A stretch of DNA of 64,000 nucleotides from positions 1,180,001 through 1,244,000 of the forward strand of contig NW_024704742.1 in the NCBI RefSeq assembly GCF_018977255.1, read 5' to 3'. This document shows, piece by piece, positions 1-64,000 of this stretch. The notes under the pieces are model-generated. The model was not told the origin of the DNA, did no database searches, and saw only the letters and a program-made list of their open reading frames with translations. The position numbers and the translations under genes are program-made. Source of the stretch: Callorhinchus milii (Eukaryota). How positions within the stretch are numbered: position 1 is the first letter of the stretch; each line of letters begins with the position of its first letter.

Positions 1-66
1 CAGTAATCGGATGTTTTGTCAAGGATGTTTTGGCCACTCAACAGATAACTGACTGTGAATATTTAC

Positions 67-3000
67 CCTTTCGGAAATCCAGGTCTTTGTGGTAAGTTTC
101 TCAAATACGTTCCTGGCTGTTTCAACATCAACACTCAGACAGTCACTTCCAATTCTGCTATGATCGCCATTACTAAAAAGTAACAAAGGAACACATCAAT
201 ATTTTCGAATTCAGCGTTAACAGAGGACAATGCGATTCCAGAAAAAAAATCACCCGCTCAATGACCTCATCCCCTTCATTTCAGTGCCCATCACATTCAT
301 CGCTGACCTGTGTTTTCTCAAACAATTCAATAATAGGGAACCTCTCATTTCCCACATCTCCAAAAATTATGATATTTGCAATGAGCTGCATTTTTCGGTA
401 ATATTATCCGGCTAAAGTGATGGCTTCCAAACCGCATTGATACAAACCTAATAGCTGCTTCCCCGATGACACGGGGTGGTGGGGGTGGGGGGGGTGGGGG
501 GGAAGGGTGTGAAAGCACCACTTGACGTGGTATGTTTTGGGTTAGGTCACTTGGTCTGTGACGAGTTACACAGAGAAAAATGTGTCATTCGGGATTTGGG
601 GATGGGAGAAGAAAGGAAGTAAATGATCCAAGGTTCCTGTTCCCGACCAATGTTCAGCAGTGTGCTTTGTCTTCCGCAATCGATTGCCTTCCAGCACTGA
701 CTTCCCGGGCTCACAAATGCACAAGGGTTATTTGGGTCAGAGAACTGCCAGAGCCGACGGAACTGTACCACAGCGTACGTCACTTGCTTCACGAGGGGGA
801 GGAAATGAGACAGCAAAACGTTTACAGTGAATCAGCTTAGTATGACCGACATGCTAATCTATCAACTGATCTTTAAAGCAGGGCTCCTGGTCTTTACTGC
901 TGGCAGAAGAGAGACAACGATGGGAAACCATTGCCGCTGGCTCGAAAATGCGGCTTCCAAACAGGTAGGGACCTGGGAAAACTCTCGGCCTGGATTGAAG
1001 TTTACGGGTTGGTTCCTGAAGCTGTTCTGGGAAGAGCAGGGGACACCCACAGTCAGTGACATTGCTGGAGCAGCCTTTAGCAGGCAGGCGGGGCGGGCGG
1101 GAGCCTTCTGTCGAAAAAATCACTTCCTTTTATTGAAAAATACACAGTATTTTCCCATGGCTGCCTTGTCTGAAATCTGCTTAACAGCCTCCTTTAATCC
1201 GCAACGAGCAGCTTCCAGGAAACTAAAGTTCAAAAACCCAAATTCTGCATGATCTCAAATTTTAAGTCGCGAGGGCCACGAGAAATTCCAGGCCCTGGTG
1301 GTTGTCTAAGCACGGGTGGAAGAGATAGCAATGCATATCGGACCAGAATATCATACGGTCTGCTGCTGTATTTTACAGTTGATTACAATTGATTTAGTAT
1401 CTCAGTTTACGGTTCCACTCACCTTTGCTTCAGAAAACTTGCAATGAGACACGAGCAGGACGAAAATATTAAATCAATCTCACTCTCGCTGGAAAAACAA
1501 AAGAATATTAACCGTAAGTAAAAAATATTCCTCTTTTAAGAATGCGATATTCTGTGATACATTTTGACGATCAGTTATGATGAGAATTAAGACTCCAACA
1601 TACTAAGCAATGACTGAGTGAGTGCCACTGGCTCCCCATCACCGAATGGATTGACTTCAAGATCCTCACACTCGTGTTCAAATCCCTTCACTCCCTGGCA
1701 CCTCCCTCCCTCCCTCTCCGACCTCCTCACTCCCCAATTCACCACCCAGCACCTCCGCTCGACTGGCACCGGCTCCTCCTCATCCCTCACACCCTCCGCC
1801 CCACCATCGGAGGTCGCGCTTTCAGCCGCTACGCCTCAAAACTCTGGAACACTCTCCCTCAATCCCTTCGCCTTGCCCCATCTCTCTCCCCTCTTTCAAG
1901 TCCCGCCTGAAAACCTTCCTATTCGACCGAGCTTATGGTCACCATCCCCACCCCCACCCCCAGCTCAGAATCAGGCTCCTCCACTGTTAAGCGCTCTGAG
2001 ACGCTACCCTGCATGGAGGGCGCTATATAAGTGCAAGTTGTTGTTGCCTGCCTGCCAGACAGACAGACACGCACATACCCACACAGAGACTGTTATCCGA
2101 CATCTCACACTGAAAAAGTTTCAGCCCAAAGTACAATTGGGACGTTTTATACCTCTCTAAAACTTTTGAGCAATTTTCTTTATGGCGCGTGCTTGAAAAT
2201 GTGGAAGAATATTTCTGAAACTGTGCATTAAGAATGGTAACAAACAGCAGCAATATAAATTGTAATTTACTAACCACTCGGCGTTATCTACATCATCCGC
2301 ACAGAGCCATTTATCAACAACTGTCTCTTCAATTCTGGCAATCTGTCGTGTTCTGTCAGCACAGCGGAAGTCATCAGGAGGCACAGAAGGCTGAAATGCA
2401 AATAAAATAACTAGACATTACAGTAATTAATAAGTTTCCCACTGCTTCTTCAGATAGAACCACCTTACTTACACCAATGCCCTGCTTACCAGACTCCCAG
2501 CTCTTCCCCACACAAACTTCAGGCTATCCATAAATCTGAAGCCCATGTCCAGGCTCTTTGAGCCTATCCCCCCCATCCTAGCTGGGTTCCATCGGCTCGT
2601 TTATCCCCCAGCAATTCAAATTTAACGTCCTTTAGATCCCTTTGCATTCTCACACCACCCCACATCTTCAACCTCCCACAACCTCGTAAAACCCTATACT
2701 GCCCTTGCCCCTCTCTCACTACTTCACTCATGTCCCTCGTCCTGTCTTCCCCTGCCAATGGTGCGAGAGCTTTCAGACATTCTGCCCATTCTGCTCCCTG
2801 ATACTCCATCACGGAGTTCTTCCGATTCCCTCACTCCTTCCCCACGTTCAAAGGCCCCATCAAGACTTTCCTCTTTGACTGCACCTTTCCACTGAATATT
2901 TGGTTCAGAGAAAAACCCAATAGAATAGAGTATAATCATAATAATCGTTGCATTTGAAATAGCGCCTTATCACGTCTTCAAGACGTGTAAAAGCGCTTCA

Positions 3001-6000
3001 CAGAATATACTGTAAAGCGAATTGACTGTTTTGTGGGAGAAATGCGACAGCCAATTGCGCACAACAGCGTCCCACAAGCAGTATTGGATCGAGTGACCAA
3101 TTTATTATTTTTTTTTTGGAAGGAATTATTACCCCCAGAAAAGTGATCCACCAATCAACGAACAACCGGGTTCCTACTTACTGATAGTAAACAGAGGCGT
3201 GTGGAGTAAGGAGACTCGCCAACTTTTCAACCTGTTGGGAATCCAAGCCAGGTCTCTCGCTTGCGAGGCGAGTGCTCTAACCACTGAGCTACAGGACTCC
3301 GATGTCTCTGACCATCGGTTAAAAGCCATTTTAAAACCCAAGGCAATACGCAGCGAAGATTATTACCTGTAATTTGGAGGTCTGAATGAAACTGGCATCT
3401 GCTCCTGCAAAAATCCTTATGACACTGGTACCTTCTGACTCTGCAACAAAAAGGCATTTAAAAAACAGGTGCAAGCCTTTGACTTAACAATTTCTCCATA
3501 ATAATAATAATAACAACAATAAGCATCCTTGCATTGGGGACAGCGCCTTTCACGTCAGAATGACAACCCAAAACGGTTCACATGATTTACTGTGATTGTA
3601 GGCGAACATGCAGCCCAAATGCACATGGGACTGTCCCCGAAGCAGTCATGAAATGAATGACCAATTTTGCCTTCCAATATAGCAAAGGTTCACCTCTTTG
3701 TAACAACAGATCAATAAGCACAGCTTAAGATTGTAGGCACTAACATCCCAAATAAAAGAAGATGTACCCAATCTTGCTAACATCTACAAATCAAACCGGG
3801 GAAACATGAATCCCGTTCTTTTAATTCATTACAGATTTCAACATGAAAAAAACATTCAAAGATGGTTGGGACGTAGTGTTAAACAAAACTGTTGCATGAT
3901 CTTTGAAAACTGTGGGATAACTATGAAACGTACTTTCAGAGATTTGTGTAACACAATTTTTTCTTGATCCCATCTCTCTATTATCGGAAGGCAGATACAT
4001 GTCTTGTTCTCAGGCCTCAGTCAATCATACTCTATAACTAGGTTTTTTTTTAAAAAAATTGTTTTTTTGGATCCTAACTGATAATAATGACTAAATAATA
4101 ATCCTTACATTTGGCATAGCGCCTTACATGTTGGGAGGATGTCCCAAAGCGCTTCACAGGATACAATGTAAAGTGCAGTGACTGTGTCTTTTGAGGGCAA
4201 ATAATACTGGTTTATTTGTGATCTAAAAAAAAATGTTTTTTCAATTTTTACTGACTTTTATTGTTGTTTCAACAACAGAAATGGCTGACTTCTGTGTCGT
4301 CATGACATCTACAAGATCACAGGATTAGTTTGCATACAGAAGGCCTTTTGGCCCATCAGATCTCATCTTTCCAAAACTCCCATCCTAATGTCTTCCCATG
4401 ACAGCGTCAAGCTACTTTTTAATTGAGTCCCAGTGTCCTGGCGCAACCACCTTTCCTGACAACCTGCGACAATCCTTAATTATCCCTGGAGCAAAGAAAA
4501 ACAACAACAACAACAAGATTCCATTTAAAGAGCGCCTTTCAGGTCGGGAGGACGTCCCAAGGCGTCCCAAAACATCCTGGTATCTGCCCCTGAGTGTCAT
4601 TACCAGTAGTAGATGGACTCCAGCGACTGTGAGGGTGTGAAAGAGGATGAATATGGTCACTTGGAGAGTTATTTTCTAATTCTCCTTGAATTCCAAAGCC
4701 AAACGATACAACACGGTCAAGGGATGGAATGTAAGCAAGGGTATGACATCTAAACAAACAGAATTCACAAAACAAGTCAGACCATTTGAATAACGTAGAC
4801 CGCACGCACCCCTGCTATCTAGCAAGCACTCAGTAATGTATACAAGGAACAGGAGGGGCCACAGCATAAATTCCCGAAAACTTAACACCAACCCCTGTTT
4901 TGACCCGTCTCCCCTAATAACTATGCTTAACCTCCTTCCCTTCAGTCAATTCTTGAATCCATGTGCACGCCATGCCCTTGGAACGTATTTGTTTAATACG
5001 CTCGCTTTCTCTCCTGTTTCCTTCTCTTTTTCAAACCTCTTTGGGGCCCTTAATTTATTTGCCCGACTACCCTCTCACTGCTATGATATTGTAAGAATTT
5101 TTGGTAGCTATGTTTTGGGTTTGCCGCTACGTCCTCATGGCTCCCATATTCTTTATTTGGAACCTCGTTCTGTACTGCGTTCAGTCCCGGTGCCTTTCTC
5201 GTTGCAGGTGATATTGTTTGAGATGAGTTCTTAGTCAAATTAACCTCTAATCATAAACCTTTCACTTGATATAGCACCCATAATGTCAGAACGTCTCAAA
5301 GTGCTTCACAGGTAATTGCTCTCAAGGACCAGTGACTGTGTATTTACCGGCAATCCTTTTAATATATGTGTGTTGTGTGTTCCTGTTGGTCACAGTCTAC
5401 AACCAAAGCAACCTCTAAGCCATCACTACCTACCTGCCACAGGCTATCTGGGACACCTCCCCCTGTAATCGCTCCACTCTTTGAAAAACCACTGCATTGG
5501 TTGGAGCATTATACCCCAGCTGTCCATTCTCTCCATTCCCACATGTAAACATGCTTCCATCCTGAAAGATATGAAAAAGTATAATCCTTCTCAAGATCTA
5601 GTGTGACAGTGTCGTTACTGTGTGTGTTCTGTGGGTGAACCCGGAAACGAATATGCGCACAGCAGTGTCCCACAAATAGGTCCAAAGTGAAGGACCAATT
5701 TTATTTGGGGGATTGTTGGCCAGGACACCGAATAAACTCACTTCTCTTTTCGTATAGTGCCATGAGATCTTTAACGTCCACCTGAACAGGCAGGCGAAAC
5801 CTTGCTTTAATGTCTCAAACAAAGGACGGTACCATCCATCAATTCAGCACACACCAGCAGTGCATCAGAGTGTCAGTTCAAACTTCATGAGCTCTAAGTC
5901 TTTTGTGGAATCAAGGTTTTGTTTCATTTGATGAATAAATAAGATGATAAACAGCTCAGCGCTCATGTATAATTTTCGGTTACCGGAGGTGGGCCCTAGA

Positions 6001-9000
6001 TACTGTACATTGGCACAAATAACCCAGCGTTATAATAATAATAATAATCCTTGCATTTGATATCGCGCTTTTCACGTCAGGAGGACGTCCCAAAGCGCTT
6101 CACAGAACACACTGTAAAGTGAATTGACTGTATATTTGTGGGCGAACGCGGCAGCCAATTGCGCACAGCAATGTCCCACAAACAGTCGTGGATTGAAAAT
6201 GACCAATTTATTATTGTTTGGTTTTGGAGGGATTATCATTAGGCTCTGTGTGGAGTAAGGAAACTTGCCCAAGGTTTCGCCCTCTGCCTGGAATTGAACC
6301 CAGGTGTCTCGCTTGCAAAGGCAAGTGCTCTAACCACTGAGCTTCAGGACTCCACAAATAACAGCAATAGGATGTTGCTTGTCCTCTGTGATTCGCCAAA
6401 CAGTACATTTCTAATCTCAGTGGGACTATCAGTCCTTAACCAACACTATCTTCTGGCGGGTGGGAGGTACGCGGAGAGCTAACTAGTCAGTATTTTACTC
6501 ATCGTTAGGTCGGCAATGAATGCTGCCACTGATGTTACTGAGACACTTTACTCATGAGCCTCATGTGCACACAGTCCAATTAGTCAGCGGGAACTTCTGC
6601 CTCTCAGCAACTGTGCGCTCTATACAGAACCGCCGTGTCCATGGCATAACGGGGTCCGACTCTGGAAGAACCATTTAGAATTTTCTTCTTGTACTTTCTA
6701 TCCATTTTTGTGGATACGTGTTGGTGTAAAATGGCTGATTTTAACCCACCGTTTTTAGGCTAAATCGCTTTGTGACCTCCGTCCTGGAAACCCTTTACTG
6801 CGCTAAGGCAGGAAAACAAAACTGTTCTCATCTTAGAAGCACAGTATTTGGTTCAGATTTCTAACTTAGTAGGGACTCAAATCTCAATACACTTTTTGAC
6901 AAATAATAACTAATATTTGCATTTGATATTGCAGGAATTATTATTATTATTATTATTATTTTCATCACCCCGTCGAGACATCTCAAAGCGCTTCACGGAA
7001 TATACTGTAGATTGAATTGACTGTGCATTTTGTCGCCGAATTTTGTACGTGATAAACGTACCTTTGTCAGCAGTGCGGTGTGTTCACCCCCACAAGCGAT
7101 GTACGTGACATTGAGACTCAGACGCTTGAGTGGAGTTACTGAACGTGGAGTAAATGTTTCTGTCAAAACAGTAATTTTGTTGGAATTAGTAACTTGTCCT
7201 GCAAAAAATATCAACAGTTGAGTATCAATAGATAGAGAAACGTGCATTGCTCCGCGCTCCGCTGCGCTCTACCAAACCATCCCGAGCAGGGAAGGCGGGA
7301 GGGAATTGACGAAATGTGTCTTACTCACTCTCTGTGTTGCTGAGCCCCAGTTGTCCACAATTGTTGTTTCCCCAACTAAACACTGCCCCCGAGAGAGACA
7401 AAGCAAAGCTGTGCGCTCCTCCGGCAGCGATCTGAGCCAACGGTATCCCCGACAGAGACGCCACGAGGTTGGGACTCAACTGTGAGTAAAACATTCCACC
7501 GAGACCCAACTGCCCGTAACTATTCTGTCCCCAGGAATAGAGTGCGCCATCTGGAAAACATCATTCAAACATTTTGTAGAGGTTGACAATGCAATTTACC
7601 TTGTGTCTTTCACATCCCTTTGGGGTGGGAGGGGGGTATGGGAGAGTGGCTGTGGGGGTGGAAGGTGGAGGGAGAAATGACCAAAACCACGAACAAAGTG
7701 ATAAATCTGGAGGCGGTGTATGAAAGTGAGGAGGCAGGGCTGGGCCAGTCGGAGGGGCTCCTGGAATGGAGTGCAGAATGCCTTGAAGCTTGCCCGCTGA
7801 TGGTGGACAGTATGGGGGGGTGGTGGGGTGGGGGGGAGGGGGAGGAGACATGTTGCAGGCACAGGTTCGTGGAGCTGGATTGGTAGGGTTGCTGCTGATC
7901 ACAGAGGTTAGGCCATGAGGGTTCGAACACGAGGTCGAGGATGTTGAGTTTGGTTTGTTGGAGGATGAGGACCGGGGCGACGGACTCGCAGGGCATGATG
8001 CGAAAGAGGCCTGGGGTGCAGAGCCCTACACCTCGTGTGGGGAGACCAGCGATAATGCGTGCGACTTGTCGTCTTTCAGGTGACAATTAATGAATTACCT
8101 TCACAGAGAGCAAGAGAGTGGTAATGGCCGCAAGCAACCTGCTGAATCGGAACTCCGAAAGAATTTATTTCCCTGTAAGGCAACAGAAACTCCGAGAAGT
8201 GAGTTCAGAAAACACTCCTTCACACCAATGACATGAAATACACTGCCCAGAAGGCAGGGGGTGGATTTGGTGGGGTGAAGACTTAAAGGATATGGAGAAA
8301 ATGCAGGGAATGGAATTAAAAGTCTGCCACTGATTGACCTCCTGTTCCCTTATTCCCAATATAACGATAACACCTGCATTTGATACAGTGCATTTCACAT
8401 CTCAAAGTGCTTCATAGGATTTGCGGTAAAGTGTAGGAACTGTGCATTTTGTAGGCAAAACAATGCAGACAATTTTGCCGTGAAGCAAATTACCAATCCT
8501 AATTGGGGTATTGTTGGGGTAAAATAACAGCACGTAGAGACGGCAATTAACTCATATTTGTACCTTGGAAGCGAAACACTAACTTCACAATTGCCGTCGC
8601 CCAGTTGTCCATAGGTCCCGGCTCCCCAGGCGAAAACATTTCCCTTTTCGCAAATAGCCAAGGTATGATGTTCACCGCAAGCTACACGAGCAACTTTCGG
8701 TATACCTTGCACCGTCATTCGCTCTGTAAGAATAAGTGGCAGACCCGTGTCATTCCACGTTCATGAACCGCACTACACAAAAACCGCACTGATGTATGAT
8801 CAGCATCAGCATCCAAAGCAATACACTCTACAGAAATCATGGACGTGAGGAGGTTTACCAATTGTGATCCTATTTTGATCATGCTTAGTGCGACTTACTG
8901 ACAATGGATCAATAAATGTATATATTTCAAATACTATAGGAGCCCCTGCCCTTGAAACCTATCAGTGTACTGCAGGTAGAGACGATATTGTGCGCTATAT

Positions 9001-12000
9001 TAACCAATAGCAATCGCAAAAAATCAAAAATGTAAGTTTTGACTTTAAACATTACGACTGTAAAAACATCTGGAGCAAATAACCAGAGAGTAATGGACGT
9101 TTTCAAAATTATAATTAATCTGATAGGGTTAATAGAGAAGGGCTATTTCGACTAATGGATCAACAGATGTGGCAAGAGAAAAAATTAATCCTTTCATTTA
9201 ACATCTTATCACACCGTCAAACATCTCGAGTGGGAGATTGGGTGCCCTGATCTTGACAAGGAATTCACTATAAAACACTTCCCATCCTGCCTATGTAATG
9301 CAGCTTCGATCAGGAGACTGATGGAATTAATCAAGCATTTGATGTAACATTTGATGAATTGGATCTCAAGGTGACAAATGACACTCTGTCTAATCTGTGA
9401 CCAGGGCTCCCTCTGTCTCCTCGTCCTCCTCGATCCCTCTGCCTTCCTTTGACACTGTGGACCACTCTATCCTCCTCCACCGCCTCTCCTCTCACCTCAA
9501 CCTTTAAGGTTTTGTCCTTGAATGGTTCAGATCTTTATCTCTCACACCGATTCCACTTTGTCTCCACAAATGGCTTGTCCTCCAGCCCCCCCACCGTCTC
9601 ATGCGACGTTCCTCAGGGCTCTGTCCTGGGTCATCTCCTCTTCAACCTGTACATGCTCCCTCTTAGTGACATCATCCACATACATGGGGTCAACTTCCAC
9701 ATGTACGCAGATGACACCCAACTGTACCTCTCTGCCTCCACCCTCGACCACAGGACCCACTGCTGTCCTGACAGAATGTCTGTCTGACATCAAGTCCTGG
9801 ATGAGAGCCAACTTTCTACAGTTGAACGTCAATGAGTCCGAGGCTCTCCTGATCGGCTCCCATCAGTGCCTCCTCGTCTCAGGCGCTGACAGCATCACCA
9901 CCCATGGTTGCACACTCCACCTCACCAAACCAGTCAGGAACCTGGGCTTGTTGTTCAACCCTCAACTGTCCTTTCTCCCCCATATCCATGCCATGATCCG
10001 CTCTGCCTTCCCCCACTTCTGCAAGATCACCCGGCTCCGCCACTGCCTGACCCCGCAGACCGCCGAAACTCTCATACATGCCTTCGTTACAACCAGGCTT
10101 GACTGTGCCAACTCCCTGCTTGTCAGCCTTGCCAACGCTTCCCTCCACAAGCTGCAGATCATCCAGAACTCTGTAGCTCGTGTTCTCTCTGTTCAAAATC
10201 CTTGTCCTCCTACCTCGCCGATCTGCTAAGCCCTTATCAACCTGTCTTCTCCCTCCGCTCAGCAGGCTCTGGCCTGCTCCATGTCCCCCACCCGGCCCAC
10301 CCCACCATCGTCGATCGGGCCTTCAGCCTCTCTGCCCCCACCCTCTGGAAATCCATCCCACATTCCCTTCGCTTTGCTCCCTCCGTTGCCTCCTTCAAGG
10401 TATTCCCTCAAGACCCTCTTCTTTGTCCGTGCCTTCAGCCACCCTCGTACCCTCTCTGCCTTCCACCCTCCCTAATCCCACCCCACTACTCCTCCCTCCA
10501 CCCCCCCCACGCACACCCTCAGCTTGGGTTCTAATCCCCGACATGTTCAGGGCCTTGGAACGTGTCAACAAATTGGACGCTTTCGTTTTCTTTTTTTTTA
10601 AGAAAAAACAGGCTATAACGTCACTGCAATAAACTGAAGGCAACATCTTTTCTCCTGATTAAACCCTCCTCGACTGTCCAGGGACTTGGGCCGTACGCCT
10701 GACGTGAAAGGCGCAATACAAAATGTAGTTCGTTGTTGGTGTCGCAGTAGTAGTAGCTGTTGTTGTTGTTGTTGTGGTTGGTTGGTTGGTTGGTTGGTTG
10801 GTTGCTGTTGTAGCAGTTTAGGTTTGGATCAGAGGAAGGAGACCTGCGAATTTAGTGGCATTCTCCTGCTTCGAAATCCTTCGAAATGTCCTCAATTTCT
10901 AGGTTTGGTAATAACACTTTTCTGGTGGGGGTGTGGCGGTGCGTGGTGGGGGGGGGTGGGGGGTGGCGGTGTGTGGTGGGGGGGGTGGGGGGTGGCGGTG
11001 TGTGGTGGGGGGGGGTGGGGGTGGCGGTGGGTGGCAGTGGGGGGTGGGGGGGGTGGCGGTGGGTGATGGGGGGGGTGGGGGTTGGCAGTGGGTGGCAGTG
11101 GGGGGTGGGGGGGGTGGCGGTGGGGGGTGGGGGGGTGGGGGGGGATGGTAGTGGGTAGCAGTGGGGGGTGGGGGGGGGTGTAGGGTGTAAGGGACCAAGC
11201 TGAGAACAACCTGATATATATATATATACACCTGACTGCTCTCTTGGTGGTTGAGACTGATGACCAGTTATATATATTTTGGGGGGGGGGGGGGGGTGGG
11301 GGCTGGAAAAAACCCCTCCAGGCTGTTCCTGAAAGTGAAACCAACTGAGAGAGAGAGAGGAAACGAAACAACAACTGAGTGAAAAGAAAGTGCAACGTGT
11401 GAGTGAGTGTCCAAACACCACCACCACCACAACCCAACCACCAGAGCAGAGATACAGAGCCCCACTGGACACCTGGACAATGATGGGAGACTTGTGTCAG
11501 GAACATTGCCCCCATTCCCATTCCCACCCCTCCCAGGGAAGAAAATGCCCCCAAAAAACACAGCAACAGCAACACCCAGTGCCTTAAGTCAGAAAACACT
11601 CACGATGTCTCTCACTCTCTTTCTATTCTTTCTATCTCTCTCTCTGTCTATCTCTCTCCCTCTCTCTCCACACACACACACACATATATATCGTTTGGGA
11701 TTAATTTGTTTTAAACCCTCTCCACCCCCCAATAAAAATAAATAAATAAATAATCAGGGGCTTTTTTTTAATATAATAAATCAACTCTTTAAATCAACAA
11801 TAAATAAATAAATTCATAAGTCAATCAATGAACCACAAGCCCCAAAATCCACATTAATCACATTAAAAAACTCATTAACAAGTGGGTGGGTTGGGGTGTG
11901 GGGTGTGGGGTGTGGGTATCTTCTCCCCCAAACCCACCCCACCCCACTCACCCCCCCCCCCCCCCCCAGAGAGTTGTGTGTGTGTGTGGGATGGGGGATG

Positions 12001-12248
12001 GGGGTGGGAGGGGGTCCCTTACCTGTGGCAGATGTCCTCACTGCCCTCCCCCCCAGCTGTCCAGGCTGGTGGTGGTCTCCTGGGGAGAGGAGGGTCCCGT
12101 CTCCCAGCAGGAACACCCAATGTCGGGCTCCGCAAGCCACCGCCCGCACCGCCTGCGCCCCCGACAGGTCCATCGCCACCGGGGCTGCCAGGGCTCCATC
12201 TGCCCCGCACCCCAGGAGGGGCTCCACCCCGTGTCCCCAACAATACAT
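67..12248 (-). CDS. Small HERC E3 ligase, HERC5/HERC6-like paralog; 5' part only (11 coding exons, 472 codons), continues beyond the window start
   Basis: Minus-strand exons with AG/GT boundaries: 12248-12023 (MYCWGHG...VACGARH...GQLG), 8723-8564 ([29 protein letters not shown]), 8172-8099 ([16 protein letters not shown]), 7550-7329 ([13 protein letters not shown]...[27 protein letters not shown]), 7159-7062 ([13 protein letters not shown]), 5561-5434 ([16 protein letters not shown]...VSQIACG), 4749-4604 ([17 protein letters not shown]), 3440-3367 ([12 protein letters not shown]), 2390-2275 ([25 protein letters not shown]), 1488-1423 ([19 protein letters not shown]), 172-67 ([22 protein letters not shown]). 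The spliced frame is open and the phases equal those of HERC3 exons 1-11. The IFAG..A.F, IFSS..CL.ASFLK and AR..F.KLT.K.WIS motifs resemble the HERC5/6 branch. Exact orthology is unresolved. Confidence 0.88.
1622..2046 (+). mobile_element. L2 LINE 3' end
   Basis: [10 protein letters not shown]...[19 protein letters not shown], followed by the tail AGCGCTCTGAGACG...GGCGCTATATAAGTGCAAGTTGTTGTT. Confidence 0.75.
2935..3300 (-). mobile_element. tRNA-derived SINE, full length (long subfamily)
   Basis: Head GGAGTCCTGTAGCTCAGTGGTTAGAGCAC (A box) with a degenerate B box; L2-like tail; (ATT)n end. Confidence 0.85.
6032..6353 (-). mobile_element. tRNA-derived SINE, full length (short subfamily)
   Basis: A box and B box (GGTTCAATTCC); near-identical to the copy at 59151-59470. 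Confidence 0.9.
7690..8062 (-). mobile_element. L2 LINE fragment
   Basis: The reverse complement reads like the PHTRGRALH...[12 protein letters not shown] linker region of L2 ORF2; degenerate. Confidence 0.45.
9380..10450 (+). mobile_element. L2-clade LINE fragment (reverse transcriptase and 3' region), frameshifted
   Basis: Translates to [19 protein letters not shown]...[54 protein letters not shown] and [11 protein letters not shown]. Confidence 0.9.
10925..11182. repeat. G-rich low-complexity tract (GGGGGTGGCGGT-like), G-quadruplex-prone on the + strand
   Basis: Dozens of G-runs of 3 or more separated by 1-5 nt loops. Confidence 0.85.
11331..11391. promoter_or_regulatory. ISRE/IRF-element cluster in intron 1 of the HERC5/6-like gene
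   Basis: GAAAGTGAAACC (11331-11342), GAAACGAAAC (11360-11369) and GAAAAGAAAGT (11381-11391) match GAAA-N1/2-GAAA. Confidence 0.6.
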
Positions 12249-12294
12249 GTCCACCCAGTGGGAGAGCCCTGACCGGCTGTGTCCAGGCTGCCCC

Positions 12295-12594
12295 CGGCTC
12301 GGGCTCGGGCTCGGGCTCGGGCTCTGGTTCGGGACTCGGGCTCGGGCTCTGGTTCGGGGCTCTGGCTCTGGCTCGGGGCTCTGGCTCTGGCTCTGGCTCG
12401 GGGCTCTGGCTCTGGCTCGGGGCTCTGGCTCGGGGCTCGGGCTCTGGCTCGGGCTCGGGCTGGGGCTCTGGCTCGGGCTCGGGCTCGGGCTCTGGCTCGG
12501 GCTCTGGCTCGGGGCTCTGGCTCTGGCTCGGGGCTCTGGCTCTGGTTCGGGGCTCTGGCTCTGGCTCTGGCTCTGGTTCGGGCTCTGGCTCTGG
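12295..12594. repeat. Hexamer repeat (GGCTCG/GGCTCT)n just upstream of the HERC5/6-like start codon
   Basis: Directly visible degenerate 6-bp tandem repeat; it generates the PEPEPE/ARARAR/SQSP ORFs. Confidence 0.9.
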
Positions 12595-12639
12595 ATGAAT
12601 GGGTTGTGTTGCTCTTCGTGTTCTGCTGTTCCACTCCAT

Positions 12640-12650
12640 CTCATTGGCTC
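12640..12650 (-). promoter_or_regulatory. CCAAT (NF-Y) box upstream of the HERC5/6-like gene
   Basis: The minus strand reads GAGCCAATGAG, a close fit to the NF-Y consensus, about 400 bp upstream of the ATG at 12248. Confidence 0.4.
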
Positions 12651-12744
12651 CAAACTCCAGGTTCCCACCCACAGCACAGCCCAGAAACCACAGCCCAGAA
12701 ACCACAGCCCAACACTGTCACCACTGTAACTGTTATCATGGCAC

Positions 12745-13100
12745 AATATTATTACTATTGTTACTAAGCTATAATATCATTATTATTATTATTATCATTA
12801 TTATTATGGTATAATATCATTATTATTATAATATCATTATTGTTATTATAATATCATTATTATTATGGTATAATATTATTATTACCGTATAATATCATTA
12901 TTATTATTATGGTATAATATTATTATGGTATATTATTATTGCTTTATATTATTATTATAATTATGTATTATTATTATATATTATTATTATATGTTATTAT
13001 TACCATTATTATACATTGTTATACATTATTATATATTATTGTTATATATTATTGTTATATATTATTGTTATATATTATGATGACGGTATATTATTATATA
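12745..13100. repeat. AT-rich (ATT)n-derived low-complexity tract
   Basis: Directly visible. Confidence 0.9.
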
Positions 13101-13178
13101 TAGTGATAACTGGTGACGGTCACTATGTTACATGTTGTACTGTTGTGGATTTCAGAGCCACAAACCCCTGAAGCCCTC

Positions 13179-16100
13179 CTGTGACTGACAGCTCAGGCCA
13201 CGCCCCCAGGGCTGTGATTGACAGCTCAGGCCACGCCCCCAGGGCTGTGATTGACAGCTCAGGCCACGCCCCCCAGGGCTGTGACTGACAGCTCAGGCCA
13301 CGCCCCCCAGGACTGTGATTGACAGCTCAGGCCACGCCCTCCCCCCAGGGCTGTGACTGACAGCTCAGGCCACGCCCTCCCCCCAGGGCTGTGACTGACA
13401 GCTCAGGCCACGCCCTCCCCCCAGGGCTGTGACTGACAGCTCAGGCCACGCCCTCCCCCCAGGGCTGTGACTGACAGCTCAGACCACGCCCCCCCAGGGC
13501 TGTGACTGACAGCTCAGGCCACGCCCCCCAGGGCTGTGACTGACAGCTCAGGCCACGCCCCCCAGGGTTGTGACTGACAGCTCAGGCCACGCCCCCCAGG
13601 GCTGTGACTGACAGCTCAGGCCACGCCCTCCCCCCAGGGCTGTGACTGACAGCTCAGGCCACGCCCTCCCCCCAGGGCTGTGACTGACAGCTCAGGCAAC
13701 GCCCTCCGCCCAGGACTGTGATTGACAGCTCAAGCCACGCCCCCCAGGGCTGTGACTGACAGCTCAGGCCACGCCCTCCGCCCAGGACTGTGATTGACAG
13801 CTCAAGCCACGCCCCCCCAGGGCTGTGACTGACAGCTAAGGCCACGCCCTCCCCCCAGGGCTGTGACTGACAGCTCAGGCCACGCCCTCCCCCCAGGGCT
13901 ATGACTGACAGCTCAGGCCACGCCCTCCCCCCAGGGCTGTGACTGACAGGTCAGGCCACGCCCCCCCACGGCTGTGACTGACAGCTCAGGCCACGCCCTC
14001 CCCCCAGGGCTGTGACTGACAGCTCAGGCCACGCCCCCCAGGGCTGTGACTGACAGCTCAGGCCACGCCCTCCCCCCAGGGCTGTGACTGACAGCTCAGA
14101 CCACGCCCCCCCCAGGGCTGTGACTGACAGCTCAGGCTACGCCCCCCCCAGGGCTGTGACTGACAGCTCAGGCCACGCCCCCCAGGGCTGTGACTGACAG
14201 CTCAGGACACGCCCCCCAGGGCTGTGACTGACAGCTCAGGCCACGCCCCCCAGGGTTGTGACTGACAGCTCAGGCCACGCCCCCAGGGCTGTGACTGACA
14301 GCTCAGGCCACGCCCCCAGGGCTGTGACTGACAGCTCAGGCCACGCCCTCCCCCCAGGGCTGTGACTGACAGGTCAGGCAACGCCCCTCCCAGGGCTGTG
14401 ACTGACAGCTCAGGCCACGCCCTCCGCCCAGGACTGTGATTGACAGCTCAAGCCACGCCCCCCCAGGGCTGTGACTGACAGCTCAGGCCACGCCTTACCC
14501 CCCAGGGCTGTGACTGACAGCTCAGGCCACGCCCTCCCCCAGTGCTGTGACTGACAGCTCAGGCCACGCCCTCCCAGGGCTGTGACTGGCAGCTCAGGCC
14601 ACGCCCCCCCAGGGCTGTGACTGACACCTCAGGCCACGCCCTCCCCCAGGGCTGTGATTGACAGCTCAGGCCACGCCCTCCCCCAGGGCTGTGACTGACA
14701 GCTCAGGCCACGCCCTCCCCAGGGCTGTGACTGACAGCTCAGGCCACGCCCTCCCAGGGCTGTGACTGGCAGCTCAGGCCACGCCCCCCAGGGCTGTGAC
14801 TGACACCTCAGGCCACGCCCTCCCCCAGGGCTGTGATTGACAGCTCAAGTCACGCCCCCCAGGGCTGTGACTGACAGCTCAGGCCACGCCCTCCCCTCAG
14901 GGCTGTGACTGACAGGTCAGGCAACGCCCCTCCCCCCAGGGCTGTGACTGACAGCTCAGGCCACGCCCTCACCCCAGTGCTGTGACTGACAGCTCAGGCC
15001 ACGCCCTCCCAGGGCTGTGACTGGCAGCTCAGGCCACGCCCCCCAGGGCTGTGACTGACAGCTCAGGCCACGCCCTCCCCCAGGGCTGTGACTGACAGCT
15101 CAGCCACGCCCCCACAGGGCTGTGACTGACAGCTCAGGCCACGCCCTCCCCCAGGGCTGTGACTGACAGCTCAGGCCACGCCCTCCCCCAGTGCTGTGAC
15201 TGACAGCTCAGGCCACGCCCTCCCAGGGCTGTGACTGGCAGCTCAGGCCACGCCCCCCCAGGGCTGTGACTGACACCTCAGGCCACGCCCTCCCCCAGGG
15301 CTGTGATTGACAGCTCAGGCCACGCCCTCCGCCCAGGACTGTGATTGACAGCTCAAGCCACGCCCCCCAGGGTTGTGACTGACAGCTCAGACCACGCCCT
15401 CCCCCCAGGGCTGTGACTGACAGGTCAGGCAACGCCCCTCCCAGGGCTGTGACTGACAGCTCAGGCCACGCCCTCCGCCCAGGACTGTGATTGACAGCTC
15501 AAGCCACGCCCCCCATGGCTGTGACTGACAGCTCAGGCCACGCCCTCCACCCAGGGCTGTGACTGACAGCTCAGGCCACGCCCTCACAGGGCTGTGACTG
15601 ACAGCTCAGGCCACGCCCTCCCCCCAGGGCTGTGACTGACAGCTCAGGCCACGCCCTCCCCCAGGGCTGTGACTGACAGCTCAGGCCACGCCCTCCCCGC
15701 AGGGCTGTGACTGACAGCTTAGGCCACGCCCTCCCACTAGGGCTTTGACTGACAGCTCAGGCCACGCCCTCCCCCCAGGGCTTTGACTGACAGCTCAGGC
15801 CACGCCCCCCCAGTGCTATGACTGACAGCTCAGGCCACGCCCCCCCAGGGCTGTGACTGACAGCTCAGACCACGCCCTCCCCCCACAGGGCTGTGACTGA
15901 CAGCTCAGGCCACGCCCCCCAGGGCTGTGACTGACAGCTCAGGCCACGCCCTCCGCCCAGAACTGTGATTGACAGCTCAAGCCACGCCCCCCCAGGGCTG
16001 TGACTGACAGCTCAGGACACGCCCTCCCCCCAGGGCTGTGACTGACAGCTCAGGCCACGCCCTCCCAGGGCTGTGACTGGCAGCTCAGGCCACGCCCCCA

Positions 16101-17861
16101 GGGCTGTGACTGACAGCTCAGGCCACGCCCTCCCCCCAGGGCTGTGACTGACAGCTCAGGCCACGCCCCACAAGGGCTGTGACTGACAGCTCAGGCCACG
16201 CCCCACAAGGGCTGTGACTGACAGCTCAGGCCACGCCCTCCCCCCAGGGCTGTGACTGACAGCTCAGGCCACGCCCTCCCAGGGCTGTGACTGGCAGCTC
16301 AGGCCACGCCCCCCAGGGCTGTGACTGACAGCTAAGGCCACGCCCTCCCACCAGGGCTGTGACTGACAGCTCAGGCCACGCCCCCCAGGGCTGTGACTGA
16401 CAGCTCAGGCCACGCCCTCCGCCCAGGACTGTGATTGACAGCTCAAGCCACGCCCCCCCAGGGCTGTGACTGACAGCTCAGGCCACGCCCTCCCCCAGGG
16501 CTGTGACTGACAGCTCAGGCCACGCCCTCCCAGGGCTGTGACTGGCAGCTCAGGCCACGCCTCCCAGGGCTGTGACTGACAGCTCAGGCCACGCCCTCCC
16601 CCCAGGGCTGTGACTGACAGCTCAGGCCACGCCCTCCCACTAGGGCTTTGACTGACAGCTCAGGCCACGCCCTCGCCCCAGGGCTGTGACTGACAGCTTA
16701 GGCCACGCCCTCCCACTAGGGCTTTGACTGACAGCTCAGGCCACGCCCTCCCCCAGGGCTGTGACTGACAGCTCAGGCCACGCCCTCCCCCCAGGGCTGT
16801 GACTGACAGCTCAGGCCACGCCCTCCCACTAGGGCTTTGACTGACAGCTCAGGCCACGCCCTCCCCCCAGGGCTGTGACTGACAGCTCAGGCCACGCCCC
16901 ACAAGGGCTGTGACTGACAGCTCAGGCCACGCCCCACAAGGGCTGTGACTGACAGCTCAGGCCACGCCCTCCCCCCAGGGCTGTGACTGACAGCTCAGGC
17001 CACGCCCTCCCAGGGCTGTGACTGGCAGCTCAGGCCACGCCCCCCAGGGCTGTGACTGACAGCTCAAGCCACGCCCCCCCAGGGCTGTGACTGACAGCTC
17101 AAGCCACGCCCTCCCCCCAGGGCTGTGACTGACAGCTCAGGCCACGCCCTCCCCCAGGGCTGTGACTGACAGCTCAGGCCACGCCCTCCCCCCAGGGCTG
17201 TGACTGACAGCTCAGGCCACGCCCTCCCAGGGCTGTGACTGGCAGCTCAGGCCACGCCTCCCAGGGCTGTGACTGACAGCTCAGGCCACGCCCTCCCCCC
17301 AGGGCTGTGACTGACAGCTCAGGCCACGCCCTCCCACTAGGGCTTTGACTGACAGCTCAGGCCACGCCCTCGCCCCAGGGCTGTGACTGACAGCTTAGGC
17401 CACGCCCTCCCACTAGGGCTTTGACTGACAGCTCAGGCCACGCCCTCCCCCAGGGCTGTGACTGACAGCTCAGGCCACGCCCTCCCCCCAGGGCTGTGAC
17501 TGACAGCTCAGGCCACGCCCTCCCACTAGGGCTTTGACTGACAGCTCAGGCCACGCCCTCCCCCCAGGGCTGTGACTGACAGCTCAGGCCACGCCCCACA
17601 AGGGCTGTGACTGACAGCTCAGGCCACGCCCTCCCCCCAGGGCTGTGACTGACAGCTCAGGCCACGCCCCCCCCAGGGCTGTGACTGACAGCTCAGGCCG
17701 CGCCCTACCCCCCAGGGCTGTGACTGACAGCTCAGGCCACGCCCCCCCAGGGCTGTGACTGACAGCTCAGGCCACGCCTCCCCCCAGGGCTGTGACTGAC
17801 AGCTCAGGCCACGCCCTCCCCCCAGGGCTGTGACTGACAGCTCAGGCCACGCCCCCCAGGG
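13179..17861. repeat. GC-rich minisatellite/VNTR, unit ~32-37 bp, consensus CAGGGCTGTGACTGACAGCTCAGGCCACGCCCTCCCCC, roughly 135-140 copies
   Basis: Directly visible tandem array; unit length varies in the C-tract. Copy number is estimated from length divided by unit size. Confidence 0.97.
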
Positions 17862-18090
17862 CCGTGGCTGACTGGCGGGGGGCGGGGCTGGCGTTGATTG
17901 GCGGGCGGGGCGGGGGCGGGGTGGGGCGGGGCGGGCGGTGATTGGCGGGCGGGGCGGGGGGCGGGGCTGGCGCTGATTGGCGGGCGGGGCGGGGCGGGCG
18001 GTGACGCAGTGAGAGCGGAGGCCCCGGAGCCGCGGTGGGCCCTGGAGTGCGGGTCCCGCCGCCCGTCTGAGAGGCCCCGAACACAGCACA
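17862..18090 (+). promoter_or_regulatory. CpG-island core promoter, likely for HERC3: three inverted CCAAT boxes, multiple GC boxes, CRE/ATF half-site
   Basis: ATTGG at 17897, 17941 and 17976, each followed by GGGCGGGG repeats; TGACG at 18002; very high CpG density; a donor-like CAG|GTAACT at 18310/18311 could end a non-coding first exon. Confidence 0.65.
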
Positions 18091-18094
18091 GCCC

Positions 18095-18273
18095 CCACCC
18101 CTCACACAGACCCTCACACACACCCTCACACACACCCTCACACACCCTCACACAGACCCTCACACACACCCTCACACAGACCCACACACACACACCACAC
18201 ACAGACCCTCACACACACCCTCACACAGACCCTCACACACACACACACACAGACCCTCACAGACCCTCACACA
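18095..18273. repeat. (CCCTCACACAGA)-like / CA-rich simple repeat
   Basis: Directly visible. Confidence 0.8.
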
Positions 18274-18357
18274 GAGGAGGGGTTTTCATTGTCATCGCTC
18301 CTGTGTTCAGGTAACTCGTCTGTTCCCGTAACTGTCCGGAGCCTCAACACCAATACA

Positions 18358-18718
18358 CTGTATATGTGTATATGTGTATATGTGTATATGTGTGTGTGTA
18401 TATGTGTGTGTATGTGTCTGTGTGTGTGTGTGTGTGTGTGTATGTGTGTGTATGTGTCTGTGTGTGTATATGTGTGTGTGTGTATGTGTGTGTATATGTG
18501 TGTGTGTGTGTGTATGTGTGTGTATATGTGTGTGTGTGTGTGTATGTGTGTGTATATGTGTGTGTGTGTGTGTATGTGTGTGTATATGTGTGTGTGTGTG
18601 TGTATGTGTGTGTGTATGTGTGTGTATATGTGTGTGTGTGTGTGTATGTGTGTGTGTATGTGTCTGTGTGTGTGTGTGTGTGTGTGTATGTGTGTGTATA
18701 TGTGTGTGTGTGTGTGTA

Positions 18719-18764
<46 letters not shown>

Positions 18765-18900
18765 TGTATATGTGTGTGTGTGTATGTGTGTGTATATGTG
18801 TGTGTGTGTATGTGTGTGTATATGTGTGTGTGTGTATGTGTGTGTATATGTGTGTGTGTGTATGTGTGTGTATATGTGTATGTGTATATATATATATATA
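18358..18900. repeat. Compound (TG)n/(TA)n microsatellite
   Basis: Directly visible; about 540 bp, almost entirely alternating purine-pyrimidine. Confidence 0.95.
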
Positions 18901-19157
18901 ACACATTGCGTTTATATATCACCTTTCACGTTGTGAGGACGTCCCAAAGTGTTGGACAGTGGAGGATGTGCGCGGGAGCTGCTGGGGGTCGGGATCAGAA
19001 AGGGTGACGATCGGGGAATACTACTACAAACAACAATAACAATAATAACGATCAATAAATAATATAAGAATAATATACAATATATATTATTTCTGGCATT
19101 GGATACGGCACTTACTCCCACCGCACTGCCCCAGCCGGTGGGAGGGGAATGATGATG

Positions 19158-19194
<37 letters not shown>

Positions 19195-20861
19195 TTAGTC
19201 CGGGCGTTTGATACGGTGCCTTGATCATGTCGTCAAGACGTCTCAAAGTGCTCCGCACGATTCACTGTGAAGCGGAGTGACTGTATTTTGTGGGCGAAAT
19301 GCGGCGTAACCGGCTCATTAATTGGAGCAAAGTATAAAATGTGTGTGTCTATATATTATATATGTATATGTACATATATATGTAATTGTTTTACAATTGA
19401 TTGCTCGCTCCATGGGCGCGCGTTTGTGGGACGTTGAAGTGCGCGAACCGGTTGCCGTGTTTCTGCCCATCTCTCCTGTGAAGCGCCTTCAGACGTCTCC
19501 ACGGTGCGAATTTTAAGCGCGTGAGCGGCTGCGTATCGAACGCAAAGGGTTGTTACTGTTCCACCGGGGTGCGGGGGTTAGAGTTGTGTTCGTGGTGGTG
19601 GTGGCGGCGGCGGTGGTTTGGGGGTGGGTGGGGTGGGGTGGGGTGGGGTGGGGGGTGCGTGTGGCGGTTACGGTTACGCGATGTCCGTGCTGGCGACGGG
19701 ACAGAGTGCAGAGTTGTCGATCCGGCGCTGGGTGTCGGATGCGGTTTGTGCGGCTCTTGTCGTCCTCCGGCTCAAGGTTTGGCGAGACATTGGCTCTCCT
19801 GCCCGGGCTCCCGTCAGGCGCCTCCTCACCGCGAGCCGTCTCCGCCACTGGAACCCCCCCCCGGTCCACGCTTCCGGCGCTCGGCCTCGCCAACTGCCCG
19901 CTCCCTGGACTTTCCCAACTCCTCCCTCCGCGAGCCGCGGGCTCGTCAGCACTCTGCAGCGCGTGCCCTCTCCCGCACCGGGCTCCGCGAGCCCATCGCG
20001 CCCGCTCTGGCCCGGCTCCTTTGGCCCCCCCCGTCCCTCGGGGAATCAGAGATAACTAAACGCTCGGTCTCACCTTCAGAGCCCTCCAGAGTCCTGCTCC
20101 CCCCCCACCCCCCCCACCCGCCGCCCCCCCACTACCTCTCCGGCCCCAGGTCAGCCTGTCCGCTCCCTCTGCTCGGTCTCGACACACGCGCACACACACG
20201 CGGACACACGCGCACGCACAGACGTTTGTACTCTCTTCCAAACTTATTCACTTTTAAGTCTCGCACACGATTCCCTTCTCGAAGCTGAATGATTGACCCC
20301 AACGTCGAGACCTCATTTGGGCTTTTCAAGCCTCAATATGGCTGTGTGTGACGTGCGATCATTTCCTGCTTCTCCGTTGAGAAAATGGCCCGTTCTGTTG
20401 TGTGTGTGTTCGCGGGACTTGTTGGGAGAACTAAACATCCCGGGACTCCATCCATTATTTAAGACTAACCTAAGAGGTGTACGAGTGCATTTGAAGGAAC
20501 TTGGCAAAGTAATTTGAAGACGTTGGAGGTGTTCGGTCGCGATAAATCAATTCCCTTTCGATTTTAAGATTGAACCTCTATCGGGAGATCATCCCTCGGC
20601 CCGACTGACGTCAGCCCTTAATGGGAGCAGTTTAGAGGCACGTAGTTTCACTCTCAATTCGTGATCTATTCTTTTGCTTTCTTCCCCGAAAGTTGAGACT
20701 GTCGACGGTGACTGTAAATGATCTGGAAATGCGCACAAGGCAGGTTTTACGGAAACGTTTCGGAGCGTGGGATGAGGACTGCGGGCTAAGGAGGTGCATT
20801 TCTGGCTTGTGCAGACCTGCCCCGCGGATCTGGAAGCTGCTGTTGGAGATTTTCCAATGTC

Positions 20862-21140
20862 TAATAATAATAATAATAATAATCCCTGCGTTTGACAGAG
20901 CTGCGTTGACACGTTCGAAGCGCTTCACGGAATATACCGTAAAGCGGATTGACTGTGTATTTTGTGGGCAGCCAATTGCGCGCAGCGGCGTCTCCCACGA
21001 ACAGTCGTGGATTGAGTCACCAAACTATTACTTTTTTTTTTTTAGGGGAGAGATTGTTATCCCCGGAGAGCGCTCTGCCAATCGAACTAACGACCGCCGG
21101 GGTTGGCACTTCCTGCTCGGCAAACCGAGGCGCAGCGGAG
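20862..21140 (-). mobile_element. tRNA-derived SINE, 5'-degenerate
   Basis: Body and tail are homologous to the other SINE copies; (ATT)n end. Confidence 0.7.
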
Positions 21141-21535
21141 CGAGGAAACTTGCCGGAGGTCTCAACACGCCCGAAGCTTTAGCTTTCGTTTGACATTCGT
21201 TCTTCAGATAGATTCACTCGTAGACCCCGCCATCTGCCGCGCGGCTTTCTTTTATCCGTGCGCAGGCCCCGGCAAGAATGGCTTTGCAGTGAGTGAGTCG
21301 CAGAGCAAAACGACCGCCGCGTTGTAACTTGCAAACTCGGCGTTGTTATTAAAACAGAAATTAGGCGAACCGAGCTGTTGGGGTTTGATATTACCTTCGG
21401 CTTGAAGCTGTGCTCGAGGCTGACATACCAGTGTGGCTCGTCATTGCAGCCCACGCCTTTTCGAGTTGAAAAGTAATGTCGTCGAGAGAGACCGAGAGAG
21501 AGAGAGAGAGAGAGAGAGAAATAATGGCATTGCGC

Positions 21536-21566
<31 letters not shown>

Positions 21567-22316
21567 GAAACCGATAACATATGGCCAGTCTTAAAAAGGT
21601 GTGTTCACACGCCAAGCGTCATATCTGCTGTGTTTCGGCGATGGTATTGCCCTTATCATCAGGACGTGAACGTTTCGAAAGACCTTTTAAAGCTTCCAGT
21701 TGAGCAATCTCCGAGCGCGCGCGCGCGTGTGTGTGTGTAAAAAAAAGAGAGGAAGGACTGAACGCACGGCGGATAAGCCACAAAACTATTGAGTGAAGGT
21801 CGAAAGTCATTGAAATTTGTACGTTAAGGACTCGTTACGGTTAATATTTGCCGCTTAAACGTAGCCGGGGGGTGGGGGGGGGGACTGAACCTCATTCGTA
21901 AGCTCGAGCGATTAGCCCCGTCCGCGCGGTTTTCTTGCCGAGCGCTACAAGCCGTGCACGAGTGTGATGGCGCGTGAGGGTAAAGACTTTCCCGCAGGTA
22001 CGTGAGCAGCGAAGCAAGCGAATACTGTGGCGATTACGACGTTTGGGAGTCGACAGATCTCCGGTCGCAGGGCCCAGGGTTTCTGTGTTCGTGGAACTCC
22101 GCGAACACCGCCAATCGGAACCGAATATTTCAGTCGGGAACGGGACGAAGCCTTCTCTGTTCTTGGAGGAGTTCGGACCCCCGCTTTAAACCGAGGGAGC
22201 GGGGAGGGCGCGGGGGTTGTCAGACTGTGACGCGCACCGCTCGGGTAACTCCTGCTCGAGACGGAATCGACTCTGCGAGTCCCCTTTGCTGGAAAAGACG
22301 ACGGCTGGATACGGAA

Positions 22317-22680
22317 AGGTTCTGCAGCCTTTCGGTTAAGAGCGCCCGCCTCGCGAGCGAAAGGACCTGGGTGCGATTCCCGGGCAGGGTGAAACCTTGG
22401 GCGAGTTCCCGTCCTCCACGCGCCTCTGTTCACCGAGCAGTCGGTAGGAACCTGGGCGTTAGTCGATGGTAGCGTCGCTTTCCGGGGGTAATAATCCCTT
22501 TTTTTTTAAAAAAAAGAAGAATTTGGTTACTCGATCCACGACTGTTTGCGGCACAGCGCTGTGCGCCGTTTGCTGCTGCGTTTCGCTCAAAAAAATATGC
22601 CGTCGATGTATCTTTTGTGAAGTGCTTCGAGGTGTCTCAACGACTTGATAAGGCGCTATTCCAGATGCAAGGATTATTAT
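22317..22680 (+). mobile_element. tRNA-derived SINE, diverged CpG-rich copy
   Basis: GGTTAAGAGCGCCCGCCTCGCGAGCG...GGTGCGATTCCCGGGCAGGGTGAAACCTTGGGC...GCAAGGATTATTAT. Confidence 0.8.
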
Positions 22681-24255
22681 AGTGGGGGTTACAAAAGTTG
22701 GAGAAATGGGATTGAAAGATCTGTCATGGCCTCATAAAATGATAATTAGACCAATTACTAAATTCCCTTCTTAAGCAGTTTCTTGTCTCCTTGTGGGAGA
22801 CAATATTATTAGTATAATTAACGCACATATCGGTATATCCTACCTGTTATTTAATTTGTTTCTAATTGTTCTTTTCTTATACCAATATATTAGCGGTCGT
22901 AGTGTATGTCCTTCTCCCGGATTATTGATTACAACAACAACTTGCACTTGCCCAGCGCCCTCCACGCAGTGCAGTGTCTCAGAGCGATTGAGACGCTACG
23001 CACAGCATTATTCTGTGCCGTTCCTGGTTTTTTTTTTTAAAAAAAAAGCAGCTTTCAGGCGGGATTTGTCGACGCTAACTCAAAAGTACCGAGTCAGTAA
23101 CAAAAGTCTTTTGTTTATTCAATAAAAATAATGGCCTCTCTGTGCCGGTTGCCGAGTACTAAAGTATCACAGTATGAAGAAGGCGGTTAAGAAAATAAGA
23201 AAGTGTAGAAAAGGAAAGGGCCTCTTATCGTAGAACTGCTCCACTCGCTATCTCTTGGGTGGGGGGGGGAAAGCAGTGCATAGATGATCCATGAACACTC
23301 GATGATTGATAGAGCAGAACTGCAGAATATTCATCATTCTCACATCACAGGTTATTTAACCCTGATCGCCTTTACTCTGCGGACAAAATTCCCCCTTCCC
23401 TCCTTTGCTGTGGCAGAGGGGACACTCCTATAGAGCCGATGGCGTGTTCGTTCGTTTCAGTCTGTCTGCACCTACCCCCAGCGATGCGTAACCGTACGAG
23501 TTCAGGCGAGGGGAGAGGTTAAACCGCAGAAAGTAAAAGGAATGCAGCTCTTTGGGGGGTAGTTTTACTGACCGGGATTCTCAGACAAAGCAGCAGGTTG
23601 TGGGGTTAACAATCGTTAACATTTGAGCTCATGAGCAAACTATCAACGATGGGGGCTTTGCGCTTTGCTTTTTAACCAACAGGTACAAATGACATTGCCG
23701 CAATTTTAATTTCACTCATCGCTGGTGGAGTGTTGCTGGTGCACATTATTTGCCTCACTTGCCTACGGAGCAATAATGATGAACCTTTGTTATTATATAC
23801 TATTAGTTATTTCCAGGTGGTGGTGCCGTTCTTTTGATTCTGCTATTTAACCTTTGGCTCTGCCTACCTGGTCATGAAGGGGGACGTTGATGTTTCAAAG
23901 GGAAGTTGAGTCTTTCTCCCAGTCAACCTGGGGTATACTCCGCTTCTCATTCAAATTTACCTCCAAATTTAAATGGATTGGCTGCTCCTCTCATTGGTTG
24001 CGGGCTGTTGCTCGTACAGATTACCCCTCACACTTTACCTATCTGAACAACATTCGCTTAACTTCTAATCAATTCTATTGAGGTGTCTTTTTTTTCATGA
24101 TAGGCGCTGTCTGTCTGCAAGTCAGTGTTGTATAGAGTAGACGACATTGGTTTCACCGACTAAACGCGCCTCTCCCTTCGCAGTCTTGTTTCTGTCTGGA
24201 TCAGATCGAACGCTCAGTAACTTTTGCTCTCTATTTTCAGATAAGATCGCCAACC

Positions 24256-27200
24256 ATGGGTGCCAGAGTAGAGTTGTTGTGTTGGGGATATACCAATTTG
24301 GGACAGCTCGGTCTGGGCGATGTGGTTGAGAACATAATTGTTCAGCCGAGGACGTGTGAATTCTTCAGCAGTAAAAGCGTGCAGGAGGTGGCCTGCGGAA
24401 GATATCACACGGCATTCGTTTTGCAAGACGGAAGCGTCTATACGTGCGGCTCAAACAACTGGGGACAGCTGGGTCACGAAAAGGAAGGATACAGGCCAGG
24501 TAAATGATCATCTAGACCTCTGCTCAGCCGTTTTGTATCTGCTGACATTTTTTCGTCCACGCTGTTCTTCAGGGTGTGAAAGTGCTGGGGACGTGCGGAC
24601 CCTGTAATGTGTCTGTTTAGAACCGGCCTCGTTAAACTCTGAAGATAAGAAAGACTCGCAGCAGTTACGATGGTCCTGAGATCTTTGTCTGGTCCAGATC
24701 ATCAGGCAGATCGTTGTTTCTGGTTTACGTGGAGGCACTCGAGGCACATTGCTGGAAACCGAGAAACCCTTCTGTAATAATAATAATAATAATAATAATG
24801 GTTCTGTACCCACTTCAGCTCCCACCCCCCAGTTCTGGTGCAAAGCTATTATTGGGTCTTCCTCCCAGTGTGAAAAACACTATATCTTCTTAAATCTGGA
24901 ATGTTGCTCTGTGATGGAAATGTGTGCGAAAGACAGAACAGCTCCGCGACCAAACCAGGAATGTTTTTTTTCCTGATACATAGGGTTGAAAATTACTGAA
25001 CGCGTCCTGGAGCTGAGACTTTGCCAGCAGACAGAGGTGCATATCCTTATCATTGATTTCCTGCTATCGATGATAATGATATCAGGAAATGTGCCGGAGA
25101 TGAGAAATGTGATTATAAAAACTGTATACGATGATCACCTAAAAGGTAAACCTGGCCGTCAAAATTCCCATCAATGTCTGGCCGGGAGTATGACACTTCC
25201 CCTTCTTCATCGGGAATCTGAAGTCAAGATGCTGGCGAGCCACAGACCATCAACCTGAAGTGGGTCGGGAGGGGAAGAGAGGTCTTGAGACAGCGGAGTG
25301 AGGGTGGGAGCGAGTTGGAGAGCGTGTGGGCAGATAGGCTGATGGTCGGGCGGGGAACACGAAGCAGGCCAGTGCTCGCCAAGCGAAAGGAAGTGGCTGG
25401 GTTCGATGCGGTGAGCTTTTCTCTGTTTTCCAGACCGGGTTTCACCCCGGTCGGTCACTTCCATCTCAGCTGGGTTTTTTTTTTAACGGAAAAATGCAAT
25501 TCAGGATTTATTTATTTTTAAAAAAGAACCAATTTTCTTTTTTACTTGTCCTCTCCCGTCGCAATTGCAACGAACAAAACGGGTCAAACTGACTGACTGG
25601 GTAAAGATTCTGTTGGGTTTTACGCCCGGCAGCTTCAGCACTTTCAGTCGCTAATGGGATTTCCCATTATAATCGACGCAGATCTGTGTGTGTGTGTCTG
25701 TAATGCTCAATGGAATGTGAACCCTGAGATTTTAACCAGCAGTTAAACCTGTTCTCATGCGCTTGTGACGTGGGTGCTTGAGTTACTTGGTTGGATCCGA
25801 CTGTAAAGTATGTAGCCCAAGATATTACTAAGGTGTCAGCTTAAGGTGTCTCAAGGTAAAGCACTTATAGGTCAATGCAACTCAAGTAAGCAGAAGTAAA
25901 GTCTCCGTGCCAGAGTCTAAAGATAGTTGAGGACAGACACTGTTATAATCTGCACTCAATCCCCTTCCCTGTCTTGAGAATTCAAGCTGTGGTTTGGTTG
26001 AAGATGACATATTGTACTTGCACTTTGTGCGTTACGTGTCACCTGGGGAAATGAGTCTGCCCTTAAACGAAGGTGTTTGCAGAATGAAAATATAACCCTT
26101 TGATCCTCGAGTGCAATGACTCGGTGACTTTCACTTTCAGCATCCGTGCAGACCGAGCGATAGTGCCGGATTACCGCAGTGTTTTGGTTTAAAAATAGTC
26201 ATCACATTTGTATTGTGATTTCAGAATTGATTGCTCCTCAGACAAACAGCAGTAATGGATTGCAGTGAAATACTAAGCTTGGTTCTATTGATTGAAATTA
26301 TGATAAACCTGCTGGTCACGAGGATTATGTCCGTTTTAAAACTGGTCTGATTTTTTTTTGCTTTGCTGACGGAATACAATCAAGAAGGTTCTTTAGCCCC
26401 ATTGGATCTCAACTTTCCAGAATACCCTATTGCCTTTCATCGAGTTGTTGCTTAATTGAGTCCAGAGACCTGAGCTCTGCTTTCCTTCCTGGTAACCTTT
26501 CCAGCTGTTTAATTATCTTCTGTAAAGAAGTACTTCCTGGAAAGGTTACCAGGAACTCACAGCCCTCTATCCTACTGCCCTTAACACCTGCATATTATAC
26601 TGCAGTACAGGGTAGGAGGGAGGGAGGGAGGGCATCCTAAAATATTGTTCTGAAACAAGTAGAATGGTATGATCTCAAATCTAATGTAATTTTAGGATAT
26701 AGCTGATTGGTAAACTGCTTAAACTTCCCTCTTGCAGAATATGTCAAACCAAGGTCCCGTCCCTTCCTGCCCGCCCAGGTGAATGCCAAACATCCCAATG
26801 GCACTACACACAAAGGGAGTCCCTTCTGGCGCCCCCGGCTGAGAATTCCCCCTAATAAAACTGGTAGCTCGCTCCGCCGATGGAGTGCGGTCCAAACTGA
26901 GGTCATTTGGAAAGATGGTTGCAGGACTTTCCTGCCCACGCAGACTGCCACGCCCGTCCACAAAACTCACGTCACATCTCCAGCTAGCTGGCCGGACAGG
27001 AATACTTGAGAAAGTCCCCTTTCAGAACCTGCTTTGCGTTCTTTTCGATCTGAGCAAAAATGTCAGCGCAGCGCTCATCCCAGCACTGCGTTGGAGCGTT
27101 GGCTTGGACTATGTGATTTCAACTCCCAACGTGGGCTTTGAACCCACAACCTTTTGACTCGGAGATGAGAGCGCTACCACTGAGCCAAGCTGACCCCCAA

Positions 27201-30200
27201 TGCAATATTTTTTTATATATATTGCACCAGTGAATCAATCAGTCTGGGTATTGATCGTTAAGCAATTCCAGGCACTGTTCACAAATTAACTTCAGGCCTA
27301 ATGTGGTTCTGTCCCTGTTTTAAAATCATTCTTTCAGCCAAGCGTGTTTGAGGTTTAATTTGACGTAATGCTAATACATGACAGTCCACGTGTCTTTTTC
27401 TTCACGCTCATTAGAACAAGTGAGAGCACTGGACGCACAGACCATTAAACATACGGCTTGTGGCGAGTCCCATACTCTGGCTGTCAACGATCATGGCCAG
27501 GTCTTTGCATGGGGAGCAGGAAAAGATGGACAGCTGGGAATTGATTCCATGGAAGAAACAGTCAGAAAACCAAGGTACTAAATGGGCTTCACAGCCTTCA
27601 ACTGGAAAGGAGTTTCAGAATCCCTTTGTGTTGGATTTAATGTCACGGTAACAAATCGAGCGTTAGAATTTTTTTGTTTGTTTATCTATGTTTTGGATTC
27701 ATTTATTTGGGGGTGCGGGGGGGGGGGGGAGCAGGGGGGAGAAGATGGATGGGTAGTGGAAGCTTACGCAGGTTTTTGCAGGTGCACTCTTACAGATCTA
27801 GTCGCATTCTTGTGGGTCTTCGCTATATAAGATCTCCAAAGGCGCACCCTTAAAGGTATTTATTAATAATGATAATAATAATCGTGATGAACCTTACGTT
27901 AGTTATAGCGGCTTTCACGTGGGGTGGTGACTGCTAAAAGCCACGTGGGAACATAAGAACATGAGAGGTTACTAGGTGAAAGAAGACCTAGATCCATCTA
28001 GTTCGCCTTCCACCACCAGCCTGCAGTCGCTTGACATGTTGTGTCCCAAACTATATACTGTATCCTGAGATATTATTTTCTAGCGGAAATCTGTCTAATT
28101 TGTTCCAGAAACAAACACATTTTTTTACTTTCACCGTCTGCCTAGGGAGCCTGCTCCATAAGTTTTCGACTCGCTCACCGAAGTAGTGCTTCGGCAGATT
28201 TGTTCTGAATTTACCCCCCCAACCTTCAATCACAGACGGTGTCCGCTTGTTCTACTGTTCAGCACAAGATAACTCAGCTTATCGTGGTCTACATTAGACA
28301 ATACAAGGCCTGCAGATGGTGGGGCGGGTCGGGCGGGGGGCGTGGAGCAGGCCGGAGCCTGCTGAGCGGAGGGAGGTTGATAAGGCATCTATTCCCTTCA
28401 GAATCTTAAAGACCGTAATCATATCGTCCCTCAACCTTCTCTTCCCCCGGGTGAACACGCCCAGTTTACCTAATCGCTCCTCCTAGTCCAGTCCCTCCCA
28501 TCCCCTCAATCACGTTGGTTGTCCTCCTCTGTATCCTCTCAATCCCTGCAATATCCTTTTTATATATTGAGGCGAGCAGACAGTATTCCAAGTGCGATGA
28601 CACCAGTGATTTTTAAAGTAGCAGCATTAACCCTCTATTTCAGCTCAATATTGCCTTTTTAATACAGCCCAGCATCTGCTTTTGCCTTATTCCCTGCTAC
28701 CGAGCACTGCAGCGATAGCTTCAATTTATTGTCAATCCGGATCCCCAGGTCCTTTACATTTTCCGTACGGATTATTTTCTTAACACCATTTAAATCGTAG
28801 TCCCTTCCCGGCACTCTACACGAAACGCACTCCCATCGTGTTCAGCAGCAGGCACCTTATTCCCCAGCTAAGACCAAATGCGTAGCAAATGCTGTGTTTG
28901 GAAGCTGGGTATGTTGAGCTGGGTGTTTGCAAAGTTTTTTTTTCTCTTTTATTTTTTTCCCTCCTTGCGCTTCGTCCCTCCGTTTCCTTGACCACGTATT
29001 TTTTTTCTCTTCTTTCAGGTTAGTAAAGTCATTGAGTGGACATGAGGTTACTCAAGTCACCTGTGGAAGCTGGCACTGCATGGCTCTAACTAAAGGTACT
29101 GCAGCAAATGGAGCATTCTCCTTCTACTCCATGGACACAGTAAAACTCTCACCGCACACACGGTGGCATTTCAGTTTCTAATGAGGTCTAATTATGCACC
29201 ACGTGCGAACCATGTGGAAACGCTTGGGATGCCCTCCCGACGTGACAGGCGCTACCTACGTGTAATTTGTCGTTGTTTACGGAGGGAATTACAGGCGCTC
29301 CCCCTGATGTAATTAGCAACTGCTGAAAAGGGCCGGTTGTTCATCACCTAATTAATACATTTCCATTGGTTGTCAGTGTTTACGTTCTTAAGGCAACTGT
29401 AATTTCCTCTCTACGTGTGTTTGTATACGGTTTACACCTGGCACATAATAATCCCCAGCGTGAATGGCTTGCTTCGTGATAGAAAACTTTCGCCAACACC
29501 CCTCTTATGTTGCTCTGCCCACTTCTTACAATGCATCCGGACGATACCTGAGTGTGTTGACTCCCAAAAGCGGTATGTGGTTAGGGTTTGCTGTAGGGAT
29601 TATAATTCAGGCGAGTGTGGATGTGGAGCAGAATGTGAATTTTGATGCAGTGATCTAACAACTGAACTGACTTACTGATACTGGTGAAGTTGAATACCTG
29701 TATTTAATTATCCTCCTGTTTTCTTTCTATCTCCCCCACCCCACCCCCCATTCTGTTCGGCCGTATTATACTGTGGCAGTATGCTGTCAACCGGGATATA
29801 TCTGTACTTCCCATATTTCTTCATTTGTATATTTAACAGATCTCTCATCACTCATCATGACTTATTCTCTAACAATAGCTCTGGTCAGAGGTTTTAAAAA
29901 CTACCAACGATTTATCAGATTAAATAAAGGACCGTTTTTTACCAAAGGTTGTTTCGCCCTAAAATTCAGGATGCGGGTCAGACACCAGTACAAAGGAAAG
30001 GAGTCCGTACAATCAGCTCCGTCACCAATAAATTCAGTTTAAACTGCTCGAGGTCCTCAAGGTTCCTATGCACTTGGTACCTGTGCGCTGTGTTGCAAAG
30101 TGTTTTGGAGCAAGCGCAGTGTTGCCGACGAGACTCGGGTGGCTGAGGAAAGCAAGATTTTGGAACGTATAAACCCCTGTTTTTAGGATTTGCATTTGGT

Positions 30201-33200
30201 GGGCTGCTGTGGGGATTCTCGATAGCACAAAGGGGGGTAAATCTGATTCCTGTTTTTTCAGATGGGCAACTGTTTGCTTGGGGGCAGAACACTCACGGAC
30301 AGCTGGGGCTCGGCCAAGGCATATCCTCCCAGTCCAACCCCCAGTGTTTGAAGACCTTAGTCGGGATCCCTTTAGCGCAGATCACGGCCGGAGGAGCCCA
30401 CAGCTTTGCTCTGTCTCTTTCGGGGGCCGTGTTCAGCTGGGGAAGAAACCACTGTGGACAGCTGGGGCTGAGTGACGAGAAAGGTAACAGAACTGAACGG
30501 CATGCTAAGGGGCTAGACTGGTGTCGATAAGTTTTAAGCGTGCAACCCGAGCACCGTTTGATTTTCTGACCGTCGTTTCCAGTGAGTTGTGAATGCGTCC
30601 GTGCAGTCAGAGAAGCTCTTGAAATGTTGAGCTGGGTGGGGGAAGATTCTCACGCGCTCAATACCATTATGATTCCATGCACTCTGCTCAGCAAATGAGT
30701 GCGTAGATTATATGGTTTCCTGAGCCAATGCCTTTTGCGTTTGGCACACATCATGGATTGACGCGAGACAGCTTCTGTAAGTCTGGCGGGAATCCACTCG
30801 TCTTGGCCCGAGAATTCTGTAGTTTGAAAATGGGAAGTCACGCGAAAGAGTTTCCTACCACCGCTGATAATGATCAGTGTGATAGGTCACAAGTTTTTGC
30901 CCAACGCTAACGTTTGTAGACCGAGGGGAAACCTGAACTTGTGTTTGACTTTACGACCAACTCGCTTGTCTACCGAATTATTTCCTGCACTATTCAGAAG
31001 TTAACGTACTTCCGGAGATTGGAAGCAATAATTGAGGATCCATCGTATCGGATTTCAGCTACTTTGGGTAACCTGTTTCCCAGTGCTGTGCATTGCTTTT
31101 GTTTAATGTCAGGGCTCAAAATGTACATCCATTACAAGCTGTGCGGTTTTAGCTGGTCAGACTCCAGCAGTGCCCAAACCCACACTCTGGGGTCCCCAAG
31201 CCTGGGCTCTTGCCAACCCTACTCCTAATACTTTCTGGAATTAGGTCAGCAGGAAGTGTCCCTCCAGGGAGAGAGAGAGAGCGAGAGGGCGCATTCCATT
31301 CCAATAACCTATCTCTGGGATTTCCATGTGTAGGTGGGTTGCATGGAAATCTCAGTTTGGTTTGGATACTCTTAAGCAACGGTGATGGGTTTCCGCGTGT
31401 GTCAGACACTTGGCTGACCACAAATAAATAACGTTCGCGTGCGTCCTGTAAATCGAATCAGTTTTATCTTTTAACCATTCTAGGATCATGTAATGGTTGA
31501 GAAAAGGAAGATGGCGGGGTGTGGGTACAACTCACGGCAAATGACACCTTGCTCCTCTTGAAAATGATCGTTTTGTTTTCCTACTAGACCGAGATGTTCC
31601 ATTTCATGTGAAGTTCCTGAGGAGCCAAAAGATCGTTCATATCAGTTGCGGGGAAGAGCACACAGCTGCTCTGACAAAGGTAACCGCAAAATATTCGGTT
31701 GTTTTTTTGGGGGGAGGAGGAGGTAAGATGCAGAGGTCAATGGCACCTCCATGCAACTTTGTTGTGTGAACTGTAAATATGGGGTTTGTTTTACATGCCA
31801 GTGCCAACAGTGTTGCTGGTTGATAAGTTGGCATGAGTCCGATTTTTCTTTAAGCTGTCAGTATGATCCATGTGGGATGCCCTCCCGACGTGAAAGGCAC
31901 GATACAAATGTTGATACTTCCCAAGATCACCAGCTGGCTTCATTGTAGAGTCGTGCAGCTCAGTGGTTAGAGCGCTCGCCTCGCAAACTGGAGACCTGGG
32001 TTCGATTCCCGGGCAGGGTGAAATGTCGGGCAAGTTTCCTTACTCCACACGCCTCTCTTTACCCAGCAGTAAGTAGGAACCCGGTTGTCAGTCGATTGGC
32101 GGATCGCTTTTTCGGGAGCAATAATTCCTTCAAAAAAAAATAATAAATTGGTCACTTGATCCGCGACTGTTTGAGGGACACTGCTGTGCACAATTGGCTG
32201 CCTTATTTCGTCCACAAAATATACAGTCAGTTCACTTTAAGTCTCTTCTTTGAAGCGCTTTGAGACAGCTCGAAGACCTGATAAGGTGCTATATCAAATG
32301 AAAGGATTATTATTATTATTAGCTCACGTGAACAGAACACGATTAACTTTTCTGTACAAGCATTACATTTCGAGATTGAAGTATTGGATCAGTTACAGCA
32401 CTGGTTCTGATTTATATTTTCTGTTTATATAAAAAAAAAGACAGCCCTAGATTGAGCTGTTCCTGTAAGAGTGGTATGTTTTGATTGCTTTGGGGGAAAT
32501 TACGTCAGAACAAATGTTTTCTTTCAAATATTAAATATTATCATTAATAGTAGTCTACCGGGCAAGACATCAAGCTCTGGTTGAGCCTTAATTTCTCCAA
32601 CTAAATGTTGATGGACCGAGGCATTTCTACTTAGCTGTCTCCTTATCTTAGGCGCTGACAATATCAATATCCCCTGTTGTTACTCCAGCTCCTAGAGCTT
32701 GGGTGGAATCGTAGAGCTTAGCTTGACCTTCAGGTCTCCTTTAAGCCTTTCATCCGGGCTCTGACCAAATCCACTTTCTTCCAGTCACTAGCCTTGACTG
32801 TTCCCCTGCTCCCCAACTGCATCCTCTACAAACTCTGTCCTCTACATCGGCTGCCGCGTTTCACCCACAAATATACAGTCAATTCACTTTACAGTCTATT
32901 CTATCAAATGTAGGGATTATTATTATTATTCAGAACTCTGCTACCCTCATTTTCTCCCACTCTGGATTCCATGAACCAACCACCTCCATCTCGCTTGATT
33001 CTACCGGCTCCCTGTCCCCAACCAATCAACTTAAAATTCCTTTGTGCCATCAAATATCTCCATGACTTTGGCAAATCTTATCTATGTGATATCCTGTTGT
33101 CCTACTCCTATGCTTATCGCTTCTATTAACTTTGTTTTGCTTCATGGCTTCCCCGCTACCACCACCACCACCACCACCCCGCTACTCCATTTTTACCAGC

Positions 33201-36200
33201 AGAGATTCTTCTAGGAAACATTAAGCTGAATTATGCTGTCTTAACATCTTTCCTTAGAGCGGAGGCGTTTTTACTTTCGGGTCTGGTCTTTGTGGGCAGC
33301 TGGGCCACAACTTCATGAACAATGAAGTCAACCCACGCAGAGTGCAGGAGCTGATGGGCACTGAAGTCTCCCAGATAAGCTGTGGCAGGTACGTGTGCGT
33401 GTATATTGATAGCAAGTCGTGTATATGGCGAGTCAGCTTGAGTGGTTGCCATTATTCGGGTGGAGTTTGCAGGAGCTTGCAGGACGATTGTATTTTATCG
33501 TACTGCAGTGGAGTGATATGATGATAATAGAATAGGGCCCTTGACCCCCGTGCTTGTTGTGTCATGTAGATGCTTTTTGTTTTGGTATATTCCTTCTCCG
33601 TGTTTCCTCAAAGGTAGAGTATCGGTATAACCTTTCATCCTGCGTTATTCATCCATGTTGCCTTCCTTTTGCAACGACCTTTTGAATGTTTCGCTGACCC
33701 AGGAGTACTTCCTTACACTGATGGTTTGATTCCTGTAAGTTGGGCTGGGGGAATGGCGGGAGGGGAGATTGTGGCCGCTTGAATTTTGTGTTTTCTATCA
33801 TTTTAACTCTCCCACCAAATTAAATCTGCCGTCAATTTTCTTGTTTGCACATGAGCAGCGTTACGGTGGATGTGATTCCTGTCATATTTCATGTGAAAAG
33901 GCAATTGAGGGAAAGTACCAGAAGTTTTCCACACTGCGGAGGATTGCTGGGCATTGGAATTTGAATCATTTCCATGCGAGCTTTCACAGGAATGTGGAGT
34001 CCTGTAGCTCAGTGGTTAGAGCGTTCGCCTCGCAAGTGAGAGGACCTGAGTTCAGTTCCCAGTAGGGTGAAACCTTGGGCACGTTTGCTTACTCCACGTA
34101 ACGCCTCCGTTTACCTATCAGTAACAGGAACCTGGTTGTTAGTCGATTGGTGCATCGCTTTTCCGGTGGTAACAATTCCTTCAAAAAATTATAAATAATT
34201 TGGCCACTCAACCCACTACTGTTTGCGGGACAATTGTACGCAACCGGCTGCCGCGTTTCGCCCCACAAAATATACAGTCAACTCATTTTACAATATGCTC
34301 TGTGAAGCGCTTTGAGACATCTCGAAGACGTGATAAGGCGCTGCTTCAAATGTAAGGGGATTATTGTTGTTAAGAATAACGAACTCGCCCTTTGGAGGCA
34401 AGCTGTCAGTGACAGCTTTATGTTTAAAGGTATTCCCCTTGTGCCATCTGCTGGCGTTGTCCTGCTGTTACATTTTAAGGTTGTTCAGTGTGTAGGACTT
34501 CCATCGGGGTATCGCTTGGGAGAAAGGAATGTTGCGTGTGCAGGGATGGAAGATGATTTGGGGAGTTTAGGCTTAATTGACTGAGTTCGGTGACGAGCTT
34601 TTCCCCCAGGAGTTCACGGCTGAGGTGAAACCCATGATTGGGTAGTTTTAGGTAGTGGACTATACAAGGAGCTGGACTGATGGGTGAAACGGTGCATGCT
34701 TTCTTATATTAGAAACCTTTACTCTCTTGCGGGTGCAGCTCCGATGAGATGTCTCTGTTGTTTTGTGATATTGATTTGCCTTTCCTCATCTCAGGCAACA
34801 CACACTTGCTTTTGTTCCTTCTTCTGGGCTAATCTATGCATTTGGACGTGGAAACAGAGGGCAGCTGGGAACTGGCCATACATTCAACGCTCAGGTCCCA
34901 TACAAAATACCTGGAAACTGGGTCCCTTGCAAACAGAAGCTACCTCTGAACGCTGGTAAGTTTAAACTGAGATGTTCGGCTAGCTTTAAATGGCGATATT
35001 GCTGTCAATCCCAAGAACGGTGCTCAGTTTGACTACAATTCCTCTGCTTGTTCAGCAATGAGGTGCGGTGGACAGTACTTCATATCGGGATTCGTATTCA
35101 GTTCAGCATTTCGGAAAAATTGTGCACATAAGCCCATGCTAGTTTACCTGAGAATAAATCCTGCTTGATATATTTCTTCCCAACCTAGCCTCCTTTCCCC
35201 TACTCGGGAAGTTTATATTTTGCAATTATTCATTTTAACTGGATTTATAGCAGTTGTCTTCTTTTGCGATGATTTTAACACAACAGAAATTTACATTTAT
35301 GAAGCACTTTTCATGTTGGCAAGATGTCCAATGGGGGAGGGGGGAGAGAACTTTCTGATGCACCAACGTGAAATGTATTACATTGAAATGTTCCTGTCTT
35401 ACAATGTGTTACAATAGACTGGAAAAGGTTTGCAAAACAAAACGTGTGTGGCAATGGAATGAATAATAATAATCCTTGCATTTGATATAGCCCCTCATCA
35501 TGTCTTTGAGACGTCTCAAAGCGCTTCACAGAACATACTGTAAAGTGAATTGACTGTATATTTTGTGGGCAAAACCCGAAAGGCAATTGCACACAGCAGC
35601 GTCCCCACAAACAGCCGTGGATTGAGCGACCAATTCATTTATTTTTTGGTTAAGATTTACATTCAGTACATTGCTGCATGCTTGTGCATTTAGCATCACT
35701 AAATACCTAAATACTAAATACCTGCTGTATTTCGTTGATAGACCAATCAAAATATTGTGTGCTGAAACATATCTGCAGTGGAGGAGATCAGAACTTCGCA
35801 TTTTGCTTTCACTACAAGGTGAGATGTAACTCAGAAAGTTAAGAGTAAGACTGGTTCAGAGATGTTTCTATATCTGCGCATGAAAATTAGAACAGAGTTC
35901 AGTTTTTATCTGTTGAAGGCTACCGTTCCAGCCACCGTGGGGAGCAGGGAATCTTCTCACTCAGATCCTGTTAACTCTCGAAGCCAAAGCCCTAATGGGT
36001 AGGGTGGTCCTTCTTGAATAAGCAGCATAAATCTTACCAGACAGTGTTGTCAATGCTGTTTTAGCTGTTTAAACTCCAGCAATACCCACACTCTGGGGTT
36101 CCCAAACCTGGACTTTGGCCAACCTGCATTTAATACTGTCCGGAATTAGGTAACCAGGATATGTCCTCGGGGAGAGAGTGCACTTTTCTTTCCAGCCACA

Positions 36201-39200
36201 GGGAACTTTTCATATGCAGGTGGCATACATGGAGCTCTGTCTGGTTTGGAGACTCTTAAGCATGGCTTTCCGCATGTGTTGCACGCCGGGGCTGACACCT
36301 CCCTCTCACAAAAAAAATGCAACTACCATCTTATACCAATGGACCAAATCAATTAATTTCAAAAGTTCCGAGTGAATTAAGGGCACTGTTGCAAATATGA
36401 TATATATCCCAATCTATATCTGTTTGTCTTTTGCTCTCTCATTCTAAAAGCAATTAACTTTGAATTAAATGTTTAGCTATTTGATTTCCCCAAATATTAA
36501 GTCTCAGTTTTTGCAGGTCAGCGGTGGGGTTCGAGGAAGCAAGCGTAGTGAGCTAATGCCTCCTCCTTTCACTCTTGAGGCTTGAGATTGCCGTGCCTTT
36601 ATACTTTTTTTTTATTGCATTGAAGAATTCAGAAGTGCCGGATGACTTTCGGAGCGTGGATCCTTCAGGATGTGTCAGAACAATTAACAATAACAGCGTC
36701 AAGTGGACGTTGCACCTCGAAGGAAACAACGTACTTGAGTAGGTTTATTATCTCTTCGATCCATTGACAGATGTATAAACTGGAGTTAATTTTAATTTCA
36801 TTTTAGTTATAACTTGTTCTATAATACTCCCCTCAGTAAAGTATTCCGAGAGGACACCGGGTGACTTATATTGTACCCCTGAGGTCAGCTTTTCAGATAT
36901 CACTGCCAGGTCTACGTGTTGGGCACTCTTGGCTTCTCCTGTCAATATTAACCTCGAGTTGGGCTGAAGATTTTCCACCGCAGATTGGGCAAAATAGAAC
37001 ATTGGATCTATCTCGCATTGATTGCTGAACACGGTGTGTGCCCCCGACCCACCCACCAGTCCTTGTAGTATTTTTTGTTTCCCTGAAAAAAAAACTGCAC
37101 CTCAAAGGTTTAGGTACATTACATTTTAATTTACTATACAGTATATATATATTTTTTAAAAAACTTTGTCAGATTTTTAGCGATTGGGAACTGGGCTTAT
37201 TTTGGAAATGGGCTTCACAGGAGAAGCCATGTTGCTGTAGAGGTTCCTGTTAATGCCACTGAAGTGTGACTCTTTAATGGTGCTTTCTGCTAATCAGCTT
37301 CTCGTCCACATGTCAGGGACGTCACGCCTAGTTTGTGCTTTGAGTTATGGTGTTAGGCCATTTGATCTCATCCTTCCAGAGCAGCTACCCTGCCATCCTC
37401 CCATCACAGTATCAAGCTGTTTCTTAAATGAATCTAATCACCCTGGCCTGGCCTGGCCTGGCCTCACCCGTCCTTCCTGCTAACCTGTTTCAGTCATTAG
37501 CCATATTTCTGCGAATGTATCCGAGCACCACAGGAAACTCTGAATCTGCGTGACTGAGTGGTAGGGCACATCCCGTAATCCTTCACGTGTTGAGATCTGC
37601 TGTTCAGCACCCACCTGTGGTGACATCAGGGAAGGAGGGTGACCTCAGAGGTGGGGCTCTGTACCTCCTAATAACCGGTTTGGGCAGAGACGTGAAGGCT
37701 GTTACTTGCCAGTCTGCTCCTCCAGGGCAATGGGTGGGTTAGGAGGAGCCAAGAAAATGAACTGAACGGCTGAATGACTGAGTTATTTCAAGGTTGCCAT
37801 CTAAATCTGAATTCCAGCTTTAGTTACGAAACGGTTTGAGCCGCGCCATTTGGGCTTACGGTCTTAAAAATGATTCAATTGCTGCCCGAAAGTGGTTTCC
37901 CAGGCGGCCTCTTGTGGAGCGTAGAGGATGAGAACGTAATTGAAAGGTGCTGCAACTTTCCTGGCAGCGACGAAATGTACAGAGCCCTTGCTGTAACTCA
38001 GTAGTTGGGATTCGTAAAACATGTCGAGGCTGACATATTTTACTGTCAGCGCAGGAACCAGCCAGCTCACTTCCTAGAGGCTGGTTGGGTGCAAATGCAC
38101 TATCGTACCCTACCTCACTGAAATGCACGTTGCTAACTAAGCGCTCCGAGACGCCGTCCGTCGTGAAGGGCACTATACGAACGCAAGTTGTTGTTAAGTT
38201 ATGTATCGTCCAGAGGCTGCGCTCTATTTAATTTGTGCACTGGCTGTTTCTAAAGGGGTCGGTAATTATTAACGTCAGACACTCATTTTTATCGGTTACG
38301 TTGATCTGATTTCTGTTGCGTTGATAGGGAGAAAATGATTTGACTGTATCGTCCTTCGCGGTTGCCTGATGCTGGTTCAGAGAGGATTTCGTAGCAGGAA
38401 CAGTGCTTGTGCCTCAGACCGTCCTAATATATTGTAGATATTATCGTGAACGTTAATTAACTTACTCACAGAATATGCTGGTAAAATCATACCAGTTGTT
38501 CAGGATTCACTAGATGAGTAGTTCAGGACATGACACGTGCAAGCGACTGGCAGGGTGGTGGCAGGTGAACTGTGTGGACCTTCTGTCTTTTTTTTTCCAT
38601 CTAGCATTTCGGTGTTCCATGGCACAAGTATTAGGGAACGTTAATTAGGGCAAGCACATCGGAATACCCTTCGAGCCAGAGCGATTCACGATGAAAAGGG
38701 TCTGCCACGACTTGAATTAAAATGCGTTTCTCCTGTGGGGTTTTTTTTTTTCCCCGGAGCTTTTTTTTTAAAAAAAAACGAAACAAAATTAAGACAACTT
38801 TACTTTGTGATGTGAATTTGAGCTCTGTTTGAATTGCCTGCCGGTTTGGGATGGAACACGTGAAGTTAGCTCAAGCGGGTTGCTCACCTGTCGATCACCG
38901 ATGGTAGATAGCGAGCCAACTGGCAGATGACTAGTGAGTAGAATTCAACCTGTGTTGATTTTATTTTGAATCAGTTATATTGTTCCATTTTTTTTCTCTC
39001 TCTCTCTCCTCTGTTTACAGTGAATTGAACATGATCTTCTCTTCCGTCGCCTGCTTCAATGGAAGTTTTCTTGATCACCAGTAAGTGTGTGTGTGGAACC
39101 GCAATCACTTTTTAAGTTATACAGATGTTAAGAGCTTTGGGTGTTTAGAAATTGTGGAACCTTAAGATCAATTTGCATTGTGGACACGTTAACTGCAGGG

Positions 39201-42200
39201 ATTCTGGCTAAATCAATACATATATATATATATACACAGCGCCTTGCCTCATAACCACATCAGATGTTCTAAGTGGTTCACAAGGCAGTGCAGAAGGAGG
39301 CCATTTGGCCCATCGAGTTTGCACTGCTCTCAGAACACATTGCACTCTCAGTCCCATTGCCCTGCCCGATCCCTGGACCCTGAATGTAATTGAGTAACAA
39401 CCTAATATTGTAACAGGAAAAACATTTGCTGCTCTGGAGGGATCAGAGTTGTAATAATCCTTGCATTTGATATAGCACTTTATGTCTTTGAGACGTCTCA
39501 GAGCTCCTCACAGAATATACTGTACAGTGAATCTGTACTGTATATTTTGTGGGTGAAACGAGGCGGCAGCCAATTGCGCCCGGGGAAGTGCCACTGACTT
39601 GGCTTTCTCTGCACGGTGCACTTTTTATTCACTTTCTATAAGTGCTGTGTGCAAAAAAAAACGTCATTTGATACGAATACGTATAGAAAAGCAAATGCAA
39701 GGATTATTATATTATTATTTAGTTTGTGAAGCACATGGGAGCTGGTATCGGTGGCTATTCATGCTGGAAACCAGGGGCCAAAGGAAGCTGGCCCTATGAG
39801 CGAGACCATCAGGGGTTCCCGGGTCATTACCGGCTTCCCCTTGGAATATGTTTTATTTTAAATGGAATTCTATAATATTGGCCGCTGTGTCAATTTTTAC
39901 GTCATTGTAAACGAATAGTGGATATCCTTGAAAGCAAACAAATTCTGAAATCTGATCTCGAGCCATGAGTAAAGAAGAGAGAACAGAATTTTTTTCTGGC
40001 TGTAGTAGAAGCTACGGGTGGGGGTTGCTGGAGTTATAGGGGTATTGCTTCTAATTTGTAGCTTACCTATTTCATGGACTTGCAGCAATCCAAGTATAAT
40101 ATAAAAGTATATCAGTACTATATAAATATATAAATTGGCTGCCACGTTTCGTCCACAAGATATGCAGTCAATTCACTTAACAGTGTACTCTGTGAAGGGC
40201 CTTCAGACATCTCGAAGATGTGATAAGGCGCTATGTCAAATGCAAAGATTATTATTATTATTATACGCCTTAGAAATAAACAACAACAACAAAATTAAAC
40301 GTGTAGAGCGCCTTTCACGTCGGGCGGACGTCCCAAGGCGCTGAAACAAGTTTCAAATGCAGAGAAGTTTTTTTAAAAGCATGTCATGAAAGAGTGATGA
40401 AATGTGCTTTACGCTGTTTTTTTTTTGTGTTTTTTTAAAAAAAAAGTAAAAGTCTCCCTTTATTTATTTTCATCAGAAACGACGAACATTTTAAAACTGG
40501 CCCGTGGAGCTCCGGTGTTGACCTTATCGCCGCTCGATTGTTTTTTGACAAGATGGCAAAGACTGAGTACTCCAAGTTACTGCAGCAGGTAATTCGAAAA
40601 CTATTCTGCACTCCTCCGTTAGAATCGGGGAGAGGGGAGAAACGACATCAAGGCAGAGGAGACTCTCCTTCAAATCTCGGGGACTTGGAACTGACCTAAT
40701 GCTGACGAGGTGCACGTCCGCATGAGTTCTCAATGAATTTGGTACAGTAATCAATAACTTGCTGCAGTTACGTAGCACCTTTCAAACTGGTGGGGGTGTG
40801 TGTGTGTATGGATCATGGGCTGGGTCAATAGAAAAGTGCTGCTGCAATCCTTCCACGAAATCCGTTACACACATGCACCTCCCTGCCTCATACACGCGCC
40901 CCCCACCCCACCCCCCCACTCCGCTACACCCCCCCCCCCACACTCCTCTGTTGGTCCACCCAGTTTTTAGTGTTAAAGAAGCAATTAAAAGTTTTTTTTA
41001 GGCAGCAATCTAGAACGTGCTATTCCCTCATGTTTAGTTTTGATCAATAAATTGAAAAAATGTACTTGACGGTCAAATGTACCTCAACGTCACCAAAATT
41101 TGTCCCCGTAGAGGTTAGTCGCGTTTCACAAGCAACGTTTGGCAAATATTTCTGCACTTCTCTACTGCCGCAGCCGATGAAGATGAGTGAAGAGACTTTT
41201 TTTTTCCTTCTGTTTTTTTCAGGCTACTGTGACTTTGGAGAACCGTCTGATCGCTCAGTTGCCGACTTCGCCGCCTGATTTTGAGGCCATGAGAGCATTT
41301 TTAATTCTGCCGGTGTTTCCGCTCTTTCAAGACCCAAAGAATTACTTGACCTTAACTCTGCCGTTCGCCGCGGCTGTTCTGCGCTTGGACGCGAATCCGA
41401 GCAAAGTGTTAGGTAGGTACTGAGCGCGCGAGAAGGTGGTCTGACATTGCGGCCTCGTAAACGTCAATTACAAGCCAGTATTGCGACAAATGGGAACAAC
41501 TTCATGTTTTTTTTTAAAAAAAATACCGGTACAAAGACTTCAGCACCAGAATACAAGTCATTTAACACCCAAGGTTAGACTGCCTTGAAATCACTCGAGG
41601 GATTCTGTTATTTGTTAACGTATTGACAGCTGGCAGGTTATATCGCTCGCTAAATCGCAGAGATTTAAGTCAGTAGCTGCTGTCCGGAGAGTTTTGTCTG
41701 AAGGTGGCTGGCCGGGCGTTGTGCATTGAATCAATACAAGTCCGGAAAAGGTGGTCTGATCTGACCTGATCTATGTGAGGCACTGGCACGTTGACTGAAT
41801 TGGCACCACCTCTGGAGCCACCCGACAACAGTTTCCCACATTATCCACCGTTCTTTCCTCTCAACTTACGTTACGGTTATCTTTCCACATTTGATTTTGT
41901 TTTAAACCCCACTCCCCCCCCCCACCCAGCATTTTTCACAAGACATTTGCGGGTAGGTCTACCATCAGCAGTGCTGAATGCGAAAAGTATAGAGGAAACA
42001 TATTAAATGTTTTAACATTTTGTTGAGCGATACAACCCGATACTTTGGAGCACTTTGCAAACTGTTTGGCAGTGCCATTGGTATTCTAATGTTCCGTGTC
42101 TGAAGGTTAGGATCCAGGTTTATCTCAACTGTGCAAATAAATGCGAGTCTAGTTGTAGTTTTGACATTGAAAGTATGATTTTTGTTTCAAGCCATCAGCT

Positions 42201-45200
42201 TGTAGCAGACAAACGTTTGGCCAGGTAAATACCCTTTTCTTTGGTCTTCCTAGATAATTGGTGGTCGGAGGTGGACATTGGGTACTTCTGCCGATTAGTA
42301 GAAATCTACAAGAACGCTGTGGTCTTCCTTTTGACCAGGATGAAGACTCTCCAGCTGGCTCCTCTGCTTAGCCATTATGTAATTTATGCTCTTCGAGTTT
42401 TAGAAAAACTGTACAAGGTATTTATTGTTTATATTACCTTCCCTTTTGACACTTAGTAATGCTAACCCTTTTTCACTTTGGTGCAAGGAATTGTGGTAAT
42501 TTATTACTTGCGCATGGATTTTGTGTGTGTGTGTGTGTCGTGATCTTTTTTGTATTTAGAAAATTAAATAAGGTTTTAGTGGCCCAAATAAAAAGAAGAA
42601 TGGGTTTTCCTCTTGTGACTGTATTCACCACAAAGAAAGCAGCAGGTCCCTGTTCTCCGGTGATCTGAACTGTGCCTCTCCTCATTGCGCAGGTGAACAT
42701 GAACGCAAACCGTGTTGCCTACGATGTGTTTTATGTACATGAACTCAATAACCTGGTGAACATTGAGACAGATTATCTCTACTGGGCGTCGCAGCAGGCT
42801 GGAGTCGTGAGTAAATGCTTTTATGAATTCTTGTAACTCACCCATTTTGAGATTTAATAATAATAATAATAAAACAATTCTTTTTCCTACCGTTGTCATG
42901 CAACTGAATTTCCCGTACGTTGTCTTTTTTTTACAGAAAATTCAGCCGGCGATTGCAGAGGTAAAAACATTTATTACTATGATACCGAATTCTTATTGGA
43001 GACAGAGTAACGCAGCTAAGAGTTTTTACAAGAGTAAAGCATAACATGAATGTTTTCTTAAAAATGTGAGAGCCTGTCTCACACTTTCGTTGGTATAGGC
43101 TTATCTGTTCCCGAAATGTTTTGTTCCCGAAGTGGTTTGAAACGAGTATTGTGAGACGGAATTGGTACCTGCAAAGTATAAAGTTGAAACCTCTGCAGCA
43201 CCAAGGAAAATCTGTAGCTAGACCCCCCCCCCCCCCGCAAACACACAAGCGCACACACTTCTCTTTAAGACTGAAAAGCAGATGTCCAACAGTTAGGGCA
43301 TACTGACTGAATCGTTTCCTATCATGAAGGAAATGGAGATGAAGGTAAGACAGTTGTTAGAAAACATTGCTGCTAACGCATGGTCTGGCCTGATTGCGTA
43401 TCTAAAATGCTGCTGCACTGACGTCCATTTCAGTGCAAACGTTTCTCAGTAGTTGAGCAGATTTAAGTGCCACATGCAGCAAAGTGGGAAGCGAACCCTT
43501 TCAGTTAAGAGGAACGAGGAAGGTGTTTAAAATCATGATCGCGCTTGCCAAACTGGAGACATGGAGAGGTTCAGGGAAACGGAAGATGCAATGGACGTTC
43601 TTTCAGGAGCAGAACTAAAAACACCAAGTATTGAAAGTAAAGATAATGTGGCCGGGCAACAGCTAGAAAATCATTAATCTCTTCCTCCCCCCCCCCCCAC
43701 CCCACCCACCCACCCCCCAAAGAAAGCCACAAGCAAAGCCCAGCACGGGGTTGATATTAATAAAAGTGTGAGTCAACGCTTGCTTGTTTTAAATGGACTT
43801 ATTGCTCTTAGGTCTATGTTTTATTGCAGTGTTGCTGGAATAACGTCAGGGGCTCCACAAATTCCCTCACAAATCCCTAAAGGTTTTCGTGAGCGAGAAG
43901 AGTGTTTTGCCATCGCATAAGGTCTCCAGCCCCATCTAAGATGTGCCGTTTGCGGTGTGTTTTTCCTCAGATTCCCGTTGCATTTTGCACTTACCCCTTT
44001 GTTTTGAATGCTCGGGCAAAAACCAAAATGTTGCAAACTGACGCCGCCTTACAGATGCAGGTAAGACTGCTTTACTCTCACCAACCACAGCGCTTTGGGT
44101 GTCGTCCTGTTATTATTATATTATCAACGACATAACTGAACGTAAGTAACCCTGTGGCATAGGAGCAGATGTCGTCATTTGCGTCTCGGTTGGAGTTTTA
44201 TTCAGGAGCGTGTGTTGGCATTCAGGACCTTCCGTGTGATTGCGTGCCTTGTTCTAGAACTACACAGGAGGTGGTGCGTGTCTTGCACTGAGCATCATCT
44301 CCACTGTAAACGCTACGAAACAAAGCAACCTCTGAGCATTTGAATCTGATGTGCTATTTTCTCAGCCCGTCGGAAAAGTGTTTCGATTTCCTCTACATTT
44401 CTTAGGTTAGCTTCAGAGCGTTTTTGAAGCCGGTTTTGTGTAAGTTCTTTTAAGAATGTAAATGTTTCATCCACATATATACAGTCAATTCACTTTACAG
44501 TATATTACATTACATATTACAGTATATTCTCTTTGACCGTGCCTTCAGCTCTCCTCTCGACTCTCTACCCACTCCTCGCTCCCTCCCCTTACCCTGACCA
44601 TTTCCCCCCTTGATCGGGTCCTGACCCAACTGTCCAGCGTCTTGTGACGTCCTCTCGACGTGAAAGGCACTCTATAAATGAAATCTTGTTGTTGTTGTTG
44701 AAGCGCTTTGAGACGTCTCGAAGACGTGAAAAGCGCTATATCAAATGCAAGGATTATTATTATTATTATTAAGGCTTTATGGCTGTTTGTGGGACGCTGC
44801 TACGCTCAATTGGCTGCCTCGGTTCGCCCACTTTTTTCAATATGTTCTGCGAAGTGCTTTGAGACTTTTCTACGGCACGATCAAGTGTAAAGATAATTAT
44901 TATTATTATTATTTAAGGCTGAATTCCAAAATTTACCTGCCCTTGTCTTGCAGATAGCGGTGAACCGGACTGGAGTGGAGAACATCTTCATGCTGCTCAC
45001 ACTGGGACCGTTCTTGACCAGCAGCCCCTTCCTGGTCCTGCATGTGCAGCGGGACAACCTGGTCAGTGATGCATTGAGAGAGCTCAGCATCCACTCGGAC
45101 GTGGACCTGAAAAAGCCGCTGAAGGTAAGAGGTTTACCTTGGTTTAGATTATTCAACAATCACGTTCTGATCCAACTTCAGGACCGCATTGTCCTCACTC

Positions 45201-48200
45201 GGCCTGGGGTAGGTAACCATGAGCCACGGGAGCCAGCTAACTTGTGTTGGTTGTCGTGTGTTTGCAGGTGGTGTTTCTGGGAGAGGAAGCTGTGGATGAC
45301 GGCGGGGTGACGAAGGAGTTCTTCCTGTTGCTGCTGAAGGAGCTGCTGGACCCCAAGTACGGGATGTTCACGCAATACGAGCAATCCAGGCTCATATGGT
45401 TTTCGGAAAAAGTGAGTCGGTCGCCTTTTGCTTGCGCTTGAACTTGGCAAATCTCTCGTTTCTGTTTTCTGCGTGTTCGCCCACAAAACACAAGTCACTC
45501 CGCTTCTTCAGAGTATATCCTGTGAAGCGCTCTGGGTGTCGTCCTGTTATTATTACGTTATCATTGAAAGGATTATGATTATAAGGCTTTTTGCTCCAGA
45601 TATTTTAAAATGAGTGGAAAATCAGAGGGCTTCAGAGGTTAATGTACGGCACTCCTTAAAGGAGGGTATGATGAAGAATCGCGTAATCCCTTGTGTCAGT
45701 TTATTCTAGAGCAACTCGAGGACGATGACTGACACTGATATATATTCTCAGTTTAAGGATCGTGAATTCCCAGATTAATGCAATGTTTAGAGTGTGTCTG
45801 TGCAGCCATGTGCTTCTGCAATTTCTGTTCTTATATATATTTTTGAAAATGCATAAAAGTTAGTTGATGCTTGAGCACCCAGTTAAAAAAAAGTGAGCAC
45901 AGGAAAAGTTATTTGGTCCATCGAATCCGTACCACTACTACCCCTATTGTTTTTAAAAACAAACTTTTTATTAATCTCCCTTTTCCAACTTTTCCATATT
46001 CCCTCATGTTTGTATCTCCAGGTAACAGATTTGCCTATTAATATTTGAAAAAAAAAACTTGCTTTTCAATCGTGTACTATGTTCAAGTGCATATCAAATG
46101 TGTTTGGGTTGTGTATCAGAAAGTAAAATAATTGACGTAAATGTACTTTGTATTATTTCCTCCTTCGCTGTTTCCTGATCTCTTTCTTTCCCCTCATTGC
46201 TATCCGCAGACCTTTGTGGAGCAAAACTGGTTCCACCTGATAGGTATCCTGTGTGGTTTGGCCATTTATAACTTCACCGTGGTGGACTTGCACTTTCCGC
46301 TCGTACTGTACAAAAAGTTGCTCAACGTCAAGCCGTCTCTGGACGACCTGAAGGAACTCTCTCCCACCGAGGGCAGGTGAGCGTCTATACCTGGTCGTTC
46401 AGACTGTTTTTAGTCAGTCTGCCAAACAAATAGTATTTAGGCAATGCGGAAAAAACGTTGGCTAAAGGACAAGAACTGGAGAGTAGAGAAAATGGATGTT
46501 TTTCACATTGGACCAATCTTAAGAGTCGTCAGTGATAAGACTGTTACTTATATAAAAATATAAATCTAGGTACAACTTCAAAATTTACAGGTGATAACAA
46601 TTAGAGGTGCGTGTGAGAGAGAGAGAGAGAGAGAGAGAGAATGTGTGTGTATGTGTGAGAGTGTTGAGTGTGTGTGTATGAGACAGTGTGAGTGTGAGAG
46701 AGAGAGAGAAAATGTGTCCAGAACCTATCTAAGAGCTGCCAGAGCAAGCACAGAACTGGGGACAAAGTGTCATTGCTGATGGTTGTCGTTTCTCTCCTCC
46801 ATTCCCTCCGTAGTTGGAGTGGTGGAGGGGCTCTGCTCTGAGGCAGCAAGGCCACAAATAGAGGGTGATTGTTTGACTGGGCTGGAGAGATGGCCATTCA
46901 GTGAAGCCCGTGGTCTGTGGCTCACTCTGGAGGTGCTCGGATGCTCTGATTGCAGCCCTTTATTTTTGCAGGAGTCTGCAGCAGTTACTTGATCACCCTG
47001 ACAATGACGTGGAAGATGCATTCTGTCTAACCTTTGCGGTAAGAAGAGGTTTCCAACCCTCCCCTTCATCACCACTGGCTCCCAGCGCCCCAACGGATCG
47101 ATTTGAAGATCCTCATTCCTACCTCCCAATGCCTCGTGGCCTTGCACAAGCCAGCTTTGCCATCTCCTTCCTTTGCCCACTCCCTCTGCTTTGCCAACTC
47201 GGGATAGCTTCAAGTCTTTTTCCCCCCCCCCACCTCTACAATAGTCCTTACATTTGATGTAGCACCTTCCGCCCACAAAATATAGTCAATCCGCTTTATA
47301 ATATATTCTGTGAAGCGGTTTGAGACGTCTCAACGACGTGATAAGGCGCGATATCAAATGCAAGGATTAGTATTACTCTTTCGCGTTCCAAAGCGCTTCA
47401 CAGTGACTGTGTGTTGTGGCAGCAGTGCCCCGCAAATAGCCACGAAGTGAACGATCAATTTTATCAGGGTGGGGTTGTTGGTCAGGACACTGGGAGAAGC
47501 TCTTTTTGAATGGTGTCATGGGATCTTTAACGCCGACCTTGGAACAGTGGGCGAGGAGAGCTCTCGGACAGTTGTTTCCGATCCCTGGAAATTCTCCCTG
47601 AACGCTTTCCGCTTCGCTCCCCCACCCTGGTGCGTTCAAGAAAAAATGCAGGAATGCTGCATGACCATCATACACACTGTGACAAAGGGAACTCGACGTG
47701 ACAAGGCACCAGCTTCCTGCTGCAGGAACTGTGCCGCTATCCTGGGTACTCGCCTGAAGTACGGAATGTACTTGAAACGAGAAACTATTTGCGTTCTTTG
47801 GTTAGATTTTTTGTTTTCTTCTGGAACGCCGTTCAAGTTGGTTCAAAACGCCACAGGGCTGGACCCAGAACCTGGACGTTTCAAGGTCTCGTTTTATTTT
47901 ATGTTGGAACCATTTAAAAAAAAAAAAAAAAAAAACTTTTTGACTTTTTAAAATCGTTGTGCTTTTTTTTTTTGACAGATCTTTAGGGAAAATTACGGAA
48001 TCATTGAATTACAGGAATTGGTGCCCGGAGGTAATAAGGTAGCTGTGAAGAAAGAGAATCGGTGAGTCTTTCCTTCAGTGGGATATGGTAGAATGGAACT
48101 TACCCTCTTATGTGTTGCCATTTCCCCCCCCCCCGGTGTTTGTATTATTTTTGTCTACCCCATTAATTACCTCAGGTAATTAGAGTTAGGTCTGAAGATC

Positions 48201-51200
48201 AGCCATGATCTTATCGAATGGCGGGGAAGGCTCGAGGGGCCGAATGGCCTTCTCCTGCTCCTGATTCTTATGTTCTTCTTATGTCGGCGTTTAATACTTT
48301 GGTTTGTTTTTTTCTCTCCCACATTTCGGTCCGATTTAATTTGATGCGTGTCAACATTAGATCTCACTGTTGGCAGCCGGCTTGGTGATTTGAGGATTGG
48401 AGCGAGGAGTCAGCTCTCTTCCCACCTCATTTCCCCGCAATTTTCCCTGTGCCCCCGGTTGAATAATTTCCCGTAATAATCCCCCAGTTTTACTTGGTGG
48501 ATTTGCTGGCCAGGACACCAGGAGAATCTCCCCTCTCTTTTCGAATTGTGCCAAGGAATCGTTTAACACCCACCTGAACAGGCAGATGGGACCTCGGTCG
48601 AACGTCTCATTTCCAAACGTTCGGCACCTCTGAAAATAAATGCATAGCTCCCCGGCACCGCATAAGACGATATGAGGTCCGAGTCTCAATGTGGGAGATG
48701 AACCCACAGCCTTCTAACTTGGAGATTACCAACGGAACCAGTGTGGCACAAATACCTTAGGGAGGGCGGGGAGGCAATTGATGGAAAATGGGAAAAGCCT
48801 ACAATTAACCCTTGAGCATTTTAGAAGCTCCAGAAAATGTTCCCCCGGTTCATTCACTGCAAGTAATCACGTTTCTTTACAACTAACACTGAGCCTCTAA
48901 CGTCCTTGCAGGAAGGAGTACGTGGAAGCTTACGTGGACTTTATCTTCAATAACTCCATCCGTGAGCTCTTCTTAGCTTTCTCCAGCGGGTTCCTGAAGG
49001 TCAGCGGAGGGAAGGTTCTGCACCTGTTCCAGCCCAGCGAGCTGATGGCTATGGTGGTGGGGAACACTAACTTCAACTGGAAAGAGCTGGAAATGGTAGG
49101 AGGCCCTTTGGAGGGTGCGGGTGGGTGCCTTTCCTTACCCCTAGTTCTGCAGTGAAGTGTGATCAGCACTCGCAGAGAGTCAACGGGGAGGCCGATTTTC
49201 AACTTGCTGACAAGCGAAGTTGCTGTGATTATTTCAAATCGTCTTCTCAACAACAGCAAAAATTACATTTATAGAGCGCCTTTCACATCGGGAGGACGTC
49301 CCAAGGAGGTTTTCTCGAGTGAAAACCTCCCTGAGCTCTCCCTGTTCTGCTTGCACCACACCTCTTTTGGCCTCCTCTCTGCCCAGTTTAAAATTCAGTG
49401 CACACCGAGGGACAGAGAGAATGATTAAATCCCGGCCTATTGTATGACCGTGCTCAGCAACCTAACCACTGCAACAGTTCAGCTTCACCCAGCAGTTGGT
49501 TGTACTATTGTTATTTTGCCTTCTCTGCTTTGAACACTAGCATTTCTAGGTAGCTTACAGTGTGAGCTGTCTCCCAGTGGATCAATTTCGAGTTCCCTTC
49601 ATGCCCGATCACCACTCTGACCTCCTACCACACTTCCCTGCTTTCCGCTCGGCTAACTCGGGCACACACACCCCGCTCTACCTGTGCCATCATCAGTGGT
49701 TGAGTTTTCGGATTCTACGCTCCTAACGTCTAGAGCACCTTCAACCCCTTTCTCGCTCCCCCTCGCTACCTATCGGCAAGTCCTGCCTTAAAACCTGCCT
49801 GGTCTCCTGCATCTCTGATCATCTCCCCTCCCCTTTGCTTGACAACTCGCCCCATCGGTGTTAAGTTCTCCAAGATGTTCTCCTGATGGAGGCTGCTACA
49901 TAAAATTCTAGTTGTTGCATTTGTTGTTGCGCCTTGGGACGTCCTCCCGACGTGAAAGGCTCTTTACAAATGTAATTTTGTCGCTGTGTTGTTGTTGTTT
50001 ATTGTTGTTTCATTTCCCTGGCCTATTTCGGGCCAATGCATCCATCCACAAATTGTACCCCAGCATTGGCGGGCAAGGGTTCAATCAGAACAAACACCTG
50101 GAGCCCCTCTAATTTGCCCCTCCTTCCGAGTTTTAAAAATCTGCCTTAAGACTTTGCCTCTTCACGTGATTATAGCCATTGTTTCCCTGTTCCACCCCGC
50201 TCGCCCCCATCACCCCCACCCACCAACCCCCTCATTGTTCCCCCTGCACCCCACCCCCCCACCCCAACTCTCTTGCCCAGCAAGTTATATCCATAGGTTG
50301 TCTTTGGCACTAAAAGTGTAACTTGTACAGTTCTCTTGATCCAACTTTCTTTTTATTCCATTGTGTGTTTTTACCCAGTCTGCGATATACAAAGGGGAGT
50401 ACCATGCTGCACATCCCACCATCAAGTTATTCTGGGAAGTTCTCCATCAGCTTCCCTTGGAAAAAAAGAAGCTGTTCCTTTGTAAGTACCGGTACTTGGC
50501 GCAAAACGTGGTGGTGTTAAAACCCTCGCAAGAAACCTTTAAACCTTTTAAGTCTTTCAGAACATTAAGGCACAGGCCTTTCTCTGGATACGAGGGTATT
50601 GCCTCTGACGATATAAACGTGTGCTGTTAGGCATTTAATGTTTGTGGGGAAATCTCTTCTGTAAATGCTTTATATTAAAGTCTAGAGTTTGTAGGCATCT
50701 GATCCTGAACTTGTTGACAGGGTGCTTATGAATACTGTTTTTGTGCGGCGTTCCTCAGGGCTCTGTCCTTGGTCCCCTCCTCTTTAATATTTACATGTTC
50801 CCGCTCGATGATGTCTACCGCAGACATGGGGTTAACATCCACATGTATGCGGATGACACCCAACTCTATCTCTCTGTCTCCACCCTCGACTCTGGGACCA
50901 CTGCTGTCCTGGTAGATTGGCTGTCACCGACATCAAGTGCTGGATGAGAGCTAACTTTCTCCAGTTGAACGATGACAAGACAGAGGCTTTCCTGCTTGGC
51001 TCCTGTCAAGGCCTCCACACCTGAGGCGCTGACAGCACCACTATTCACGCATGCACACTCCACCTCTCAGAGCCAGTAAGGAACCTTGGTGTACTGTTCA
51101 ACCCTCAATTGTTCTTTAAACCCCATGTCCTCAAAATTCCTCCCATCCTCGCTCGGCTCCACTGGCTCCCCATTCCCCCGGAGGATCGAGTTTAAAATCC

Positions 51201-53580
51201 TGGTCCTCACTTTTAAAGCCCTCCACGGCCTTGCTCCTCCCTATCTCTGCGACCTATTAACACCATACCAACCTGTCTGCTCCCTCCGCTCGGCAAGCGC
51301 TGGCCTGCTCCATGTCCCCCGCCCAGCTTGCTCCACCATCGGCAGTCGGACCTTCAGCTTTTCTGCTCCCACCCTCTGGAACTCCATCCCAGAATCCCTC
51401 CACATCGCCCCTCCCTTGCCAGCTTCAAGGTCTGTCTCAAGACCTTCCTCTTTGACCATGCCTTCAGCCACTCTCCCAAACCCCATCTCCCTCGCCCTTC
51501 ACCCTTCTTGATTCTAACCCCGAGCACGGGTGCAAAGCTGTGACTGTCCAGTGTCTTGAGACGTCATTCTGACATGAAAGGCACTATATAAATATAATAT
51601 GTTGTTGTTTCTTAGATTGATGCAGTGACCATAGGTTTGAAGGGTAATGGCTTGGTTTGATTGGGTTAGCTGCCTGTTTTTAAGTTTCCTTTGCTCATTT
51701 TTATGTTTAATTAGGATTTCAATCTGTCTCACTATTATTCTATAAATAACAGCTCAGAACAGTTTCCTAAAGTTGATCGCACTGTGTTTTTTTTTGCTGG
51801 GATATAGTTCCACAGGTAACTACTGTTCTTTGATACCTCACTCTTGGGCCATTCTTCATGTGTGAACCCGGTCAATAAGATTGAAAGGCCAAGCCCAAAT
51901 CCCTGCCTGCTATCTGTGCATTTCCCAGCTGCAGTTCCTGGATAGAGAGGTCAGGAATGAGAACACCATTAATATCTGTGAGGAGGTAGGGTATGGACTT
52001 TCACTGAAACTCTTTTAACCTATTCCTCCCCCCCACCACCCACACACACATTTACTACAATATAGTGTCTTTGATATCGAGAGGACGTCCCAAGGCGCTT
52101 GTATGCTACCGGATACAAATTGAACCTGGGACTTTCCTGATCTGCGTGACTTGTTTATCTTTCTAGGAAGTTTGTAATACTTTTCTCACCTCCTAATGAA
52201 GTTGAAGTGCCTTTTGGTTCATTTTCCTGTTCCTGGTATTGATTGCACCTTCGTTGCTGCTTGTGTTCAGAGAGGGAACCACAGTGCTTCCGCAGACATT
52301 TCCTGCGTGGGTCTGACAGATCGGAATAACAGTATCTGTTAAACTCTCCGGGACTTTGGTAGAAACAGAACACTATCTTAGGAACCAATCTTATAGATTG
52401 AGAGCTGGGCAAACAGACAGGAAAGTGGGACAAGTGTACCAAACTCCAGGCTCTCACATTCTGAGAGGAGATGCCAGAGGAATTCACAACCCACACCGCA
52501 GGAACATATTAAAAATCAATTCTAGATGTAGCTCCATTCCAGTCAGCAATGAGAATAGCCAATTCAACCTTTTAGCCTACTCTGCCAATTCATTCGTTCA
52601 TGCTGGCTCTTTCTAATCTCTCTGAGCCTCACCATGTCCCTTAGTAAATTTACTTCCCATGTATTTATCTCCCTCTCTAAAAGTTCTCAATAAATTCTGC
52701 ATCTATTGCCTTCTGGGCTCGTGCGCGCCACATTCAAACAGCCCTCTGTGCGCGAAGAGCAAAATGAAAATCTGTGGTTTGTCTGTCTATTTAAAGTGTA
52801 TTGTTAGACTTATTACTGTGGGGTGAGTCGAAAGATTTTCCATGTTACAGCCCCGAATGCCATTTGAGCAACATCAGGAGCCGTACACTTCAGGGAGATG
52901 ACTGTGAATGTACGCGAGGCGCAAAAAGCTGTATAAGGCAGCATAAATCACTAGGGTTAGACTAACACCCAAGCCTATGATCTCAAAGACCCAACATAGG
53001 GCTTGAACCCACAACCTTCTGACTCAGAGCGGAAAGTGCTACCAAATGAGCCAGGCTGACCTCTGTGTAACGTTGGTCACTAATAATCATCCTTGCATAT
53101 GACATAGCGCCTTATCACATCATCAAAACATCTCAGGGTGAGTTGAGGGTGAGTTAAGTACAGGGAGGGAGCGGTGGCTATTCTTACCCTAATTATTGTC
53201 TTTACCAAAAATGCCTTAAGTCATTACTGTAATCGGTCCATACTCCACTGCTCGTTCTGGGTGTCACTGGGAGCAGAGTTGTACTCTTTTAGAAAATTAG
53301 ATAATGAAACTGGCGCCCTGACTGAAATCGGCTGTTTTCTAACTCGTTATAAATTTGCGTTCTCTCCGCAGTGTTTTTGACCGGGAGTGACCGTATTCCG
53401 ATCTACGGGATGGCAAGTATACGGATGATGATCCAGCCCACCTCGGGAGGAGAGCAGTACCTGCCGGTGGCTCACACGTGTTATAACCTGCTGGATCTCC
53501 CCAAGTACCAGAATAAAGAAACATTAAGGACAAAGCTCATTCAGGCCATAGACCATCACGAAGGGTTCAGCTTAGTATGA
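24256..53580 (+). CDS. HERC3: E3 ubiquitin-protein ligase HERC3 (RCC1-like domain + HECT), complete, 24 coding exons, 1052 aa
   Basis: Exons read by hand, all with AG/GT boundaries and matching phases: 24256-24499, 27415-27574, 29019-29095, 30262-30483, 31588-31679, 33258-33388, 34795-34955, 35742-35818, 36626-36738, 39021-39080, 40477-40588, 41223-41412, 42254-42417, 42693-42806, 42937-42960, 43971-44060, 44954-45124, 45268-45411, 46210-46376, 46972-47038, 47979-48061, 48912-49095, 50379-50481, 53372-53580. They total 3159 nt with no internal stop. RCC1 repeats (ACG.H...WG...GQLG) are present, as is a HECT domain ending [15 protein letters not shown]...[16 protein letters not shown]...EGFSLV* (catalytic Cys codon 53479-53481). 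Residues [49 protein letters not shown] and IPIYGMAS match HERC3 rather than HERC4 as I recall those proteins. Confidence 0.93.
27060..27196 (-). mobile_element. Older second tRNA-headed SINE family (Deu-domain/SacSINE-like); related pieces at ~5620-5900, 48480-48745, 52990-53060, 60893-61085 and 62565-62880
   Basis: Minus strand: GGCTCAGTGGTAGCGCTCTC...GAGTCAAAAGGTTGTGGGTTCAAAGCCC. The family name is from recall only. Confidence 0.55.
27950..28800 (-). mobile_element. CR1-type LINE 3' fragment in HERC3 intron 2, with a nested L2 piece
   Basis: The minus strand encodes [16 protein letters not shown] and [22 protein letters not shown] and ends in a TTCTTATGTTC-type tail. Confidence 0.8.
31946..32320 (+). 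mobile_element. tRNA-derived SINE, full length
   Basis: AGCTCAGTGGTTAGAGCG (A box), GGTTCGATTCCC (B box), tail and (ATT)n. Confidence 0.9.
33994..34370 (+). mobile_element. tRNA-derived SINE, full length
   Basis: Same head, body and tail as the other copies. Confidence 0.88.
35460..35645 (-). mobile_element. tRNA-derived SINE, 5'-truncated
   Basis: 3' half of the SINE in reverse orientation. Confidence 0.8.
42937..42960 (+). CDS. HERC3: HERC3 24-nt symmetric microexon (KIQPAIAE)
   Basis: tttttttacag|AAAATTCAGCCGGCGATTGCAGAG|gtaaaa; phase 0-0; fills the 8-aa gap between the neighbouring exons. Confidence 0.8.
48170..48285 (+). mobile_element. CR1 LINE 3' terminus
   Basis: GATCAGCCATGATC...GGCCGAATGGCCTTCTCCTGCTCCTGATTCTTATGTTC, the typical CR1 3' hairpin and tail. 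Confidence 0.7.
50740..51610 (+). mobile_element. L2-clade LINE fragment (RT, internal deletion, 3' tail) in HERC3 intron 23
   Basis: [17 protein letters not shown]...[38 protein letters not shown]; ends in a stem-loop tail followed by (GTT)n. Confidence 0.9.
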
Positions 53581-55210
53581 AATAAACTCCTCTTTTTACA
53601 CTGTGAAGAGAGAGGTTAATTTGTTAAGCACTTTATTGTTTTTAAAAGAAATTGTTCTGTAACATCCAGTCAATGATTGAAACATTAATCCGACCCCCCC
53701 CCCCACCCTTCCCACACACACACACTTTCGTTACTCACCCCCAGATTTTACAACATACAAGGGAGTTGTGCTTCAACATGGCAGTAAATATTAGGACACA
53801 TATCTAATCACAAGAAGGATTGGTGCGAATAAGTCTGATGGGCCACTTGATCTTACTTTCAATTCACCTCTAGTACCACAACAACTACTTGCATTTATAT
53901 AGTACCCTTAACGTGGGGTAGTGGTGTCTTTTCAATCCAGTGTCCTGGCCTCAAAGCAACCTTCCTCGTAAATCATTCCAGCTGTTGATTACCCTCTGTG
54001 CAAAAAATAGCTTTTGCCCTAAAATCGTCCCTCACAACCCAAACCTGTATCCTCTTAAGGTGCTTTGAGACGCGATAAGGCGCAATATGAAATGCAAGGA
54101 TTATTATTAGTAGTAGTAGTATTGTTGTTATTAGCTAATATAGTGGGGTTTTTTTTTAGAGCTACCCCTCTTCTGTATGCAGCACTCCAGGTGTGTCCTG
54201 AACAGAGTCCTGTGTAACACAAGCACAACATCTGGGGAGTTTAAGCATTTATAATGGAAAGTTTTGGGTAAATTTACTGCCATGCAGAACATCCCTCCTG
54301 GCCTCTTGAGATGTTAATATTCTCTCATCTCCCACACACCCCCATCCCCTTTCCTGGATTTTAGAATGTACAGTCTCATTTAACTCCTTGGCATTTTAAA
54401 GAGATTATTTCTACAATATATTTTGAATCATTTATCTCTTTAGTTATTTTGAACTATCGGGTATCTTTAGTGCACCTTTGCTGCTGCTTTTGCCCTCTTC
54501 AGTAATGTTTCTTTGGGGAGCTCAAGTTTTGTTTGTTCAGTCAACAAAGGTGGCTGAATCTCCATATATTTCCTTTTATGTAACTTCGACAAACACTTTT
54601 ATTCTGTGTGTGTGTGTGTATGTGTATGTTATATGTACGTGTATATATTCATATATATTAAATATATATTGATATATATGTATGTGTGTGTGTCTGACGC
54701 TGTACATAACATGACCAAAGGACATTTCTTAATTTCGCCCAACGATTTTGATGTTTTTAATTTGGTGCGGAGCAGCTTTGGTTCTCAATGGGGTTAACAG
54801 TACCGCTATTAACACTCAACCCTGTCAGAGCTGATGCAGTGCTTCATATCAATGGACTAGGAAACACAGCATCTTAAAATCCAATCATACTGCAATGTGA
54901 TAACTGGTTGACGAATGCCTTAGCCAGGTGGAGGCAGTGGTTTACTACTCTTGTCATATGAAAGTTTGTAGCATGTGAAAAAAGATTGTAAAAATAAGGT
55001 AATAATAGCTGCGGGATGTAGTTGCATTGCTGCTGGATGCTTTGTGAAGTGTTTAACCTGCTTTTTTTCACGTTCTCTCAGCAGAAAAAAAGCTCCAGAC
55101 TTAAATGGGAGGCTTGAAGATAGCATTTGGGCAGTATTGCAATCCTGATTTTTTATTTCATCAGTAGAAAGACCCTTATAACATTATTTTTTCATGTTTT
55201 CCACAAATGA

Positions 55211-55229
55211 AATAAAACTCAGGATTAAA
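55211..55229 (+). terminator. Candidate HERC3 polyadenylation signals (AATAAA 55211, ATTAAA 55224)
   Basis: The hexamers are followed by U/GU-rich sequence (GTTTTTATGTTGTATGACTTGTTTTTT) about 1.65 kb after the stop codon. Confidence 0.5.
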
Positions 55230-55899
55230 GTTACCTTGCGTAAAGTTTTTATGTTGTATGACTTGTTTTTTTAGACAGCGGGGAGAGGAATAAACTGCTG
55301 ATAGTCATGTCATGTGGAGAGTTGTACCTGCTGGGTATTTTAGCGTTCTGTAGGCCAGGAGGTTGACTGTCTTTTGTGGGGAAGTGTTTCCGCCGAAACT
55401 TTCCCTCCCCATGTTGATTAGATTTTCTTTTAATTCTGGTGGGGGAAAAAAAAACCTGAAGGGTTTAGATTCCGTCTCGCCTGCGATGAATGATTAGGTT
55501 TGAAATCCTGTTCGCCAGACGTTGAAACGGTTAATGTCGGCCGGGGCGGGGAGCTCACAGCTGGTCTCAGCATGGCATGTCGGGCACACTGACAGGCTAG
55601 TTAGTGAGATTGATGAGTTCCTGGCACCCAGCAAACCACACACAACAGGGGGTTGCTACCCGAGGCCAGAGACTGTCATGATCAGTAACTAAATGACTGG
55701 AGATGGAAGATATGCTCACCCACCACCTTTGCTCTGCTTATTGCATCGCGTGAACCCGTCCGTTTGTCAATCTCCTACACAGCAGCTCTGAGCACGACAA
55801 CCACAACCGCGCACACAAATCCTGGGGTGAAAAATACTTTTATTTCGCGTACCTGACGTGCGAGCCAATTTTTTTTTTCCTCCAAAGGGCAGGTAATTA

Positions 55900-56180
55900 T
55901 TATTATGATAATGATAATAATAATAATAATCCTTGCATTTGGCATGGGGCCTTATCATGCTTTCGAGACGTCTCAAAGCGCTTCACAGAATATACTGTAA
56001 AGTTTATTGACTGTGTATTTTGTGGGCGAAACGCGGCAACCGATTGCGCACAGCCGCGTCCCCACAAAAGGTCGGGGATTGATTCACTAAATAATTTTTT
56101 CTAAAAAACGACTTATTACGCCCAGAAAAGCGATCCGCCAATGGACTAACAACCGGCTTCCAACTTACTGCTGGGTGCAA
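55900..56180 (-). mobile_element. tRNA-derived SINE, 5'-truncated
   Basis: SINE body and tail in reverse orientation. Confidence 0.8.
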
Positions 56181-56444
56181 CTCCGCCTTTGACAATCGCT
56201 GTGAGGGTCTGTGCACGATCTCAATTCATGGCAATTGCTCATTTTCGGAACCTGCAGGATGGAGACAAATGATCACAAGCCGCGCTCTCCAAAGTGTCGG
56301 CCTTTATTTTTGCTGCAAGTTGAACTGGCAGAACACTTCAGCAGCTGACGGCCATCGACAATCCGGGGGTAGGATGTTGATGGACGCTTATGGAGCAGTC
56401 AGTCTAACTGACCAAATGCAGACCAAGTAACGAACGTCTTCAAA

Positions 56445-56645
56445 CAGATCATAGAATTACACAGCACAGAAGGAGGCCATTCGGCTCATCGTGTCTGTGC
56501 CGGCCTTTGAAAGTGCTGCCTAATCGGTCCCACTGCCCTCGCTCTTTCCCATAGAACTTGCAAATTTTTCCTTTTCAAGTAAATATCCAATTCCCTTTTG
56601 AAAGTTATTATTGAATCTGCTTCCACCAGCCTTTCAGACGGTAAT
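56445..56645 (-). mobile_element. CR1 LINE 3' terminus
   Basis: ATCATAGAAT...GAAGGAGGCCATTCGGCTCATCG is the reverse complement of a CR1 3' tail. Confidence 0.65.
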
Positions 56646-57709
56646 AATTATACGATTACAACTCCACTAACCCCCTATTGTGTTGAGGATGATGGTAATT
56701 TTATTTTAAAGAAGATGTGTAGATAATTTCAGCCTTGATGGCCAATTATGTTGTGCGGGCAACGGATATTGATGCTTTACTTACAACAAAATATTTCAGA
56801 GACCATGCCACGATTCCAAAATTTACTTGGAGCATCAGATAGTGCAGGCACGTGCACGACCACGCACGACCACAATACTTACTATATTTAACGATTACTG
56901 ATATAATACAAGGCAATGATGAGTTGTTGCTACTTTCTGCCGCTCCGCAGCATGTACGCCAGCCCTTCCCCTCTCGCGTTGCTCGGTTCTCACAAAGACT
57001 GGATTGCAATAAAGCAACTCTTGTGTCAAAGGGCACTTGGCAATCTTTCTTGGTGGCACGTTCCTCCACGCTAAGCCCTTTAGAAGATCTCAGGCTTCAA
57101 GTGGCAAAGTGCAAATCATTAGAAAGAAAGGCTGACGTGAGACATAATGCAGCTATTTGACACGAGGCTGTGAGCCCAGAAAGAGAAGGTAAAGATTTAA
57201 TATTAATGAGCTTCAAGCAAGAATAGGATTTAGACAATTGACACGAACACACAGGCACAGACTGGCATTTAAGGACCAAACGTGAAAGAACAGATGGTGC
57301 GTTGATTAACTCCGTTCAAGAAGGTCAAGCTGGTCAGAATCTCCTTGGACCCAGTGGATAAAAAGAGATAACGTATGGAGCCCAATGGTTTCTGTGCTCG
57401 TGGGGGTGAGAGCGCAGCGCGATGGGGTTTAAAAAGGCATCCAATGGTTTATTTTAATATCCGTGTTGATCTCCTCTCAAGTACACAGTGTGAGACCAAG
57501 ACATGTCGTCCACAAAATACAGTATATTCTGTGAAGCGCTTTGAGACGTCTCGAAGACGTGTTAAGGCGATATATTTTATATCGCTGTGACACTAACAAA
57601 AAAAAGTCATGCAATTAAAAAGAAAAGACCATATTACTGGAAAAGAAAGATGCATTTATTAAGAAATTCACAATAAATTACCAAAAAAGTTACCGTATTA
57701 TTATTTGTA

Positions 57710-57988
57710 TTAATGAGGCTTTTGAGTTTGTTTTTTGTTCATGATATCTTCAATGTTTGGATGCAGTTTTGAGCACGCCATATGGTGATCATCTGTTAGT
57801 TTGGAACGGTATTTATTTTTTTCTGAAGTTCATGGTGGATAAGGACTGCTCACAGGTGTGGGTTGAATCTGATTCTGCACAAATATCGTAGAGTGGAAAA
57901 TCACTCTTAGAGACGAATTTCCAAAACGACTTCAAGTCCTGTATTACTGGAGAAGCGCACAGTTCTTCGAATTTGCTATGTAGGCCTG
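57710..57988 (-). mobile_element. hAT-superfamily (Charlie/SPIN/GTF2IRD2-type) transposase C-terminal remnant
   Basis: Minus strand: FWKFVSKSDFPLY...STHTCEQSLSTMNFRK, a +1 frameshift, then NKYRSKLTDDH...LHPNIEDIMNKKQTQKPH*. This matches the hAT dimerisation-domain pattern ST..CE..FS.M...K.K.RS.LTD.HL. Confidence 0.75.
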
Positions 57989-58340
57989 AATAATAATAAT
58001 AATCCTTGCATTTGATGTAGCGCCTTATCACGTCTTTGAGACGTCTCAAAGCGCTTCACAGAATATACTGTAAAGTGAATTGACTGTATATTTTTTCTTG
58101 TGGGCAAAACATAGCAGTCGATTGCGCACAGCAATTGTGTATTGAGTGACCAATTTATTATTTTTTTTAATGAATAGTTACTCCCTGGAAAAGCGATCCG
58201 TCAATTGTCTAACAACCGGGTTCCTACTTGCTGTTAGGTAGAGCAAGGAAACCTGCCCAACGTTTCTCCCTACCGGGAATCGAACCCAGGTCCTCTCGCC
58301 TGCGAGGCGAGTGCTCTAACCGCTGACCTACAGGACTCCA
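57989..58340 (-). mobile_element. tRNA-derived SINE, full length, abutting the hAT remnant
   Basis: A and B boxes, body, tail and (ATT)n. Confidence 0.88.
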
Positions 58341-58544
58341 CTTTCGAAATTTATTGTAGAGAAATGCAGAGTGCTGCACATGGGCCCAAAATATCCAGGA
58401 AGGGAGTATTATTTAAATGGAAAGAAAATAATCTGTACAAAAAAATGAAAAGGACCTGGCGATCTTGATAGGCTATCGCTTGATGATCGCTTGATCGCTT
58501 GATGAACCGTCTGCTCACCGCAATACAAAAAGGATATTGCAGGG

Positions 58545-58795
58545 ATTCAGAGGATACAGAGGAGGACAACCAACGTGATTGAGGGGATGGGAGGGACTGG
58601 ACTAGGAGGAGCGATTAGGTAAACTGGGCGTGTTCACCCGGGGGAAGAGAAGGTTGAGGGGCGGTATGATTACGGTCTTTAAGATTCTGAAGGGCATAGA
58701 CAACGTAGACCATGTTGAGCTGTTGGGTTTTGTACTGAACAGTGGAACCAGAAGACAAGGCCTGCGATTGAAGGTGGGGGGTAAATTCAGAAACT
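58545..58795 (+). mobile_element. CR1-type LINE fragment, near-identical to part of the 28-kb copy
   Basis: [51 protein letters not shown]. Confidence 0.8.
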
Positions 58796-59150
58796 CTCTC
58801 AACCTGATGCCCTCTTCATATTTTCTTTTTGACGTACGGAGCGTATTACTAAGCGAATGTTTGTGGCAAAAATCACAGACCTGCCAGATCCAACAATTAA
58901 ACTTCAATACGTTCGACTCAAAGGCCGCAGCTCACAGACTGGCCTTGACCTTGTTGGGGTGAGGGATGGGGGTGGGGGAAGGTGGCAATAATTGTTGTTG
59001 TTCGTGGAGTTATTTTTAAATTGTGTTGTGAGCCATTATCAGTTTGCGTTGGCCGTCACTGTTACAGAGACAGTTGTGGGGGAATCTAGGAACAGACTGT
59101 CTATCCATTTGGGGCCAAGTGACCTTTCCTGGTTCCATACCTGTATGATC

Positions 59151-59470
59151 GTGGAGTCCTGTAGCTCAGTGGTTAGAGCACTCGCTTTGCAAGTGAGAGA
59201 CCTGAGTTCAATTCCAGGCAGAGGGCGAAACCTTGGGCAAGTTTCCTTACTCCACACAGAGCCTAATAATAATCCCTCCAAAACCAAACAATAATAAATT
59301 GGTCATTTTCAATCTACGACTGTTTGTGGGACATTGCTGTGCGCAATTGGCTGCCGCGTTCGCCCACAAATATACAGTCAATTCACTTTACAGTGTGTTC
59401 TGTGAAGCGCTTTGGGACGTCCTCCCGACGTGAAGAGCGCTATATCAAATGCAAGGATTATTATTATTAT
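59151..59470 (+). mobile_element. tRNA-derived SINE, full length (short subfamily)
   Basis: GGAGTCCTGTAGCTCAGTGGTTAGAGCAC...GAGTTCAATTCC...GCAAGGATTATTATT. Confidence 0.9.
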
Positions 59471-60246
59471 TATCTCGGAAATTCTAAATTTCGAAAAGAT
59501 GACACGTCTCACAACTTCAGTTGCAAGAGAGTTTATTGGATTCGGCAAATACACAGTCACTACACTTCACAGCAAAATCCTTTGAAAGCACCTTGAGACG
59601 TCTCAACAATGCGAAAAAGGCGCAATATCAAATGCGAGTCTTATTATCATTATTATTAGTATTATTATCATCTTATTTGCCCCCGGGGATAAAATCGTGA
59701 ATCACACTCGGTTTGAATCTGTACTTTTGTTCAGGAGAATAATCTTTGGTACATTGTTAAAAACAAACACATTGAAGTCTGACGTTCATGTTTCACATCC
59801 TTTTTTGAGTTCAGCAGCCGGAGCTGGATAGAGTGACACATGAGAGTCATAATTCTTAGTTATTCTCAGCACGAATACTATTCCCCTTCATCCGCCCTTC
59901 ACCCTCGCCCGATTCTCTCTCACTCCCCCTGAATCAGATGTGAAAACAAAGGTCACCTTGTCCGGGGCAATGCATATTGTTTACTGCTCTGTCCCTCCAG
60001 TTTTCTTAAATATCGTTTTATTTTGTTCCCCGCCAATGTCCCTCCTTCAGGAGATCAGACTCTCTCCCTCCTTTCTTCACTTACAAGGGCACTGGTCCCC
60101 GTTACACACTGTTGACGTGACCGCTGTTCGCGTGGCTCACCAGGCTATTTGATTGCATTGACCCTGTCGACAAAGTTTCAGGAGTAATTGATGAACAGAG
60201 ATCAGGAGCAGGAACTCTGGCTGATTTGTCTCCCAGTGCAGATCGA

Positions 60247-60548
60247 TGTGAAACCTTAGACAAGTTTCCTAATGCCACACGCCTCTGCTTACCCAGCAGT
60301 AAGTAGGAACCCGCTTGTTAAGTCGATTGGCGGCTCGCTTTCCGGGGGTAATAATCCCTTCAAAATAAGTAAGAATTTGGTCACTCAATCCACGACTGTT
60401 TGTCGGACGCTGCTGTGCGTAATTGGCTGCCGCGTTTCGCCCACAAAATACACAGTCACTACACTTTACAGCATATCCTGCAAAGCGCTTTGAGACGTCT
60501 CGACAACGCGATGAGGCGCTATACCAAATGCAAGGATTATTATTATAT
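60247..60548 (+). mobile_element. tRNA-derived SINE lacking the tRNA head
   Basis: Starts at GTGAAACCTT...; full body and tail. Confidence 0.8.
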
Positions 60549-61199
60549 TAGTATAATGACAGCGCCTGTGATTTTCTGAGATGAGCTCACTCCGCACAGA
60601 CCTTTACAATTTTCACATATCATTTGTTCACTGGATAAGTGGGTTAAATCAGACGTGCTTTAAGATGGATTCCCAAATCCGATGGCATTTAATACAATTA
60701 TCATTCATTCCCTGAACAAAACATCCTTTCCTGCACAGTATAATGAAGTGACTATGTGGCTTTTAATTGAAATCAACTGCAAGAAAACATTATATTTTTG
60801 GCTGCGATTGGCCTGGCAATCCTAATTTAGGGCATGTGGGGTTTCAGTTGATACCAGCAAAGCAGGCGTCCGCTGTCGATAATCTGTCACGTGTCACGCT
60901 GACTCAATTGGTAGCGCTCTTGCGGTTGAGTCAGAAGGTTGAAGGTTGAAGCGACCAATTTGGGACTCGAGATCATAATCTGGGCTGACATTCTGGACGC
61001 ATCGTTCAATGGATAAGATGTTAAAACTGGTGTTCCGTCTGTCTGCCTATTCAGGATAACGTTAAAAATACCAATGCAATTTCTTTCACCCAGTGTCTGA
61101 GTCATCAATTCCCCCCAATTGTTCATTCACTTCATGTCTGAGGCTGGAACACCGCAAATTTGCTGCTACGTTGTCTGAAGGGTTCGAACATAAATGTTT

Positions 61200-62530
61200 G
61201 CTCACCCCCAAACCTTCTGGCTCCTCTTGTCCCTGTCCCGCTGCAAAAAGTGCCTGTTCAATCTTCGTCTAAATTCCACCCCCTGCTCCATCTCCTCTGA
61301 CTTCACTTCCCTCCTCTCCACACTAAACCTCACCCTCCACATAAACTCCCCGACCCACAACCGTGGCCACCCCCTCCTTGATCTCGTCATCACCCATGGC
61401 CTTGACATCTCTCTGATCTGTCCATCACAGCAAGGCCATCACATACCACTTCCTCATCTGTCTCTCCTCTCATATCACCCTCCCCTCCTTCAAGCCCTTC
61501 AACATCTTTTTCCACCAATGGAAAAAGCTTCCCCCAAAGTCCCTCACAAATGCCCTCTCATCCTCTGACCTTCTCTCCCTCTAGCCTTCCACCCGCAGTG
61601 ATCCAAGCGCAGCTGCCAAGCTGCTGAATGATCACCTCTCCTCAACTTTCAATTCCTTCGTTCCCGCTGAAAACCTACCCGCTCCCCCTGGTACAAGTCA
61701 CCTCCGATCCCTCAAATCCCAAACCCGGTTGCTCGAGTGCAGATGGCACAAAATCAGCCCTCACGGTTCACGGCTAACTGTGGCTCGAGCCTCTTCATGC
61801 CTACCCTCGCTCCCTCTCAAACCGAAACCATCAGCCGTCCTCCTACCAACCTGATCCCAAACCCCAGCTCGGGTCCAAATCCCTGACTGTCCAGCGCCTC
61901 CCAAAGTAAAAGGTGCTATACACATAGAATTTTGTATTGTACTGTTCCCTGAACCTGGAACCGCTTTTTTCCATCTTCGCCACATCTCCGTCCGTACCTC
62001 ACGACCGACGCGGTCGAAACCCCCGTCCGCACTTGCGTCACTTCCCGGCTGGACCATTCCAATGCCTTCTTCGCTGGTCTCCCCAGTTCCAACCCACATG
62101 AAATCCTATTAATTCAAAACTGGCGTCGCCTGAATACTCACCCGTACAGACTCCACTGGCTCCCAATCACCGGACTGACCGATTTCAAGACCCTCTCACT
62201 CGTTTTCAAATCCCTTCATGCCCTCGCACCTCCCGACCTATCTGACCTGCTTACCCCTCATTCCACCACCTGCTGCTTCTGGACTCGTCCCCTCCACTCC
62301 ACCATTGGCTGCCGTGCCTTCAGCCTACAACAACCCGAAACTCTCTCAATCCTTCCATCTTGCCCCCTCCCTCCCCACCTTCAAATCCCGCCTGAAGACC
62401 CTCCTTTTTGATCGTGCTTACGGTCACCTTCCATCCTCCCACTGGCTCATTGTCGGACTCTACCACTGTCCAGCGCCACGAGATGTTATCCCGTGTGAAG
62501 GGCGCCATGTAAATGCATGCTGTTCGTCTT
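61200..62530 (+). mobile_element. Degenerate L2 LINE fragments (endonuclease-proximal and 3' parts)
   Basis: HINSPTHNRGHPLLDLVITHG-like segment; FKSRLKTLLFDRAY C-terminus; L2-type tail. Confidence 0.7.
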
Positions 62531-63019
62531 GCTGACTGGGACTCGTACGGACCTTCCACTCATATAGTGTAAGCTGACACTCCACTGCAGCGCTGGGGGT
62601 TGCAATGGTGGAGGTGCCGTTGTTCAAATAAGACATTAAACCGAGCTCCTGCCTGTATATCCAGGTGGCCATTAAGCAGCTGCGGAACAGCTTGAAAAGA
62701 AAAAAGGAGTTTTGCTCTGTGTCCTGGCCAATATTTCCCTTCATAGCTGGTTGTCGGACATTGCTGTGCGCAAATTGGCTTCCATGTTCACCCAGAAAAA
62801 AGGCACTCCACTTTACAGCACGCTGGGTGAAGCACTTTAGGGCATCCACTTGACATTAAAGGCACTATGCCAAATATGAGGGTCATTATAAATCCACAGC
62901 ATCCAAAACATAGGTCCTACATGTTACCGTGAAGCACNTTTTTTTTAAGGGATGCTTCGACTCTGTGGTTCTACAACAATGCAACAAACCCAACAGAAAA
63001 AAAGTTCAAGGAGAAAAGT

Positions 63020-64000
63020 AGCGGTCTACACCAGACTAGAAATATTTAATAAGCAACATTTTTTTTAAACTGGGTTGGGGACATATAACATTTTCAAATA
63101 TAGGTAGGTCTGTGTACACAGTTTATTTAATAAAGTGTTTGTTAAATCAGACAAATACAATGATGCTAGCACGTACAGCAAAAATATATTTTTTGTGTTG
63201 TACAAAATACAATTACAATCATGTACTAAAATGTACACATCTATATATAGTTTCCATTCTTCGTGTTTACATTCAAAGAAAAATGCAACACCGGTCGGTA
63301 CAGTCTGCATTTTCTGGACATTTTCTCCCCACCTGTAAACATTGATCCAAGGCCAAGAGCGCAACTTGGCCCTGATTTTTACACAATGTGCAGTAAGTAG
63401 TGTTAGGGCTCCTGCCGTGCCACAATTCGTTTTAACACACGATCACAGACACACCAACAACGTGAAGAATGGGCCTTGGGTTTCCGACCATTTCAGTGGA
63501 ATCGGAGGAAGAGCAGCGAGAACTGGTGTACGAAAGCGTGCAACGAAAAAAAAATAAGCTTGGCGCACCTAATCCCGTGGAAGCAAAAGAGAGTGAGATA
63601 ATGATTGCAGCGAGCTAGCATTTACACAACTTTTAATCCAACATGCTACGTAGACGATGTTACTTTCTTGTAATTTTAAGTCATTTTGACAGCTGCCCGG
63701 CACAAAAGGATCACTGAATGCCCAAATATCACTGTAAACCTGTAAAGGTTCGTGCAATGTCACACATATCTAGTAAACACAATACTTGGTGCAGTGCTCT
63801 CTCCCATTGGTATTGGTACCACCAGACAACTGCTGGCGGATATCCAGGATTCCTTCTTGCACATAAGAGTGCAACAGGTTGCCTATTACACTGGTCATCC
63901 ACATCACCGACACGACGAGTGTCCGCGAGGGTCATTTTGAAAGAAATGAGCAAAAAAAGTAGATTTCCTGAGACAGGCCTGCGGGGGACAGATAGGAGAT
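63020..64000 (-). other. Probable 3' UTR and poly(A) region of a convergent minus-strand gene whose CDS lies outside the window
   Basis: Nearly repeat-free; AU-rich with TGTA motifs on the minus strand; minus-strand AATAAA at 63127-63122 and ATTAAA at 63050-63045, followed by a U/GU-rich tract. Confidence 0.45.

Follow-up and report, generated by a model that had tools for sequence, protein, structure and literature searches.

Introduction

In humans, minisatellite VNTRs are over-represented in the 1 kb upstream of genes, and a link to expression is reported for 187 genes (both as described in PMC8096271). Another class of tandem repeats is that restricted by MORC3. As described in PMC13373173, about 1000 human SPI clusters have more than 15 motifs and only about 50 of them are accessible even without MORC3; the restricted repeats are presented there as being without general regulatory activity, and SP/KLF clusters are predicted to be restricted too, with no proof in that account that they act as enhancers. 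At the level of single promoter elements, the published DECA consensus is tGAxtGaCag, with position 4 given as 'x' (PMC4395233), and the motif CC(C/A)C(G/A)CCC occurs beside DECA sites in zebrafish Prep ChIP-seq, according to PMC6023610. In the HERC family, HERC7 and HERC9 of fish are described as virus-induced and HERC3 as not (PMC12234341), and an elephant-shark HERC5/6 gene is already on record (PMC10003058).

Here we analyse a locus of the elephant shark Callorhinchus milii within a window of 64 kb (the whole stretch of DNA that was analysed), where HERC3 on the plus strand and a gene of the HERC5/6 clade on the minus strand lie head to head, with a tandem array between them. The array belongs to a known kind of repeat, the promoter-motif minisatellite, and is large for one. 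A literature search for the array or for a PBX-motif minisatellite, judged from the search results alone, yielded no description of either.

Results

The GC-rich array occupies 13179..17861 on the plus strand, where TRF reports 128.7 copies with a period of 38 and 88% matches. Anchoring on a decamer present in every unit gives 129 units of 33-40 bp, and the 128 complete intervals have a mean length of 36.3 bp, a mode of 38 bp and 59 distinct types; the array that the initial annotation described as an about 135-fold repeat of a unit of about 34 bp is real, with figures that were slightly off. Within each unit, a decamer of PBX-PREP/MEIS type is separated by a 5-nt spacer from an SP/KLF-type box that contains one CpG, and a C-tract of variable length follows. 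Since nearly all of the length differences sit in the C-tract, the fixed spacing between decamer and box is explicable by slippage alone. With head-to-tail units of the right size and interspersed variants, the array fits the definition of a minisatellite. The variants are unevenly spread and position-biased, and a recent multi-unit duplication is present at 16492..17631 (plus strand), where an exact block of 443 bp at 16492 recurs at 17189 (offset 697 bp); other exact internal blocks, of 227 bp and 183 bp, lie elsewhere in the array.

Allowing at most 3 mismatches, the 24-nt core of the unit is matched 128 times, always within the array (0 times in 100 shuffles), and no copy of the core was found in the rest of the 64-kb window. 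Comparison of the exact core with metagenome and viral contigs gave 0 matches, which is uninformative for a vertebrate repeat; an Rfam scan of 10500-24600 gave 0 matches, and the three-tier G-quadruplex pattern occurs 0 times on the G-rich strand. Separately, 7-13% of the words of 13100-18100 are found in 4 of 24 sequencing runs, all from one study and with no RNA run among them; as 16% of the distinct words touch the flanks, this observation is uninformative on array size or expression.

The motifs were scored by consensus patterns. GA..G.C is found in all 129 units and the strict form TGAnTGACAG in 117, the decamer variants being TGACTGACAG (104 units), TGATTGACAG (13), TGACTGGCAG (9) and TGACTGACAC (3), the first three of which are absent from the window outside the array. 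As a predicted site, the decamer fits the PBX-PREP DECA consensus tGAxtGaCag / TGANTGACAG; no paper giving base frequencies at its position 4 was found. The box CCACGCCC is carried by 116 units, and the SP/KLF consensus is likewise matched by 116 of the 129, although 5% of shuffled units match it too; CCGCCC occurs just 7 times in the array. Decamer and box stand together at the fixed spacing in 112 units. Among 100,000 dinucleotide shuffles of the commonest unit, the decamer arises in 430 (70 in its strict form) and both motifs jointly in 27, where the pair had been picked after inspection of the unit, out of many possible pairs. The reading of the unit as a putative PBX-PREP/MEIS decamer plus KLF/SP box, as initially proposed, is upheld by these matches to published consensus. 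By contrast, the proposed CpG-island and CCAAT-type setting of the unit is not supported. A CpG island requires an observed/expected ratio above about 0.6, and that of the array is 0.27. CCAAT occurs 0 times in the array, and the DECA-CCAAT composite (GAnnGAC-11bp-CCAAT, with spacers of 9-13 bp on both strands) is found neither in the array nor in the adjoining promoter region, its one occurrence in the window being at 3655.

The variation among units gives two conservation signals, both of which depend on about 20 alleles. Firstly, among 127 units the unit CpG never shows a TpG or CpA allele, while transition alleles are present at 10 of the 18 other C/G sites; the probability of this absence is 0.20 at equal rates and 0.008 at a threefold rate, and among SINE-like copies of the window the excess at CpG is 2.3-fold (43/352 vs 68/1284). 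Secondly, 1 allele is seen at the 8 constrained sites of the decamer as compared with 12 alleles at 12 spacer sites (p 0.013; p 0.039 for G/C sites only, with the site classes defined after inspection of the data). Substitution does reach the SP/KLF core, with 5 alleles at 7 sites. Taken together, the lack of CpG decay and the few decamer-breaking variants hint weakly that the array may be unmethylated or selected.

On the right side of the array, the coding exons of HERC3 (RCC1 repeats and HECT) extend over 24256..53580 on the plus strand, matching C. milii XP_007900723.2 in tblastn. Read contigs, which cannot locate the start site, were compared over 18930-27650 in 4 of 24 runs, and spliced contigs from 3 of these 4 contain the exon 2-3 joint with its GT..AG. 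The 3' part of a non-coding upstream exon is placed at 18244..18310 (plus strand), with a donor GT at 18311 spliced onto the acceptor at 24241, on the evidence of a single contig from run X7 (presumably RNA; depth 99); this contig has 62 loose letters ahead of exon 2, 30 of them matching 18276-18305 at 28/30. This exon ends 449 bp from the end of the array. Because the contig joins the exon ending at 18310 to exon 2, the CCAAT/GC region adjoining the array is plausibly the HERC3 promoter. The candidate core promoter, at 17875..18010 on the plus strand, has inverted CCAAT boxes at 17897, 17941 and 17976, multiple GC boxes, and a CAGT near 18007 that we take to be initiator-like from the initiator consensus. 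The main CpG island of the locus lies in HERC3 intron 1, at 19001..23000 (observed/expected 0.87-1.39 in 500-bp bins).

The array runs without a gap into the promoter region at 17862, as the initial annotation had it, and does so via a degenerate, partial 130th unit at 17858..17874 (plus strand), which matches the array in register at 9 of 12 bases beyond the shared first 5 (P ~1e-4). At the left edge, the same test gives P 0.18, which is not significant. The promoter modules had also been regarded as cousins of the unit, a similarity that is no better than that of shuffles: the best alignment score, 20, is reached by 69% of 1000 shuffled promoters, and the GC boxes of the promoter are oriented opposite to the unit's. 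Moreover, the 'TGACTGGC' at 17869, taken earlier for a promoter module, falls inside the degenerate last unit and is 4 bases off its register. For Herc3 of mouse, the Prep1 peak table of ES cells names no peak, with the controls Fgf4 and Suv420h2 present, and the knockout/wild-type ratio is 0.86 (adjusted p 0.089). The 7 supplementary files on zebrafish Prep contain no 'herc' gene names; they offered no positive control, so that this carries no weight.

On the left side, the minus strand carries a small HERC with RCC1 repeats and HECT, XP_042192337.1, labelled 'HERC4', at 1..12248 and extending past the window start; its RefSeq model begins with MYCWG at 12248. From its protein sequence it is a HERC5/6-type gene, and the database label conflicts with the tree: the clade has support 100 in two quick trees and grouping with HERC4 is rejected (p-AU 0.002), where the trees are quick searches without a HERC7-labelled row and with one turtle row labelled HERC5 outside the clade. 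Three IRF/ISRE-type sites are predicted within 70 bp in intron 1, at 11331..11391, which is seen in 0 of 300 shuffles. The suggestion that this second gene is probably an interferon-inducible paralog agrees with the clade and the IRF-type cluster, with induction itself a prediction. The gene's own promoter may be marked by a CCAAT box (12643-12647) together with 2.6 copies of a 14-bp repeat, at 12640..12711 on the minus strand, and an AT-rich (TAT)n tract at 12747..13101 lies between the array and the 5' region of the gene. Both the IRF cluster and the CCAAT box lie outside the array. A bidirectional promoter has two divergent start sites within about 1 kb. Here the distance from the HERC3 upstream exon (18244-18310) to the ATG of the paralog at 12248 is about 6 kb, as measured to the ATG, and there may be a minus-strand start at the right edge of the array. 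Of the initial description of the array as lying between two divergent HERC promoters, the divergent genes hold, with a plausible promoter shown on the HERC3 side only.

Discussion

We propose that ordinary minisatellite turnover amplified one promoter element, with PBX-PREP and SP/KLF motifs, in place and that the extra copies have little effect, an explanation to which we give about an even chance of being right. In the proposal, a single upstream HERC3 promoter element, made of a PBX-PREP (DECA) site and an SP/KLF box, would have become the unit of a minisatellite, for which the last full unit at 17831..17861 (plus strand), lying 66 bp before the first of the inverted CCAAT boxes, is the candidate original single copy. 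Amplification would then have proceeded in place, away from the promoter, via ordinary slippage and unequal exchange, so that the size of the array would reflect repeat dynamics and not a selected device. The copies nearest the promoter would still serve as the original element did, and the remaining approximately 120 copies would contribute little to the output of either gene. That the extra copies add little is suggested because big tandem motif clusters are mostly inaccessible or without effect on their neighbours, and little effect on HERC5/6 is expected because this gene seems to be served by a CCAAT box and an IRF cluster of its own. The proposal draws directly on the unit anatomy, the motif match, the in-register blending, the multi-unit duplications and the uneven variants. 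The earlier idea of a tandemly amplified promoter element is retained in its motifs, its in-register join and its paralog clade, and given up in its cousin modules, CCAAT boxes and CpG island. Against the proposal, CpG retention and decamer conservation hint at an unmethylated or selected array; the lack of a mouse Herc3 Prep1 peak and the left edge without a significant degenerate unit speak against an ancient promoter element.

By contrast, the array could be an open, unmethylated homotypic enhancer, where PBX-PREP and SP/KLF factors bind many units and copy number tunes HERC3, HERC5/6 or both, which we consider unlikely. The two motifs at fixed spacing, the GA..G.C retained in every unit, the CpG without decay and the scarcity of decamer-breaking alleles speak for such an enhancer; moreover, zebrafish Prep peaks hold DECA and SP/KLF motifs together in the data described in PMC6023610, and more than 100 of 4849 human promoter repeats are tied to expression or methylation according to PMC4857002. 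However, the NF-Y composite is absent from the array and the conservation signals come from few alleles.

It could also be argued that the motifs are incidental, in that a generic GC-rich, strand-skewed minisatellite beside a promoter spells two motifs that remain unbound. The SP/KLF matches in 5% of shuffled units, the choice of the pair after inspection, the lack of a named mouse Herc3 peak and the difference of the main decamer TGACTGACAG from the zebrafish ChIP motif TGATTGACAG are consistent with this. Nevertheless, shuffles yield the decamer and the pair seldom, position 4, as 'x', is free in the consensus (PMC4395233), and DECA with SP/KLF is a known co-occurring pair in PMC6023610, and we regard the incidental origin as quite improbable.

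A further scenario, to which we assign a low probability, is that of an element of the type repressed by MORC3, closed at rest and becoming a strong HERC5/6 enhancer once the repressor is lost, e.g., in infection. The array, with more than 110 copies of the two motifs in tandem, lies above the 15 motifs at which human repression appears, and the repeats predicted to be restricted include SP/KLF clusters (both as described in PMC13373173); its neighbour is in the HERC5/6 clade, fish HERC7 and HERC9 being virus-induced (PMC12234341), and repression by DAXX and H3.3 would need no CpG decay. However, the repressed-enhancer behaviour is described in PMC13373173 at only 2 human loci, both with SPI motifs, and the 59 unit types show no SPI/PU.1 motif, the GGAA core being found in none of them. 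Moreover, the array adjoins the promoter of HERC3, for which 3 of the 4 runs examined have spliced contigs, and the paralog carries a conventional IRF cluster. A stronger version, in which a selected, unmethylated super-cluster of about 120 modules is shut by a MORC3-like repressor and freed on infection to drive HERC5/6, is less probable still.

The array also sits between the IRF cluster and the HERC3 promoter region, as would a boundary that shields constitutive HERC3 from an interferon enhancer in HERC5/6 intron 1, a role that is very doubtful, being based on position alone, and promoter specificity alone can give separate regulation of neighbouring genes. Over-expansion of a much shorter repeat in the assembly, for which the exact 443-bp duplicate might speak, is hardly credible given the 59 types in 128 intervals, the position-biased variants and a longest exact repeat of 443 bp in 4.7 kb.

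On the preferred explanation of in-place amplification, the array is a clean and unusually large natural case of a promoter element turned minisatellite, and it is useful for testing motif number versus activation or repression by TALE and SP/KLF factors. In addition, a label is corrected, in that the 'HERC4' beside elephant-shark HERC3 appears as a HERC5/6-type gene with a predicted IRF cluster. If the array were a repressed or copy-number-tuned HERC5/6 enhancer, tandem motif clusters would govern antiviral genes far beyond mammals, and if the MORC3-like reading were true, the repeat guard of mammalian IFNB1 would be extended to another factor class, another immune gene and a lineage outside bony vertebrates.

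Finally, we compare the array with the known systems. Like promoter-proximal minisatellite VNTRs, it has tandem GC-rich units directly upstream of a gene, factor motifs and interspersed variants, as described in PMC8096271 and PMC4857002; it differs in being very long (4.7 kb, 129 units) and in a cartilaginous fish, and is known here from one assembly sequence. With the MORC3-restricted repeats and the IFNB1-MRE, in the account of PMC13373173, it shares a dense homotypic cluster arisen by tandem amplification, the SP/KLF class and an antiviral-type gene nearby. The proven MORC3 elements, however, have SPI/PU.1 motifs in 26 and 45 copies, with clusters of up to 61 (PMC13373173), whereas the C. 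milii array has about twice the largest motif count and a TALE decamer instead of SPI, and the IFNB1-MRE lies about 100 kb from its gene whereas the array touches a promoter (PMC13373173). As to the DECA and DECA-CCAAT elements bound by PBX-PREP, NF-Y and Sp2 (10.64898/2026.02.16.706105; PMC6023610; PMC4395233), the decamer of the array fits their consensus, CC(C/A)C(G/A)CCC stands close to it, a proximity also seen at zebrafish Prep peaks (PMC6023610), and a multi-CCAAT promoter adjoins; however, single or few sites per promoter are described in these sources, whereas the array is 129-fold and without GAnnGAC-11bp-CCAAT. As in other vertebrate HERC3-HERC5/6 clusters, as far as these are described in PMC12234341, PMC10003058 and PMC6002735, HERC3 is closely linked to an interferon-type paralog, while in C. 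milii the pair is arranged head to head on either side of the array, and the paralog is labelled 'HERC4'.

Results

Judged from its sequence, the array at 13179..17861 (+ strand) is a minisatellite with true consensus matches to the PBX-PREP/MEIS decamer TGAnTGACAG (DECA) and to the SP/KLF-type box CC(C/A)C(G/A)CCC. TRF gives 128.7 copies at 13179-17854, and parsing by the decamer yields 129 anchors with 128 complete intervals of 33-40 bp (mean 36.3, 59 types), which confirms the position in the initial annotation and slightly corrects its 34-bp unit and 135 copies. The decamer reads TGACTGACAG in 104 units, TGATTGACAG in 13, TGACTGGCAG in 9 and TGACTGACAC in 3; GA..G.C is kept in 129/129 and the strict decamer fits 117/129, with C at position 4 being the form in 104 copies. 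The SP/KLF-type box is present in 116/129 units and both motifs stand at fixed spacing in 112/129, with nearly all of the variation in unit length falling in the C-tract 3' of the box. Within the 64-kb window, neither the unit core nor the decamer has a copy outside the array.

The + strand gene to the right is Callorhinchus milii HERC3, with the first coding exon identical to XP_007900723.2, which maps exon by exon onto it. Among the four sequencing runs compared over 18930-27650, three of which are RNA by guess, the joint of exons 2 and 3 is present in those three, and one contig of one run (RNA by guess) extends 62 letters upstream of exon 2. Of these letters 30 were compared and match 18276-18305 at 28 positions, and therefore an upstream HERC3 exon on the + strand is placed by this one contig, ending at 18310 with a donor following. 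Based on this exon, on three inverted CCAAT boxes and on many GC boxes, the region 17875-18010 is likely the HERC3 promoter, its link to HERC3 being that one contig. Note also that CCAAT and GC-box modules form a degenerate tandem repeat across this region (TRF periods 35 and 44) and that the upstream exon contains a 12-bp repeat at 18099-18275. The locus has its CpG island at 19001-23000, within HERC3 intron 1; the CCAAT region is about 1 kb upstream of the island, and a 530-bp TG/TA microsatellite stands in between. Many single-site differences from the window are seen in the contigs of these four runs (e.g., 9 in one 614-base piece), one of them at 24344 in HERC3 exon 2, and the polymorphism at 18930-27650 looks high.

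Immediately after the last full unit a degenerate copy stays in register (17858-17874, 9/12 matches, P about 1e-4), which suggests that the array grew in place. The proposal that the promoter modules are cousins of the unit is not borne out, as alignment of the unit to 17862-18010 is no better than for shuffles (69% reach the score); moreover, the GC boxes are opposed in orientation, G-rich on the + strand in the promoter and C-rich in the unit. The mouse ES-cell Prep1 peak table, where control genes are found, names no peak at Herc3, so that an ancient element is as yet unsupported.

The − strand gene to the left matches XP_042192337.1, labelled HERC4. After two same-label shark and sawfish proteins, the closest named proteins carry the label HERC6 and come from turtle, gar and coelacanth. 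It groups with these in two quick trees with support 100; the trees included no HERC7-labelled sequence, and in them a turtle row with the HERC5 label fell outside the clade. A grouping constrained to true HERC4 is rejected (p-AU 0.002). The HERC4 label of this protein and of its shark and sawfish relatives is at odds with the placement in HERC5/6, and a 2045-residue sawfish model appears to fuse two small HERC proteins from separate clades, probably through an annotation that merged two adjacent genes. An elephant-shark HERC5/6 is already listed (PMC10003058), an origin of HERC5/6 in cartilaginous fish is also held (PMC11277259), the extra genes are termed HERC3 copies (PMC6002735), and in salmon virus induces linked paralogs of HERC3, with HERC3 itself uninduced (PMC12234341). 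Intron 1 of the gene holds three IRF/ISRE-type sites clustered at 11331-11391, and 0/300 shuffles place three such sites within 70 bp. From the HERC5/6 placement, the salmon paralogs and this cluster, the interferon inducibility supposed in the initial annotation is well founded as a prediction, induction itself being predicted only. About 55 bp on from the cluster along the minus strand, the sequence has a TATA-like stretch together with a possible splice donor (near 11232), which would allow for an inducible alternative first exon.

Between the array and a CCAAT box at 12643 lies a 350-bp (TAT)n tract. A 14-bp repeat at 12675-12711 (2.6 copies) adjoins this box and has two AACCACA stretches, a RUNX-type core. 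A 300-bp hexamer repeat (12296-12594), in frame between an ATG near 12644 and the annotated HERC5/6 start, could encode a Ser/Gln/Pro-rich extension or belong to the 5' UTR.

Discussion

We give about an even chance to the reading that a promoter element on the HERC3 side would have been amplified where it stood, producing the array, with the extra copies contributing little, since base rates favour a small effect of added copies. Of 1000 large SPI clusters in human cells, only about 50 are accessible even when MORC3 is absent, and MORC3-restricted repeats are described as having no general regulatory activity (PMC13373173). Human minisatellite VNTRs are reported as enriched upstream of genes, and a link to expression is given for 187 of them (PMC8096271; see also PMC4857002 on promoter repeats and expression).

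A considerably less probable reading is that the array is an open enhancer tuned by copy number. Across 127 units, excluding the first unit and another that has a deletion, the unit CpG has 0 transition alleles, while 10/18 other C/G sites have one. If rates are equal this absence has P 0.20, and if the rate is threefold 0.008; a 2.3-fold CpG excess is seen across 27 SINE-like matches in the window. Because the elephant-shark genome is described as pervasively methylated outside start sites (PMC5437953), yet no transition is seen at the unit CpG, methylation may be absent from the array in the germ line, despite a CpG ratio of only 0.27, at which it is not a CpG island. With site classes defined after seeing the data, the constrained decamer positions have 1 allele/8 sites versus 12 alleles/12 sites in the spacer (p 0.013; p 0.039 for G/C sites only), but the SP/KLF core has 5 alleles/7 sites. 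The CpG retention and sparse decamer alleles are weak hints beyond neutrality.

It is unlikely that the motif match is incidental. The two motifs of the initial annotation, judged by consensus patterns, agree with published forms: the Prep1 consensus in mouse ES cells is given as tGAxtGaCag, one bound site being TGATTGGCAG (PMC4395233), another form is TGANTGACAG (PMC11325038), and zebrafish Prep peaks are reported to have the TGATTGACAG motif with CC(C/A)C(G/A)CCC also enriched (PMC6023610). When the commonest unit is put through 100,000 dinucleotide shuffles, 430 of the results contain a decamer, 5063 the box and 27 both. This significance is overstated by the choice of motifs after inspection of the unit, but a chance pairing in a random unit would be unlikely.

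Slightly less credit still is given to a repressed enhancer of the HERC5/6 gene of the MORC3 type, i.e., a tandem motif cluster kept closed by MORC3: the array is similar in anatomy to such clusters, but the proven elements have SPI motifs, which it lacks. A boundary role is very improbable, and equally so an over-assembled length. Exact blocks of 443, 227 and 183 bp come back about 650-730 bp further along, and variant unit classes are unevenly distributed over the array; these features are hard to explain by assembler stutter and, on the sequence, are ordinary minisatellite turnover.

Finally, we compare the array with known kinds of element. It differs from the TALE/NF-Y/Sp2 composite, described as requiring GAnnGAC-11bp-CCAAT (10.64898/2026.02.16.706105), a geometry found neither in the array nor in the promoter region. 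A literature search at listing level found no paper on the elephant-shark array, which is notable for its size and gene neighbourhood, with a putative functional role.
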